NCBI GenBank assembly: GCA_021772755.1
Contig: JAJFLJ010000235.1
Span: 1 to 53,335 of the forward strand
Direction of reading: 5' to 3'
Source: Candidatus Sumerlaeota bacterium
GTDB taxonomy: Bacteria > Sumerlaeota > Sumerlaeia > SLMS01 > JAHLLQ01
DNA length: 53,335 nt
Shown here: piece by piece, positions 1 to 53,335 of the stretch
Numbering within the stretch: position 1 is the first letter of the stretch
Layout of the letters: the number at the start of each line of letters is the position of its first letter
Program-made: the position numbers and the translations under genes
The notes under the pieces: generated by a model
Told to the model about the DNA's origin: nothing
Databases searched by the model: none
Seen by the model: only the letters and a program-made list of their open reading frames with translations

Positions 1-1498
1 TTTCGAGGACGAGGGTGCGGAGGCGGTCTGGGTTGTCCAGGAGCGCGCGATAGTCGTCCGCGACTTCGTCGGCGACGGGGGGGCGTTCCAGACCGGTGGT
101 CTCGTCCGTGCGGCGCGTTCCCGCCAGCGCCGCGAGCCGCCTCATCCAGACGTCGCGGGTGTACTCCGCGTCCCAGAGAATGGCGGAACCGTCTTTCCAT
201 TCCACGAAGGATGCCCGCCGCGTCTCGACGCGGAGGCCGCTGGATTGCGGCGGCGCCAGGACCAGGCTCTCGCGCGGCGTGTTCTCGCGCACCCATTGGG
301 CGACGGCTTGTCGGTCGGCGGAAGGGGTCCATCCCTGGCGGCGCTGCATCTTGATGGCGGAGAGTCCCGTCAGGAAGAGCGCCGTTGCCACCAGCGCGGG
401 GATCGCGAGCCGGTCGGTGGCAATGCGCGGGCGCAGGAGCTCTAGCGCGAAGGGCACCAGAAGGCCGGTGGCGGCGAGCGTCCACGCCATGGGCGACCGC
501 CAAAGGCAGAGCGAGAGCAGTGTGGGGTGGGGGAAGAGCCGGGGCGCCGCCATGCCGAGCACCGTCAGCGCGGCGACGGGCAGGAATCCGGCGAGGAGCA
601 GGCGCCGTGTCCTGCCGGTCGCCGTCGCGATACACGCGACCAGCAGGACCGCTGCGATGGCGGCCCGCAGCGCGAACTGGGAGACCGCCCAGCCGGATGG
701 AAAGAGGTGATGCCCGAGGCGGTAGCGCGCAATGACGACCCACGCGGCCTTCGTTTCGGCGTCCATGCCGGTGGTGTGCAGCCAGGCGTAGAGGAAGCCG
801 CCGCCGGCGAGCGCGGCGGCGGGAAGTCCGCCGCGCAGCCAGAAGGCCCTGCCGGCCTCCGTGCGCCAGCCGAACAGCGTGCCCTCGGCGCACCAAAGAG
901 AAGCGAAGAGAAGCGCTGCGTAGCTGCCGATCATCGGGTGGATCCATGTGACCGCGCCAAACGCGACGGCCCATCCCGTCCACGAGCGCTTCAGCCAGAA
1001 CCACCATGCCCACGGCAGGACGGAGAAGGCGGCGGCGGACGTTTCCAGCGTGGTCTCCAGCATATACGTGCCGCCCCAGTGGACGACGTTGAATCCCAGA
1101 ACCACGAACGTCCCGGCGACGGCCGTCCAGGTGGCGGCGCGTTCGCCGCTCGCCAGGCACTGTCGTGCCAGTTCGCGGTACAGCAGAAAGAAGCCCGCGA
1201 CGGCGATGGCGCGAAAGGCGACGTGTCCTCCGTAGAGAAACAGGTTCAGGGGAATGCCCGCCGCCGCGAACGCCGCGATGGCTTTCCAGAAGACCGAGGG
1301 GTACTGGTCGAGCGTCGCCACGAAGGGATCGCCGGGAAAAAGCGAAGGGTCCATCGCGCGATGTACGTACGCGAGGTGCAGCGGATGGTCGCCGATGCCC
1401 GCGGCAATGCCCGTTTCGACCAGAGAGAGCACGCCCGCCAGCACCAGCAGCGCGACGGCGAGAATCCGTTCGGAGGATTTTACTTCGGCGGATGGCAC
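1..1498 (-). CDS. Polytopic membrane protein, DUF6798-like (putative GT-C-like glycosyltransferase); 3' end lies beyond the window
   Basis: Absent from the ORF track because there is no stop in the window. Manual translation of both ends from GTG 1498 (CAGGGGG upstream) gives VPSAEVKSSERILAVALLVLAGVLSLVETGIAAGIGDHPLHLAYVHRAMDPSLFPGDPFVATLDQYPSVFW, and in the same frame near 240-130 GLRVETRRASFVEWKDGSAILWDAEYTRDVWMRRL. Both segments resemble DUF6798-containing membrane proteins. Confidence 0.65.
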   Translation of the reverse strand, partial: MPSAEVKSSERILAVALLVLAGVLSLVETGIAAGIGDHPLHLAYVHRAMDPSLFPGDPFVATLDQYPSVFWKAIAAFAAAGIPLNLFLYGGHVAFRAIAVAGFFLLYRELARQCLASGERAATWTAVAGTFVVLGFNVVHWGGTYMLETTLETSAAAFSVLPWAWWFWLKRSWTGWAVAFGAVTWIHPMIGSYAALLFASLWCAEGTLFGWRTEAGRAFWLRGGLPAAALAGGGFLYAWLHTTGMDAETKAAWVVIARYRLGHHLFPSGWAVSQFALRAAIAAVLLVACIATATGRTRRLLLAGFLPVAALTVLGMAAPRLFPHPTLLSLCLWRSPMAWTLAATGLLVPFALELLRPRIATDRLAIPALVATALFLTGLSAIKMQRRQGWTPSADRQAVAQWVRENTPRESLVLAPPQSSGLRVETRRASFVEWKDGSAILWDAEYTRDVWMRRLAALAGTRRTDETTGLERPPVADEVADDYRALLDNPDRLRTLVLE

Positions 1499-1577
1499 GA
1501 GTTCGTTTGCCCCCTGGGCGAACGGGGTGAAGTGGTTCAACACTCGTTCGCCCCTCAGGCGGGACAACAGGGAACCC

Positions 1578-2423
1578 ATGATTCGTTCGCAAACGCACCT
1601 TATCCTGCGCGCCGCCGCGATGGCGCTGACCGTCGCCGTCGTCGTTTCGGCGTGCAGCAAGACCTACGAGGAGCCACCGCCCGTGGACGGCACTCCCGCA
1701 CCCGACCGCTTTCAGCTCTTTCTCCTCGCTGGCCAGTCCAACATGGCCGGCCGGGGAGAGGTCGCGCCCCAGGACCGCGAGCCGCACCCGCGCGTTTTGT
1801 CGTTGGGAAGGGAGGGCGAATGGGTTCCGGCGGTGGACCCGATCCACTTCGACAAGCCGATAGCCGGAGTTGGTTTGGGGCGCAGTTTCGGAATCGCGCT
1901 CGCGGAGAAGGATGCCTCCGTTACCATCGGCTTGGTGCCTGCTGCGGTCGGCGGGTCGGCCGTCGCCGCGTGGCAACCCGGCGGCTTTCACGCCCAAACG
2001 GGCGACTATCCCTACGACGAGGCCATCGCGCGCGCGCGCCGCGCCATGCAGGATGGCGACCTGAAGGCGATCCTCTGGCACCAGGGCGAGAGCGACGCGC
2101 CGCCCGACCGCGCGGCGGTCTACAAGGAGAACCTCAAGGCGGTGATCGCGCGTTTTCGCGAGGACCTGGGCCAGCCCGAACTGCCGTTCATCATCGGCCA
2201 GCTGGGCCGTTTCCCCGGCAAGCCCTGGACGGAGTCTGAAGAAGTCCTGGACCGCGCGCACCGCGAAATCGCGGAGGAGGATCCCCGCGTCGCGTTCGTC
2301 TCGTCGGAGGGTCTGCTGCCGATGGAGGACCAGGTCCACATCGACGCGGATTCGCAGCGCGAGTTCGGGAAGCGCTACGCCGACGCCTGGCTGGAACTCT
2401 CCGCCGCGCGGGAACGCGACTGA
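1578..2423 (+). CDS. Sialate O-acetylesterase / CE6-like SGNH carbohydrate esterase, lipoprotein
   Basis: Motifs LLAGQSNM, VGGS, ILWHQGESD and DQVH; lipobox VSA-C after a hydrophobic signal. ATG 1578 preferred over the ORF-track start at 1254. Confidence 0.88.
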   Translation: MIRSQTHLILRAAAMALTVAVVVSACSKTYEEPPPVDGTPAPDRFQLFLLAGQSNMAGRGEVAPQDREPHPRVLSLGREGEWVPAVDPIHFDKPIAGVGLGRSFGIALAEKDASVTIGLVPAAVGGSAVAAWQPGGFHAQTGDYPYDEAIARARRAMQDGDLKAILWHQGESDAPPDRAAVYKENLKAVIARFREDLGQPELPFIIGQLGRFPGKPWTESEEVLDRAHREIAEEDPRVAFVSSEGLLPMEDQVHIDADSQREFGKRYADAWLELSAARERD

Positions 2424-3094
2424 GCGGTGCGCGGGCGCCGCTTGCGGCAGATGTAGAAGATGTGCGGGTAGGGGAGAATGTCGAGCATCTGGTGCGAATG
2501 GACATCGAAGCCGGTTCTGCGCAGCAGCGCGACGAGTTTCCCGCGCGGATAGTAGTTCACCGGCGTCCGGTAGTCCATCGCCTTGTCGAGAATCCAGGTG
2601 AAGGCCATCTTCCACCAGGGCCTGTCTTCGACGTCCTTGATGAGCAGCACGCCTCCGTCGGCGAGGATGCGATGGCAGTGGAGCAGAATCCCGTCGGCCT
2701 TTCCCTTCGGGAGATGGTGCACGAGATCGAGCATGACGATGCCGTCGACGGGCCGGTCGAAGGGATAGTCGAGGACGTTCATCGCGCGGAAGTCCGTCTG
2801 TCGCGCGGTGTCCAGGCGCTCGGCGGCCTTGTTGGCGAGACCGATGCGGCGCGCGTTGAGGTCCATCGAGAGCATTCGCCGCGAACGCGAGCAGAGGGCG
2901 AAGTAGTGGCTGAAGAGTCCGAACCCGCAGCCCAGGTCCAGGATCGTGCCCTTGCGGGGCATGTACTGCTCGATCTCCTCCAGCATGCGGAGATTGATGA
3001 TCCGGAACCGGATCGTGCAGTAGGTGCGGATGATCCAGTCGTCGTAGGCGGCGATGATGCGTCTGGTGATCGGGCTGCGGGGATTGCGGTGCAC
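2375..3094 (-). CDS. Class I SAM-dependent methyltransferase
   Basis: ILDLGCGFG motif I, DLVHHL, and ILADGGVLLIKD. GTG 3094 is a guessed start. The 3' end overlaps the convergent esterase gene by 49 bp. Confidence 0.85.
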   Translation of the reverse strand: MHRNPRSPITRRIIAAYDDWIIRTYCTIRFRIINLRMLEEIEQYMPRKGTILDLGCGFGLFSHYFALCSRSRRMLSMDLNARRIGLANKAAERLDTARQTDFRAMNVLDYPFDRPVDGIVMLDLVHHLPKGKADGILLHCHRILADGGVLLIKDVEDRPWWKMAFTWILDKAMDYRTPVNYYPRGKLVALLRRTGFDVHSHQMLDILPYPHIFYICRKRRPRTAQSRSRAAESSSQASA

Positions 3095-3319
3095 GGATGA
3101 CGGACCTCGGCGAACAGCCTCGGGGCCGCCGCTCCAGGGCCAAGGCAAAAGGGCCGTTCCGCCGGGGCCCGGGGAGGGGCGGCGGGTTCATAAAGGTTTT
3201 ACCGGCGGCCCGCTCCCGCCGCCTGCTTGGAGTTGTATCGCTCCACGTTCCAGGGCAGCCTGTCCCGTGAAACTGGCGGCGCATTCCCCATCGCGGGCCG
3301 CCGGCGAAGGGATGACCCC

Positions 3320-4402
3320 ATGCGGGAGCGGACTTCACGACGAACGATGGCAGCGCTTCTCGCGGCGCTGTTCGCGCTGGCCGCGCTTCCCGCCGGCGCG
3401 CAGGTGCGGTGGTACGAGCGCCTTGAGGAGGGCGTCGCCGTTCGCAACGCCACGCGAAAGCCTGCGCTGGTCTTCTTCTACAACGGCGTCGCGCGGGACT
3501 GCCAGCGCATGCGCGAGGAAACCTTCGCCGCTCCCGGCCTGCAGGAGCTGATGGACAACTTCGTCTGTTTCGAACTCGACGCGCGCGCTCACGCCGCGCT
3601 TGTCGAGCGCTACGGCATCTTCAAGGTTCCGACGGTCCTGTTTCTCGATCCCCGCGGCACCGAAGTCGACCGCGCCGTCGGGTTCAAGCCGCCCGACGTC
3701 TTTTCCCTCTACCTCGACCGCACCAACCGGGCGTCGCTGGGCGGGGCGCCGCGGACCGAATCGACGCAGGACGCGGCGACACGCCGGCACATCGAGCGGC
3801 TTGCGGAGATCCAGCCCTTCAAGACGGCGACGGTCAACATCCTCCAACCCCGCCCGGGGACGCTCGCCATCACGCTTTCCCACAAGGCGCCTGCGGCGTC
3901 GGAGCTCTCCGTCGTCGGCGACTTCAACGACTGGCGCATCGGGGCGACGCCCATGCAGCGCGCCGTCAACGGCGACTGGTACGTGACCATCAACGTGTCC
4001 GAGGACGTCTACGAGTACAAGTACGTGGACGACGCCGGCGAGTATCACGAGGACCTGCGCAACCCGCTGAAGAAACCGAACCCCTACGGCACCAGCAATT
4101 CGGTGCTGGTGATCGGCAATCCGATGACGTCGCCGCTGATCCTCGGCGACTCCGTCACGTTCATCGTCTACCGCCCCAACGCGCGGGAAGTCGCCGTCGC
4201 GGGATCGTTCAACGACTGGCAGCCGACCCCCATGTTCCGCAAGCGCGACAACCCCGCCCTCTGGGGGTTTCGGTGCAACCTCCCCGCCGGAACCTACCAG
4301 TACAAGTACGTCATCGACGGCGAATGGATCGTCGATCCGGAGAACTACCACGTCCACACCGACGCCGGGGGGAACGTGAACAGCCTGCTGGCGGTGCGGT
4401 AG
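3320..4402 (+). CDS. Secreted thioredoxin-fold protein fused to two CBM48/AMPK-beta-type glycogen-binding domains
   Basis: Signal peptide (ALPAGA|QVRW). Trx-like segments KPALVFFY...DCQRMREETF and YGIFKVPTVLFLD. Two CBM48-like repeats: VVGDFNDW...YEYKY and VAGSFNDW...YQYKYVIDGEW...GNVNS. Confidence 0.8.
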   Translation: MRERTSRRTMAALLAALFALAALPAGAQVRWYERLEEGVAVRNATRKPALVFFYNGVARDCQRMREETFAAPGLQELMDNFVCFELDARAHAALVERYGIFKVPTVLFLDPRGTEVDRAVGFKPPDVFSLYLDRTNRASLGGAPRTESTQDAATRRHIERLAEIQPFKTATVNILQPRPGTLAITLSHKAPAASELSVVGDFNDWRIGATPMQRAVNGDWYVTINVSEDVYEYKYVDDAGEYHEDLRNPLKKPNPYGTSNSVLVIGNPMTSPLILGDSVTFIVYRPNAREVAVAGSFNDWQPTPMFRKRDNPALWGFRCNLPAGTYQYKYVIDGEWIVDPENYHVHTDAGGNVNSLLAVR

Positions 4403-4537
4403 GGGGCCGCGCATCCCGCAGAATCCCGGGATTTTCATGGACATCGGGGTCGTTTCCCCCCACTCTCGCCAACACGCGCCGTGTCCTCGCGGCGGTCCGC
4501 GACCGTTCCCAACGCCCGATCCCGGAATCCTCCGGCC

Positions 4538-5371
4538 ATGCATTTCATCTACGTCCAGCATTCCGGGAAGCCCGTCGAGAGTTCCGCGGGAAACTTCTGG
4601 GTCCAGGCGGGCGTTTCGCTTCCGGCGGAGAAGTGGAAGGCGCTCCAGCTTCGGCTGAACGGGCTCCAGCGCTCCTTCCAGAAGGACAACTACGATCCGC
4701 TGAAATCGCGCGTCGACGCCAACGACCTTCTCCACCCGCGCAACGCGGAGAAGTCCTGGACGCGGGCGTTCTGCAAGGGCTTCGAGAAGATCGTCGCGGC
4801 GCTCGAACCCAGCTTCTTTCTCGTGGTGGTCGACAAGCGCACCACCGACAAGCCGGCCCACGCCAAGTGGCTGCTTCCCCTGACATACAGCTATCTGATG
4901 AAACCGCTCTGCCAGCACCTTCGCGATGCGGACGACATCGGCTGCATCGTGGTTCCGCCCGGCCGCCCGGAGGAACTCGAGGTTCTCGTCCAGCTGCAGA
5001 CCGAAAACCTCTTCGGTTCCGGCGGCCGCAGCAGTCCGCTGGTTTCCTCGCCGATGGTCCAGAACCAGCGCGACGCGTGCGGCCTGCAGGTGGCGGACTT
5101 CATCGCGACGGCGACGCGGCGCTATCACGAGGGCGTGTACCCGAAACTCTACGCCAAGCAGACGCTGGTGGGCTACGACGCGGTAATCAACTCGCACTAC
5201 CAGGGGTTCGTGAAGCCGAACACGTTCCAGTCCTCGGCGATCGACTCGAAGGGATACAAGATCCGGGGATATATCTATCTCTGGCGGCGCGACAACCTCG
5301 GCCGTCTTCGCCTGGAGCAGCCAAGCCGCGACGAAGTTCCGATCGGAGACGTCGCCTCCGCCGGCGCCTAG
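4538..5371 (+). CDS. DUF3800-like protein (RNase H-like fold) with degenerate N-terminal motif
   Basis: N-terminal FIYVQHSG...FWVQAGV (family pattern Y-x-D-E-S-G...F-V-x-G-G) and C-terminal GLQVADFIA (Q-x-A-D signature). Confidence 0.7.
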   Translation: MHFIYVQHSGKPVESSAGNFWVQAGVSLPAEKWKALQLRLNGLQRSFQKDNYDPLKSRVDANDLLHPRNAEKSWTRAFCKGFEKIVAALEPSFFLVVVDKRTTDKPAHAKWLLPLTYSYLMKPLCQHLRDADDIGCIVVPPGRPEELEVLVQLQTENLFGSGGRSSPLVSSPMVQNQRDACGLQVADFIATATRRYHEGVYPKLYAKQTLVGYDAVINSHYQGFVKPNTFQSSAIDSKGYKIRGYIYLWRRDNLGRLRLEQPSRDEVPIGDVASAGA

Positions 5372-5380
5372 CGGCGAGAC

Positions 5381-5869
5381 CTACCCCGTTCGCTTCCACC
5401 CATGCGTCCGGAACGGCGCATACCCCATTCGCTTCCAGAACCGTTCGGCGTCCGCATTGACGGCGAGCCACGAGAGTTCGACGTGTCGGATGTCGCGGTC
5501 CGCGAACCAGTCCTCCGCGGCGCGGACCAGTGCGCGCCCCAGGCCGCGACCGCGATGCCGCTCCGCGACCCACAGAAGCGCCACGGTGCCCGTGCGGCCG
5601 GCGAGCGCCTCGGGCATGGCGCCGGACCCGATCGCCAGGCAGGCGCAGCCGATGAACTCGCCGCTCGCGGATTCCAGCACAAGCGCCCCCTGCGTGCCTC
5701 CGCCGGTGAACCGGGCCGCCCACTCGCGGAGGGGTTCGGAATCGCCGTCCGGCAGGCCTTGGACGTAAGGGTCGCTTCCCTGGCGGCGGGCGTGGAGGAC
5801 GGTTTCGACCGCCGCGCGGGCGATTCTCGGGACGTCGTCGATGGTCGCAGGGCGGATCGTCGGTTCCAT
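5381..5869 (-). CDS. GNAT-family N-acetyltransferase
   Basis: IRPATIDD N-terminus; acetyl-CoA motif LWVAERHRGRGLGRAL; C-terminal NADAERFWKRMGY. Confidence 0.88.
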   Translation of the reverse strand: MEPTIRPATIDDVPRIARAAVETVLHARRQGSDPYVQGLPDGDSEPLREWAARFTGGGTQGALVLESASGEFIGCACLAIGSGAMPEALAGRTGTVALLWVAERHRGRGLGRALVRAAEDWFADRDIRHVELSWLAVNADAERFWKRMGYAPFRTHGWKRTG

Positions 5870-5980
5870 GGCGAGACCCTTTTTCCTCCCGCAGCGGGGG
5901 TTCCACGCAATTTTTCTGTTTTCCTGGGGCCGAAGATGGGCTAGCCCTTTGATCGAGTCTGACCCCCAGGAGCACTTCCC

Positions 5981-7090
5981 ATGGCAGTTATCCGACTGGA
6001 CGACCTTCTCCAGGAGATGGTCGATCGCAAGTCGTCCGACCTGTTCATCAAGGCCGGCGTGCCCCCCCACGTTCGCGTCGATGGCGTGGTTCGCCCGCTG
6101 GACTACGCCGAAATCACCATGGAGGACGCCCAGGACATCGCCTACGGGATGATGACCGAAGACCAGATCGAGCAGTTCGAGCGCATTCCCGAGATGGATC
6201 TGGCTCTGGGCGTCAGCGGCGTGGGCCGGTTCCGCGTGAACCTCTTTCGCCAGCGCGGCACCGTCGCCATGGTGTTTCGCCACATCACGCGGCCGAACTT
6301 CAGCTTCGAGGACCTCCATCTGCCGCCGGCGGTGAAGACGCTCTCGGAGTCGCCCCGCGGTCTAGTGCTCGTCACCGGCACCACGGGCTCCGGCAAGTCC
6401 ACCTCGCTGGCCGCGATGATCAACCACATCAACGAGCACCGCCGCTGCCACATCGTCACCGTCGAGGACCCCATCGAGTTCCTCCACAACGACAAGCAGG
6501 CCATCGTCAGCCAGCGCGAAGTGGGATTCGACACCAAGACGTTCGAGGACGCGCTTCGCCACGTGCTGCGCCAGGCGCCGGACGTGATTCTGATCGGCGA
6601 AATGCGCGACCTGGAAACGGTCAAGACCTGCGTCGCCGCCGCGGAGACCGGCCACCTGGTTCTCTCCACGCTGCACACCATCAACGCCACGCAGACCGTG
6701 GAGCGCATCATCAACTTCTTCCCCGCCTACCTTCACGACCAGATTCGCATGGAACTCGCGCTCGGCCTGCAGGGCATCGTCAGCCAGCGCCTGCTTCCCC
6801 TCAAGCGCGGCCAGGGCCGCATTCCCGCGGTCGAGATTCTGATCAACACGCCGCTGCTGCGCAAACTCATCCACGAGGGGCGCACCATCGAACTGCTGCC
6901 CGCCGTCGAGGAGGGCAAGCACTGGGGCATGCAGAGCTTCAACCAGTCTCTGTTCGACCTTATCAAGACCGGCTTCATCAACTACGACGACGCGCTCACC
7001 TACGCCACAAGCCCCGAGGAACTCCGCCTCATGGTCGAGGGCATCACCTCCGGCACCAAGAAGAGCAACGAGGGCTACCTGGAGTACTGA
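5981..7090 (+). CDS. pilT: Type IV pilus retraction ATPase, PilT/PilU family
   Basis: Walker A GTTGSGKST; Asp box TVEDPIEF; Walker B LRQAPDVILIGEMRD; His box AETGHLVLSTLH; GMQSF. AGGAG RBS upstream. Confidence 0.92.
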   Translation: MAVIRLDDLLQEMVDRKSSDLFIKAGVPPHVRVDGVVRPLDYAEITMEDAQDIAYGMMTEDQIEQFERIPEMDLALGVSGVGRFRVNLFRQRGTVAMVFRHITRPNFSFEDLHLPPAVKTLSESPRGLVLVTGTTGSGKSTSLAAMINHINEHRRCHIVTVEDPIEFLHNDKQAIVSQREVGFDTKTFEDALRHVLRQAPDVILIGEMRDLETVKTCVAAAETGHLVLSTLHTINATQTVERIINFFPAYLHDQIRMELALGLQGIVSQRLLPLKRGQGRIPAVEILINTPLLRKLIHEGRTIELLPAVEEGKHWGMQSFNQSLFDLIKTGFINYDDALTYATSPEELRLMVEGITSGTKKSNEGYLEY

Positions 7091-7111
7091 GCGGTTCCAG
7101 GAACGACGGAT

Positions 7112-7159
7112 AGCATCGGCGCGGCGCGGACGACGATTCGTTCCGCGCCGTTGCTTTTT
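7112..7159 (+). terminator. Probable intrinsic terminator downstream of pilT
   Basis: GC-rich stem GCGGCGCGGA (7121-7130) / TCCGCGCCGT (7142-7151) followed by TGCTTTTT. Confidence 0.65.
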
Positions 7160-7218
7160 CGCGGCGCACAGCCTCCGGAAACACGGACCGCTCCAAGTCG
7201 GCACCGTTTCCACAACGT

Positions 7219-7258
7219 GGTCAATTCCGGCCAGCCGTCCCAGTGGCCGGAATTGACC
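7219..7258. repeat. Perfect 15-bp inverted repeat upstream of amt
   Basis: GGTCAATTCCGGCCA (7219-7233), 10-nt spacer, TGGCCGGAATTGACC (7244-7258). Confidence 0.9.
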
Positions 7259-7412
7259 GGTCGTGCCGACCCCGGAATCCAAGTCGAGCGATACCAGACT
7301 CCGATGCGTTCTCCGGGCGGTCCCGGCGGGGGAACGGAACTCGCGCAATGAGGCCACGCCCGGCATGCGGTCGCCGCGACCGCCGCCTATCCCAATGCGA
7401 GGTTTCCGAACC

Positions 7413-8798
7413 GTGATCCGTAAACGGCCGATACCAACTCTGACCGCGCTCGCCGCCTTTGCGCTGCTCGCCGCCGTCTCCTTCGCGCAGGACGTCACCG
7501 CCGCCGATATCGCGGAACTGAAGGCGATGATCGAAGAGGCGAAGACCTACGCCAACAACTCCTGGATCATGACGTCGTCCGCCATCGTCCTGATGATGAC
7601 GGCGCCGGGGCTGATCCTCTTCTACGGAGGGCTCGTTCGCGCGAAGAACGTGCTGTCGGTGATGATGCAGAGTTTCTTCTGCATGGGGCTGGTGTCGATT
7701 CTCTGGCTCGTCTACGGGTACAGCGTCGCGCTGGGCGATTCGGAAAGCCCGTACTGGGGCGGGCTCGGGAAGATGTTCCTCGCCGGGGTGTCCTCGGACA
7801 CGTCGGAGGGGCTGCCGGAAATGACGGTGATGTTCTTCCAGCTGATGTTCGCCATCATCACGCCGGCGCTGATCACCGGGGCTTTCGCCGAGCGCTTTCG
7901 CTTTCGCGCGCTCGTGCCGTTCATTCTGTTGTGGTCGACGATCGTGTACTTTCCGCTGACCAACTGGGTGTGGGGCGGCGGAATTCTCGCCGGAGGCGAA
8001 TGGTTCGGTCCGCACATCGAGGGGCTGGATTTCGCCGGCGGCACCGTCGTCCACATCAGCTCCGGCGTCTCGGCGCTCGTCTGCGCGCTGTACCTGGGAA
8101 GGCGGCGAGGCTACCCGGGCAACGAGTTCGCCCCCCATCACCTGGTGATTTCCGCGATCGGTGCGGGCCTGCTCTGGGTCGGGTGGTTCGGATTCAACGC
8201 GGGAAGCGCCCTGGCCGCCGACTCCATCGCTTCGAACGCGTTCGCCGCGACGCATTTCTCCGCCGCCGGCGCCGCCGTGTCCTGGATGGTCGCGGAGTGG
8301 ATCACGCGCGGAAAGCCAAGTCTCCTCGGCGTCATCTCCGGCGTGGTGGCGGGGCTTGTCGGAGTCACGCCCGCCGCCGGTTTCATCACGCCGGTCAGCG
8401 GCCTGATCATCGGCCTGGTGACCGGGGCGGTCTGCTTCGGGGCGGTGACGTATCTGAAGCCCGCACTGAAGGTGGACGATTCTCTCGACGTGTTCGGCAT
8501 CCACGGCCTGGGCGGAATGGTCGGCGCGCTGCTGACGGGAGTGTTCGCCACGGTGGCCGTGAACGACTTCTTCGGGGAAGGCGCGCCGGTCGGCGGGATG
8601 GACGGAAACTGGGGCCAGGTCGGCACCCAGGCACTGACGATCGTCATCACGGTTCTTCTCGCTGCCGTCGCGACGCTGGGGATTCTGCTGCTCGTGGACA
8701 AGACGATCGGAATCCGCCCGTCGGAAGAGGACGAAATGACGGGACTCGACCTGGTCGACCACGGCGAAACGGGCTACCACCGCCTGACGGCGGAGTAG
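7413..8798 (+). CDS. amt: Ammonium transporter, Amt family
   Basis: PGLILFYGGLVR, FQLMFAIITPALI, DFAGGTVVH (first pore His), LLWVGWFGFNAGS, DDSLDVFGIHG (second pore His), GLDLVDHGE. Start is GTG 7413 or ATG 7395. Confidence 0.95.
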   Translation: MIRKRPIPTLTALAAFALLAAVSFAQDVTAADIAELKAMIEEAKTYANNSWIMTSSAIVLMMTAPGLILFYGGLVRAKNVLSVMMQSFFCMGLVSILWLVYGYSVALGDSESPYWGGLGKMFLAGVSSDTSEGLPEMTVMFFQLMFAIITPALITGAFAERFRFRALVPFILLWSTIVYFPLTNWVWGGGILAGGEWFGPHIEGLDFAGGTVVHISSGVSALVCALYLGRRRGYPGNEFAPHHLVISAIGAGLLWVGWFGFNAGSALAADSIASNAFAATHFSAAGAAVSWMVAEWITRGKPSLLGVISGVVAGLVGVTPAAGFITPVSGLIIGLVTGAVCFGAVTYLKPALKVDDSLDVFGIHGLGGMVGALLTGVFATVAVNDFFGEGAPVGGMDGNWGQVGTQALTIVITVLLAAVATLGILLLVDKTIGIRPSEEDEMTGLDLVDHGETGYHRLTAE

Positions 8799-8807
8799 CG
8801 CGCGCGT

Positions 8808-9527
8808 TCAGTAGTCCAGGCGCAGGGGGACCTTGTTGTCGATGGCGCGGCGGGCGAGGTCGGTGAAGACGGAGAGGCCGAAGCGCGCGGCGACTTCGAA
8901 GGACCCGTTCTCGGTCGGCAGTTCGTCGCGCCACGCCTTGAGGTCCCAGGGCTGGCCCTTGTACGTCCGGTCGTTGAGCGTCTGCAGCTGCTCCAGAAGC
9001 GCGACGGCCGAGCCGACGTGGATCTGGCGGCCGGTGAGGTCGAGGAACTTGAACGTGAACTCGAATTTCGTGGGGACCCACAACTCGCCCGAGAGAATCT
9101 GGATGTACTCGGTGGTGGAGTAGTCGTTGGCGGCGGACTTCGCGAAGGCGGGGTCGTCGTGCCATTCCGGAGAGACCGACACGGGGGGATCGATCTCGGG
9201 GTGCTCCTCGTGGGCGGCCAGCAGCATCAGCCCGGCATAGCCGTCCCAGTGGGGGCGGTCGGTGAAGTAGGGCGCGTCGGGGGATTCGTTCCAAAGGAGG
9301 GGTTCGGCGATGTTGGAGCCGAGCCCTTCGGTCATGACTTCGCGCCAGGTTTCGACGGACGCGCGAATGTCGCCGGCCTCGAGCCTGCCCTCGTCGTCGC
9401 CGGTTTCGCCTTCCGGATGGACGGCGACGTACTTCAGGCCGTTCTCGCGGGCGTAGCGCTGCGCGAGATTCTCCCAGTCGCCCATGTAGTATCGGAAGAG
9501 CGGTCCGGCGTAGAGATCGAGCGACAT
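8808..9527 (-). CDS. Hypothetical protein
   Basis: MSLDLYAGPLFRYY...VPLRLDY has a globular, acidic composition. ATG 9527 is preceded by AAGGA. The ORF track's upstream extension is a shadow of elbB. Confidence 0.75.
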   Translation of the reverse strand: MSLDLYAGPLFRYYMGDWENLAQRYARENGLKYVAVHPEGETGDDEGRLEAGDIRASVETWREVMTEGLGSNIAEPLLWNESPDAPYFTDRPHWDGYAGLMLLAAHEEHPEIDPPVSVSPEWHDDPAFAKSAANDYSTTEYIQILSGELWVPTKFEFTFKFLDLTGRQIHVGSAVALLEQLQTLNDRTYKGQPWDLKAWRDELPTENGSFEVAARFGLSVFTDLARRAIDNKVPLRLDY

Positions 9528-9562
9528 GGCGGGGCGTCCTTCGGGATTCGGCGGAGCGAACG

Positions 9563-10222
9563 CTACGCCAGGCCGAGCACGGTTTCCACGAGTTTTTCGA
9601 TTCCGGCGGCCACGGAGGCGGGACTGGCGTCGTCGTACATGTAGGCCGGCACGGAAACGATCTTTCGCTTCTCGTCGATGGCGACGCGGTCGACGCTGCA
9701 CTCGACGTGCTTCGCGCCCATCGCGGCGATCGCTCCGGCGACGTCGGCGTCGCAGCCCACGGTGAGTTCCACGCCGTCGCCGACGACTTTCGCGGCGATG
9801 ACGGGGCTGATACAGACGAAGCCGACGGGCTTGCCGGCGGCGAGCATCTCCCCGACCAGGCGCGCGACTTCCGGGTGGACGGTGCAGTCCGCGCCCTTCA
9901 CCGCGAAGTCGCTGAGGTTCTTCGCCGCTCCGTAGCCGCCGGGAAAGACGAGCGCGTCGAGTTCCGCCGCCTTCACGGTCTTGGCGCTCCGAATGCCGCT
10001 CCGGCATATCCGGGCCGATTCGGCGAGGACGTTGCGCGTTTCGCCGGGCGAGACTTCGCCCTTCAGATGGTTGAAGACGTGCATTTGCGCGGCATCCGGC
10101 GCGGCGCAGAGCGCCTTCGCGCCGGCACGGTCGAGGAACAGCAGCGTGAACACGGCTTCCTGGATCTCGGAGCCGTCGAAGACGCCGCATCCCGAGAGCA
10201 TGACACCGACCGTTTTTCCCAT
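9563..10222 (-). CDS. elbB: ElbB-type DJ-1/PfpI family glyoxalase
   Basis: VMLSGCGVFDGSEIQEAV, RNVLAESARI, PGGYGAAKNLSDFA, nucleophile region FVCISP, and PAYM. Confidence 0.92.
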   Translation of the reverse strand: MGKTVGVMLSGCGVFDGSEIQEAVFTLLFLDRAGAKALCAAPDAAQMHVFNHLKGEVSPGETRNVLAESARICRSGIRSAKTVKAAELDALVFPGGYGAAKNLSDFAVKGADCTVHPEVARLVGEMLAAGKPVGFVCISPVIAAKVVGDGVELTVGCDADVAGAIAAMGAKHVECSVDRVAIDEKRKIVSVPAYMYDDASPASVAAGIEKLVETVLGLA

Positions 10223-10259
10223 GATACGCTCCGAATGTGGAATGTGTGCGGGGGCGTGC

Positions 10260-11399
10260 CTATTGCAGCGCGGCGACGGTCGCCCCGACGAGCAGTTCGA
10301 TCTGTTCTTCGGTAAAGCCCGGTCCAAGGGGCAGGGTCACCAGCCGGTCCTCGATGGACTCTAGAACCGGCAGCTTCGGTTCCTCGCGCCAGAGACCGGT
10401 CGTGTGGCGGAGCCGGTGCAGAGGCCGGTAATGCACGCTGGTCTGGACGCCCAGGTTGTTCATGTGGCGGCAGAACCGGTCCCGCGAGTTGCCCGGCGGG
10501 AGAATGGCGGGCAGAAGGTGGTGGCTGCTCTCGGCGTGGTTCGCGGCGGCAAAGGGGAAGCGGAGGGTCGGCGCCTCCTTCGCGAGGCGTTCGCGAATCC
10601 GCGCGGCGATTTCCGCGCGGCGCAGGTTCGAGGCGGGGAGCTTCTTCAACTGCTCGCGACCGATGGCGGCGCGCATGTCGTCCATGCGGAAATTGTGGCC
10701 GGCGACGACGACGTCGTAATCCGTGCGGCGTCCCAGATAGTGGTCGTGGGTGTTGCGCGTCATGCCGTGGTTGCGCATGAGGCGAACGCGTTCGGCGATG
10801 GTGCGCTGGCCGGTGACGATCATGCCCCCCTCGCCGGTGGTCATGTTCTTGTTGCCGAAGAAGGAGAAGACCCCGGCGTCGCCGAAGGTTCCGAGGCACC
10901 GCCCGCCGAGTCTGCCGAGGACGGCGTGGCAGGCGTCCTCGACGATGGGGATGCCGTGGCGCTGGGCGAGACGCAGGATGCCGGGCATGTCCGGCGCGAA
11001 GCCGCCGTAGGGCATGGTGACGATGAGCCTGGTCTGCGAGCTGATCTTGCTTTCCAGGTCGGGGACGGACATCGTGAGGTCGTCCTCGCTGGCGATATCG
11101 ACGAGGATGGGTTTCTCGCCGCGGCGGATCGCGACGTTGAGCGAGGCGACGAAGGTGAGGGCGCACATGGCGACCTCTTCGCCGCGGTTCACGCCGGTGG
11201 CGTCGTAGCAAAGCGCGAGGGCGTCGGTGGCGTTGGCGGTGGCGATGGCGTGGGGGCTGCCGACGGCGTGGGCGAACTCCTGCTCGAAGGCATCGACCTC
11301 CGGCCCCATGGAGAGCCAGCCGCTGCGGAGCACGCGCACGGCGGCCGCCTGCTCCTCTTCGCCGATCGTCAGTGTGGTGAGGGGGACTTTCCAGTGCAT
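10260..11399 (-). CDS. DegT/DnrJ/EryC1/StrS PLP-dependent sugar aminotransferase
   Basis: SGWLSMGP, IVEDACHA, PLP-lysine motif FSFFGNKNMTTGEGG, and GHNFRM. Confidence 0.93.
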   Translation of the reverse strand: MHWKVPLTTLTIGEEEQAAAVRVLRSGWLSMGPEVDAFEQEFAHAVGSPHAIATANATDALALCYDATGVNRGEEVAMCALTFVASLNVAIRRGEKPILVDIASEDDLTMSVPDLESKISSQTRLIVTMPYGGFAPDMPGILRLAQRHGIPIVEDACHAVLGRLGGRCLGTFGDAGVFSFFGNKNMTTGEGGMIVTGQRTIAERVRLMRNHGMTRNTHDHYLGRRTDYDVVVAGHNFRMDDMRAAIGREQLKKLPASNLRRAEIAARIRERLAKEAPTLRFPFAAANHAESSHHLLPAILPPGNSRDRFCRHMNNLGVQTSVHYRPLHRLRHTTGLWREEPKLPVLESIEDRLVTLPLGPGFTEEQIELLVGATVAALQ

Positions 11400-11443
11400 G
11401 GGCGGGCCGTTCGGTGTGAAGCGCCGGCGCCCGGCGGTGCGGG

Positions 11444-12679
11444 CTACTCGGTGCGGAGGGCTTCGATGGGGTCGAGTCTGGCGGCCTTCATGGACGGGTA
11501 AAGACCAAACACGAACCCGATTCCGCCCGCCACCGCGTTGGATACGAGAACGGCCATGGGGGGGACAATGACGATCCAGTCGGCGTAGCTGCCGATCGTG
11601 TAGGCCAGTCCGTAGCCGATGCCGATGCCGATGACGCCGCCCAGCAGGCTGATGATGAGGGATTCGACGATGAACTGGCCGAGGATGTCGTTGCGCGTGG
11701 CTCCCAGGGCGCGGCGGACGCCGATCTCGCGGGTGCGCTGCGTGACGGTGGCGAGCATGATGTTCATGATGCCGATGCCGCCGACGAGCAGGGAGATGGC
11801 GGCGACGAAGATGAGAACGTTGCTGAGGATGGCGCCGGTCTCCTGCTGCTGGCGGATGAGCTCCTCGGGGACGATGATTTCGTAGTCCTGAACGCCGTTG
11901 TGGCGGCGGTGGAGGATACGGCCGACGAGGTCGGCGGTCTCGCGGAGGCTGGCGTCCTCGCCGACCTTGAGGATGATCTCCTCCAGCTTGTCGGCGCGGG
12001 GGTCGCCTCCCGTGCCGAAGCGCTTGAAGAGCGTGTTGATGGGGAGGTAGATGTTCCGGTCGACGTTGCCGACCTTGATGACGGTCTCGCCGCCGGTGCT
12101 GCGGGGGGCGAGGACGCCGATGACGGTGTAGCGCTGGCCGGCGAGCATCATGGTCTTTCCCTGGGGGTCTTCGAGGGGAAAGGCGATGCGGCGGATTTCG
12201 TCGCCGATGACGCAGACCTGGGCCGCGTTCTCGTTGTCGAGATCGGACACGAAGCGGTTCGCGGCCATCTGGTAGCCGACGATGCCGGGCAGGTCCGCGG
12301 AGGTGCCGTAGATTTCGGCGGCGATGGACTTGCCATCGACGAAGACCGGGACGTCGCCCTTCTTGAGGGCGGCGACGTGGGTGACGGGCTCGACGACCGC
12401 GCGGATGGCGTCGATGTCGGCGCGGGTCAGACCGTAGGGGGACTTCTGGGACGCGGACATGGCGTCGGCACCGCGAAGCTCCACTGCGCGCACGCGCACG
12501 GTGTTGGTGCCCAGAGCGGCAAGCTGGCGGTTGAGTTCCTCGGCCGCGCCGGACCCGATGGCGGAGGTGGCGATGACGGCCGCGATGCCGAAGATCACGC
12601 CCATCATCGTGAGCAAAGACCGCATTTTGTGCATTCGGATTTCGGACAGTCCGATGCGAACCGATTCGCCAATGTACAC
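11444..12679 (-). CDS. MacB/FtsX-like ABC transporter permease
   Basis: HKMRSLLTMMGVIFGIAAVI, a periplasmic domain, ISLLVGGIGIMNIMLATVTQRTREIGVRRALGA, and YPSMKAARLDPIEALR. Confidence 0.92.
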   Translation of the reverse strand: MYIGESVRIGLSEIRMHKMRSLLTMMGVIFGIAAVIATSAIGSGAAEELNRQLAALGTNTVRVRAVELRGADAMSASQKSPYGLTRADIDAIRAVVEPVTHVAALKKGDVPVFVDGKSIAAEIYGTSADLPGIVGYQMAANRFVSDLDNENAAQVCVIGDEIRRIAFPLEDPQGKTMMLAGQRYTVIGVLAPRSTGGETVIKVGNVDRNIYLPINTLFKRFGTGGDPRADKLEEIILKVGEDASLRETADLVGRILHRRHNGVQDYEIIVPEELIRQQQETGAILSNVLIFVAAISLLVGGIGIMNIMLATVTQRTREIGVRRALGATRNDILGQFIVESLIISLLGGVIGIGIGYGLAYTIGSYADWIVIVPPMAVLVSNAVAGGIGFVFGLYPSMKAARLDPIEALRTE

Positions 12680-12797
12680 GGTGAGAGGTGTCTCCCTCGC
12701 GGCGGGGTGGGGGCAGTCAGGGGGCCGGGCGGGATAGCGTCAAAGCGAAACGCGCACCGGATCGGCGCGTGACGGGGGATAATCGCGGGGGGCGGCG

Positions 12798-13775
12798 TCA
12801 GCGCAGAGTCCAGACGTCGGGGGGCGGCGGGGGAAGGGGCATTGGCTGGAACGACTGGTCGAGTCCGTAGAGGAGGCGGAACGTGATGGTCTGGGCGCCG
12901 TTGGCGGGCACGGTGGTGGCGACCTCGATGACGGCGCCGATGTCCGAGCCCGCGTCGATCTGGCCGTCGGCGTTCGCATCGCCCTGAACGCGGTTGGCGA
13001 GGTCGGGATGGATGCGGCGGTTCGCGTCGAACCCTGTGGTGGCGAAGTCGCCGGCGGATATCCAGTACCGGGAGGATGCGATGGAGTCGCGGACGGTGGC
13101 CATGACGATGGCTTCCGCAGGGACGGTGGGCGGGACGATCACATCGAAGAGAACGCCCTGGTCGAGATCGACCGGGGCGGGACCGTTGGAGAGACCGATG
13201 AAGCCTCTCGGATTGCCGGGGGCGTAGCCGCTGACGGTGCCCTTGCCGAAGGCGCAGACGTTGTCGTCGAAGGAGCCGTCGATGTAGATGTCGGCGTCGT
13301 ACCAGCAGACGATGCGCACGTCGTGGGAGATGCCGCCGGTATCTGCGAGAGTCAGGGTCCAGTCGGCCTGGGCGATGAACTGGTTGGCGCCGATGACGGG
13401 CTGGGAGAGCTGCACCTGCATGGTGGCGTTCATGTCGGGGCTGCCGGGAAGAGAGATGCCGGTGGTTTCGAAACCCGTGGAGGTCGAGGAGGTGGTGCCG
13501 CCGGTGGCGCGCTGACCGGCATGATGGGACGTTTCGCCGTCGAAGTACGTGACGCCGTCGCCTTCGACGACGGCGAAGAACATCTCCCAAATGGTGTCGC
13601 CGGTGTTGGCGCCGGCGTCGTAGGTGCCCTGGTCGGCGTCGTCGAGCCAGCCGCGTTCGTCGATGTTGTTGATTTCCAGGAAGCCGTTGCCCGCGCCGAC
13701 GGAGAGATCGACCTCCGCCAGGAGGGGAAGACCGGGAAGAAGCAGCGCCAGGGACAGGACCGTGAGTGGCTTCAT
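12798..13775 (-). CDS. Secreted acidic hypothetical protein with Pro-rich linker and C-terminal W-x-L tail
   Basis: GGAGG RBS before ATG 13775; signal peptide MKPLTVLSLALLLPGLPLLA; Asp/Gly/Thr-rich body; ends PMPLPPPPPDVWTLR. Confidence 0.8.
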   Translation of the reverse strand: MKPLTVLSLALLLPGLPLLAEVDLSVGAGNGFLEINNIDERGWLDDADQGTYDAGANTGDTIWEMFFAVVEGDGVTYFDGETSHHAGQRATGGTTSSTSTGFETTGISLPGSPDMNATMQVQLSQPVIGANQFIAQADWTLTLADTGGISHDVRIVCWYDADIYIDGSFDDNVCAFGKGTVSGYAPGNPRGFIGLSNGPAPVDLDQGVLFDVIVPPTVPAEAIVMATVRDSIASSRYWISAGDFATTGFDANRRIHPDLANRVQGDANADGQIDAGSDIGAVIEVATTVPANGAQTITFRLLYGLDQSFQPMPLPPPPPDVWTLR

Positions 13776-13937
13776 CGTGTGCCTCCGCATTGGAGGGCAT
13801 GGAGGGGACTTCGACTATCGACAGACTGATCACGGCGGCGCGGTGGCCAACCCGAAAGTCGCGAAGCGGGGAGTCGGCGCGGCGGAATGCGGTACTCGCT
13901 CCCTCTGTCCGGGCGGAACCGTACCGAAAAGACGACC

Positions 13938-13967
13938 TTGACAGTCGGGGGGTCGTTGTGGCGAACT
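13938..13967 (+). promoter_or_regulatory. Possible sigma70 promoter for the nucleoside kinase gene
   Basis: Perfect -35 TTGACA at 13938-13943. The candidate -10 region (TGTGGCGAACT) is weak. Confidence 0.3.
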
Positions 13968-14031
13968 CTCCGGATTAAGCGGCGGAGGGGCTTCGAGCCC
14001 GGCTCCGCCGGATCAGGGAGCAAGAGCAACG

Positions 14032-15831
14032 ATGACAGCAAGAAAGACCGGCAGGAGCCGGACGATGGAGAAGACGAAGAAGCGCGCCGGTGCGGTGAAG
14101 GCTTCGGGGAACGGAAGGGTCGCGTCCACCGCGGCCGCGAAGTCGAAGAAGACGGCCAGGATGGTGACGATGACGCTGCCGGACGGCCAGAAGGTCCGTG
14201 TCGCGGCGGGAACGACCGCGCAGGAGGTGCTGAAGTCGCTGAAGGCGCCTTCGCCGCACCCCGTGGTGGCGGCGCGGTATCGCAACAAGGTCACGAGTCT
14301 CTCGCGGCCGCTGGACCAGCCGGGTTCGCTCGCGCCGGTTCATCTGGGCACGCGCGACGGCGCGCTGATCGCGCGGCGGAGTCTGACGTTCGTGCTGATC
14401 GCCGCGGTGCAGGAACTCTTTCCCGGCGTGCAGGTGCACATCAACCACTCGCTGGACCACGGCTACTACGCGGAGCTGTACTGCGACGACTACCGCAAGG
14501 AGGCGCCCCTGGGGCTGAGCCCGGCGGACATCGGCGCGATCGAGCGGCGCATGCGGGAAATCGTCGCTGCGGACGAACCGATCGAGCGCACGACGCAGCC
14601 GCTGGACAAGGCGCTGCGCATCTTCGGCGAGGCCGGCATGGGCGAGAAGGTCCGCCTGCTGGAGTACATGGCGCCGAAGGCCGTATCGGTCTACAAGCTG
14701 CGCGGCCACGTGAACCACTTCTACGGGCAGCTGGCGCCCTCGACGGGCGACATGAGGACGTTCGAGCTGGAACAGTTGGAGCCGGGGCTGATCCTGCGCT
14801 TTCCGCGGTCGAACAACCCCGACGAGCTGCCGCCGCGCCAGGACATCGCGCAGATGTCCGGCGTGATGCACGAGTACGAGCGCTGGATGCGGATTCTGCG
14901 GTGGAGGACCGTCGCCCAGCTCAACGACATCATCGCCGGGGGACAGGTGCGCGAGTACGTGCTGATCGCCGAGGCGCTGCACGAGAAGCGGCTTTCGCAG
15001 ATCGCCGACATGATCACGAACCACCCGCGACAGCCGAAGATCGTGCTTCTGGCCGGCCCGTCGTCGTCGGGCAAGACGACGACGATCAAGCGGCTCGCCA
15101 TCCAGCTGCGCGTCAACGGGCACAGGCCGGTCGTCATCGGGCTCGACGACTTCTTCGTGGACCGCGACCGCACGCCGCGCGACGAGCACGGCGACCTGGA
15201 CTTCGAGTCGTTCCACGCCATCGACGTGACGCGCCTGCAGGCGTGCGTGCGGGAGCTGATGAGCGGCCGCAGCACGCGCGTTCCGAAGTTCGACTTCAAG
15301 GCGGGGCGCAGCGTCGAGGGCGAGGAGCTGCGGCTGGAGGAAAACAGCCTCCTGATCCTGGAGGGCATCCACGGTCTGAACGACCAGCTGCTGCCGACGA
15401 TCCCCGACGGCATGAAGTTCAAGATCTACGCGAGCCCGCTGACCCATCTGAACGTGGACGACCACAACCGCATCTCGTCGGCGGACGCGCGCCTGATCCG
15501 GCGAATCGTGCGCGACAACAACTATCGCGGGCACGACGCGCTGGCCACGATCATGCGGTGGCCGTCGGTGCGTCGGGGCGAGGAGCGCAACATCTTCCCG
15601 TACCAGCACTGCGCGGACGCGATCTTCAACTCGGCCCTGCCGTACGAGCTGGCGGCGCTGAGGCAGTTCGCGATCCCCGTGCTGAAGGCGGTGAAGGCAA
15701 GTCATCCGGAGTACGCCGAGGCGGCGCGGCTGATCAAGTTCCTCAGCTACTTCCGCGACATCCGGACGGACTACGTCCCCAGGCACTCGCTGCTGCGGGA
15801 GTTCATCGGGGGGTCCTGCTTCACGTATTAG
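14032..15831 (+). CDS. Nucleoside (uridine) kinase with N-terminal TGS/ThrRS-like domains
   Basis: TGS-like MTLPDGQKVRVAAGTT; ThrRS-editing-like region (HSLDHGYYAEL); P-loop LAGPSSSGKTT; ILEGIHGLN; RLIRRIVRD; NSALPYEL; SLLREFIGGS. Confidence 0.9.
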   Translation: MTARKTGRSRTMEKTKKRAGAVKASGNGRVASTAAAKSKKTARMVTMTLPDGQKVRVAAGTTAQEVLKSLKAPSPHPVVAARYRNKVTSLSRPLDQPGSLAPVHLGTRDGALIARRSLTFVLIAAVQELFPGVQVHINHSLDHGYYAELYCDDYRKEAPLGLSPADIGAIERRMREIVAADEPIERTTQPLDKALRIFGEAGMGEKVRLLEYMAPKAVSVYKLRGHVNHFYGQLAPSTGDMRTFELEQLEPGLILRFPRSNNPDELPPRQDIAQMSGVMHEYERWMRILRWRTVAQLNDIIAGGQVREYVLIAEALHEKRLSQIADMITNHPRQPKIVLLAGPSSSGKTTTIKRLAIQLRVNGHRPVVIGLDDFFVDRDRTPRDEHGDLDFESFHAIDVTRLQACVRELMSGRSTRVPKFDFKAGRSVEGEELRLEENSLLILEGIHGLNDQLLPTIPDGMKFKIYASPLTHLNVDDHNRISSADARLIRRIVRDNNYRGHDALATIMRWPSVRRGEERNIFPYQHCADAIFNSALPYELAALRQFAIPVLKAVKASHPEYAEAARLIKFLSYFRDIRTDYVPRHSLLREFIGGSCFTY

Positions 15832-16739
15832 GAGCGGCCCGCCCGGCGAAGTCCGGCGGCGCGCCACGCGCCGGTCCGGCCAAGGATCAGCCCGAGGACC
15901 AGCCCCACGGCGTGAGCCGTGTTGGCGATCGGGCCGACCACGCCGGTCAGACAGACGAAGAACCAGACGATCATCATGACGACGGTCTGCGAATGCAGGG
16001 CGTAGGGGATCGTCACATCGTGCCGGGCCCGCAGCCACGCGTAGCCGAAGAGCCCGTAGACGACGCCGGACATGCCGCCGAACATCGGTCCGGAGACGAT
16101 GTACTGGGCGATGTTGGAACCCAGCGCGAAGACGAGCACGAGGGCGCCGAACGCGAGGGAGCCGTGGTGGCTCTCGACGGTGCGGCCAAGGTCGGCCAGC
16201 CACATCATGTTGAAGACGATGTGGAGGATTCCGAAGTGCAGAAAGACGGGCGTAAGCAGGCGCCAGACCTGTCCGGCGCGCACCTCGGGAAGGGGCCCCG
16301 CCCCGGGGGATCCGCTGGATGCCCACGGATCGGCGATCATGAAGATCCTCTCGATCGGCAGGAGGTTTCCTTCGAGCTGCAGCAGATAGGTTCCGATGCT
16401 GATGGTCACCAGGCCGACCGTGAGGAAGAACGTCCCGTCGGACGAATTCGACCGGCCCCAGACTTCCGTGCGGACATCGATGCTCTTGTGGCGGCCCTTT
16501 CCGGAGGCGGGCGCCTCGTTCCTCGGCTTCTTCGCCGCGCCGATGAATTCGGACGCCTTGGGATTCGTGACGAATTCCTCGAAAGCGGTCGCCGCAGCGG
16601 CGAGATCGTCGTCGTCGTGAACCCAGATTTCCCACCCACCGTCGCCGGGCTCGACGGTGGAATCGATGTCGCACGAATACAGATAGTCCGAGAAGCGCGC
16701 GGCTTCGGACTTTTCCTTCGTGACGCCGATTCTGCGCAT
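15828..16739 (-). CDS. glpG: Rhomboid intramembrane serine protease with GlpG-like N-terminal domain
   Basis: WRLLTPVFLHF..LHIVFNMMW, catalytic GMSG, and NTAHAVG. GGAGG RBS upstream of ATG 16739. Confidence 0.88.
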   Translation of the reverse strand: MRRIGVTKEKSEAARFSDYLYSCDIDSTVEPGDGGWEIWVHDDDDLAAAATAFEEFVTNPKASEFIGAAKKPRNEAPASGKGRHKSIDVRTEVWGRSNSSDGTFFLTVGLVTISIGTYLLQLEGNLLPIERIFMIADPWASSGSPGAGPLPEVRAGQVWRLLTPVFLHFGILHIVFNMMWLADLGRTVESHHGSLAFGALVLVFALGSNIAQYIVSGPMFGGMSGVVYGLFGYAWLRARHDVTIPYALHSQTVVMMIVWFFVCLTGVVGPIANTAHAVGLVLGLILGRTGAWRAAGLRRAGRS

Positions 16740-16917
16740 GGTCGGTTCCCTCCGCAGGCCCGGCGCCAGTTGCGCCGACCGCAGGCGGCGTGTCGAGCGG
16801 GGCTTTCCCCGCGAGGCGCGGAAATCCGTTGCGGATGGCAGGTCCGCCCCGAACCGTCGCCGCTGGAGTTCGCATTCCGTCGGTCGCGTTCGTGCGATCG
16901 CGTTGGCAGGCGCATGA

Positions 16918-17910
16918 ATGACGCGTGATTCTTCTTCGCCGGCCAGGCCGGACAGCCGTCTGTCCAGGCGGCTGATCCCGCTCGCCGTATCGGCGGCGCT
17001 GCTGGTGGCGCTGTTCTTCAGCGTGGGCACGGCGGGCGTGGGGCGCGTGCTGGCGGCGACGAACGTCTGGTGGTTCGCGGCCGGCGCCTTTCTCTTTCTT
17101 CCGCAAACGTACGCGATCGCGAAGCGGTGGTCGATCATCGCATCGCCCGTCGCGAAGGTTCCGTGGCGCGAGGCGGGGCGGCAGGTCCTGGCGGCGGGGT
17201 GCCTGAACCTGGTGCTGCCGGCGAAGATGGGCGATCTGGCGAAGGGCGTGTTTCTGCACCGCGAGGGGAAATGCACGCTCGGCGACGGGTTGCAGGTCGT
17301 CGTGTTCGAGAAGCTGCTGGACCTGGCGGCGCTGAGCGCCTGGATGCTGGTCGGCTGGGTCTTCGTGCGCAGAACGGACGTCTGGCTGCTGGCGGTGCTG
17401 GCGCTGGGCGCGGCGGTGGTGTGCGGCGTGTGGCTGTTGTACTTCACGAAGGCGGGCCCGGGAATCGCGGCGGCGTTCGTGCCGGCGTTCGCGCGGCGGG
17501 GCAGGCTGGCGAAGGTCGCGCGACTGGTGGAGGAGGCCCCTCGCGTGGCGACGCTGATTCGCGCGCAAGGTGGCCGGCGGCGCGTGCTGGGAGGATGGAG
17601 TCTCTCGATCTGGATGCTGCATCTCCTGCAGATATGGTGCTTCCTGGAGGCTGCCGGAGCGCCCGTGGGGCTTCTGCGGACCCTGGCGGAGATGCCTGCG
17701 GCGATCTTCGCGGGGCTGTTGCCTCTGACGATCGCGGGGATCGGTCTGAGGGACTGGGCCATCGTGGCGATCTTCGCGTCGCCGACTCTGCCTTCGGAAG
17801 TCCTGGTGGCGGCGGGGATTCTGATTTCGCTGCGGTACGTCGTTCCGGCTGCGGCGGGGCTGCTGTTCGCGCCGGCGTACTATTCGATGGCGCGCAGAAA
17901 GAAGGCGTAG
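16918..17910 (+). CDS. Lysylphosphatidylglycerol synthase TM / UPF0104 flippase-like membrane protein
   Basis: NLVLPAKMGDLAK, EKLLD and LPLTIAGIGLRD motifs; multiple TM helices. Confidence 0.85.
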   Translation: MTRDSSSPARPDSRLSRRLIPLAVSAALLVALFFSVGTAGVGRVLAATNVWWFAAGAFLFLPQTYAIAKRWSIIASPVAKVPWREAGRQVLAAGCLNLVLPAKMGDLAKGVFLHREGKCTLGDGLQVVVFEKLLDLAALSAWMLVGWVFVRRTDVWLLAVLALGAAVVCGVWLLYFTKAGPGIAAAFVPAFARRGRLAKVARLVEEAPRVATLIRAQGGRRRVLGGWSLSIWMLHLLQIWCFLEAAGAPVGLLRTLAEMPAAIFAGLLPLTIAGIGLRDWAIVAIFASPTLPSEVLVAAGILISLRYVVPAAAGLLFAPAYYSMARRKKA

Positions 17911-18001
17911 AGTCGGCGCCCGCGAACCGGCCCCACGGTTTCCATTGGCGCGCGGTTCGCCCCGCGATAGGGGTGACTCCGAACCTCAGGGGGAGTTCCG
18001 C

Positions 18002-18499
18002 ATGATCGACTTGAAACCATTCGAAGCGCTCTCGGACTCGGCGACGGTGCGGGTCGTGCCGATTTCGGACGAACTGCCGCCGGACCAGGCTGCGGCGCTG
18101 CTCGCGGTGATCGGCGCGCTGATCGACCAGTGGCGCGAGCGCGGCGTCGTGACCGGCGGAGCCGCGACGTTCGCGGCGGAAGGTCGCTTTCTGATCGCGG
18201 CATGGGACCCCGGCGCGGGCGACCTGTCGGGCTGCACGAAGGACCAGCTGACCCACACGCTGATGGATTTCGAGAGGCGTCTTGGCGTTCCGATGCTGAA
18301 CGCGCCCCGGTTCGCGGTGCGAATCGACGACCGCGTGCGGTTCATGCGCATGCCGGAATTCAAGGAGTTGCGCGCGGCGGGCAGAGTGGCGGCGGACACG
18401 ACCGTGTACGACCATCTGGTAACGACGATGGAGGACTTGCGGGCGGGCCGGTTCGAAACGACGGTGGCGGCAAGCTGGTACGCGCCCGTCGGAGCGTAG
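18002..18499 (+). CDS. Conserved hypothetical protein (S-G-C-x-x-D family)
   Basis: GGGGAG RBS. DLSGCTKD and DTTVYDHLV...SW resemble a family common in Bacteroidota. Ends 3 bp before addB. Confidence 0.7.
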   Translation: MIDLKPFEALSDSATVRVVPISDELPPDQAAALLAVIGALIDQWRERGVVTGGAATFAAEGRFLIAAWDPGAGDLSGCTKDQLTHTLMDFERRLGVPMLNAPRFAVRIDDRVRFMRMPEFKELRAAGRVAADTTVYDHLVTTMEDLRAGRFETTVAASWYAPVGA

Positions 18500-18502
18500 G
18501 CC

Positions 18503-21500
18503 GTGGGGCTGCGGTTCGTCATCGGGCCGCCTGGAAGCGGAAAGACGACGTGGTGCGCCGCTTCGGTGCGGCGCGCGGCGCTCGAATCGCCCGACGGACC
18601 ACCGCTGATCCTGCTGGTACCCGAGCAGGCCAGTTATCAGACCGAGCAGCTGCTCCTGTCCGGCGAGCTTGCAGGAACCGTTCGCGCGCGCGTGTTCTCG
18701 TTCCAGCGGCTGGCGCAGTGGGTGTGGTCGGTGGGTCCCGGACCGCAGCGTCCCCATCTGACGGACCTGCACCGGCGCGTCCTGGTGACGGCGATTCTTG
18801 CGAAGCTGCGCGCCGGGGGGCGCGATCTGGCACTGACGAAGATTCGCAGCATCGACCGCGGCGTGGCCGACATGGTGTCGGAACTGAAGTCATTCCGCGT
18901 GACGCCGCGATCGCTGCTGGAACTGTCGGAGCGGTTCGCGAAGTCCGACGCGAACCTCTCGCGCAAGCTCTCGGAGATCGCGGCGGTCGCGACGGAATAC
19001 GACGCGCGCGTCTCCGGGCGTTTCATGGACCCGGAATCGTCGCTGGCATCGCTGCGGGAGGCGGTGGCGGGTCTGGCGGAATTGCAGGGCGCGCGCGTCT
19101 TCGTCGATGGCTTCCACGGATTCACGCCGGTCGAACTGGAAGTGCTGCGCGGTCTTCTGGAGCGCGCAGCGGAGCTTACGGTGACGCTGACGATGGAGCC
19201 GTCGCGCTTCGCCGAACTGCGGGCCGGCACGGAGCCGGACGAGTGGTCGCGTTCGCTGCCGACGGAGGAGACGGCGATGGAACTGCTGGCGCTGGCGGCC
19301 GACGGCGGCACTGCGGTGGAGGAAGTCACCACGCTGCCGGTGGCGCCGGAGGAGACGCGGTTTCGCCGCGAAGCGTTGCGGTTCGCGTGCGCGGAATTTC
19401 GCGCCGACGACCGCAGCCGGGCGCTCGCCGATGCGGAGGGCATCGGATTCGTCGAATGCGGGTCGATGCGCGAAGAAGTGCGCGTGGCGGCGGAGACGCT
19501 GCTGGCCTGGCGGACGAAAGGCTGGCGCTGGGGAGACATGGCGGTGGTCACGCGGTCGCTCGACACCTACGCGCTGGAAGTGGAGAAGCACTTCGCGGCG
19601 CTGGGCATTCCGTGCTTCGTGGACCGCCACGAGGCGCTCGAAACGCATCCCGCGATCCAGGGCACGATCGCGGCCGTGGAGGCGGCTCTCCTCGGTCTGG
19701 CGACGGAGCGGATTCTCGACTTCGCGTCGTCGCGTCTGTTCGACTTTCCGGCGGACGACGTCGCGCGGCTGCAGGAGTTCGTCGGGGAATTCCCGCGCCG
19801 CGCGCGCGAGTGGACCGGCGACGATCCGTGGCCGCAGCCGCCGTCGCGCTCGGCGTTCGGAGACCCGGCAGGTTCCGAAAACCGCCATGAATCGGCGGAA
19901 GGCGATGCGGTCGACCGCACGCGCCGCGCGGTCGTCGCGCCGCTGAAGGAGCTGGAGTCGGCGCTCGAGCGGACCCGTCGCGACGATGGCTGGACGATGA
20001 GGGATTTCATTCTGCCGGTGTGCGATCTTCTGCGCCGCGCGATGCCGGAACCGTCGGACGGGGATGCGAAGGTGCTGAAGCAAACGGGCGCGCTCTTCGA
20101 AGCGATGATCGCGGCGTCGGGCGACGAGGTCTTCGGGCGCGACGTCTTGCTGGATCTGCTGCGGGAGACGCTGTCGGAGCTGCAACTGCCGCGCATTCCG
20201 CCGCGCGTGGACCGCGTGATCGTCGGCCAGGCGGACCGTACGCGGTTTCCGAACGTGCGCGGATCGGTGGTCCTTGGCCTGGCGGAGGGGGAATTCCCGC
20301 CTGCGGGTTCGAACTCGTCGCTTCTGACCGACCGCGAACGCGAGGCTCTCGAGGCCGCCGCGGGCCGCACCGTGCGGTTCCGCCCATCGTCGCGGCGGCT
20401 CTTCCAGCGCGAGGCCTTTCACGCGTGGATGGCGTTCACGCGCGCGTCGGAGGAAATGGTGCTGACGCGGCGGCTTTCGTCCGGCGGAGACGCGCTCGGC
20501 GCGTCGCCGTGGTGGGACGAACTGCTCCGTCTGTTTCCCGGGGCGTCGGTCCGCAGGGACGCGGAGACGGCGGAGCGCGAGAAGGTCGTTCGCGCGCGCG
20601 AAGCCGCCGCCGTCGTGTGTCGCGAGGTATTCGGGACGGAGCGGCGCGGCGCGGTTCCGCCGCCGGTGCCGTGGGAGAAGGTTCTCTCGCGGTTGTCCGC
20701 CGACCAGCGCGGCGAGTTCCTGACGGTGGTGCGCGCGGCGGGTCTGCGCAACCAGGCGCGCCTCGAGCCGGAGCTCGCGCGGCGGTTCACCCCGGAGGAG
20801 TTTCGCACGAGCGCTTCCGCCGTGCAGACGCACCGCCAGTGCCCGTTCCAGTATTTCATGTCGCGGATGATCGGGCCCCGGATCGCGGTCGCGCCGCGCA
20901 TTTCGCCCGCGGACGTCGGGAATCTCGCGCACGCGACGATCAAGGAACTGACGGACCGCTTCATCGGGCGGGGCCAGGCGTTCTGCGACGTCGGCGATGC
21001 GGAGCTGCGCGCGGAAGTCGTCGAATGCTTCCAGGCGCCGCTCGACCGCCTGGCGGCGGCCGGTCTGTTCGAGAGTGCGAGCGCGGGCAACATGGCTCTG
21101 ATGATTCGCGAGCACGTCTGCGGCGTGGCGGCGTACCTGGCGGCGTTGCAGCGCCGCATCGGCGGCAGGCCGAAGTTCGCCGAGGCCGGCTTCGGTTCCC
21201 CCGACGGCATCTGTCGCGTGGAAACGCAGGTCGAGGGCCCCGGCGGCCCGGTGACGGTGCGGCTGCGCGGCCAGATCGACCATGTGACGGCCGGTACCGA
21301 TGCGGATGGAAACGAATGGCTGTTCGTGATCGACTTCAAGCTGACGCAGCGCAGGCAGAACTGGGCGATGGCGGCGGACGGGTCGAACCTGCAGCTGCCG
21401 GTGTATCTGTTCGCCCTCTCGCATCTGCCGGACGCGCGGAGCACGAAACTGGGCGGGGCGTTCTTTCTCCAGGTCGTGTCGAAGGAGGAGGAACCGCGTC

Positions 21501-21868
21501 GCTTGTACGGAATCGCGCCGGTTCGCGCCACGGCGGCGTTCGATCTGGGCGAGGGCGGCGACGGAGAGAAGTTCCTCCACTTCGGGTCGAAGCCGCACGA
21601 GAAGACCGCAACGCAGGGCGAAGTCGTCAGCGACCGGCAGTTCGACGCTCTTCTGGAGAAGACGGAGGAGTCGATCCGGCAGCGCGTGCGCGAGATTCTG
21701 TCGGGCAACATCGAGGTGCGGCCCGCGATCGCCGGAAAGACGACGCCCTGCTCGTGGTGCGACTACCGCAAGGCGTGCCGCCTGGACTATTCGATGAACT
21801 CGCGGCGCCTGATCGCGGCGACGCGCCGCGCGGACGCGATCGAATCGTGGCTCGGGCCGGCGCAATAG
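18503..21868 (+). CDS. addB: AddB/RexB subunit of the AddAB helicase-nuclease
   Basis: N-terminal Walker A GPPGSGKT; LLVPEQASYQTE; FVDGFHGFTP; RecB-type nuclease motifs RGQID...VIDFK...LQLPVY; Fe-S staple cysteines CPFQYF and CSWCDYRKAC. Confidence 0.9.
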   Translation: MGLRFVIGPPGSGKTTWCAASVRRAALESPDGPPLILLVPEQASYQTEQLLLSGELAGTVRARVFSFQRLAQWVWSVGPGPQRPHLTDLHRRVLVTAILAKLRAGGRDLALTKIRSIDRGVADMVSELKSFRVTPRSLLELSERFAKSDANLSRKLSEIAAVATEYDARVSGRFMDPESSLASLREAVAGLAELQGARVFVDGFHGFTPVELEVLRGLLERAAELTVTLTMEPSRFAELRAGTEPDEWSRSLPTEETAMELLALAADGGTAVEEVTTLPVAPEETRFRREALRFACAEFRADDRSRALADAEGIGFVECGSMREEVRVAAETLLAWRTKGWRWGDMAVVTRSLDTYALEVEKHFAALGIPCFVDRHEALETHPAIQGTIAAVEAALLGLATERILDFASSRLFDFPADDVARLQEFVGEFPRRAREWTGDDPWPQPPSRSAFGDPAGSENRHESAEGDAVDRTRRAVVAPLKELESALERTRRDDGWTMRDFILPVCDLLRRAMPEPSDGDAKVLKQTGALFEAMIAASGDEVFGRDVLLDLLRETLSELQLPRIPPRVDRVIVGQADRTRFPNVRGSVVLGLAEGEFPPAGSNSSLLTDREREALEAAAGRTVRFRPSSRRLFQREAFHAWMAFTRASEEMVLTRRLSSGGDALGASPWWDELLRLFPGASVRRDAETAEREKVVRAREAAAVVCREVFGTERRGAVPPPVPWEKVLSRLSADQRGEFLTVVRAAGLRNQARLEPELARRFTPEEFRTSASAVQTHRQCPFQYFMSRMIGPRIAVAPRISPADVGNLAHATIKELTDRFIGRGQAFCDVGDAELRAEVVECFQAPLDRLAAAGLFESASAGNMALMIREHVCGVAAYLAALQRRIGGRPKFAEAGFGSPDGICRVETQVEGPGGPVTVRLRGQIDHVTAGTDADGNEWLFVIDFKLTQRRQNWAMAADGSNLQLPVYLFALSHLPDARSTKLGGAFFLQVVSKEEEPRRLYGIAPVRATAAFDLGEGGDGEKFLHFGSKPHEKTATQGEVVSDRQFDALLEKTEESIRQRVREILSGNIEVRPAIAGKTTPCSWCDYRKACRLDYSMNSRRLIAATRRADAIESWLGPAQ

Positions 21869-21872
21869 GCGG

Positions 21873-22718
21873 CTACGCCAGCAGGTCGGCCATGCGCAGG
21901 GCATCGCGAGTTTCGCGGACGTCATGGGTGCGGAGGACGTTCGCCCCGCTGCGCGCGCAGTGCAGAGCCGCGGCCAGCGAACCGCCCAGGCGGTCGGCCG
22001 CATCGGGACGCCCCAGCAGCTTGCCGAGGAAGGACTTGCGCGATGCGGACACCAGCAGCGGGCAGCCGAGCTCCAGAAACTCGCCGAGGCTTCGCAGCAC
22101 CTCCATGTCGAATTCGTACCAGGGAGCGGTCTGGCTTCGGAAGAAGCCGATGCCGGGATCGAGGACGATGCGCTCGCGCGGGATGCCGACTTCCTCCGCG
22201 CGGCGGAGCGCTGCGCGAAGCTTTAAGACGACGACACCGGCGGGCTTGGCGGACTGGGCGGTTTCGCCGGGGCGTTCGCTCGCCATGAGAACGACGGGCA
22301 CGCCCCGCTGCGCGACGAGCCGCGCCATGCCGGGATCGGCGGCGAAACCCGAAACGTCGTTGATGGCATCCGCTCCGTTGTCGAGCGCGGCTGCGGCGAC
22401 TTCCGCGCGCTGGGTATCCGCGGTGATGGGAAGCTCCGTGACGCCGCGCGCCGCCTCGATGGCGCGGAGCATGCGCTCGCGCTCGATGTCGGCGGAGACT
22501 TCGGCGTCCTTGTAGGGGGCGGTGGACATGGCTCCGATATCGACGATGTCGGCTCCTTCGTCCCCGGCGCGGCGCACGGCGTCGGCGACGGCCTGGGCGG
22601 ACGCGGCGACCGATGCGGAGTAGAAGGACTCCGGGCTGGCATTGACGATGGCCATCAGGCGGACGGGCTCGCCGGGGCCGATGGCGGTGTTGCGGAGATG
22701 GACGGGTGGTGTGGGCAT
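21873..22718 (-). CDS. folP: Dihydropteroate synthase (archaeal-style motifs)
   Basis: MAIVNASPESFY, GADIVDIGAMSTAPY, INDVSG, VLDPGIGF, SASRKSFLG, and LRTHDV. Confidence 0.9.
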   Translation of the reverse strand: MPTPPVHLRNTAIGPGEPVRLMAIVNASPESFYSASVAASAQAVADAVRRAGDEGADIVDIGAMSTAPYKDAEVSADIERERMLRAIEAARGVTELPITADTQRAEVAAAALDNGADAINDVSGFAADPGMARLVAQRGVPVVLMASERPGETAQSAKPAGVVVLKLRAALRRAEEVGIPRERIVLDPGIGFFRSQTAPWYEFDMEVLRSLGEFLELGCPLLVSASRKSFLGKLLGRPDAADRLGGSLAAALHCARSGANVLRTHDVRETRDALRMADLLA

Positions 22719-22729
22719 GGGGGATGCGC

Positions 22730-22770
22730 TGGGGAAAACCCTGTGGAAAAGTCGCGTTGTCTGTGGATAT
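22730..22770 (-). promoter_or_regulatory. Cluster of three co-oriented DnaA-box-like 9-mers
   Basis: Minus-strand TTTTCCCCA (22730-22738), TTTTCCACA (22742-22750, exact match to TTWTNCACA) and ATATCCACA (22762-22770), in the folP-dnaB divergent gap. Confidence 0.55.
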
Positions 22771-23006
22771 CCTGTGACGGGCGTGGGGAGCGTGTCATCA
22801 GCGGATTTTACCGTTCGGTTTCCGCTCTTGCCCCGTTGACTTCGATGGCGTGGGGGGCTTGGCTGCGCGCCTCGGAACCGGGGGCGCGCCACTCCGTTTT
22901 CCAGTTGGCGCAGTCGATCGTCGAGGTCTCCCGATCCGGTTCCCGTTCCGGCGAGCACCTCGGTTCCGGGACTTGGCGAACACACGCGATACCGATGGGG
23001 GCATTC

Positions 23007-24422
23007 ATGGCGGAAGGACCGGGTCAGTCGGCGGGAGGCGGAGCGGGCCACCGCGCGGAGCAGCGTTTCTGGCCTCACAACGTGGAGGCCGAGCGCGCCG
23101 TGCTGGGTTCCATGATGCTGGACCCGGACGTGATTCCGGAAGTGATGCGCCTGGTGCGGGTCGAGGACTTCTACGAGAACGCGCACCAGATTCTCTACCG
23201 CCGAATCCTCGAACTGCACGACGCCGGCAAGCCGGTGGAGCTGACGCTGCTGACCGACGCGCTGCGGCGCGCGGGCGAGCTGGACTCGGTCGGCGGCTAC
23301 GTCTATCTGGCGACGCTGGAGCAGTTCGTTCTCTCGACGAGTGCGGCGCCGGAGCACGCGCAGATGGTGCGCGACAAGTCGGCGTCGCGGCGGCTGATGA
23401 GCGTGGCGGAGACCGTTCTGCGGGAGACCAGCGACGAGCGGCGCGAGGTCGCCGACCAGATTCGCATGGCGGAAGCGCTGCTCTTCGAGGTCGGCGAGCA
23501 GCACCGCACCAGCGAGTTCCAGGACCTGAAGTCGCTCATGGAGGAATCCATCGGCGAGATCGCCCATCTGTACGAGACGCGCGAGCCGAAGACGGGGCTG
23601 AAGACGCACCTGAAGGACCTCGACCGGATCCTCGGCGGGTTCGAGCCGTCGGCGCTGGTGATTCTCGCCGCGCGGCCCAGCATCGGCAAGACGGCGCTGG
23701 CGCTGAACATCGTGCGCAACGTGGCGGTCGAGGACAATCTGCCGGTGGGGTTCTTCTCTCTGGAAATGGGGGCGGAGCAGCTCGGCCTGCGGTTGCTTTG
23801 CAGCGAGGCGCGGGTTTCCGGACAGAAGGTTCGCAAGGGGCAGCTGAAGGAAAGCGAGTGGGCGACGATTCGCGAGACGGCGAGCCGTCTGATGGACGTG
23901 CCGATGTACATCGACGACTCCGCGGGTCTGACGATCATGGAGCTGCGGTCGCGGGCGCGCCAGCTGAAGCAGAAGCGCCCGGACCTGGCCCTCATCGTGG
24001 TGGACTACCTGCAGCTGATGCAGGGTCCGCCGGGACGGCGCGAATCGAACCGCCAGCAGGAGGTCTCGGAAATCTCGCGCGGGCTGAAGCTGCTGGCGAA
24101 GGAACTGGGGGTGCCGGTGCTGGCGCTGAGCCAGTTGTCGCGAAACATCGAGCAGCGGAGCGGCAAGGAGAAGAGCGCGACGCCGATGCTGAGCGACCTG
24201 CGGGAATCCGGCAGTATCGAGCAGGACGCCGACATCGTGATGTTCGTCCACCGCGAGCGCATCGAGATCCAGAAGGACGAACAGGGCCGCACGCCCGACC
24301 GCCAGCTGCCGATTCCCACGGAGATCATCGTCGGCAAGAACCGCAACGGTCCCATCGGGTCCGCCGAGATGCTGTTCATTCCCGACTTCACGCAGTTCGT
24401 CGATGCGCTGATGGACCGCTGA
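23007..24422 (+). CDS. dnaB: Replicative DNA helicase DnaB
   Basis: PHNVEAERAVLG, LAARPSIGKT, FFSLEM, IVVDYLQLM, ALSQLSR, SDLRESGSIEQDAD, KNRNGPIG. No intein seen. Confidence 0.97.
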   Translation: MAEGPGQSAGGGAGHRAEQRFWPHNVEAERAVLGSMMLDPDVIPEVMRLVRVEDFYENAHQILYRRILELHDAGKPVELTLLTDALRRAGELDSVGGYVYLATLEQFVLSTSAAPEHAQMVRDKSASRRLMSVAETVLRETSDERREVADQIRMAEALLFEVGEQHRTSEFQDLKSLMEESIGEIAHLYETREPKTGLKTHLKDLDRILGGFEPSALVILAARPSIGKTALALNIVRNVAVEDNLPVGFFSLEMGAEQLGLRLLCSEARVSGQKVRKGQLKESEWATIRETASRLMDVPMYIDDSAGLTIMELRSRARQLKQKRPDLALIVVDYLQLMQGPPGRRESNRQQEVSEISRGLKLLAKELGVPVLALSQLSRNIEQRSGKEKSATPMLSDLRESGSIEQDADIVMFVHRERIEIQKDEQGRTPDRQLPIPTEIIVGKNRNGPIGSAEMLFIPDFTQFVDALMDR

Positions 24423-24442
24423 GCGCGCGCGGGCGGGAAGGC

Positions 24443-25840
24443 TCAGTCCACCACGAGAACGGCTTCCGCTTCGGCGTCCCGCATCGCGGATTCGGGATCG
24501 AGAAACAGGGCGAGCGGGGCGAAGTCGAATTCGGGGTTGGCGACGCTCCAATCGGCGAACCGCTCGACGCCGCCGGGCTCGTTGCCGTTTCCGTGGACCA
24601 GCAGAATGCTGCCGCCGCGCGCGTCGATGCGCGTGGGCGGGCGGTTCGTGCGCATTCCCGACACCCATGACTCGCAGTCCACGGGCACCAGCGCGAGATC
24701 GATGATGGTTTCCAGGCGGGTCTTGTCGTGGATCAGGCCGGGGAAGCGGTACGCGATGCCCGGAGCGATGCCCCATTCGAGCATGAGCTTCTCTTGGGCG
24801 AGCGTGTCTCCGCGGAGCGATGCCGGGTACCATGCGTTCATGAAGTTGCCGGACTTCGGATGGTCCCAGGAATGGAGTCCCCAGGTCTGGTGGTAGTCGC
24901 CCCGGTCTTCGCGGCGCAGCAGGTCGTCGAGGGCGAAGGGGTATTGCTGCATCCAGCGTCCGGTGACGAACTGCGTGACGGAAGCGGTGCGGCCGGCGGC
25001 GGCGCGTTCGGCGACCATGTCGTAGAGGCGGGACTCGCAGGGGCGCAGTGACCAGCAAAGATCGGACGTGAGTGCGACGCTGTCGGCGAGGCGGTCGCGC
25101 GGACCGTGGCGAATGGCGCGTTCGTTCTTCGCGAGCGCCCGCGCGGCCGCGAACAGGCGCGCGATGCGGGTCGCTTCGACGTCGATACCGGTGGACGACG
25201 CGGCGAGGCGGTCGGCCTCGACCAGGAAGCTTTCGAGCATCTCGTCGTCGATGGTGACGACCAGCCATGGAACGCCGTCGAGCCAGACGGTTCGGCGGAC
25301 GACCAGCACCGTGTCGCCGGGGAGGGCCACGGAGCGGGCGTAGCGGCCGCGCCGGGCGGAGACTTCCAGCGACCGGGTCAGACGTGCGGCCCGCCACTCG
25401 GGGCGAAGCCGTTCGACGCGGGCGAAGGGATAGTCGCCGAAGGGGTCCCGGCGGCCAAGCTCCAGCCGCTTGTCGTCTGCGGCGAGAACGAGCGGGTCGG
25501 TCGTGACGATTTCGTACCCGAAGAGCGGCGCGCACGGTTCTACTGGAACGAACCATTCTTCGCCATCGACGAGAATCGGACGCTCGAAGTGGTGGACCAT
25601 GCCGTCGCGGTCGCGAATGCGGTCGCCGCCGTTCTCGACGATGAGGTCGCGGTCCGGCAGGGCGATCACGATGTGGCGCCCCCAATGGGTCAGTTCGGTG
25701 GTGCCGTTCAGGAACCCCTCGCCCGTCAGGTCCTTCAGCGAGACATAGTCCGCGCCGCGAAAGCGCAGGGCGTCGGCGCACCAGGCGGCGGCGCAGCAGA
25801 ACTGGAGAACGATGGCGGCAGCGAGTAGGCGATGGTTCAC
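24443..25840 (-). CDS. Secreted polysaccharide deacetylase-like (NodB fold) protein with N-terminal accessory domains
   Basis: Signal peptide; copper-amine-oxidase-N-like segment (PILVDGEEWFVPV); C-terminal VALTSDLC, HSWDH, YRFPGL and ILLVHGNGNEP. Confidence 0.72.
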   Translation of the reverse strand: MNHRLLAAAIVLQFCCAAAWCADALRFRGADYVSLKDLTGEGFLNGTTELTHWGRHIVIALPDRDLIVENGGDRIRDRDGMVHHFERPILVDGEEWFVPVEPCAPLFGYEIVTTDPLVLAADDKRLELGRRDPFGDYPFARVERLRPEWRAARLTRSLEVSARRGRYARSVALPGDTVLVVRRTVWLDGVPWLVVTIDDEMLESFLVEADRLAASSTGIDVEATRIARLFAAARALAKNERAIRHGPRDRLADSVALTSDLCWSLRPCESRLYDMVAERAAAGRTASVTQFVTGRWMQQYPFALDDLLRREDRGDYHQTWGLHSWDHPKSGNFMNAWYPASLRGDTLAQEKLMLEWGIAPGIAYRFPGLIHDKTRLETIIDLALVPVDCESWVSGMRTNRPPTRIDARGGSILLVHGNGNEPGGVERFADWSVANPEFDFAPLALFLDPESAMRDAEAEAVLVVD

Positions 25841-25956
25841 GGGGAGAACGGCACTCCTGGGAACAGCCTGCGGAACCGGCCGCGAGGGGTAAACGGCAAA
25901 CTGAACCGTCGTTCCGCTTGCCGACGCCGCGATGCGACAGGCGGAATCCCCGCGCC

Positions 25957-27375
25957 ATGACCGACATCGACCAGCACCCCGCAAAAACAGCGTTCCGAAA
26001 GCCCAAACGGGGCGAGGAGATCGAACTGACGATCGACTCGCTGGCTTTCGGCGGACGGGGCGTGGCGCGCCTGGAGGGCTACGTCGTGTTCGTGCCGCAC
26101 GTGGCCCCGGGCGACCGGGTTCGGGCGGTGGTGACCAAGCGCAAGTCCTCCTACGCGGAGGCGGACCTGGTGGAGGTTCTTTCGCCGGCGTCCGAGCGGA
26201 TCGACGCGCCCTGCTCGGTCTTCGGACGGTGCGGCGGATGCAACTGGCAGATGCTGCCCTACGCGGATCAGCTTCGATGGAAGGAGCGGATCGTCCGCGA
26301 CTCGCTTCGTCCGGTGCAGAACCTGCAGGAGACGCCCATCGCGATCGACCCCATCGTCGCGAGCCCGGACGCGTTCCACTACCGCAACAAGATGGAGTTC
26401 ACGTTCGGACAGGAAGGCCCGGACGCGCCGCTGAAACTCGGGTTTCACATGCCGGGGAACTGGAAGCACGTTCTCGACGTGGAGAAGTGCTGGCTGATGC
26501 CGGAGCCGCTGAACGCGCTGCTGGGCGCCGCGCGGGCCGAGGGCGAACGCCAGAAGCTGGCGGCGTGGAATCCGGTGCGGCATCATGGGATGCTGCGGCA
26601 GCTGCTGATCCGCTGGAGCGTGTACGAACAGCGCGCCCTGGTGGCGGTGCTGACGGGCGAGCGCGGCGGGTTCGACTTCGACGCGTTCCGCACGGCGCTC
26701 GTGGCGGCCTGTCCCCAGGTGAAGTGCGTGGTGCGGGGGCTGAACGCCGGCCGCAGCGACGTGGCGCGGGCCGACGAAATCCTGGACTCGTGGGGCGAGG
26801 ACACCATCGAGGAACGCATCGGCGACCTGAAGTTCCGCGTTTCGCTGAACTCGTTCTTCCAGACGAACACGCGCGGCGCCGCGGAACTGTACCGCGCGGC
26901 GAAGGACTATCTCGACCTGACGGGCTCGGAACGGATTTTCGACGCGTATTGCGGAACGGGAACGATCGGCATCTTCTGCGCGGACGCCGCGCGCGAGGTC
27001 TTCGGAATCGAACTCGTGCTCGACGCGATTCGCGACGCGCGGGAGAACGCCGACCGCAACGGCCTGGCCAACTGCACGTTCATGGCGGGGGACATGGCGG
27101 TGACGCTGCCGAAGCTGGAGGCCGCGGTTCCGGGCCGCTTCGACCGCGTCGTGGTGGACCCGCCCCGGGGCGGCATGGACAAGAAGGCGCTGGCGAGACT
27201 CGTCGCGCTGCGCGCACCGGTCCTGGTGTACGTCTCGTGCAACCCGACGACGATGGCGCGCGACATGGAGCAGATCGCCGGCGGCGGATACAGGATCGAA
27301 CGCGTCCGTCCGGTGGACATGTTCCCCCAGACCTATCATATCGAATGCGTGGCACGGTGCGTCCTTGAGCGATAA
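25957..27375 (+). CDS. rlmD: 23S rRNA (uracil-C5)-methyltransferase RlmD/RumA
   Basis: TRAM domain; CSVFGRCGGC; YRNKMEF; SFFQTN; DAYCGTGTIG; VDPPRGG; YVSCNP; DMFPQTYHIE. Confidence 0.95.
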   Translation: MTDIDQHPAKTAFRKPKRGEEIELTIDSLAFGGRGVARLEGYVVFVPHVAPGDRVRAVVTKRKSSYAEADLVEVLSPASERIDAPCSVFGRCGGCNWQMLPYADQLRWKERIVRDSLRPVQNLQETPIAIDPIVASPDAFHYRNKMEFTFGQEGPDAPLKLGFHMPGNWKHVLDVEKCWLMPEPLNALLGAARAEGERQKLAAWNPVRHHGMLRQLLIRWSVYEQRALVAVLTGERGGFDFDAFRTALVAACPQVKCVVRGLNAGRSDVARADEILDSWGEDTIEERIGDLKFRVSLNSFFQTNTRGAAELYRAAKDYLDLTGSERIFDAYCGTGTIGIFCADAAREVFGIELVLDAIRDARENADRNGLANCTFMAGDMAVTLPKLEAAVPGRFDRVVVDPPRGGMDKKALARLVALRAPVLVYVSCNPTTMARDMEQIAGGGYRIERVRPVDMFPQTYHIECVARCVLER

Positions 27376-28330
27376 GACGACACTCCTCGACGAGGAAACG
27401 CTGGCGGAACTCGCGGACCCCTCGGCGCGCGCGGGGCGGACGATGCCCGAGCGCCTCTGGCGCAGCCGCGAGCTGATCTTCACGCTCGTGAAGCGCGACC
27501 TGAAGGTGCGCTACAAGTCGACGGCGCTGGGCTTTCTCTGGTCCTTCGGGAGGCCGCTCTTCCTGATGATCGTCATCGCGGCGGTGTTCAGCGTTCTGGG
27601 CGGAATCGGCGCCAGCCACCAGATGCTGCCGTATCCGCTGCACGTCCTGACCGGCATTCTGCCCTGGTTCTTCTTCGCGGCGTCCCTGCAGGACTCGACG
27701 CACTCGATTCTCGGCAATTCGAACGTGGTGAAGAAGGTCTGGCTGCCGACGGAGGTGTTCCCCGCGACGGCCGTTCTCGGCCAGTTCGTGCACTTCGTCC
27801 TGACGCTGCCGCTGCTGGGTGCGTTCGTCCTGGCGTTCGCCGCGCTCAAGGACATTCCCGAGGGTCTTCCCGGGGCGGGCGATCCGCTCGGACTGTGGCT
27901 GGCGCCGGACTGGTCGGTGCTGCTGCTGCCTTTCGTCGTGCTGGTCCAGGCGATGTTCACGTTCGCCATCGCGCTGATCCTCGCGTCGCTGAACGTGTTC
28001 TACCGCGACGTGGGGTCGATCGCGGAGATCGTGATCTCGGCCTGGTTCTACATCACCCCGATCATCTATCCCGCGAACCAGATTCGCGAGCTGCTCCAGG
28101 GCGGATTCGGCGAGTGGGTGTACTACTCGTACCTGATCAACCCGATGACGCCGGTGGTGCTGGCGTACCGGCGGCTTCTGTTCGGGCGCATCTTCAGCGG
28201 GGCGCCCGAGGTCTCGGATTCGACGATCGCGCTGGGCATGGGCGTGACGTGTCTGACGACGATCGTCCTGATGGGTATCGGCATGGCGGTCTTCAACCGC
28301 ACGTGCCGCAGATTCGCGGACGAACTGTAG
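27365..28330 (+). CDS. ABC-2 type polysaccharide export permease (Wzm/TagG-like)
   Basis: LVKRDLKVRYKSTALGFLWS, LNVFYRD, FYITPIIYP and INPMT. TTG start overlaps the end of rlmD. Confidence 0.9.
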   Translation: MSDKTTLLDEETLAELADPSARAGRTMPERLWRSRELIFTLVKRDLKVRYKSTALGFLWSFGRPLFLMIVIAAVFSVLGGIGASHQMLPYPLHVLTGILPWFFFAASLQDSTHSILGNSNVVKKVWLPTEVFPATAVLGQFVHFVLTLPLLGAFVLAFAALKDIPEGLPGAGDPLGLWLAPDWSVLLLPFVVLVQAMFTFAIALILASLNVFYRDVGSIAEIVISAWFYITPIIYPANQIRELLQGGFGEWVYYSYLINPMTPVVLAYRRLLFGRIFSGAPEVSDSTIALGMGVTCLTTIVLMGIGMAVFNRTCRRFADEL

Positions 28331-28334
28331 CGCC

Positions 28335-29312
28335 ATGAGAGCCTTCCTGACAGGCGGCACCGGATTCGTCGGCGGACATCTCGCCGAACGGCTCCGCGAG
28401 GAGGGGTGGCAGGTCCGCGCGATCGCCCGCAACGGGTCGAACGCGGACGTGCTGGAGGACTGCGGCTGCGAGATTCTTCGGGGCGGTCTGGAATCGGAGC
28501 GTTCGCTGCGCCGCGGAGTGGAGGGCGCGGACGCCGTGTTCCATCTTGCCGGGGTGACGAAGGGCCTGTCGGAAGCGGACTTCATGCGGGTGAACGCCGA
28601 AGGCACGCGGCGCGTCGTGGCGGCTGCGCGCCAGGCGCGCTTTCGCGGGCGGTTCGTCGCCCTCAGCAGTCTTGCCGCAGCGGGTCCCGCGCGGCGAGGA
28701 CGGCCCCTGACCGAGGACAAGCGCCCGCGGCCGGTGAGCGCGTACGGCCGAAGCAAGCTGGCGGGGGAGAAGCACGTTCTTCGCGCGCGGCGGTTCCTCG
28801 ACTTCACGATCCTCCGCCCTGGCGCGATCTACGGCCCCCGCGAGCACGAGATTCTGGAAGCGGTGAAGCTGATCGAGCGGCTCGGCGTTTCGCTGGAATT
28901 CGCGGAAACGCGCGTACAGATGACGCACGTGCACGATGTCGTGAGCGGAATCCTCGCGGCGGTGAACTCGCCGCAGGCGCGGGGCAGGACGTTCTTCCTG
29001 AACGACGGAACGGTGTGGGACTATGCGAACGTCGTGGACGAGATCGGCGCGGCTCTCGGGCGCGATGTCCGCCATGTGCGCGTGCCGCTGGCGGGTGCGT
29101 GGGCGGTGGCGGGAACGCTGGACCTGGCGGGAAAGATCGTCGGACGGCCGCTTTCCCCGATCGGGCGCGACAAGGTTCGCGAGGTGGCCGCCGGTTCCTG
29201 GATCGCGGACAGTTCGGCGCTGACGGCGGCGACGGGGTGGAAGGCACGGCACGGCTTCGTCCAGGGCATTCGCGATACGGTGCGGTGGTATCGCGAGAAC
29301 GGCTGGCTCTGA
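28335..29312 (+). CDS. NAD-dependent epimerase/dehydratase (extended SDR)
   Basis: TGGTGFVG, VFHLAG, SSLAA, YGRSK (YxxxK), and RPGAIYGP. Confidence 0.92.
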   Translation: MRAFLTGGTGFVGGHLAERLREEGWQVRAIARNGSNADVLEDCGCEILRGGLESERSLRRGVEGADAVFHLAGVTKGLSEADFMRVNAEGTRRVVAAARQARFRGRFVALSSLAAAGPARRGRPLTEDKRPRPVSAYGRSKLAGEKHVLRARRFLDFTILRPGAIYGPREHEILEAVKLIERLGVSLEFAETRVQMTHVHDVVSGILAAVNSPQARGRTFFLNDGTVWDYANVVDEIGAALGRDVRHVRVPLAGAWAVAGTLDLAGKIVGRPLSPIGRDKVREVAAGSWIADSSALTAATGWKARHGFVQGIRDTVRWYRENGWL

Positions 29313-29313
29313 A

Positions 29314-30450
29314 ATGAGAGTTCTGATCGACGCGCGCTACCTCGACGGGGTCTACAGCGGCATCGGAACGTACAGCCGCCTGCTGGTCGAGCATCTCGCC
29401 AGGGTCGATACGGAGACCGAGTACCAGATTCTCGTGCGGAAGGGCTTTCGCGACAGCCTGGCGGTGGGCGCCAACTTCGAGGTGATTTCGTGGGGCCCGA
29501 AGCCGGTCAGCTGGAAGACGTACTTCCGGATGCACGACGCGATCGGGGTGCTGAAGCCGGACGTGGTCCACTGTCTGGCTCCGCCGGCACCCATACTGTA
29601 CGACGGCCCGCTGATGATCACGCTGCACGACCTGCAGCCGTTCAACGATCCGGAGTTCTCGGGACGGCGGATCGGCCCCGCGCGCACGGCCTACAATCTG
29701 TTCTACAGCTGGGCGTACCCGACGGTCATCAACCGCTCGAAGTGGGTCCTTTGCGACAGCAACGCGACGCGCGAGGACCTGGTTCGTCTGATGCCGGACA
29801 TGGCGTCGCGGGCTATCGTCGTTTCGCCGGGTCTGGAACCGGCGGAGGGCGGGCCCGTGACGGAAGGCCAGATCGACGCGGTGCGGGCGAAGTTCGGACT
29901 GCACGAGCGGTACTGTCTGTACTACGGATCGACGCGGCCCAACAAGAACCTGGTCAGGCTTGTGGAGGCGTTTCAACTGGCGGTGTCCCGCAATCCGGAG
30001 CGCCTGAAGGACCTTCATCTCGTTCTCGTGGTGCGAAAGGACCGTTTCTTTCGCGAGGTGGAGAAGCTCGTCGCGCGCAGCCGCCTGCGGGACCGCGTGC
30101 GCGTGCTGGACCAGATGCCGGCGCGCGAGCAGCGTGCGCTGCTGGCGGGTTCGGAAGCGTTCGTGTTTCCGACGAAGTACGAGGGCTTCGGCTTTCCGCC
30201 GCTGGAAGCGATGCGCGAGGGCGTGCCGGTGCTGGCGGGGCGCAGCGGCGCGCTGCCGGAGGTGTGCGGCGACGCGGCGCTGCTGGTGGATCCCTTCGAC
30301 CTCGACGACATCGCGGCGGGAATCCTCGGGATCGTGAACGACGAAGAACTGCGCGAAACGCTCGTCGCCAGGGGGCACGACCGGATCGGGCGGTTCGACT
30401 GGCAGCGCACCGCCGAAATGGTGCGCGACGTGTACAGGCTGCTGTTCTGA
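29314..30450 (+). CDS. Glycosyltransferase family 4 (GT-B)
   Basis: GIGTY, TLHDL, KNL, and FVFPTKYEGFGFPPLEAM (EX7E). Confidence 0.92.
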   Translation: MRVLIDARYLDGVYSGIGTYSRLLVEHLARVDTETEYQILVRKGFRDSLAVGANFEVISWGPKPVSWKTYFRMHDAIGVLKPDVVHCLAPPAPILYDGPLMITLHDLQPFNDPEFSGRRIGPARTAYNLFYSWAYPTVINRSKWVLCDSNATREDLVRLMPDMASRAIVVSPGLEPAEGGPVTEGQIDAVRAKFGLHERYCLYYGSTRPNKNLVRLVEAFQLAVSRNPERLKDLHLVLVVRKDRFFREVEKLVARSRLRDRVRVLDQMPAREQRALLAGSEAFVFPTKYEGFGFPPLEAMREGVPVLAGRSGALPEVCGDAALLVDPFDLDDIAAGILGIVNDEELRETLVARGHDRIGRFDWQRTAEMVRDVYRLLF

Positions 30451-30501
30451 AGGATTCGGGCGAACGCGCGATCATGGCGGGAAACGGAATACGGCGGGCG
30501 A

Positions 30502-33147
30502 ATGGACGGACGAACGGGTAGCGCCGCGCAGGCGGCCGGGCTCTTCGCGCTGGAATCGCGGCGGATGCTGCGGGGATGGCGGTGGCGCACGCTCGTTCTC
30601 CTGAACGCGGCCGTCGCGGCGGTTCTGTCGCGCACGGGGGACTGGGGCGAAGGGGCGGCGGTCTTTCTGCCGGGTGGAGAGACGGGTGTTCGCGCGTTCG
30701 GACTGATGTACGCGATCGCGTCGATGGTTCTGGCGACCGATCTGGCGGGGCAGGCGGACCGGCATCACGCGCGGTCGCTGTACGACGCGCGGCCCGTGTC
30801 GGGATTCGCGCTGCAATGCTCGAGATTCCTGGCGATGTTCGCGACGATCGCACCGCTGGCGGTCGCGACGAGCCTGCTGCCGCCGGCGATCGTGCGGGCG
30901 CGCGGCGGGGATGCGCTCCTCGCGCCCAACGCGCTGTACCTCTGCGGGCACGTCTTGCCGCTCGTGGCGCTTTGCGTGGCCGCGGGTCTCGCGGCGCGGT
31001 CGTGGATTCGCAACGACACGTCCGCCCTTTCCGCCGCGTCGGTGGCGCTGGCGGCTCCGGTGTGGGTCGCGCTCTTCGATTCGCAGCCGCAGGAGCTGTT
31101 TCTCTCCTCGTCGCGGATTCTCGGCGTGCTGGTGCCCGCAAGCGAAACGGCGCGGACGGCGTCGCTGTCGTGCCTCGCCGTCCTGCCGTTTCTCGGTCTC
31201 GCGATGCTGAAGCCGCGTGCGCTTCGGAGCCGCACCCCCCTGCGCAGTCTCTCGCCGCCCAGGAAGTCGCGCTTCGGAACGGTTCGAGGCGCGTTCTCCG
31301 CGATACCCGGAGCGCGGGAGACCGGCGCGTTCACGCTGTTGCTGGCTCTTGCTGCGGTTTGCGCAGGAGGCCCCGCGCTGCTTGGATCGTTCCGGCGGGC
31401 GGGCGTGGCTCTGACATCGCCGGTGCCGACGGAGATGTCGGCGGACTGGTCGCGCATGCAGCAGCCCGCCGAGGCGGTGTCCGGTGTCGTGGACGCGCCG
31501 CGGATCGTGGCGCGCAAGGCGGAACTGGACACCGACGGCGAGGACAGGATCGCCGTGACGCTGACCCTGGGCTCCTCGCTCGACGCTCCGCAGCCCGTCG
31601 CCGGAGTGACGTTCGGCCCGGCGTGCCGCGTTGCGTCGGTCTCGCGCGGCGATGGCCGCGTGGAGATTCTCCCCGCCGCCGCGTCGCCGCATCTTCACGC
31701 CACGGTACTGCGATTCGACCCGCCGCTTCCGCCGAACGGAGAGTGCGACCTCCGCTTCGAACTGGAACCGGCCCCGAGATCGACGCGCGCGTGGGCGCGG
31801 CTGCGGCATCCGGCCTACGCGACGTTCCAGGACCTGCCGCTCTGGTACGGCGAGGGCGTGCGGATTCGCTACGCCTTCAGCGAGTTCGCCGTCACGCACC
31901 AGCCGGCGCCGTTCGAACTGTCGCTTCCGCTGCTGGCCGGGAGAGAGTGGATCGCCGGTGCGGCGGAGTCGCGTATCGCGGGCGAGACCGTCAGCCTCGT
32001 CGCGGACCGGGCGGCGGTCCCTTCGAGCGTCTTCGCCGCGAACGTCCGGACCGTCGCATCGCCGGAGGAGCAGGCGGTGCCGGTGCACTACGTCGTGTTT
32101 CCCGAGCACGAGGAACTGGCGCGCGCGTTCCACACGATCTTCGCGGACAGGTTCGAGCGTCTCGGACGCGCGTTCGGCGGACGCGACGAGCCGGTCGTCT
32201 TCGTGGAGGTGCCGGGCCAGCGCCCCGGCGATCCGTTCGCGATCGCGTCGCCGGTTCTCGACGAGCTGGCGACGCTGCTGCCGGACTACGACGACCCGCG
32301 CGAACCGACCGCCGACGAGTTCGAACGCCCCTTCGCGGAACTCCACCACGCGGCGGTGTCCACGCTGGTCACTCAGTCGCGGGAGACATTCGAGCATCCC
32401 GAGCTGCTGCGCGATTCGCTGGTCCTCTATCTGCACGTCCACGGATTCGCCCGGGGGATGACGCGTCCGTTCCGCCGCGAGCGGCGCGACTACGTGCTGG
32501 TGCCTTGGGACTGGGTGCGGCCGACGGACGCGTACCCGTTCGATCTCTGGCCCCGCGACGAGGCACAGTACACCGGCCCGGTCTTTCCGCAGCTCCGGCC
32601 CGAGGGTCTCCCGCCTGTTCCCCAGGGGCGGCTCGTCGCGTTTCACCACATGCTGCGGCGTCGGCTGGGCGAAGAGGCGTACGTGCGATTTCTGAACGAT
32701 TTGTTCGGAGAGCGGGGCGGGCGGCTGACTCTGGAGGAGGTCCGACTCGCCGCCGAGGCGCAGGCTGGCGCACCGCTGGGGGAATTCTTCGACCAGTGGC
32801 TGCTGGAGGGCGTCGTCCCGAGGTACCGTCTGGTGGAGGCCCAGGTGGTGCTCGCGGAGAATCCGGAGACCCGGGACCTGGAATACACCACCAGCGTGAC
32901 GGTGAGAAACGAGGGCACGGGCCGCGTGCCGGTGGACGTGCGGCTGGAGACCGAAGGCGACCGGGTGGAGAAAACCGTTGAACCCGATCCGGGCGGGGAC
33001 GTGACACTCGTCTTCGTGACGGCGGACCGTCCCGTCTCGGTCGCGGTGGACCCGGAAGGCTGGGTCGTTCAGATGCCGGAGTTCGACCGGCGGGCCGGAC
33101 GTCCGGTGCATCCGCGGCTCTTCCTCAAGACGGTCCGCGAATTGTAG
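30502..33147 (+). CDS. ABC-2 permease-like membrane domain fused to an M1 aminopeptidase-like domain lacking HEXXH
   Basis: N-terminal multi-TM region (LYDARPVS resembles ABC-2 loops). C-terminal HMLRRRLGEEAYVRFL...LGEFFDQWL..VPRY and VAVDPEGW are typical of M1 peptidase helical and C-terminal domains. Confidence 0.68.
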   Translation: MDGRTGSAAQAAGLFALESRRMLRGWRWRTLVLLNAAVAAVLSRTGDWGEGAAVFLPGGETGVRAFGLMYAIASMVLATDLAGQADRHHARSLYDARPVSGFALQCSRFLAMFATIAPLAVATSLLPPAIVRARGGDALLAPNALYLCGHVLPLVALCVAAGLAARSWIRNDTSALSAASVALAAPVWVALFDSQPQELFLSSSRILGVLVPASETARTASLSCLAVLPFLGLAMLKPRALRSRTPLRSLSPPRKSRFGTVRGAFSAIPGARETGAFTLLLALAAVCAGGPALLGSFRRAGVALTSPVPTEMSADWSRMQQPAEAVSGVVDAPRIVARKAELDTDGEDRIAVTLTLGSSLDAPQPVAGVTFGPACRVASVSRGDGRVEILPAAASPHLHATVLRFDPPLPPNGECDLRFELEPAPRSTRAWARLRHPAYATFQDLPLWYGEGVRIRYAFSEFAVTHQPAPFELSLPLLAGREWIAGAAESRIAGETVSLVADRAAVPSSVFAANVRTVASPEEQAVPVHYVVFPEHEELARAFHTIFADRFERLGRAFGGRDEPVVFVEVPGQRPGDPFAIASPVLDELATLLPDYDDPREPTADEFERPFAELHHAAVSTLVTQSRETFEHPELLRDSLVLYLHVHGFARGMTRPFRRERRDYVLVPWDWVRPTDAYPFDLWPRDEAQYTGPVFPQLRPEGLPPVPQGRLVAFHHMLRRRLGEEAYVRFLNDLFGERGGRLTLEEVRLAAEAQAGAPLGEFFDQWLLEGVVPRYRLVEAQVVLAENPETRDLEYTTSVTVRNEGTGRVPVDVRLETEGDRVEKTVEPDPGGDVTLVFVTADRPVSVAVDPEGWVVQMPEFDRRAGRPVHPRLFLKTVREL

Positions 33148-33206
33148 GGAACAATCCCGTGGCGAAGGCTGTCTTTCGAACGGTAGCGCCACACCCCGAT
33201 CGGCCC

Positions 33207-33887
33207 ATGACCATGACACGCAAACCCGGAACGATCCTGATCCTCGCCATCCTGCTTCTGTCGGCGGCGCTTCTGCCGGCCCAGAACAGCGAGGAGGCGA
33301 TCGCGTTTCTCGGGCGCCTCGAAGAGAAGAACCGGGGGCTGAACTCCCTGTACGGCAGTTTTCACCAGGTCCGCTCCAACAAGATGTTCCTGGAGGAGAT
33401 CGAGTCCAACGGCGAATTCTGGTACGTGAAGCCCGACCAGTTCCGCTGCGACTACCACGAACCGTCGGAGGCGCGTTTCTACCTTCTGGGCGATACGGGG
33501 ATGTACTACACGCCGGAGCTCAAGCAGGTGGAGAAGTTCCGCCTCCAGACCGGCGACTCCGCACCCATCAACCAGATGCTCGTCGGGTTCGGCCTGAGCG
33601 TCGAGAGCATCCTGGATGTCTTCACGGTCCACGTTCCCGCCGAGCAGCCCGAGGACGCCAGGCTCTTCACGGTCGATTTCGTCTCCAGGGACGTGAGCCG
33701 GACGATGGACTATACCCGCATCCGGATCACCTTCGACCGCGAGGAGCTCGAACCGCGGCTCCTGGAGATGGAGGAGCAGGAGGACTCCGTGACGGTGCGG
33801 CTGAAGAAGATCCAGCCCAACGCGGAGATTCCCGAGGACAAGTTCAAGACGGACTTCCCCGCCGACGTGGAAATCGTCGAGTACTGA
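33207..33887 (+). CDS. lolA: Outer-membrane lipoprotein carrier, LolA family
   Basis: Signal peptide; SLYGSFHQ; GEFWYVKPDQFRCDY; YYTPELKQV; NAEIPEDKF. Confidence 0.8.
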   Translation: MTMTRKPGTILILAILLLSAALLPAQNSEEAIAFLGRLEEKNRGLNSLYGSFHQVRSNKMFLEEIESNGEFWYVKPDQFRCDYHEPSEARFYLLGDTGMYYTPELKQVEKFRLQTGDSAPINQMLVGFGLSVESILDVFTVHVPAEQPEDARLFTVDFVSRDVSRTMDYTRIRITFDREELEPRLLEMEEQEDSVTVRLKKIQPNAEIPEDKFKTDFPADVEIVEY

Positions 33888-33907
33888 ATCCGGCCACGGT
33901 CGCCGTT

Positions 33908-33948
33908 CCGCCCGGAAGGGCTTTCCGGGGCGGCCCGCCCGATTTTTT
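33908..33948 (+). terminator. Possible weak terminator after lolA
   Basis: Hairpin CCGCCCGGAA / TTCCGGGGCGG (one bulge), with TTTTTT about 9 nt downstream. Confidence 0.35.
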
Positions 33949-33985
33949 GGTGGCGGTCGGCGGCGGGTACGGCCATATCGGCTCC

Positions 33986-34564
33986 ATGAGACTTCATCTG
34001 CGTTGTCTGACGATGCTGACCCTCGCCGTTCTGGCGCTGGGCGGGTGCGCGCGCGTGTCGCGGGAGCGGACGCTGCCGCCCTCCATCCGCCGGGTGGAGG
34101 TGCCCATGTTCGTCAACCGGTCGGCGGAACCGGGCATCGAGGAGGACGCCACGATCTATGCACAGGAGGAGTTCCTGGCGGACGGACGGCTCGACCTGGT
34201 GAGGGAGAGCGAGGCGGACGCCATCGTGAACGTGGAGCTGACCGGGTTCGACGACACGGCCCAGGGGTTCGACTCCGACGACTTTCCCCGCCAGACGCGC
34301 TATACCGTGACGGCGGACATCCGAATCTACCAGAACAGTCCCGGCCGGCCCCAGTTCGGCCCCAAGCGGACCGTGACCGCGTCGCGCAGCTTCAACAACG
34401 ACACGAGACGGATCACGTACGAGACGAAGGGTGCGGGACGGGAACTGGTTCTGCGCGAACTGGCGCGGCGCATCGTGCTGGAGGTGCTGACCGGCGGCAC
34501 CGGCACGACCTACGACCCCGTTCCCGACGCGAGCCCCGTCGACGAAACCGACCTGTCGTTCTGA
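33986..34564 (+). CDS. lptE: LPS-assembly lipoprotein, LptE family
   Basis: Lipobox LGG-C; LPPSIRRVEVPMFVNRSAEPGIE; EADAIV; C-terminal helix ELARRIV. Confidence 0.78.
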   Translation: MRLHLRCLTMLTLAVLALGGCARVSRERTLPPSIRRVEVPMFVNRSAEPGIEEDATIYAQEEFLADGRLDLVRESEADAIVNVELTGFDDTAQGFDSDDFPRQTRYTVTADIRIYQNSPGRPQFGPKRTVTASRSFNNDTRRITYETKGAGRELVLRELARRIVLEVLTGGTGTTYDPVPDASPVDETDLSF

Positions 34565-34571
34565 GGCGGCG

Positions 34572-36602
34572 ATGACCGCCCCCGAACCCCTCATCCCCCC
34601 CCGGCCCGTACCGCCCGCGTTTCCGCTGAGGCGGTTCCTGCGGCGAAACCTGCTGCTGACGCTCTCGACGGCGATCTTCGCCGCCGTTACCGTGCTGGTG
34701 CTCGTCCAGGTCGATCGGGTGTACTACGGACAGGCGAAGGCCGCGATCCTTCAGGAGGACCGCGAGTTCAACGAGTACATCAGCGGAGAGGTGCTCGAGA
34801 ACATCGTCACCAAGTCCCTCGCGATTCCCTCCCGCGAGGACGGCGGCACACCGGTCGCCGCCGATCCGCGGAAACTCGCCGAACTGGATGCCGACATCGC
34901 GGCGTACATGGATTCGCTGCCGATGGTCCTGAGCCTGCGGCTTTACGGCGGCGCGAACGACGTGCTGGTCGAGACGGAACGCCCGGGGCGGATGAGGACG
35001 CAGAACGACTTCACGAACTGCCTGCTGATTCGCAGCTGGGAGAAGCGCCTCACGAAGCAGAAGAACAAGGAGGTCTCCGGCAGCCGACGGAGCGCCGTCA
35101 TCGTGTACACCACGCCCCGGGGACATGCAGGCGTGGAGCGGCTGACCCGCCAGTGGCGCTGGATCGCGGCGGGCATCGCGGTCGCGATTCTCGCGGTCTA
35201 CGGTCTCCTGGTCTGGGGCGTGATCCTGCCGACGCGAAGCGTGATGTCCGCGCTGGACAAGGGCGCGCGCGTGGGCTCGCCCTTTCTGGAGAGGCCGCGG
35301 AGCCTGCTGGAGAAGTACTACAACAACCTCGCGCGCGACGCGACGCTTTCGATCTTCTCGACGCATCTGCGGTCGTACGCCGCACGCGAATCGGGCCTGG
35401 AGGTCGAGCCGATCGTGGATGTGGCGCCGCGCCTGGTTTCCGAGCTGTTCCCCATCGCCGCGTGCGGAGCGCTCCTCTTCCGCCGCAGGGAAAAGGACGG
35501 CCCGTGGACGCTCGACAGGACGCACAGCAGGACCGACGGGCTGCCGGAAGAACTTGCCGCCCGGGTGATCGCCGCTATCGGGCGGGACGACGCCGCAGAG
35601 GTGGACGGCCTCTATTCGCGGGAAATCTGGGAGTCGCCGCTGATGCGGGCGGCCTTCGTGGCCCGGCGTACCGACTGGATGGCGTCGAACGCGGCGTGGT
35701 GGGACGACGTGCTGGAGGGTATCGCGCGGGAGATCGGCTTCGCGCTGCGCATCGCTGCGGAACGCCGCCGCGTCATCTTCCAGGAAAAGAGCAAGGCGAA
35801 CATCTCCCTCTCGCGCAACCTTGGCCACGACCTGACGAACATCATCGCGACGAGCAAACTGGAGCTGATGACGCTCAAGTCGTTGCTGGAGATGAAGAGC
35901 GAGGACATCTACAAGTCGGAGCAGAAGAGAAGACTGTTTCGCGAGAGCCTGGAATCGGTTCTCAGCAGTACGCGCTTCCTGCAGGAAACGGTGAACCTGT
36001 ATCGGTCCTTCACGTACCTTTCGCGGCCGAAGTTCGAGCGCATCCTCCTGAGCGAGCTGGTGGCGGAGGCGGGCGGGCTGTTCAAGCTCTCGATCTCGCG
36101 CAACATCGGGATTCGCATGGAACTCGACGAGTCGCTGCCGCCCATCACCGTGGAACCGCGGCTGCTGAAGCTGGCGATCTTCAATCTGCTGAGCAACGCC
36201 GCCGATGCCATCAAGCTGGGCGCGACCGTGGAGAAGCCCCGGGGGGAGATCGAAATCCGGACGTCGGCGGGGCAGCGGCCCGGGCACCAGGAGGTGACGG
36301 TGCTGGACAGCGGAATGGGCATTCGCGGGCCGGGGGGCGACCTGCTCGGTCCCGGCGAGATCGAACAGGTCTTCCGACTGGGCTATACGACGAAGGAGCA
36401 GGGCACTGGCGAGGGTCTGGGGCTGAACTGGGTGTCGCAGATCGTGCGGGATTTCCACGCCGGCGAGCTGATCGCGGCGAACCGGCCCGAAGGGGGGGCC
36501 TCTTTCGGCATTGTGCTTTCGGCTCACGCGATCGAAGAATTGGCGGAAGCGGCGCGCGAGGCGGATTCCGGCGCCATTCGCAAACCAGGGGGGAACGGCT
36601 GA
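34572..36602 (+). CDS. Membrane sensor histidine kinase
   Basis: Two TM helices flank an extracytoplasmic domain. H-box SRNLGHDLTNII; N-box FNLLSNAADA; G1 LDSGMGI; F-box VFRLGYTTK; G2 GEGLGL. Confidence 0.93.
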   Translation: MTAPEPLIPPRPVPPAFPLRRFLRRNLLLTLSTAIFAAVTVLVLVQVDRVYYGQAKAAILQEDREFNEYISGEVLENIVTKSLAIPSREDGGTPVAADPRKLAELDADIAAYMDSLPMVLSLRLYGGANDVLVETERPGRMRTQNDFTNCLLIRSWEKRLTKQKNKEVSGSRRSAVIVYTTPRGHAGVERLTRQWRWIAAGIAVAILAVYGLLVWGVILPTRSVMSALDKGARVGSPFLERPRSLLEKYYNNLARDATLSIFSTHLRSYAARESGLEVEPIVDVAPRLVSELFPIAACGALLFRRREKDGPWTLDRTHSRTDGLPEELAARVIAAIGRDDAAEVDGLYSREIWESPLMRAAFVARRTDWMASNAAWWDDVLEGIAREIGFALRIAAERRRVIFQEKSKANISLSRNLGHDLTNIIATSKLELMTLKSLLEMKSEDIYKSEQKRRLFRESLESVLSSTRFLQETVNLYRSFTYLSRPKFERILLSELVAEAGGLFKLSISRNIGIRMELDESLPPITVEPRLLKLAIFNLLSNAADAIKLGATVEKPRGEIEIRTSAGQRPGHQEVTVLDSGMGIRGPGGDLLGPGEIEQVFRLGYTTKEQGTGEGLGLNWVSQIVRDFHAGELIAANRPEGGASFGIVLSAHAIEELAEAAREADSGAIRKPGGNG

Positions 36603-36603
36603 C

Positions 36604-37881
36604 ATGTCCGCGAAAGTGATGATCGTCGACGACAACGAGATGTACCGCGCGGCGTTCCGGCGGAACTTGGTGCTGCGCGACTACGAGGTGTGCGAGGCGG
36701 AGAACGGCGAGGAGGCTCTTCGCGTCTTCCAGGAGGAGAAGCCGGAAGTCGTGGTGACGGACCTCAGCATGCGCACGCCCAACGAGGGGCTCGACGTGAT
36801 TCGCTCGGTGCGCAGCATCGAACCGCTGGTCCCCATCGTGATGATCAGCGCCGTCGGCACCTTCGAGGAGGGGGCCGAGGCGAACCGTCTCGGCGCCCAC
36901 AGCGTCATCAGCAAGTCGCGCATCGACGAAGAGATCGAAAGTCTCTACCGGACGATCGAGGCGGCGCGCGAAAGCAGCGCGTACAACCGCGGCCTTCTCG
37001 CCGAGATCGAGGCCCTTCGCCCCCCGGCCGATGCGGACCCGACCCCGCCCGGCGAGCGGGCCGTCGCGCGGCTGCGGCAGATCACCGGCGACGCGAAAGC
37101 CCACCAGACCGTGCGGAGCGAGGCGTTCGACCTGCTCGCCGCGTTCACGGAAAGCGACAATCGCGCGGCCCTGGAGGAGCGCATCCGCGAAACCGGCGCG
37201 CGCGATCTCGAACTGGCCGAGCAGCGCCTGCGCGAGACCATTCCCGCCTTCGACTCGTGCGAGGCGGCCACGCGCAAGGAGCTGCGGACGGCCGAGTATT
37301 TCTACGCGCAACAGGGCGGCGACAAGCCGGAGGGCGCGGCGGACTTCTCCCGCAACATCGGCTTCTCGTACTGCTTCGCCGTGGAAAACGAGGCGAAGAA
37401 CCGCATGCGCAAGCGCATCCACAAGTTCCTTTCGCAGCGCGACACGGTGAAGCTGATCCGCAGGCTCATCGATCCGAAGACCGGCCAGCTCGACCTGTTC
37501 TACCACCAGCATCTCGCCAGGATCCAGCAGCTTCAGCCGTTCGACTTCACGATCGACAACGTGCGCCAGGTGTTCCAGCGCATCCTCGAACACGAGTCGC
37601 GCTACAAGCCCGACGGGCTGAAGGCGCTGGGCATCCTGATTCTCTGCTTCGCGCGCTCGTACGAGGTCAAGACGCTGCGCGGAAACGTGCTGGTGGCGAA
37701 CCCGCTGAACCTCAAGGGGTTCGACACGCAGGACGACATCGTGGCCTTCGCGCAGCTGCTCGTGGCGCTCCAGCACTTCCGCAATCCCTACATCCATCCC
37801 GAGATCAGCGAGATGGAGAAGATCTCGAAGATTCGAGAGACCGCGTTCGACTGCCTCAACCGCATCGCCAAGCTGGGGTAG
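36604..37881 (+). CDS. Response regulator: receiver domain plus C-terminal HEPN-like (R-X4-H) domain
   Basis: REC residues: IVDD, VVTD (phosphoacceptor), MIS, ISK. C-terminus: ELRTAEYFY...DFS...YCFAVENEAK and QHFRNPYIH (37780-37797). No HTH, GGDEF or HD output domain. Confidence 0.85.
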   Translation: MSAKVMIVDDNEMYRAAFRRNLVLRDYEVCEAENGEEALRVFQEEKPEVVVTDLSMRTPNEGLDVIRSVRSIEPLVPIVMISAVGTFEEGAEANRLGAHSVISKSRIDEEIESLYRTIEAARESSAYNRGLLAEIEALRPPADADPTPPGERAVARLRQITGDAKAHQTVRSEAFDLLAAFTESDNRAALEERIRETGARDLELAEQRLRETIPAFDSCEAATRKELRTAEYFYAQQGGDKPEGAADFSRNIGFSYCFAVENEAKNRMRKRIHKFLSQRDTVKLIRRLIDPKTGQLDLFYHQHLARIQQLQPFDFTIDNVRQVFQRILEHESRYKPDGLKALGILILCFARSYEVKTLRGNVLVANPLNLKGFDTQDDIVAFAQLLVALQHFRNPYIHPEISEMEKISKIRETAFDCLNRIAKLG

Positions 37882-37893
37882 GGGAAAGGGCGC

Positions 37894-37930
37894 TGGTAGT
37901 TGGTGGTTGATAGTTGGTAGTGGGTAGTTG
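37894..37930. repeat. Five imperfect tandem heptamers (consensus TGGTAGT)
   Basis: TGGTAGT TGGTGGT TGATAGT TGGTAGT GGGTAGT TG, in the convergent gap between the response regulator and mnmG. Confidence 0.8.
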
Positions 37931-38009
37931 TTCGCTGATCGCCGTTTCGGTCACGGAGCTGTGGACCGCTGGATACCTGACAGCCTCTCCGACGAAGAAG
38001 CAATGATGC

Positions 38010-39914
38010 TCAACTTCCAACTTTCAGCGAAACGCGGTCTTTCCATCTTCTCAGAGCGACGAGCAGTACGTCGACGTCGGCGGGGTTGACGCCGGCGAGC
38101 CGCGATGCCTGGCCGACGGTCTCGGGTCGGAACCGTTCGAGGGCGCGCCGGGCTTCGGTACGCAGCGACGCGATCGCGTCGTAGTCCATGTCCACGGGAA
38201 CGCGCTCCTCGTCCATCTGGCGGATGCGCTCCACCTGGCGGGCCTGCTTTTCGAAATACCCGGCATAGGTCACTTCGATCTCCACCTGCTCGCGGTACCG
38301 CTGGTGCCAGTACTCGTCGTCGAAGTGGCGTTCGATGGGGCCAAGGATGCGCTCGTAGGTGTCCAGTCCGATTTCAGGGCGCGACATGATCTGGCCGAGC
38401 ATGGACATCTTCGCGGGACGTTCGATCCCGGCTTCCGCCGCAGCGTTCCAGTCCGCGTCGGAATGGCGAAGCGGCGTGCTGGCGAGACGCTCGGCTTCCG
38501 CGCGGGAGGCCTCGCGCAGGGCGGCGACCTGTTCCAGCTCGCGCTCGTCGATCAAGCCGACGCGGCAGGCATGGGACGCCAGACGCAGATCGGCGTTGTC
38601 GCAGCGAAGAAGAAGGCGGAACTCGGCGCGGCTCGTGAAGAGCCGGTAGGGCTCGCGGTGGTTCTTCGAGAGAAGGTCGTCGATCATGACGGCGAGGTAG
38701 GCTTCGCCGCGCCCCAGAAGGAGAGGCTCCTCGTTCTTGCACGCCAGGGCCGCGTTGATCCCCGCCATCAGTCCCTGTCCGGCGGCTTCCTCGTACCCGC
38801 TGGTGCCGTTGATCTGGCCGGCGAGATAGAGGCCCGGAACGTCGCGCACCTCGAGCGTGTGGCGAAGCTGGTGGGGCGGAACGCAGGTGTACTCGACGGC
38901 ATACCCGTGGCGGACGAACTCGCAATTCTCCAGTCCGGGGACAGTGTGGAGAAAGGCTTCCTGCACGTCGGCGGGAAGGCTCGTGGAAACGCCGTTGGGA
39001 TAGATGGTATCTCCGCCGCGCGATTCCGGTTCCAGGAATATCTGGTGGCTGGTGCGGTCCTCGAAGCGGACGATCTTGTCCTCGATGGAGGGGCAGTATC
39101 GCGGTCCGACGCCCTCGATGCGCCCCGTGTACATGGGCGACTTGTCGAGATTGCCGCGGATGATGTCGTGGGTCCGTTCCGTGGTGCGGGTGAGCCAGCA
39201 GCAGACCTGCTCGACGTCGAGACTGCGCGTGCGAATGCTCATGGGCGGGGCGGGATCGTCGCCGGGCTGAACGTCGCACTTCGAAAAGTCGATCGACGAC
39301 TTCCTCAGACGCGCCGGCGTTCCGGTCTTCAGGCGGCTCGTCTCCAGACCCAGGGCGAGAAACGAGTCCGCGAGGCGCTCGGAGGGCTGTTCGCCGACGC
39401 GACCGCCCTTCGTCTGCACCAGCCCGCAGTGCATGACGCCGTTGAGAAACGTGCCCGTCGTGAGGACGAGCGCGCGGCATTCCAGGCGCACGCCGTCCTC
39501 GGTGGTGATGGCGGAGACGCGGCCGCCGGAGGTGTGGATCTCGCCGCCGGTCCCCGGGATGACGACCAGGTTCTCGACGCGGGCGAGCGCCCCGGCCATC
39601 CACGTCGGATAGAGGTCCTTGTCGAGCTGGACGCGCGGGGCGCGAACGGCGGGACCCTTCGAACGGTTGAGAAGGCGAAACTGAATCCCGGCGGCGTCGG
39701 TGGCGCGGGCCTGCAGTCCGCCCATCGCGTCGATTTCGCGAACGAGGTGCCCCTTGCCGAGGCCGCCCATCGCGGGATTGCACGAGAGACGTCCGACGGC
39801 CTGGGGGTCCATCGTGAGCAGCGCGGTCCGGCAACCGAGTTTCGCCGCCGCATGGGCGGCCTCGATGCCGGCGTGGCCGCCGCCCACGACGACGATGTCG
39901 AATCGGTCGGTCAT
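38010..39914 (-). CDS. mnmG: tRNA uridine-5-carboxymethylaminomethyl modification enzyme MnmG (GidA)
   Basis: VVGGGHAG, SCNPAMGG, LNRSKGPAV, GPRYCPSIEDK, AGQINGTSGYEEAA, and EPYRLFTSRAEFRL. Confidence 0.97.
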   Translation of the reverse strand: MTDRFDIVVVGGGHAGIEAAHAAAKLGCRTALLTMDPQAVGRLSCNPAMGGLGKGHLVREIDAMGGLQARATDAAGIQFRLLNRSKGPAVRAPRVQLDKDLYPTWMAGALARVENLVVIPGTGGEIHTSGGRVSAITTEDGVRLECRALVLTTGTFLNGVMHCGLVQTKGGRVGEQPSERLADSFLALGLETSRLKTGTPARLRKSSIDFSKCDVQPGDDPAPPMSIRTRSLDVEQVCCWLTRTTERTHDIIRGNLDKSPMYTGRIEGVGPRYCPSIEDKIVRFEDRTSHQIFLEPESRGGDTIYPNGVSTSLPADVQEAFLHTVPGLENCEFVRHGYAVEYTCVPPHQLRHTLEVRDVPGLYLAGQINGTSGYEEAAGQGLMAGINAALACKNEEPLLLGRGEAYLAVMIDDLLSKNHREPYRLFTSRAEFRLLLRCDNADLRLASHACRVGLIDERELEQVAALREASRAEAERLASTPLRHSDADWNAAAEAGIERPAKMSMLGQIMSRPEIGLDTYERILGPIERHFDDEYWHQRYREQVEIEVTYAGYFEKQARQVERIRQMDEERVPVDMDYDAIASLRTEARRALERFRPETVGQASRLAGVNPADVDVLLVALRRWKDRVSLKVGS

Positions 39915-39953
39915 TGTCGTGAAGTCACACCGCGGGCTTTCTCCGACAAGGAC

Positions 39954-39984
39954 AAAAGAAGGGCGGCTTCGCCGGCCGCCCTTC
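39954..39984 (-). terminator. Intrinsic terminator after the PPIase gene
   Basis: Minus strand reads GAAGGGCGGC-CGGCGAA-GCCGCCCTTC-TTTT: a 10-bp perfect stem plus a T tract. Confidence 0.75.
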
Positions 39985-40006
39985 GGATTCCCGCCGTGGC
40001 TCTGGG

Positions 40007-41989
40007 TCAGGGTTCCAGCGGCGGAACGTGGACGACGAGTTTCGCCTCCTCGACGATTTCCTCGCGAAGACGAAGGGCGTAGTCCCTCCGGAGATCGCGA
40101 AGAACGGCTTCTTCGAGCTGCTCGCGGGCGTCTTCCATCGACTGCTGCTGCGCCTCGCTGACGCCATTGAGCCAGATCGCCATGACGCCCTTGCCGTCCG
40201 GCGTGTCGAAGGGGCCGAAGAAACTCTGGGCGCCGCCCTCGCGAATCGCGCGTCCCACGATCCCGTTCAGGTGGTTGGCATCCACCTCGCCCACCCTTCC
40301 GCCGACCTCGGCGAGTTCGTCCTCGCTGATCTGCTTCGCCAGGGTGGCGAAGCCCGCGCTGTCGGAGACTCTCTGCAGCTCGGCCCGCAGCGTGTGGGAA
40401 GCCTGCGCCATCGCCTCCTGGAAATCGACGGCGGACGCGTCCGCGCCGATTTCGGGATAGATCGTGATGCGGCTGATGTCGGCGGCGGGAAGCGTCTTGA
40501 GCATGTCGCGAAGCTCTTCGTACTTGGCGGCGACCGATTCCTCGGGGATTTCGAGCTCGGCGTTCTGGACGGTGTCGTCCAGCCACTGGTTGGCGTAGTA
40601 GATGTCCCCGACGCACTTCGCCGCCTGCTTGTAGAGGTCCGTGTCCGCGATGTTGCGGCGGGCGCGGTCCCATTCGCCGAGGGCGCGCTGGAGCACCGAC
40701 GTCTCGGCGAGAAGGGCGCGGCGTTCGTCGGCGGGCGTCTCGGGCGTTACGCGGTCGCCGAAGTCGCGGGCGAAGTTCGCGCCGGTGTACTTCACGTCGC
40801 CGAGCTGAAAGATCACCTCGTCGGCCATGGAAGGGTCTTCCGCCGCGGCGAGCGCTTCGGCGTCGATGGCGATTCCGGTGTACTCCGCCAGCGCTTCGCG
40901 CATCAGCGCGTCGTAGCGTTCGCGCCGTCCGTCGCTGATGAGCGTGTTGCGAATCCGCGCCTCGACGCGTTCGACGGGCGTGATGGTTTCCGGTGTGTAC
41001 CTCTCGCGCTTGACGATCTGCCACCCGTGCCTGGTGCGGAACGGCTCGGACCACGCGCCGTTCTCCAGCGCGAGGAACGCCGCCCGCAATTCGTCGTTGA
41101 TGGGCTTGTCGTCCTTGGCGGGGCGGATGGAAATCAGGCGGCCGGGCGTTTCGTTCTCGCTGACGTCCCTGGCCACGGCTTCGAAGTTCTCGCCGTCCTC
41201 CAGCCGCTGCCACGCCTCGCGGGCGCGCTCTTCGACGGCGGCGTTCGCGTCGGGGCCCATGGGAACGAGAAGTGTCTCGCCGGCGGCGAGGGCCTGCGGG
41301 GCGATTTCGTCGCCCTCTGCGTTGATGGTTCCCTCGATGCGCGGCTTTTTCGACTCGGCATCCAGGATGCGCTCGGCGGCGTCGGCGTCTCCGGTTATCT
41401 TTTCGGCGATCGACTCCAGGGAATCGCCCTCTTCGACGATGTAGGTCTCGTAGGTGCCCAGGTAGATATGCCGAAGCGAGAGGTGCTCGTGCGTGGTGAA
41501 CTGATCGGCCAGATGCTCCTGGTGATAGGCCGCGATCGCCTCATCCGGGATGGAGCGGTCGTCGAGCACACCGGCCTCGATGAGCCAGACCCGGTTGGCG
41601 ATGCTTTCCAGATCGCGCTGAAGCTGGGCTTCGCGCTCGGGGCTCAGGCTCACGCCCTCCTCATGGGCGCGGGCGGCGGCGGCCATCGTCGTGACGACCT
41701 CGCGAACGCCCTCGCGAACGGCCTCTTCGGGCCACATATCGAGATCGAGGGATATGGCAACGCGGTCGCGGAGGGGTGCGGGCGGGATGAGGCGGGCGTA
41801 GTCTTCGAACTCGTCGACGGTCCAGGTGCGGTCCGCCGTCTCGAAGAGGATGGACTCGGGCGGGAAGGAGATCGCCGCGGTCTCGGCGGCATCCTGAGCG
41901 GGTGCCGACCCGGGGAGCGAAGCGCCAATGAGCAGGGCGCAGCCCGCGTGGAGGGCGGTCGTGCGGGCTTTGTCGAACAAATTCATCAT
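40007..41989 (-). CDS. Secreted SurA/PrsA-like chaperone with parvulin (PpiC) domains and an inserted LysM-like domain
   Basis: Signal peptide; LRHIYL...GENFEAVARDVSE...WSEPFRTRHGWQIVK; second parvulin-like segment FATLAKQISED...GGRVG; LysM-like TYIVEEGDSLESIAEK...LAAGETLLVP. Confidence 0.82.
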   Translation of the reverse strand: MMNLFDKARTTALHAGCALLIGASLPGSAPAQDAAETAAISFPPESILFETADRTWTVDEFEDYARLIPPAPLRDRVAISLDLDMWPEEAVREGVREVVTTMAAAARAHEEGVSLSPEREAQLQRDLESIANRVWLIEAGVLDDRSIPDEAIAAYHQEHLADQFTTHEHLSLRHIYLGTYETYIVEEGDSLESIAEKITGDADAAERILDAESKKPRIEGTINAEGDEIAPQALAAGETLLVPMGPDANAAVEERAREAWQRLEDGENFEAVARDVSENETPGRLISIRPAKDDKPINDELRAAFLALENGAWSEPFRTRHGWQIVKRERYTPETITPVERVEARIRNTLISDGRRERYDALMREALAEYTGIAIDAEALAAAEDPSMADEVIFQLGDVKYTGANFARDFGDRVTPETPADERRALLAETSVLQRALGEWDRARRNIADTDLYKQAAKCVGDIYYANQWLDDTVQNAELEIPEESVAAKYEELRDMLKTLPAADISRITIYPEIGADASAVDFQEAMAQASHTLRAELQRVSDSAGFATLAKQISEDELAEVGGRVGEVDANHLNGIVGRAIREGGAQSFFGPFDTPDGKGVMAIWLNGVSEAQQQSMEDAREQLEEAVLRDLRRDYALRLREEIVEEAKLVVHVPPLEP

Positions 41990-42325
41990 GCAAGTGACTC
42001 CGGAGTGAGTTGAACGGTTCTTGTGTGAAGCAGAGCACAGACCTGGTCGGGCGGTGTGGTGCCGGACGCAAACCATTGAAAAACGGGCGGTTGCGTCAAC
42101 CGGAACCACAACGCCGGTCTGCATGGAGCGCCAAGACGCGAGGCCATGCGTGACAAAACGTCCGACCGGGCCAGAGACAACCGAAGTTTTCCACAGGCGG
42201 GGCGTCCGGGACAAACCCATTGACCGCCCAGGCCCCCGGCAAGAGCAATGGATGGCTCTCAAGGCCCTCTCTGTCCGAGCTTTCGCCACTGGCGGGAGGC
42301 ATCGGAATCTCGAAGGACACATTCC

Positions 42326-42844
42326 ATGGCAGCCAAGACGACCGGCACCCCGGAAACAGCCCGGCAATTCACCCCCGAAGAAGTCAAGGACCTCGTCCGT
42401 CTCGTCAGCGATACCGGCATCGAAGAGGTCGAAATCGAGAACGGCGACTTTCGCCTGCGCATCGTCGGCAAATCGGCGCCCCAGTCCGTCATCACCACCT
42501 CTGCGGTGGCCCCGGGGGTGCCCTCCTCTTCGGAGGTGCCTGTTCCGGCGGCAGCGTCCGCAGGGACGCCCGCACCCGTGCCGGCGGAGAGTCAGGACGA
42601 CAAGTACGAACACGTGAAGTCGCCCATGGTGGGAACGTTCTATCGTTCGCCGGCGCCCGACTCGCCGCAGTTCGTCCAGGTGGGCGACCGCGTGGACGAG
42701 AACACGGTGATGTGCATCGTGGAAGCGATGAAATTGATGAACGAGATCAAGGCGGAGATGGCGGGAACGGTTCGCAGGATTCTCGTCGAAAACGGTCAAC
42801 CGGTCGAATACGGCCAGCCACTCTTTGCCATCGAGCCCGCGTAG
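42326..42844 (+). CDS. accB: Acetyl-CoA carboxylase biotin carboxyl carrier protein
   Basis: KSPMVGTFY, biotinylation motif EAMKLMNEI, and VEYGQPLF. Confidence 0.96.
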   Translation: MAAKTTGTPETARQFTPEEVKDLVRLVSDTGIEEVEIENGDFRLRIVGKSAPQSVITTSAVAPGVPSSSEVPVPAAASAGTPAPVPAESQDDKYEHVKSPMVGTFYRSPAPDSPQFVQVGDRVDENTVMCIVEAMKLMNEIKAEMAGTVRRILVENGQPVEYGQPLFAIEPA

Positions 42845-42850
42845 GCCCGC

Positions 42851-44242
42851 ATGTTCAGAAAAGTCCTGATCGCAAACCGCGGAGAGATCGCCGTCCGGAT
42901 TATCCGGGCGTGTCGGGAGCTTGGCGTCCGCACGGTCGCGGTCTACAGCGAGGCGGACCGCGACAGCCTGCACGTCCATTCCGCCGACGAGGCGCTCTGC
43001 ATCGGCCCCGCGCCGAGTTCCGAGAGCTACCTCAACGTGGCGCGCATCATCAGCGCCGCGGAAGTCACGGACGCCGACGCGATCCATCCCGGCTACGGCT
43101 TTCTGGCGGAGAACGCGGACTTCGCGGAGACCTGCGCGGAGTGCAACGTCACGTTCATCGGCCCCAGCCCCGACGCCATCCGGCGCATGGGGGACAAGGG
43201 CTCCGCGCGTGCGGCGGCTCTCGCGGCGGGATGCCCGACGGTTCCCGGCAGCGACGGGGTCGTGGAGGACCAGGACGAGGCTCTCGCCATCGCGAAGACC
43301 ATCGGCTTTCCCGTCATGATCAAGGCGACGGCCGGCGGCGGCGGGCGCGGAATGCGCATGGCCCGCGACGTCGAAGCCTTCGCCAACGCGTTCAAGACCG
43401 CGCGGGCCGAGGCGCGCACGGCGTTCGGCAACCCGGACGTCTACATCGAGAAGTGCATCGTCTCGCCCAAGCACGTCGAGGTGCAGATTCTCGGCGACAG
43501 CCACGGCAACATCGTCCACCTGGGCGAGCGCGACTGCTCGATCCAGCGGCGCCACCAGAAGCTGGTGGAGGAGGCGCCGTGCCCCGTCGTCGGCGAGAAG
43601 ATGCGCAAGGCGATGGGCGAGGCGGCGATCGCCGCGGCGCGCGAGGTGGACTACTGCGGCGCGGGGACGATCGAGTTCCTGCTCGACGCGGACGGGAAGA
43701 ACTTCTACTTCATCGAGATGAACACGCGGATCCAGGTCGAGCACCCGATCACGGAACTGGTCACGGACATCGACATCGTGAAGGAGCAGATTTCCGTCGC
43801 GGCCGGCAACCCCCTCTCCTTCGCGCAGTCCGACGTGGCGGTGCGCGGCCATGCCATCGAGTGCCGCATCAACGCCGAGGACCCGGCGCGCAATTTCATG
43901 CCCTGTCCGGGGCGGCTGACGGATTTCGTGGCGCCCGGAGGACCCGGAGTGCGGGTGGACAGCGCCTGCTATCCCGGATACCAGATTCCGCCCTACTACG
44001 ACTCGATGGTCGCGAAGCTGATCGTCTACGACAAGACGCGGGACGCCGCCATCATGCGGATGAAGCGGGCATTGCACGAGTTCGTCGCCGTGGGCATCAA
44101 GACGACGGTGCCGTTTCACCTGGAAGTGATGAATTCCGAGTTGTTCCGGCGGGGCCGGTTTGGTACGGATTTCATCGAGGTCTGGAAACGGGACGATACC
44201 CCCGGTCCGGACGAAGTTCCCCCGACAGGAGGAAAGAAGTGA
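42851..44242 (+). CDS. accC: Biotin carboxylase
   Basis: [48 protein letters not shown], and YYDSMVAK. Confidence 0.97.
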
Positions 44243-44748
44243 TGGCGAACGCACAGCGCGAACGAGAGACGGGCCGCGAACCGGGGGGCGAAACGCGCTA
44301 TCTGCCCGGCGGGTCAGGCCAGATCCAGATCGGCGACGACGTGATTTCCCGCATCGTGGCCTATGCCATCGAGGAGATCGACGGCGTGACCCGCGACACG
44401 AAGACGAGCATCGCCGAGCGCATCGAGAAGATCGGCATCGCCGATTTCATCGGACGCCGCGAGGCGAAGCACGAGGAGGGGCCGCGCCGCGACCGCGAGT
44501 ACGAGAAGGGCATCCTCGTGGAGCGCGACCCCGAGGCCAACAGCGTCGGCGTGACCCTGTCGGTCCGCATGGACTATGGGCGGGACATGTACGATCTGGC
44601 CGTTCAGGTCCGCGACCACGTCAAGACCACCGTCGAGAAGATGACCCACGTCATCGTCGGCCGCGTGGACGTGCGAATCGTGGGTATCAACGCGCGCGAC
44701 AAGAAGGAGTCGGAGAAGGCCGCCGAGGCGGAAGACGAAGAGAAGTAA
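44242..44748 (+). CDS. Asp23/Gls24 family envelope stress protein
   Basis: GQIQIGDDVISRIV...EIDGV...KGILVE...YG...VEKMT...VDVRIVGI. TGATG coupling with accC. Confidence 0.87.
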   Translation: MANAQRERETGREPGGETRYLPGGSGQIQIGDDVISRIVAYAIEEIDGVTRDTKTSIAERIEKIGIADFIGRREAKHEEGPRRDREYEKGILVERDPEANSVGVTLSVRMDYGRDMYDLAVQVRDHVKTTVEKMTHVIVGRVDVRIVGINARDKKESEKAAEAEDEEK

Positions 44749-44778
44749 CCCCCACTTTCGCGCCGAGGACCGGTCCGC

Positions 44779-45411
44779 TTGAAGGAATTCGCCTACAAAG
44801 TCCTGTTGATTCTCTCGCTGCTCACGCTGCTGGCGGGAGGTTTCGACTTCCTGTTCTCCGCCACCGAGTTCACGCACTACTTCGTGGGCGCGTGGCCCGG
44901 GCTCCAGGGGGCCGAGCCCCTCTGGCTGCGCTACGGAATCGCCGGCGCCGGGATTCTCCTTCCGATCCTGACGGCCGTGACGGGGCTGCTTTGCGTCCGC
45001 GACAATTCCATCGGCACGCGCACTGCCAACGGCGTGATCCGGCTGTCGCCGAAGGCCATCGAGAAACTCGTCAAGCGCGAGGTTCGCCAGAACGTCGAAG
45101 AGGTTCTCGACGTGAGCGCGACCGCCCGCCAGGGCAAGCGCAACGCCCCCGCCGTGCAGGTGCACGTGGCGCTGACGGACACGGCTCCGGTCCCGCAGGT
45201 GGAAGCGCGCGTGAAGCGCGAGACCGAGCGCGTGCTGAAGCACCTTCTTGGCGTCGCGGACACGAATCAGATCCGCGTGGTCGTCCACGACGTCTCGGCC
45301 GTTCCGGCCCGCAAGCGCCGCCAGAAGGAGCGCGTCCCGAAGAAGCCCGCGAATCCCGCCGACCGCTCCGCGATCGTTCCGAAGAAGCCGGCGACCGGCA
45401 GACCGGAATGA
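44779..45411 (+). CDS. amaP: AmaP-like alkaline shock response membrane anchor protein
   Basis: Two N-terminal TM helices, then TANGVIRLSPKAIEKLV and an Asp23-like domain; follows the asp23-family gene. Confidence 0.75.
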   Translation: MKEFAYKVLLILSLLTLLAGGFDFLFSATEFTHYFVGAWPGLQGAEPLWLRYGIAGAGILLPILTAVTGLLCVRDNSIGTRTANGVIRLSPKAIEKLVKREVRQNVEEVLDVSATARQGKRNAPAVQVHVALTDTAPVPQVEARVKRETERVLKHLLGVADTNQIRVVVHDVSAVPARKRRQKERVPKKPANPADRSAIVPKKPATGRPE

Positions 45412-45905
45412 CCGAAGAGAGAATTCTCGGCAGTTTCGACGCCGCTGCGGCATGGTCCGCGGCCCGGCGCGAAGAGGGACGCAGGGTGGTCTTCACCAAC
45501 GGCGTCTTCGACCTCCTGCATAACGGGCACTTGGATTCGCTTCGCCGGGCGAAGGCGGAGGGCGACACGATGATCGTGGCGCTCAACGACGACGAGTCGG
45601 TTCGGCGGCTGAAGGGCTCGGGCCGTCCGATCCTCCCTCTGGATCAGCGGTTGAGGCTCATCGCGGCGCTTCACTGCGTGGATGCGGTCGTGGCGTTTTC
45701 CGAAGACACTCCGGCGCGCATCATCGAGGCGGTCGCTCCCGACGTGCTGGTCAAGGGCGGGCACTACGAAATCCACGAAATCGTGGGGCACGAGTTTGTG
45801 CTTGCTCGGGGGGGACGCGTCTTGTCCCTTCCCCTCCTGCCGGAGAGGTCGACCTCCGGCCTCATCGAGAAGATTCAGCAGCGGTTCGTCACCGGGTCTT
45901 CCTAA
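45408..45905 (+). CDS. rfaE2: D-glycero-beta-D-manno-heptose 1-phosphate adenylyltransferase (RfaE/HldE domain II)
   Basis: VFTNGVFDLLHNGH, ALNDDESVRRLKG.GRPI, FSEDTP, PDVLVKGG, and STSGLI. Confidence 0.9.
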   Translation: MTEERILGSFDAAAAWSAARREEGRRVVFTNGVFDLLHNGHLDSLRRAKAEGDTMIVALNDDESVRRLKGSGRPILPLDQRLRLIAALHCVDAVVAFSEDTPARIIEAVAPDVLVKGGHYEIHEIVGHEFVLARGGRVLSLPLLPERSTSGLIEKIQQRFVTGSS

Positions 45906-45932
45906 TCTCAGTATTTTCAAGGGTTTGCGAGA

Positions 45933-46166
45933 ATGGCTTTGTCTCCCGAAAACATCGAGTTCCCCGACATTCAGAACGGCGTGCAGGTCCATCACCCGAC
46001 TTTCGGAGTCGGCAAGGTGATCGTGCGCACGGGCAGCGACGAGAACAGCAAGGTGCTGGTGAAGTTCAAGGAAGAGGGCGAGAAGAAGCTGGCGCTCAAG
46101 CACGCGGAGCTCTTCGTCGAGAAGGTCGAGGAAGAGCCAGCGGAAGAGGAAGGCGGCGCGGGCTGA
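45933..46166 (+). CDS. Stand-alone PcrA/UvrD C-terminal Tudor-like domain protein
   Basis: VHHPTFGVGKV...KVLVKFKEEGEKKLALKHAEL matches the pattern V-x-H-P-x-F-G-x-G-x-V...V-x-F...G-x-K-x-L. Its TGA overlaps the gatC ATG. Confidence 0.75.
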   Translation: MALSPENIEFPDIQNGVQVHHPTFGVGKVIVRTGSDENSKVLVKFKEEGEKKLALKHAELFVEKVEEEPAEEEGGAG

Positions 46167-46477
46167 TGTCCCTGCCGAAGGTCGATCACGTCGGGGAAAT
46201 CGGCGAGGAGCGCGTGCGTCACGTGGCGCTGCTCTCGCGGCTCGAACTGACCGACGACGAAGTCGGCCGCTTCGCGCGGGAACTCACGGCGGTGATCCAC
46301 CACATCAACAAGCTCGAAGAGCTGGACCTGACCGGTGTCGAACCGACGAGTCATCCGATGCCGCTGACGAACGTGTTTCGCCAGGACGTCGTCGTTCCGT
46401 CGCTTCCCAACGAGGCGGCCCTCTCGAACGCCCCCGAACAGCGGGACGGCTGCTTCAAAGTCCCGCAGATCATCTAG
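46166..46477 (+). CDS. gatC: Asp/Glu-tRNA amidotransferase subunit C
   Basis: VRHVALLSRLEL, LDLTGVEPTSH, NVFRQD, and NAPEQRDGCFKVPQII. Confidence 0.93.
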   Translation: MSLPKVDHVGEIGEERVRHVALLSRLELTDDEVGRFARELTAVIHHINKLEELDLTGVEPTSHPMPLTNVFRQDVVVPSLPNEAALSNAPEQRDGCFKVPQII

Positions 46478-46486
46478 CCGCTCCCC

Positions 46487-47959
46487 ATGTCGAAATCCGT
46501 TTCTCAGATCATTTCGGACCTGGAATCCGGCGCAACGACGTCGGTCGCTCTGGTGCACGACTGCGCCGCGCGCATCGACCGCCTGAACCCCGATCTGAAC
46601 GCCGTGCTGTCGGTCCAGCGCGACGACGCGCTGAAGGCGGCCGAGGCTTCCGACGCGCGCCGCAAGTCCGGCAAGCCGCTCTCGGCGGCCGATGGCGTTC
46701 CGATTCTTCTGAAGGACAACATCTGCGCCACCGGCGGACCGACGACCTGCGCCAGCAGGGTCCTGGAAAACTACCGCCCGCCCTACGACGCGACGGCGAC
46801 CGCGAAGCTGCGCGCGGCCGGCGTCGTCGTGCTCGGCAAGACGAACATGGACGAGTTCGCGATGGGCAGCACGACGGAATGGTCGGCGTTCGGGATGTCG
46901 AAGAATCCGTGGAAGACGGATCACGTGCCGGGCGGTTCCTCGGGCGGTTCCGCCGTGGCGGTCGCGTCTGGAATGGCTCCCTGGGCGCTGGGCAGCGACA
47001 CAGGCGGATCGATTCGCCAGCCGGCGGGATTCTGCGGAGTCGTGGGAATGAAGCCCACGTACGGGCGGGTGTCCCGCTACGGGCTGGTGGCGTTCGCGTC
47101 CTCGCTGGACCAGATCGGCCCGTTCGCCTCGAACGTCGAGGACGCCGCGCTGCTGATGAATCTCATCGCGGGGCACGACGGGCGCGACAGCACCAGCGCC
47201 GACGTTCCGCCGGAAGACTGCGTGGCGGAGCTCAGGAACGGCAGACTCGCGGGGCTGAGGATCGGCCGCCCGCGCCAGTTCTTCGACGTCGAGGGAATCG
47301 ACGACGACGTGCGTTCCGTGACCGACGGCACGCTGGACATTCTTCGCCGCGAGGGCGCGGAAATCGTCGATGTGAACATGCCGTTCGCCGAGGAGTACTC
47401 CGTCGCGGCGTACTACGTGATCGCCGCGGCCGAGGCGAGTTCCAACCTGGCGCGCTACGACGGGGCCCACTACGGCTATCGCGCGAAGGACTCCGCGAAT
47501 ATCGTCGAGATGTTCTCGCGCAGCCGCGCGGAGGGGTTCGGCGCGGAGGTCAAGCGCCGCGTCATGCTGGGCACGTTCGCGCTTTCCGCGGAGACGTTCG
47601 ACGCGTACTACGTTCGGGCGCAGAAGGCCCGCACGCTCATCAAGCGCGACTACGACAACGCGCTGAAGGAATGCGACGCCATCCTCGCCCCCGTCGCCCC
47701 CACGCCCGCGTTTCCGGCGGGCGAGAAGACTGGCGACCCCGTGCGAATGTATCTCGCCGACGTCTTCACGCTTTCGCTCAATCTCGCAGGCTACTGCGGG
47801 CTCTCGCTGCCGGCGGGTTTCTCGAAGTCGGGCCTGCCCATCGGCGTCCAGCTTCTCGCCGGGGCGTTCGGCGAGAAGGGCCTGCTCCAGACGGCGTGGC
47901 AGCTCGAATCGAAGCTCGGCATCGCCGGCTCCCGCACACCCGCCGTCTTCGCGCGATAG
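46487..47959 (+). CDS. gatA: Asp/Glu-tRNA amidotransferase subunit A
   Basis: Amidase signature KDN, GKTNMDEFAMGS, PGGSSGGSA, LGSDTGGSIRQPA; EASSNLARYDG; GFGAEVKRR. Confidence 0.96.
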   Translation: MSKSVSQIISDLESGATTSVALVHDCAARIDRLNPDLNAVLSVQRDDALKAAEASDARRKSGKPLSAADGVPILLKDNICATGGPTTCASRVLENYRPPYDATATAKLRAAGVVVLGKTNMDEFAMGSTTEWSAFGMSKNPWKTDHVPGGSSGGSAVAVASGMAPWALGSDTGGSIRQPAGFCGVVGMKPTYGRVSRYGLVAFASSLDQIGPFASNVEDAALLMNLIAGHDGRDSTSADVPPEDCVAELRNGRLAGLRIGRPRQFFDVEGIDDDVRSVTDGTLDILRREGAEIVDVNMPFAEEYSVAAYYVIAAAEASSNLARYDGAHYGYRAKDSANIVEMFSRSRAEGFGAEVKRRVMLGTFALSAETFDAYYVRAQKARTLIKRDYDNALKECDAILAPVAPTPAFPAGEKTGDPVRMYLADVFTLSLNLAGYCGLSLPAGFSKSGLPIGVQLLAGAFGEKGLLQTAWQLESKLGIAGSRTPAVFAR

Positions 47960-48130
47960 AGAGAAATCGTATCGCCGTCCCGGCACGCGGGCGGGTCGCG
48001 CTACCTCTTTTGCCTTGTGGCTTTCCGACCGATTCTTCACACGACCGGAGAAGTTTCGAAGCTCTCCAGGCCTCTTGCCGAACCTGGCGAGGTCTCGGAA
48101 CACTCTTCAATGACAGGCGGAGCGATCGCG

Positions 48131-49099
48131 ATGAACCTTGCCAATGTCTGCCTTTGCTCCGCTCTCGCCGCGCTTCTTGTTTCGTCTGCTGCGGCCCAGG
48201 CGCCGTCGGGCGACACATCCGCCGAATCGCAGACGAACTGGAAGCCCCTGCCCGCCAGGGACCCCGGGCTGTCTTCGGACCTGGAGAAGATCGTCCGGGA
48301 AATCGGCCTGGATGCGATGACGCCTGCCAGCGACAATCCCGACGAGGAGGACGAATGGAGCTCCATTAGCATCGTCGATCTGTCGGACCCGGCGAATCCA
48401 AGAATGGGCGGCTGGAAGGAGGACAACTTCATCTATCCCGCCAGCGCGTACAAGGTCTACGTCCTGGGCGAAGCGATACGGCAGGTGACTGTCGGCGAGA
48501 TCGCACTGGGCGATACGATCCAGGTCAAACCCCACAACGTGCGCGGCGGCTCGAAACTGGAGGCGAACCGGGAAACGACCGTTTCGGAAGTCCTCCGCCT
48601 CATGCAGCAGTTCTCCGACAACACGGCGGCCAACGAGGCGATCGACCTGACGGACCGCGAAAGGGTCACGGAACTCCTCCATTCGCTTGGGTGCCAGGGA
48701 TCGGAAGTGACGCGCAAGTTCCTGTCGCGCGACCTCGAGGACCCCGGATACGCGGAAGCCCCCTCGACGACGACGAACGCACTGCATATGGCCACGTTTC
48801 TGTGGGCCGTGGAGTCGGGCGCGATCGGAGGAGGACGAGGTCGCGGTCTGATCAAGTCCTATATGGGGATGACGGAAACGGGCGCGGACAGATTCCGCAA
48901 GGGGCTGCCGAAGACGGCGACGCTCTATTCGAAGACGGGAACCTGGAACATCTTCACCTCGGAAGTCGCGATCGTGGAGGATGGAGACGTTCGTTTCATT
49001 CTGTGCGCTTTGGTTCCCTTCCGGTCCGAGCAGGCCGAACCCATGCTCGCCAGGCTGGCGGCAGACGTGTACGCGTACTTCGAGGAAGACCGAGAGTGA
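48131..49099 (+). CDS. Secreted serine hydrolase of the class A beta-lactamase-like (Beta-lactamase2) family
   Basis: Signal peptide; SxxK (PASAYK), SDN and KTG motifs. Confidence 0.85.
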   Translation: MNLANVCLCSALAALLVSSAAAQAPSGDTSAESQTNWKPLPARDPGLSSDLEKIVREIGLDAMTPASDNPDEEDEWSSISIVDLSDPANPRMGGWKEDNFIYPASAYKVYVLGEAIRQVTVGEIALGDTIQVKPHNVRGGSKLEANRETTVSEVLRLMQQFSDNTAANEAIDLTDRERVTELLHSLGCQGSEVTRKFLSRDLEDPGYAEAPSTTTNALHMATFLWAVESGAIGGGRGRGLIKSYMGMTETGADRFRKGLPKTATLYSKTGTWNIFTSEVAIVEDGDVRFILCALVPFRSEQAEPMLARLAADVYAYFEEDRE

Positions 49100-49160
49100 G
49101 GGTTTCTTCGGGCAACGATCTGTCCGGGACGGTGCGCGAGACCGGGGGCATGGCCGGCTG

Positions 49161-49955
49161 ATGCCCTTCGGAATCGAAATCGCACTGGAATGTGCCCCCC
49201 GCCTGGCGCTGGGCGGCGAGGAACTCTATCGCGCCGTCGGGCTGCACCGTCTCGCGAAGGAGATTCGCGCGCGCTCGGAAGCGGCGGGACTCGACGACGC
49301 GGTCGCTCTTCGCCGAACCGAGAGCGCCAGCGGCGAAGTGGGAGAGGAGCGGCTCGACGCGGCGGACCTGGAACGGCAGGCGCAGCCGCTCGATCCCCTC
49401 GAACGCTATTGCGCCGGCTGCCCCGCGAGCGTGACGGGCGAGCCCTTCGGATGCTGTCTCGTGCTTTCGTTCCCCATTTCGCGCAGGGCGGAGGAGTGGC
49501 TGGCGAAGCTGGTGCCGCCGCCCGACACGCTCTGCGGACAACTGTTTCGCCGCAGCGCGGAGCTGATGAACTATGGTCGCTGCGACGCGCTGGACCGGTG
49601 GCGCAGCGCCGGCTTCTTCGAGTCCGCCGAACCCGCGGAGCACGACGGCGTGACCTCCGACATGGTGCTGCACGCGCTTTTCATGTCGGGCGATCTGCCG
49701 CCGCACCAGTCGCTGGCGCTCTCGATGGCGCTTGGGCGGCTGGTGACGGAGGACGGCACGGCGGACGACGCGTTGCGCGCGATCGAGGCGCTTCAGACCG
49801 ATCCGGCGGCGCGGGAGAAGCCGCTGAATCTCGAGCTGGATCTCTCGGACGGCGGGGCAGAGGACCAGGGCATCGCGGAACTCCAGGCGATCTTCGCCGG
49901 GCTCTTTCGCGCCTTCTCCTCCGGAGCCACCGTGCGCATGCGGCCTGGCGGGTAG
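49161..49955 (+). CDS. Hypothetical protein with Cys cluster
   Basis: Protein-like composition; YCAGCPASVTGEPFGCC motif plus an N-terminal Cys; fills the gap between co-oriented genes. Confidence 0.7.
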   Translation: MPFGIEIALECAPRLALGGEELYRAVGLHRLAKEIRARSEAAGLDDAVALRRTESASGEVGEERLDAADLERQAQPLDPLERYCAGCPASVTGEPFGCCLVLSFPISRRAEEWLAKLVPPPDTLCGQLFRRSAELMNYGRCDALDRWRSAGFFESAEPAEHDGVTSDMVLHALFMSGDLPPHQSLALSMALGRLVTEDGTADDALRAIEALQTDPAAREKPLNLELDLSDGGAEDQGIAELQAIFAGLFRAFSSGATVRMRPGG

Positions 49956-50052
49956 GCCCGGGAAGGGTGGGGCGGCGGACGTCACGCCTTGCAACCGGGA
50001 ACGATGGCGGCTAGACCGGACGAGCGATTCCCGCCGGGAGCGGTCACGATCC

Positions 50053-50856
50053 ATGCCCATCGATTTCGAAGACATCCAGCGCGGCCGCCGCCGGGACTGG
50101 GACAAGCTGAAGTCTCCCGAGGTCCGCCGCGAGGAGGACCGCCAGCGCAAGGAGGAGGACCAGGAGCTTCAGGAGCGGAAGAGCACCCTTCGCAAGAAGG
50201 AGGACGCGAAGGCGGCACGGCGCGAGCAGGACCTGGTGGAGTGGGAACGCACCCGGAAGCAGATCGTCGTCATGCTCTCGGTGCTGTTCGTCGCGATACT
50301 GGTCTACGCGGGCGTGAAGTGGGCGGTTCGCTACGCCGTCAGGGAGTCGCGCGGCGAACGCATCGCGGAGCTGGCGGCGCTCGTGAACTCGGGAGAGGGC
50401 TTCGAGGGATACGAGACCGCGGACGAGGCCTGGGCGACGTGGCGAACGGCGTGGATGCGCAGGGACGCCGCGCTGCTCTATCGCGTGTATTCGCCGGGCG
50501 AGCGCCGCCGCGCCACCGGAAGCGGATCGGACCAGCGCTTCATCCGCTCCATGCAGGAGCGAATGGACGCCGGCCTCTTCGACAAGTACGTCGCCATCGC
50601 GGCCCAGTTCGACGAACCCGAGGTGTTCCTCATGCCGCTCTCGCCCTCGGACGGCGATCTCGCCGTGTTCAAGATGACGTTCGTCGATCCGCGCCTCCCC
50701 CGGGGAAAGAACGAGATGGTCTGGGTGCTCGCGCTTTCCTACGACGGGCGAACGAAGCGCTGGGGCTTCGAGGACCTGCGCAGCGACGACTCGTGGCTCG
50801 ACCGGTGGGACACGGTGAACGCCATTTCAGTTCGCCGCGAACGCCTCGAAGAGTAG
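50053..50856 (+). CDS. Single-pass membrane protein with charged coiled-coil N-terminus and possible NTF2-like C-terminal domain
   Basis: E/K/R-rich helix; TM segment IVVMLSVLFVAILVYAGV; TADEAWATWRTAWMRRDAALLYRVYS followed by beta strands. GGAG RBS. Confidence 0.72.
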   Translation: MPIDFEDIQRGRRRDWDKLKSPEVRREEDRQRKEEDQELQERKSTLRKKEDAKAARREQDLVEWERTRKQIVVMLSVLFVAILVYAGVKWAVRYAVRESRGERIAELAALVNSGEGFEGYETADEAWATWRTAWMRRDAALLYRVYSPGERRRATGSGSDQRFIRSMQERMDAGLFDKYVAIAAQFDEPEVFLMPLSPSDGDLAVFKMTFVDPRLPRGKNEMVWVLALSYDGRTKRWGFEDLRSDDSWLDRWDTVNAISVRRERLEE

Positions 50857-50863
50857 GCGCGCC

Positions 50864-51067
50864 ATGCTTCTCGACGCGACGTTCCGCTGCTGCTACTGCG
50901 GCGGGGAAATCGAGACGGCGGTCGATCCCTCCGCCGGAAGGCGTCAGACGTACACGGAGGACTGCCAGGTGTGCTGTCGGCCCAACGTGCTGCACATCGT
51001 CCTGGAGCGCGAGGGGAACGGACTCGTTGCCCTGATCGACGCCGAGCCCGAATCCGACTTGGAGTGA
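50864..51067 (+). CDS. CPXCG-motif cysteine-rich small protein
   Basis: CCYCGGE...VDPSAG...YTEDCQVCCRP. Confidence 0.85.
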   Translation: MLLDATFRCCYCGGEIETAVDPSAGRRQTYTEDCQVCCRPNVLHIVLEREGNGLVALIDAEPESDLE

Positions 51068-51096
51068 ACGGGGAGCCGTGCGTGTGTAGCCGTCGG

Positions 51097-52101
51097 CTAC
51101 CCGCTCTTGAACGCCACGAACACCCGGTCGGCGACGGTGAGGTGCAGAAGTCTCCACCGGTACAGCCGAACGAGCGGCGTCCACCGGAGATGCTTCGCCA
51201 TCAGGCGAACCGGCAGGCGGCGGTGACTTGTCGCGATCCGGTCGAGACCGGCGCCGACCCATTCCCGGGGATGGGTCGGCGCCGGTGCGCTGCGATCCCA
51301 GTCGTGCAGGAGCGTCACCAGCTCGAACCCCGCGTCGGCGAACATGCGTTCGTATTCCCGCTGGCGGTATGAGCATTCGTTGATGCCGGCCGCCTTGAAC
51401 TCCTGCACGTCCGCGCGTCGGCGTTCTCTTCTCTCGTCGCCGAAGCCGGTGCGGAAGGCCTCGCAGATATCGATGACGATTCCGCCGGGTTTCAGGACGC
51501 GGTACATCTCGCGCAGCGCCGCGTCGGGGCGGGCGAAATGATGCAGCGCGGAGCAGACGAAAACGAAGTCGAGCGAGGCGTCGCCGACGGGAAGCTGTTC
51601 GGCATCGCAGCACATCGCGTCGAACGCCAGGCCCCGCTCTCTGGCGAGGACGGCGGCTGCCAGCCCGTTGTGATGGGTGTCGTTGTAGTCGGCTGCGATC
51701 ATGTCGATGCCGCGCGCGGCGAACTTCGCCGTCGCCCATCCGCAACCGCACGCCAGGTCCATCCCCCGGCGGGGCTGCTTCCAGTCCAGCAGGTCCATGA
51801 CCAGGGGCATGGCCGCCGCCGCCTTCTCCCAGAAGGAACCGCCGCCGCCCCCCGGGAACCGGAGAATCTCATCGGCCGTCAGGCTCCACCGGTTGTTCTC
51901 GGAAACCCGCTGCCAGCCCGCCTTCTCGCGGTCCTTGACCTTTCGGGCGGCGATAACGTCGGGCAGCAGGTACAGAATGCCGTCGTCGCAGCGGAAGGGC
52001 CTGCCGCCTCCTGCGGAGACAAGCTCGCCGCCATCCGCGACCAAGGGGTCCCCGCCCCCCGGAACGGCCAGCGCATCGATGTTGATCGGCGGAAACGTCA
52101 C
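51097..52101 (-). CDS. Class I SAM-dependent methyltransferase with Trm112-like N-terminus
   Basis: MDLACGCGW, DAEQLP, ALHHF and RVLKPGG; N-terminal LAVP...PL...F..DDGILYLL. Confidence 0.85.
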   Translation of the reverse strand: MTFPPINIDALAVPGGGDPLVADGGELVSAGGGRPFRCDDGILYLLPDVIAARKVKDREKAGWQRVSENNRWSLTADEILRFPGGGGGSFWEKAAAAMPLVMDLLDWKQPRRGMDLACGCGWATAKFAARGIDMIAADYNDTHHNGLAAAVLARERGLAFDAMCCDAEQLPVGDASLDFVFVCSALHHFARPDAALREMYRVLKPGGIVIDICEAFRTGFGDERRERRRADVQEFKAAGINECSYRQREYERMFADAGFELVTLLHDWDRSAPAPTHPREWVGAGLDRIATSHRRLPVRLMAKHLRWTPLVRLYRWRLLHLTVADRVFVAFKSG

Positions 52102-52266
52102 CCCGGATTCACCCTCGCAATCCCCATTGCGGGGAAACGGTCGCCGGTGTGCGAGGGCGTGTCAATGGGGTGCTCGCGGCCGGGCCCGGGATTGCCCCTT
52201 GCGCGTCTGCGGGTCGGCGGAGACCTTCGCGCTTCTGAACCGGCAATGGAGAAACGGCGCGGCATC

Positions 52267-53022
52267 ATGACGAAGAGCATCATCGGAACCAACGGACTCG
52301 TGAAGGAATACGGCGGCAATCGGGTCGTCGACCAGGTCTCGCTGGAGGTCGCCACCGGCGAGATCGTCGGCCTGCTGGGGCCGAACGGCGCCGGCAAGAC
52401 GACCACCTTCCGCATGATGATCGGATTCGAGACGCCAAACGACGGCACGGTGCACCTGGACGGCGAGGACATCACGCGGCTGCCGATCCATCTGCGGGCG
52501 CGGCGGGGCATCAGCTACCTGGCGCAGCAGACGAGCATCTTTCGCCGGATGACGGTGCGCGAGAACCTGATGGCGATCCTGGAGGCGCACAAGGTGCCCC
52601 GCAGCGAAGTTCGCGAGACGGTCGAGCGGCTGGAGGAGGAGCTCGGCATCGGACACCTGCGCCGCCGCGTCGCCGACCGGCTCTCGGGGGGCGAGATGCG
52701 CCGCGTGGAAATCGCGCGGGCGCTGACGACGAGTCCCCGATTCCTGTTTCTCGACGAACCCTTCGCCGGCATCGACCCCAGGACCATCGAGGACATCCAG
52801 CAGATCATCGCCGGCCTGCGGGACAAGGGCCTCGGCATTCTCATCACCGACCACAACGTGCGCGAAACGCTTCAGATCACCGACCGTTCCTACATGCTGC
52901 TGAAGGGCGTCGTCACCGTCAGCGGCACGATGGAGGAGATCGCGGCAAACGAGGAAATCCGCCGCGAGTACATCACCGAGCGCATCGTCCGCGACCTGGA
53001 AGCGAGCCGCAGGAACGGGTAG
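52267..53022 (+). CDS. lptB: LPS export ABC transporter ATP-binding protein LptB
   Basis: GLLGPNGAGKTT, RARRGISYL, LSGGEMRRVEIARAL, LDEPFAGIDP, and ILITDHNVRETL. Alternative start at 52246. Confidence 0.93.
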   Translation: MTKSIIGTNGLVKEYGGNRVVDQVSLEVATGEIVGLLGPNGAGKTTTFRMMIGFETPNDGTVHLDGEDITRLPIHLRARRGISYLAQQTSIFRRMTVRENLMAILEAHKVPRSEVRETVERLEEELGIGHLRRRVADRLSGGEMRRVEIARALTTSPRFLFLDEPFAGIDPRTIEDIQQIIAGLRDKGLGILITDHNVRETLQITDRSYMLLKGVVTVSGTMEEIAANEEIRREYITERIVRDLEASRRNG

Positions 53023-53032
53023 GCCGTTGCGC

Positions 53033-53335
53033 TCAGTTTTCCGGCTCGAAGTGAGCGGTCTGGTCCGCGCTTCCGTGAAGAACGCGCACGACTGCGATTC
53101 CGTCGCGCAGCGGCAAATAGTAGATCACATGACTCTCGCAGGAAATGCTTCGGAGACCGGGTGCCAGGTCTTCGCGAAGTCGGCCCATTCGGGGATTGTG
53201 CGCGAGGAGCTCGAGCATTCGATGGATCCTGCGCAGATATCCTTCGGACGTTTCCCCCGACTGGCGCTGGCGAATGAAGAGATACGCGGCCTTGAGATCC
53301 CGTCTCGCCTCGTCCGAATGCAGGATTCGGATCAC
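53033..53335 (-). CDS. ParE/RelE family type II toxin (5' end at the window edge)
   Basis: SDEARRDL...LAHNPRMGRLREDLAPGLRS...HVIYY...VVRVLHGSAD. Confidence 0.88.
   Translation of the reverse strand: MIRILHSDEARRDLKAAYLFIRQRQSGETSEGYLRRIHRMLELLAHNPRMGRLREDLAPGLRSISCESHVIYYLPLRDGIAVVRVLHGSADQTAHFEPEN

Follow-up and report, generated by a model that had tools for sequence, protein, structure and literature searches.

The window analysed here, a 53,335-nucleotide stretch of DNA from a Candidatus Sumerlaeota bacterium, carries on its forward strand a gene for a membrane sensor histidine kinase directly followed by one for a response regulator, both lying behind genes for LolA-like and LptE-like proteins:

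33159-33887, + strand: LolA-like gene, 242 aa, upstream of the kinase (Pfam LolA, E 1.8e-14)
33947-34564, + strand: LptE-like lipoprotein gene, 205 aa (Pfam LptE, E 8.5e-08, 33.3 bits, cut-off 23)
34572-36602, + strand: membrane sensor histidine kinase, 676 aa (ORF and HATPase_c, E 4.6e-12)
34647-35237, + strand: sensor part of the kinase, TM1, loop and TM2 (Kyte-Doolittle)
35826-35828, + strand: codon of H419, candidate phospho-accepting His in the H-box GHDLTN (alignment)
36156-36518, + strand: HATPase_c domain of the kinase, aa 529-649 (Pfam, E 4.6e-12)
36587-36595, + strand: purine-rich, Shine-Dalgarno-like AGGGGGGAA, inside the kinase gene at its 3' end, spaced 8 nt from the start codon of the regulator
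36604-37881, + strand: response regulator, 425 aa, with REC domain, helical linker and HEPN-like domain (ORF, Pfam, model)

The LptE-like gene ends 7 nt from the kinase start and therefore probably belongs to the same operon. The kinase gene closes with a TGA at 36600-36602 and, after a 1-nt gap (a C at 36603), the regulator starts with its ATG at 36604; the coordinates 34572-36602 and 36604-37881 agree with the initial annotation, which had a complete membrane kinase ending 1 bp before a 425-aa regulator. AGGGGGGAA may act as a Shine-Dalgarno-like element. The next gene downstream of the regulator is a convergent mnmG, and no antitoxin-like gene is found there.

Kyte-Doolittle windows above 1.6 in the kinase are confined to aa 25-52 and 195-224, marking TM1 (aa 26-48) and TM2 (aa 196-222) on either side of a loop of ~150 aa that is presumed to be extracytoplasmic from the predicted topology. 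In the H-box, G418, H419, D420, T422 and N423 are invariant in all 36 aligned kinase orthologues. The best NCBIfam match of the kinase is AtoS (E 1.1e-22, aa 448-654). The regulator begins with two parts:

36616-36936, + strand: REC domain, aa 5-111 (Pfam, E 9.4e-20)
36937-37245, + strand: helical linker, aa 112-214 (model secondary structure)

The intact receiver (DD, TD, S, K) noted at first reading is borne out by the Pfam match and by its key residues: a 30-sequence regulator alignment shows no variation at D9, D10, T52, D53 (the phospho-acceptor, codon 36760-36762), S82 or K104, and among the window and 80 species-level loci D9, D10 and D53 are kept in 80/80 covering sequences and S82 and K104 in 81/81. 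The acidic pocket, Asp, Ser/Thr and Lys of REC response regulators (PF00072) are thus all present, and Foldseek matches the full-length AlphaFold model (pLDDT 90.3, pTM 0.70) to REC structures at TM-target 0.8-0.89. V101 stands, by alignment, where CheY-type receivers have their aromatic switch residue, so the coupling between REC and output may be atypical. As had also been stated, no DNA-binding, GGDEF or HD family is detected in the regulator at E <= 1 in Pfam or NCBIfam, and NCBIfam gives nothing apart from REC. The expected helical linker appears in the model as an extended alpha-5 helix (111-138) followed by helices at 151-161, 168-196 and 199-212; it is the least conserved part of the protein, with a mean majority fraction of 0.34 (0.65 for REC, 0.60 for the HEPN-like domain), and has a weak Pfam match to HEAT_2 (aa 151-201, E 0.3).

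The remainder of the regulator forms the output domain:

37246-37878, + strand: HEPN-like output domain, aa 215-425 (AlphaFold model, structural matches)
37384-37398, + strand: E261-N-E-A-K265, an E-x3-K motif in helix-2 (alignment)
37780-37797, + strand: R393-N-P-Y-I-H398, closing helix-3; R-x4-H, the R followed by a polar N (alignment)

By sequence this region (aa ~215-425) has no family match in Pfam, NCBIfam or PADLOC; in Pfam, 10 members of the output-domain family have no match at E <= 10, and hhalign gives a probability of 0.1% both against Escherichia coli RnlA alone and against a 7-sequence RnlA/LsoA alignment, so that no profile match to a described HEPN family was obtained from Pfam, NCBIfam or hhalign to RnlA/LsoA. 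Foldseek with the output domain returns no PDB match at E <= 0.001. The domain-only AlphaFold model (aa ~215-425) is confident (pLDDT 94.1, pTM 0.90) and shows four helices, helix-1 at 221-236, helix-2 at 249-277, helix-3 at 376-397 and helix-4 at 403-422, with an insert at 279-365, bearing a beta-hairpin, between helices 2 and 3. When this predicted model was compared with 48,161 PDB representatives using VIA-align, a structural search that does not rely on Foldseek, the best matches, heading both lists obtained, were almost all HEPN domains. RnlA 6y2r gave Z 9.7 (rmsd 3.4, 133 aligned residues) in the first search, and in a second look 6y2r_B and 4i8o_A gave Z 10.0 and 9.8 over 129-130 residues aligned onto RnlA 203-357; further HEPN matches were AF_0298 (2hsb, Z 8.7), LsoA (5hy3, 8.3), the RnlA NRD-HEPN (7aex, 8.2), sacsin (3o10, 7.7), the ST0689 HEPN homologue (1wol, 7.5), SO_3166 (5yep, 7.0) and a HEPN toxin (7ae2, 6.8). 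Among the other high rows, Roquin, 1ufb, 2jpu, Csm6 and AbiA are presumably HEPN proteins as well. According to cited papers, 1wwp, 1ylm and 5yep are HEPN proteins. A language-model look-up, taken as a lead only, placed RnlA-toxin_DBD/HEPN_RnaseLS, DUF4145 and Csm6_HEPN as the nearest clusters (scores 0.89-0.80).

For helical bundles a VIA-align Z below ~13 may reflect a common arrangement, and the best value here is 10.0; the Z of 7-10 with which the predicted model agrees with the HEPN four-helix fold thus lies in a range that is ambiguous for such bundles. This, together with the negative Foldseek and profile comparisons, is what one would expect if the likeness were generic and the domain a new fold variant whose conserved R, N, H, E and K serve another chemistry, e.g. 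hydrolysis of a nucleotide messenger or phosphotransfer. We regard this as improbable: entries whose titles name RnlA, LsoA or HEPN occupy nine ranks within the top 25 of the 48,161 chains (1, 2, 4, 5, 8, 9, 13, 18 and 25), HEPN proteins account for several more of the top rows, and both motifs fall on the right helices, which would not be expected of a bundle matched by chance. The predicted model and the structural lists therefore support the HEPN-type output domain proposed initially, a domain that was not annotated as such before.

In the HEPN superfamily, as described in PMC3710099, an Rx4-6H motif either closes helix-3 or opens the loop that leads to helix-4, and its R is followed by a polar residue, usually N, D or H; a second motif provides an acidic residue in helix-2, typically as E-x3-[KR], and an insert separates helices 2 and 3. 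Both motifs are found in the regulator on the topologically correct helices: RNPYIH ends helix 376-397, followed as annotated by a final helix (403-422 in the model), and E261-x3-K265 lies in 249-277. The segments singled out in the initial annotation (LRTAEYFY, DFSRNIGFSYCFAVENEAK and RNPYIH) all occur in the translation, and the layout it had recognized, an upstream E-bearing helix plus a C-terminal R-x4-H, corresponds to residues that are invariant and correctly placed. Thus, E261 and K265 are kept in 81/81 sequences (the window and 80 species-level loci), and R393, N394 and H398 in all 80 that cover them, one locus being cut short at that site; the output domain has 12 invariant columns in all. 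A lone R-x4-H is unremarkable; the invariance of R393, N394 and H398 in an alignment where regulator identity drops to 38% exceeds chance. R-N-x3-H is also retained in three distant relatives lacking a REC domain, the stand-alone P0144 and the HEAT-repeat fusions P0156 and P0157, with E-N-E-V-R and E-L-T-F-R as the helix-2 motifs of P0144 and P0157, respectively. Invariant R, N and H together with the helix-2 E and K, in the family and its distant relatives, are what one would expect if these residues made up a catalytic site.

This pattern also bears on the possibility that the HEPN fold has no nuclease function here and binds RNA, a nucleotide or a partner, making the regulator a phosphorylation-controlled adaptor or sequestering factor. 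Such folds exist among the C-terminal domains of nucleotidyltransferases and in part of the MtlR family (PMC3710099), MtlR/YggD structures are among the weaker VIA-align matches (Z 4.8-5.3), and the RNA-binding Roquin reaches Z 8.1. Moreover, Foldseek ranks receiver-adaptor proteins such as RssB first for the full-length model, with RssB, NtrX, NtrC1 and EutV at E 1.6e-06 to 1.5e-05, all through REC and linker only. Against it, the non-catalytic HEPN families are those that lost the Rx4-6H motif (PMC3710099), whereas the R, polar N, H and helix-2 E and K are invariant in the family and kept in distant relatives; we consider a purely binding role unlikely, though less so than the generic bundle.

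The output domain is present as a single copy in 66/75 Sumerlaeota genomes, including 42 of the 43 of high quality, and the kinase sensor part in 67/75. By hand tally over the 75 genomes, 62 have both, 4 have neither and 9 have one only; those with neither include two congeners, G068 and G069, the latter a single contig of 6.0 Mb with 96% completeness. The kinase lies directly upstream of the regulator in 36/69 assessable loci, and the other 33 have a regulator with no kinase immediately upstream, so that there the pairing is drawn from co-occurrence alone. The LptE-HK-RR order is seen in 29/66 loci with at least 3.0 kb upstream and the LolA-LptE-HK-RR order in 24/64 with at least 3.9 kb, counts that come from related genomes and are not independent observations. 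In other lineages the neighbours are housekeeping genes, namely those for RNase J, ArgRS, oxidoreductases and a glycosyltransferase. Adjacency and the phylum-wide co-occurrence, the latter a check proposed in the initial annotation, along with the 1-nt gap, the 36/36 conservation of H419 and the synteny, support the kinase as the cognate partner of the regulator, to which it would be expected to pass its phosphate.

These distributions are relevant to whether the protein might be a toxin-type or abortive-infection HEPN RNase, unleashed by the kinase for defence or dormancy upon phage or envelope attack. Its nearest structures, RnlA and LsoA, are toxin-antitoxin or anti-phage RNases, many HEPN families are toxins (PMC3710099), and P0157 has a weak PADLOC match to CARF_HEPN (E 0.015). 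However, no patchy spread, defence-island neighbourhood or defence-model match was found: one copy occurs in 42/43 high-quality genomes, unlike patchy defence genes, the 12 invariant output-domain columns mark strong conservation, the neighbours in other lineages are housekeeping genes, convergent mnmG rather than an antitoxin-like gene follows the regulator, and PADLOC matches neither the output domain nor the kinase, its sole regulator match being that of the REC part to SduA (E 1.1e-05). Abortive infection is disfavoured by the near-universal presence of the gene as a core gene in one copy per genome and by its housekeeping neighbours, and we hold a toxin to be the most improbable of the readings considered. 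Of the three roles initially suggested, post-transcriptional control fits better than abortive infection; a core regulatory role, rather than that of a defence toxin, is most likely.

We therefore favour, with some reserve, the reading that the regulator is a phosphorylation-gated HEPN endoribonuclease, a two-component output that is an RNA-directed enzyme and not a transcription factor, in which RNase activity, gating and dimerization are predicted. From the data above we infer the following course, from cue and phosphotransfer through dimer switching and RNase activity to RNA targets and a link to the envelope. The membrane kinase would sense a cue via its ~150-aa extracytoplasmic loop, autophosphorylate on H419 and hand the phosphate on to D53 in the regulator. 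Once phosphorylated, two regulator molecules may pair differently via REC and the long alpha-5 linker helix, and this could bring, or release, the HEPN domains at their C-termini into canonical HEPN dimer form, in which R393, N394 and H398 with E261 and K265 would form a metal-independent endoribonuclease site, of the kind that in HEPN RNases leaves 2',3'-cyclic phosphate ends. As the gene is a single-copy core gene, which in many lineages shares an operon with the lptE-like and kinase genes downstream of a lolA-like gene, its product would most likely act on a defined set of cellular RNAs, for post-transcriptional control possibly tied to outer-membrane assembly, rather than in a suicidal anti-phage response. 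A bolder version, which we offer only tentatively, is a phylum-wide core kinase-receiver relay that switches on a HEPN endoribonuclease as a prokaryotic counterpart of Ire1/RNase L, ancestrally co-transcribed with the LptE-like gene behind the LolA-like gene, that reports on outer-membrane assembly and reshapes the transcriptome by cleavage.

Known outputs of response regulators comprise DNA-binding, cyclic-nucleotide, methylesterase, phosphatase, adaptor and RNA-antiterminator functions. With a HEPN-type output, RNA cleavage rather than transcription may be the direct result of the signal, and a nuclease output, if true, adds direct signal-dependent RNA cleavage to the two-component repertoire; under the core-relay reading it would be a new class of two-component output, and phosphorelay control of a housekeeping, non-toxin HEPN RNase would be seen for the first time. 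Our literature search found no printed description of a kinase plus REC-HEPN pathway, in line with the initial statement that no characterized one was known. The regulator would also give the HEPN superfamily a conserved, chromosomally encoded regulatory member outside the toxins, CRISPR accessories and mobile genes, and since an aspartyl-phosphate on-switch can be controlled experimentally, the HEPN dimer-activation model would be directly testable. For Sumerlaeota, which to our knowledge have no cultured representative, it would be one of few phylum-defining regulatory modules, with a possible link to envelope biogenesis, and ~400 database proteins labelled 'response regulator', 'CheY-like' or, wrongly, 'DNA-binding' or 'sigma-54 dependent' could be renamed.

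Among known systems, the closest structural neighbour of the output domain is the RNase LS HEPN domain (RnlA, LsoA; PF19034/PF18869). Both carry R-[polar]-x3-H (RnlA ERHSLFH, regulator RNPYIH) some 30-40 residues ahead of the C-terminus, and RnlA is active only as a canonical HEPN dimer formed via the Rx4-6H motif (PMC8266594), a switch of the kind proposed for the regulator. They differ in that no sequence or profile similarity is detectable, that RnlA has N-terminal TBP-like domains and the RnlB antitoxin whereas the regulator has a receiver domain and a kinase, and that RnlA is a sporadic mobile toxin whereas the regulator gene is a single-copy core gene. Membership in the RNase LS toxin family was accordingly rejected, given the absence of a profile match, the REC N-terminus and the convergent mnmG downstream; only the fold is shared. 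With the HEPN superfamily at large (PMC3710099) the domain has in common the four-helix core, the helix 2-3 insert, Rx4-6H and E-x3-[KR]; by sequence it lies outside all Pfam HEPN families, and the portion of PMC3710099 covered here describes no receiver-HEPN fusion in its text. The RssB adaptor, the ANTAR RNA-binding EutV and NtrC1-type linkers resemble the regulator in REC and the extended alpha-5 helix, and RssB and EutV-type regulators share with it, as proposed, an output acting after transcription initiation; the likeness of RssB, NtrX, NtrC1 and EutV is limited to REC and linker, none of them having a HEPN or other nuclease domain. The proposed pathway is similar in outline to Ire1 and RNase L, with Ire1 signalling running from a sensor through phosphorylation and dimerization to an RNase, although no homology is claimed past the HEPN superfamily. 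Their KEN domain is a HEPN domain, with R, H and the residue after R required for activity, but it is a circular permutant that shares a single polypeptide with a Ser/Thr kinase (PMC3710099), whereas the pathway here is divided over two proteins, a histidine kinase and an aspartyl-phosphate receiver.

The regulator gene closes a run of four co-directional genes. The features of this part of the window are:

33159-33887 (+): LolA-like gene (Pfam E 1.8e-14)
33947-34564 (+): LptE-like gene (Pfam E 8.5e-08)
34572-36602 (+): histidine kinase, 676 aa
36604-37881 (+): response regulator, 425 aa
38010-39893 (-): mnmG, downstream of the regulator on the opposite strand
beyond mnmG (-): PpiC-type rotamase gene, about 697 aa
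42851-44239 (+): biotin carboxylase

A gap of 7 nt separates the LptE-like gene from the kinase; the kinase stop codon (TGA, 36600-36602) is followed by the regulator ATG from 36604, and a purine-rich AGGGGGGAA lies 8 nt 5' of this ATG. The LptE-like/kinase/regulator run looks like a single operon. A consensus scan of 32900-38200 recovered nothing above chance, with zero promoter-like sites and four terminator-like sites versus 3.8 expected. Between the LolA-like and LptE-like genes, a GC-rich hairpin with a T-run after it (GGGCGGCCCGCCC GATTTTTTGG; 33928-33940, +), of a kind not above shuffled expectation in this region, could split two transcripts. The read data sets listed for 33900-37900 comprise one of DNA, from a biofilm metagenome study, and none of RNA. 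A longer regulator starting at TTG 36511 (456 aa) was rejected: orthologues begin at the position of MSAKV, and the added N-terminal part would run into the kinase gene.

The G+C content of the window is high (65-70%), and as a result long spurious ORFs are numerous on either strand. Two of them, at 34413-36635 (-; 740 aa) and 36211-37797 (-; 528 aa), run antisense to the kinase and regulator, and similar ones are seen again in related loci; they are rich in Arg, Pro and Ala, as expected opposite high-GC coding DNA, and we take them as spurious. Upstream of the LolA-like gene, between it and a GT4 glycosyltransferase gene, is an 881-aa ORF (30502-33147, +) with several N-terminal hydrophobic stretches and no Pfam family at E <= 0.001; this gene order is kept in four of the 80 related loci (L001, L002, L004 and L005). 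On the other side, the synteny of 38010-44239 (mnmG, rotamase and biotin carboxylase) is common only to the closest relative, L001.

The initial annotation had described a complete membrane kinase 1 bp away from a regulator with intact receiver residues, and both points hold. The kinase has two predicted membrane segments (approximately aa 26-48 and 196-222, by hydropathy) on either side of a loop of about 150 aa, a HATPase_c domain (aa 529-649; Pfam E 4.6e-12), AtoS as its best NCBIfam match, and an H-box, GHDLTN, whose G418, H419, D420, T422 and N423 do not vary among the 36 aligned orthologues. The receiver is recognized as Response_reg (aa 5-111; Pfam E 9.4e-20). In an alignment of the window regulator with those of 80 species-level loci from public genomes (81 sequences), D9, D10 and D53 are present in 80/80 covering sequences and S82 and K104 in 81/81; since these residues are kept throughout, the receiver is a normal phospho-acceptor. 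By these residues, the kinase-receiver pair appears competent.

Many receivers, such as CheY, carry an aromatic switch residue three positions before the conserved lysine. At this position the regulator has a nearly family-invariant valine (aa 101; 36904-36906), and as V101 replaces the aromatic residue, the coupling of phosphorylation to output may be atypical.

The family shows a restricted phyletic pattern. A word-indexed search returned 406 proteins at E <= 0.001, of which the named ones are all "response regulators" of Sumerlaeota/BRC1 or generic CheY-like proteins. The family is narrow, since an exhaustive search of 1.84 billion representatives gave 38 at the same threshold. In a search with A3, one of our family profiles, the best 120 of 351 matches were the same Sumerlaeota regulators, with no distant architectures added. 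A scan of species-representative genomes found relatives in 102, of which 80 were kept. As a few submitters' labels read Omnitrophota or "bacterium", the family probably extends somewhat past the phylum; at least 14 of the loci fall outside the GTDB phylum of the window. Within the GTDB phylum of the window, the output domain is found in 66 of 75 genomes, each time as one gene (in G062 as two pieces on two contigs), and in 42 of the 43 genomes with at least 90% completeness and at most 5% contamination. The kinase sensor part (aa 1-410) occurs in 67 of the 75 and in 40 of the 43 high-quality genomes. By a hand tally, regulator and kinase co-occur in 62 genomes and are both absent from four (G018, G068, G069, G073), while nine have one alone: four the regulator (G021, G027, G058, G060) and five the kinase (G001, G004, G022, G061, G071). 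These are given as counts without a statistic because related genomes are not independent. G069, a single 6.0-Mb contig that is 96% complete, lacks both genes, like its congener G068, which looks like a joint loss.

Of the 69 loci whose upstream sequence reaches 2.2 kb or more, 36 have the kinase directly upstream of the regulator and in its orientation, and this adjacency falls from 18/20 loci at a regulator identity of at least 55% to 4/23 below 45%. An LptE-like gene precedes the kinase in 29/66 loci, and LolA-like and LptE-like genes together in 24/64. Unlinked loci keep the kinase elsewhere in the genome; in G066, a one-contig genome, 326 kb separate it from the regulator. Unlinked regulators have housekeeping genes as neighbours, among them arginyl-tRNA synthetase upstream in eight loci, GFO/IDH/MocA oxidoreductases upstream and a glycosyltransferase downstream. 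In nine loci without an adjacent kinase (L029, L030, L032, L034, L040, L043, L044, L047 and L060), RNase J is encoded directly downstream on the regulator's strand, its start lying no more than about 200 nt from where the regulator match ends (e.g. L030:8353-10086, +); these loci probably represent one clade, and the adjacency hints at a setting in RNA metabolism but does not count as independent evidence. A Rho neighbour tentatively assigned to nine loci, from a cluster exemplified by an ORF of L041, was dropped after tblastn found Rho in L041 only. The regulator is a core gene with partial, apparently operonic, linkage to envelope-biogenesis genes.

Isolated associations were also seen. L073 encodes, divergently from the REC-HEPN gene, a second regulator with a receiver and an HD_5 phosphohydrolase (5747-6868, -; submitters' label Omnitrophota). 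Upstream of kinase-less regulators, L035 has a Uma2-family putative endonuclease (6198-6944, +) and L033 an AAA_22/STAND-like ATPase with a peptidoglycan-binding domain (4848-6677, -), neither conserved across loci.

Abortive infection had been among the roles first suggested, and a regulator acting as a defence toxin would fit that role. The housekeeping surroundings of the unlinked regulators do not resemble a defence island, and both the distribution (42/43 high-quality genomes) and the housekeeping neighbours contradict such a function, which we consider highly improbable.

The initial annotation had found no DNA-binding, GGDEF or HD output in the regulator, and residues ~183-425 indeed matched nothing in Pfam, NCBIfam or PADLOC (Pfam thresholds of E <= 1 for the whole regulator and E <= 10 for 10 family members). 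The sole PADLOC match of the regulator was that of its receiver to SduA; a distant relative of the output domain, P0157, gave a weak CARF_HEPN match. Profile searches of PDB sequences gave receiver matches only with alignment A2, and the best matches with A3 were to armadillo designs (E 0.26), in the linker region.

AlphaFold2 gave a confident full-length model (47-sequence alignment) with pLDDT 90.3 and pTM 0.70 and, for residues 199-425 alone (51 sequences), one with pLDDT 94.1 and pTM 0.90; the domain was modelled alone because Foldseek with the full-length model yielded receiver-domain matches only. A Foldseek search of the PDB with the domain model found nothing at E <= 0.001, its lone HEPN row being 2q00_B at rank 21 (probability 0.47). 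With VIA-align, against 48,161 PDB representatives, HEPN domains occupy almost the whole head of the list.

High-ranking structures in the VIA-align list for the output-domain model (for helical domains, Z below about 13 may reflect a generic arrangement)
6y2r, RnlA, Z 9.7
2hsb, AF_0298 "hepn domain containing protein", Z 8.7
5hy3, LsoA, Z 8.3
7aex, RnlA NRD-HEPN, Z 8.2
4txa, Roquin, Z 8.1
1ufb, TT1696, Z 7.9
3o10, sacsin HEPN, Z 7.7
1wol, ST0689 HEPN homologue, Z 7.5
5yep, SO_3166, Z 7.0
7ae2, HEPN toxin, Z 6.8

The third row of the full list, 3mfn, is a functionally uncharacterized protein, and Csm6, AbiA, YutE, HI0074 and MtlR rank lower. Realigning the best 1000 Foldseek chains again placed RnlA first (6y2r_B, Z 10.0; 4i8o_A, Z 9.8); these alignments cover 129-130 residues and fall on the HEPN domain of RnlA (203-357). 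The nearest clusters in a language-model look-up were RnlA-toxin_DBD/HEPN_RnaseLS, DUF4145 and Csm6_HEPN, with scores of 0.89-0.80 that serve as leads. The Z-score alone is no proof of a HEPN domain, as helical domains can reach such values generically; what chiefly argues for this fold, as modelled, is that a single superfamily tops a ranking of 48,161 chains.

The motifs point the same way. According to the HEPN superfamily survey, the arginine of the motif is usually followed by N, D or H; in many families helix-2 carries a second acidic residue, as a rule within E-x3-[KR]; and inserts are placed between helices 2 and 3 (PMC3710099). In the model, helix-1 (221-236) holds LRTAEYFY; helix-2 (249-277) holds FSYCFAVENEAKNR with E261-x3-K265; the insert (279-365) is helical and includes a beta-hairpin; helix-3 (376-397) is closed by LLVALQHF-RNPYIH; and helix-4 spans 403-422. 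From these helix positions, both E-x3-K and R-x4-H fall on the elements expected of HEPN domains, and the layout originally proposed, an E-bearing helix plus a C-terminal R-x4-H, is borne out by the model. The topology suggests that R393, N394, H398, E261 and K265 cluster in space. E261 and K265 are present in 81/81 sequences and R393, N394 and H398 are unchanged in 80/80 covering sequences, with regulator identity as low as 38%.

The same R-N-x3-H is kept in the three most distant relatives, P0144, P0156 and P0157, which lack a receiver and come from the exhaustive representative search; P0144 and P0157 have E-x3-R in the matching helix. P0144 is a 247-aa stand-alone protein, while P0156 (418 aa; HEAT_2, E 3.9e-05) and P0157 (834 aa) have HEAT-type N-terminal regions, which in P0157 is long and helical. 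Given the HEAT_2 match of P0156 and a weak one in the regulator linker (aa 151-201, E 0.3), a HEAT-HEPN ancestor is conceivable.

We consider the output domain to be, in all likelihood, a true HEPN homologue. A chance resemblance between helical bundles of different chemistry, which Z-scores in this range would allow, leaves the motif placement unexplained and appears quite improbable. A HEPN-fold binder devoid of catalysis is an unlikely but more serious alternative; in the portions of the survey drawn on here, the families known as non-catalytic have lost the motif (PMC3710099). Mutagenesis of RNase L, PrrC and RloC has established that RNase activity requires the histidine of Rx4-6H; in the RNase L KEN domain and PrrC it requires the arginine as well (PMC3710099).

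A phosphorylation-gated RNase pathway is, as a whole, a reasonably likely reading. Phosphorylation of D53 would re-pair the receivers together with the long alpha-5 helix of the linker, a helix similar to the linkers of NtrC1, NtrX and RssB, which Foldseek matched to the full-length model; through this re-pairing the HEPN domains would enter or leave an active dimer. Co-folding of residues 199-425 as a pair, using alignment A4 (score 0.34, mark 0.42), weighs neither for nor against such a dimer. Cellular RNAs would be the targets, and the physiological role may relate to outer-membrane assembly. A precedent for such a switch is RnlA, which is active only as a canonical dimer juxtaposing its Rx4-6H motifs and rests in another dimer (PMC8266594).

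RNase LS is also the nearest structural neighbour of the output domain, which by sequence lies outside the RnlA/LsoA family: hhalign probabilities were about 0.1%, both for A4 against E. coli RnlA and for an 81-sequence domain alignment against seven RnlA/LsoA HEPN domains (E. coli K-12 and six plasmids). As a profile match to RnlA/LsoA is absent, we regard it as a new family of the HEPN superfamily. The likeness between ...ERH-x-LFH-M/A-E... of the RnlA family and ...F-RNPYIH-P-E... of the regulator is local and suggestive only. In public databases the family carries generic or incorrect labels ("DNA-binding NarL/FixJ family", "sigma-54 dependent"). In agreement with the initial annotation, the running text of open full-text literature yielded no receiver-HEPN regulator and no pathway of a histidine kinase with one; the sole mention of receivers in those same portions of the HEPN survey is as an alternative partner of a TM domain (PMC3710099). 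We rate the receiver and HEPN modules as known, their combination and the HEPN family as new, and the occurrence of this combination as a phylum-wide core gene as unusual.
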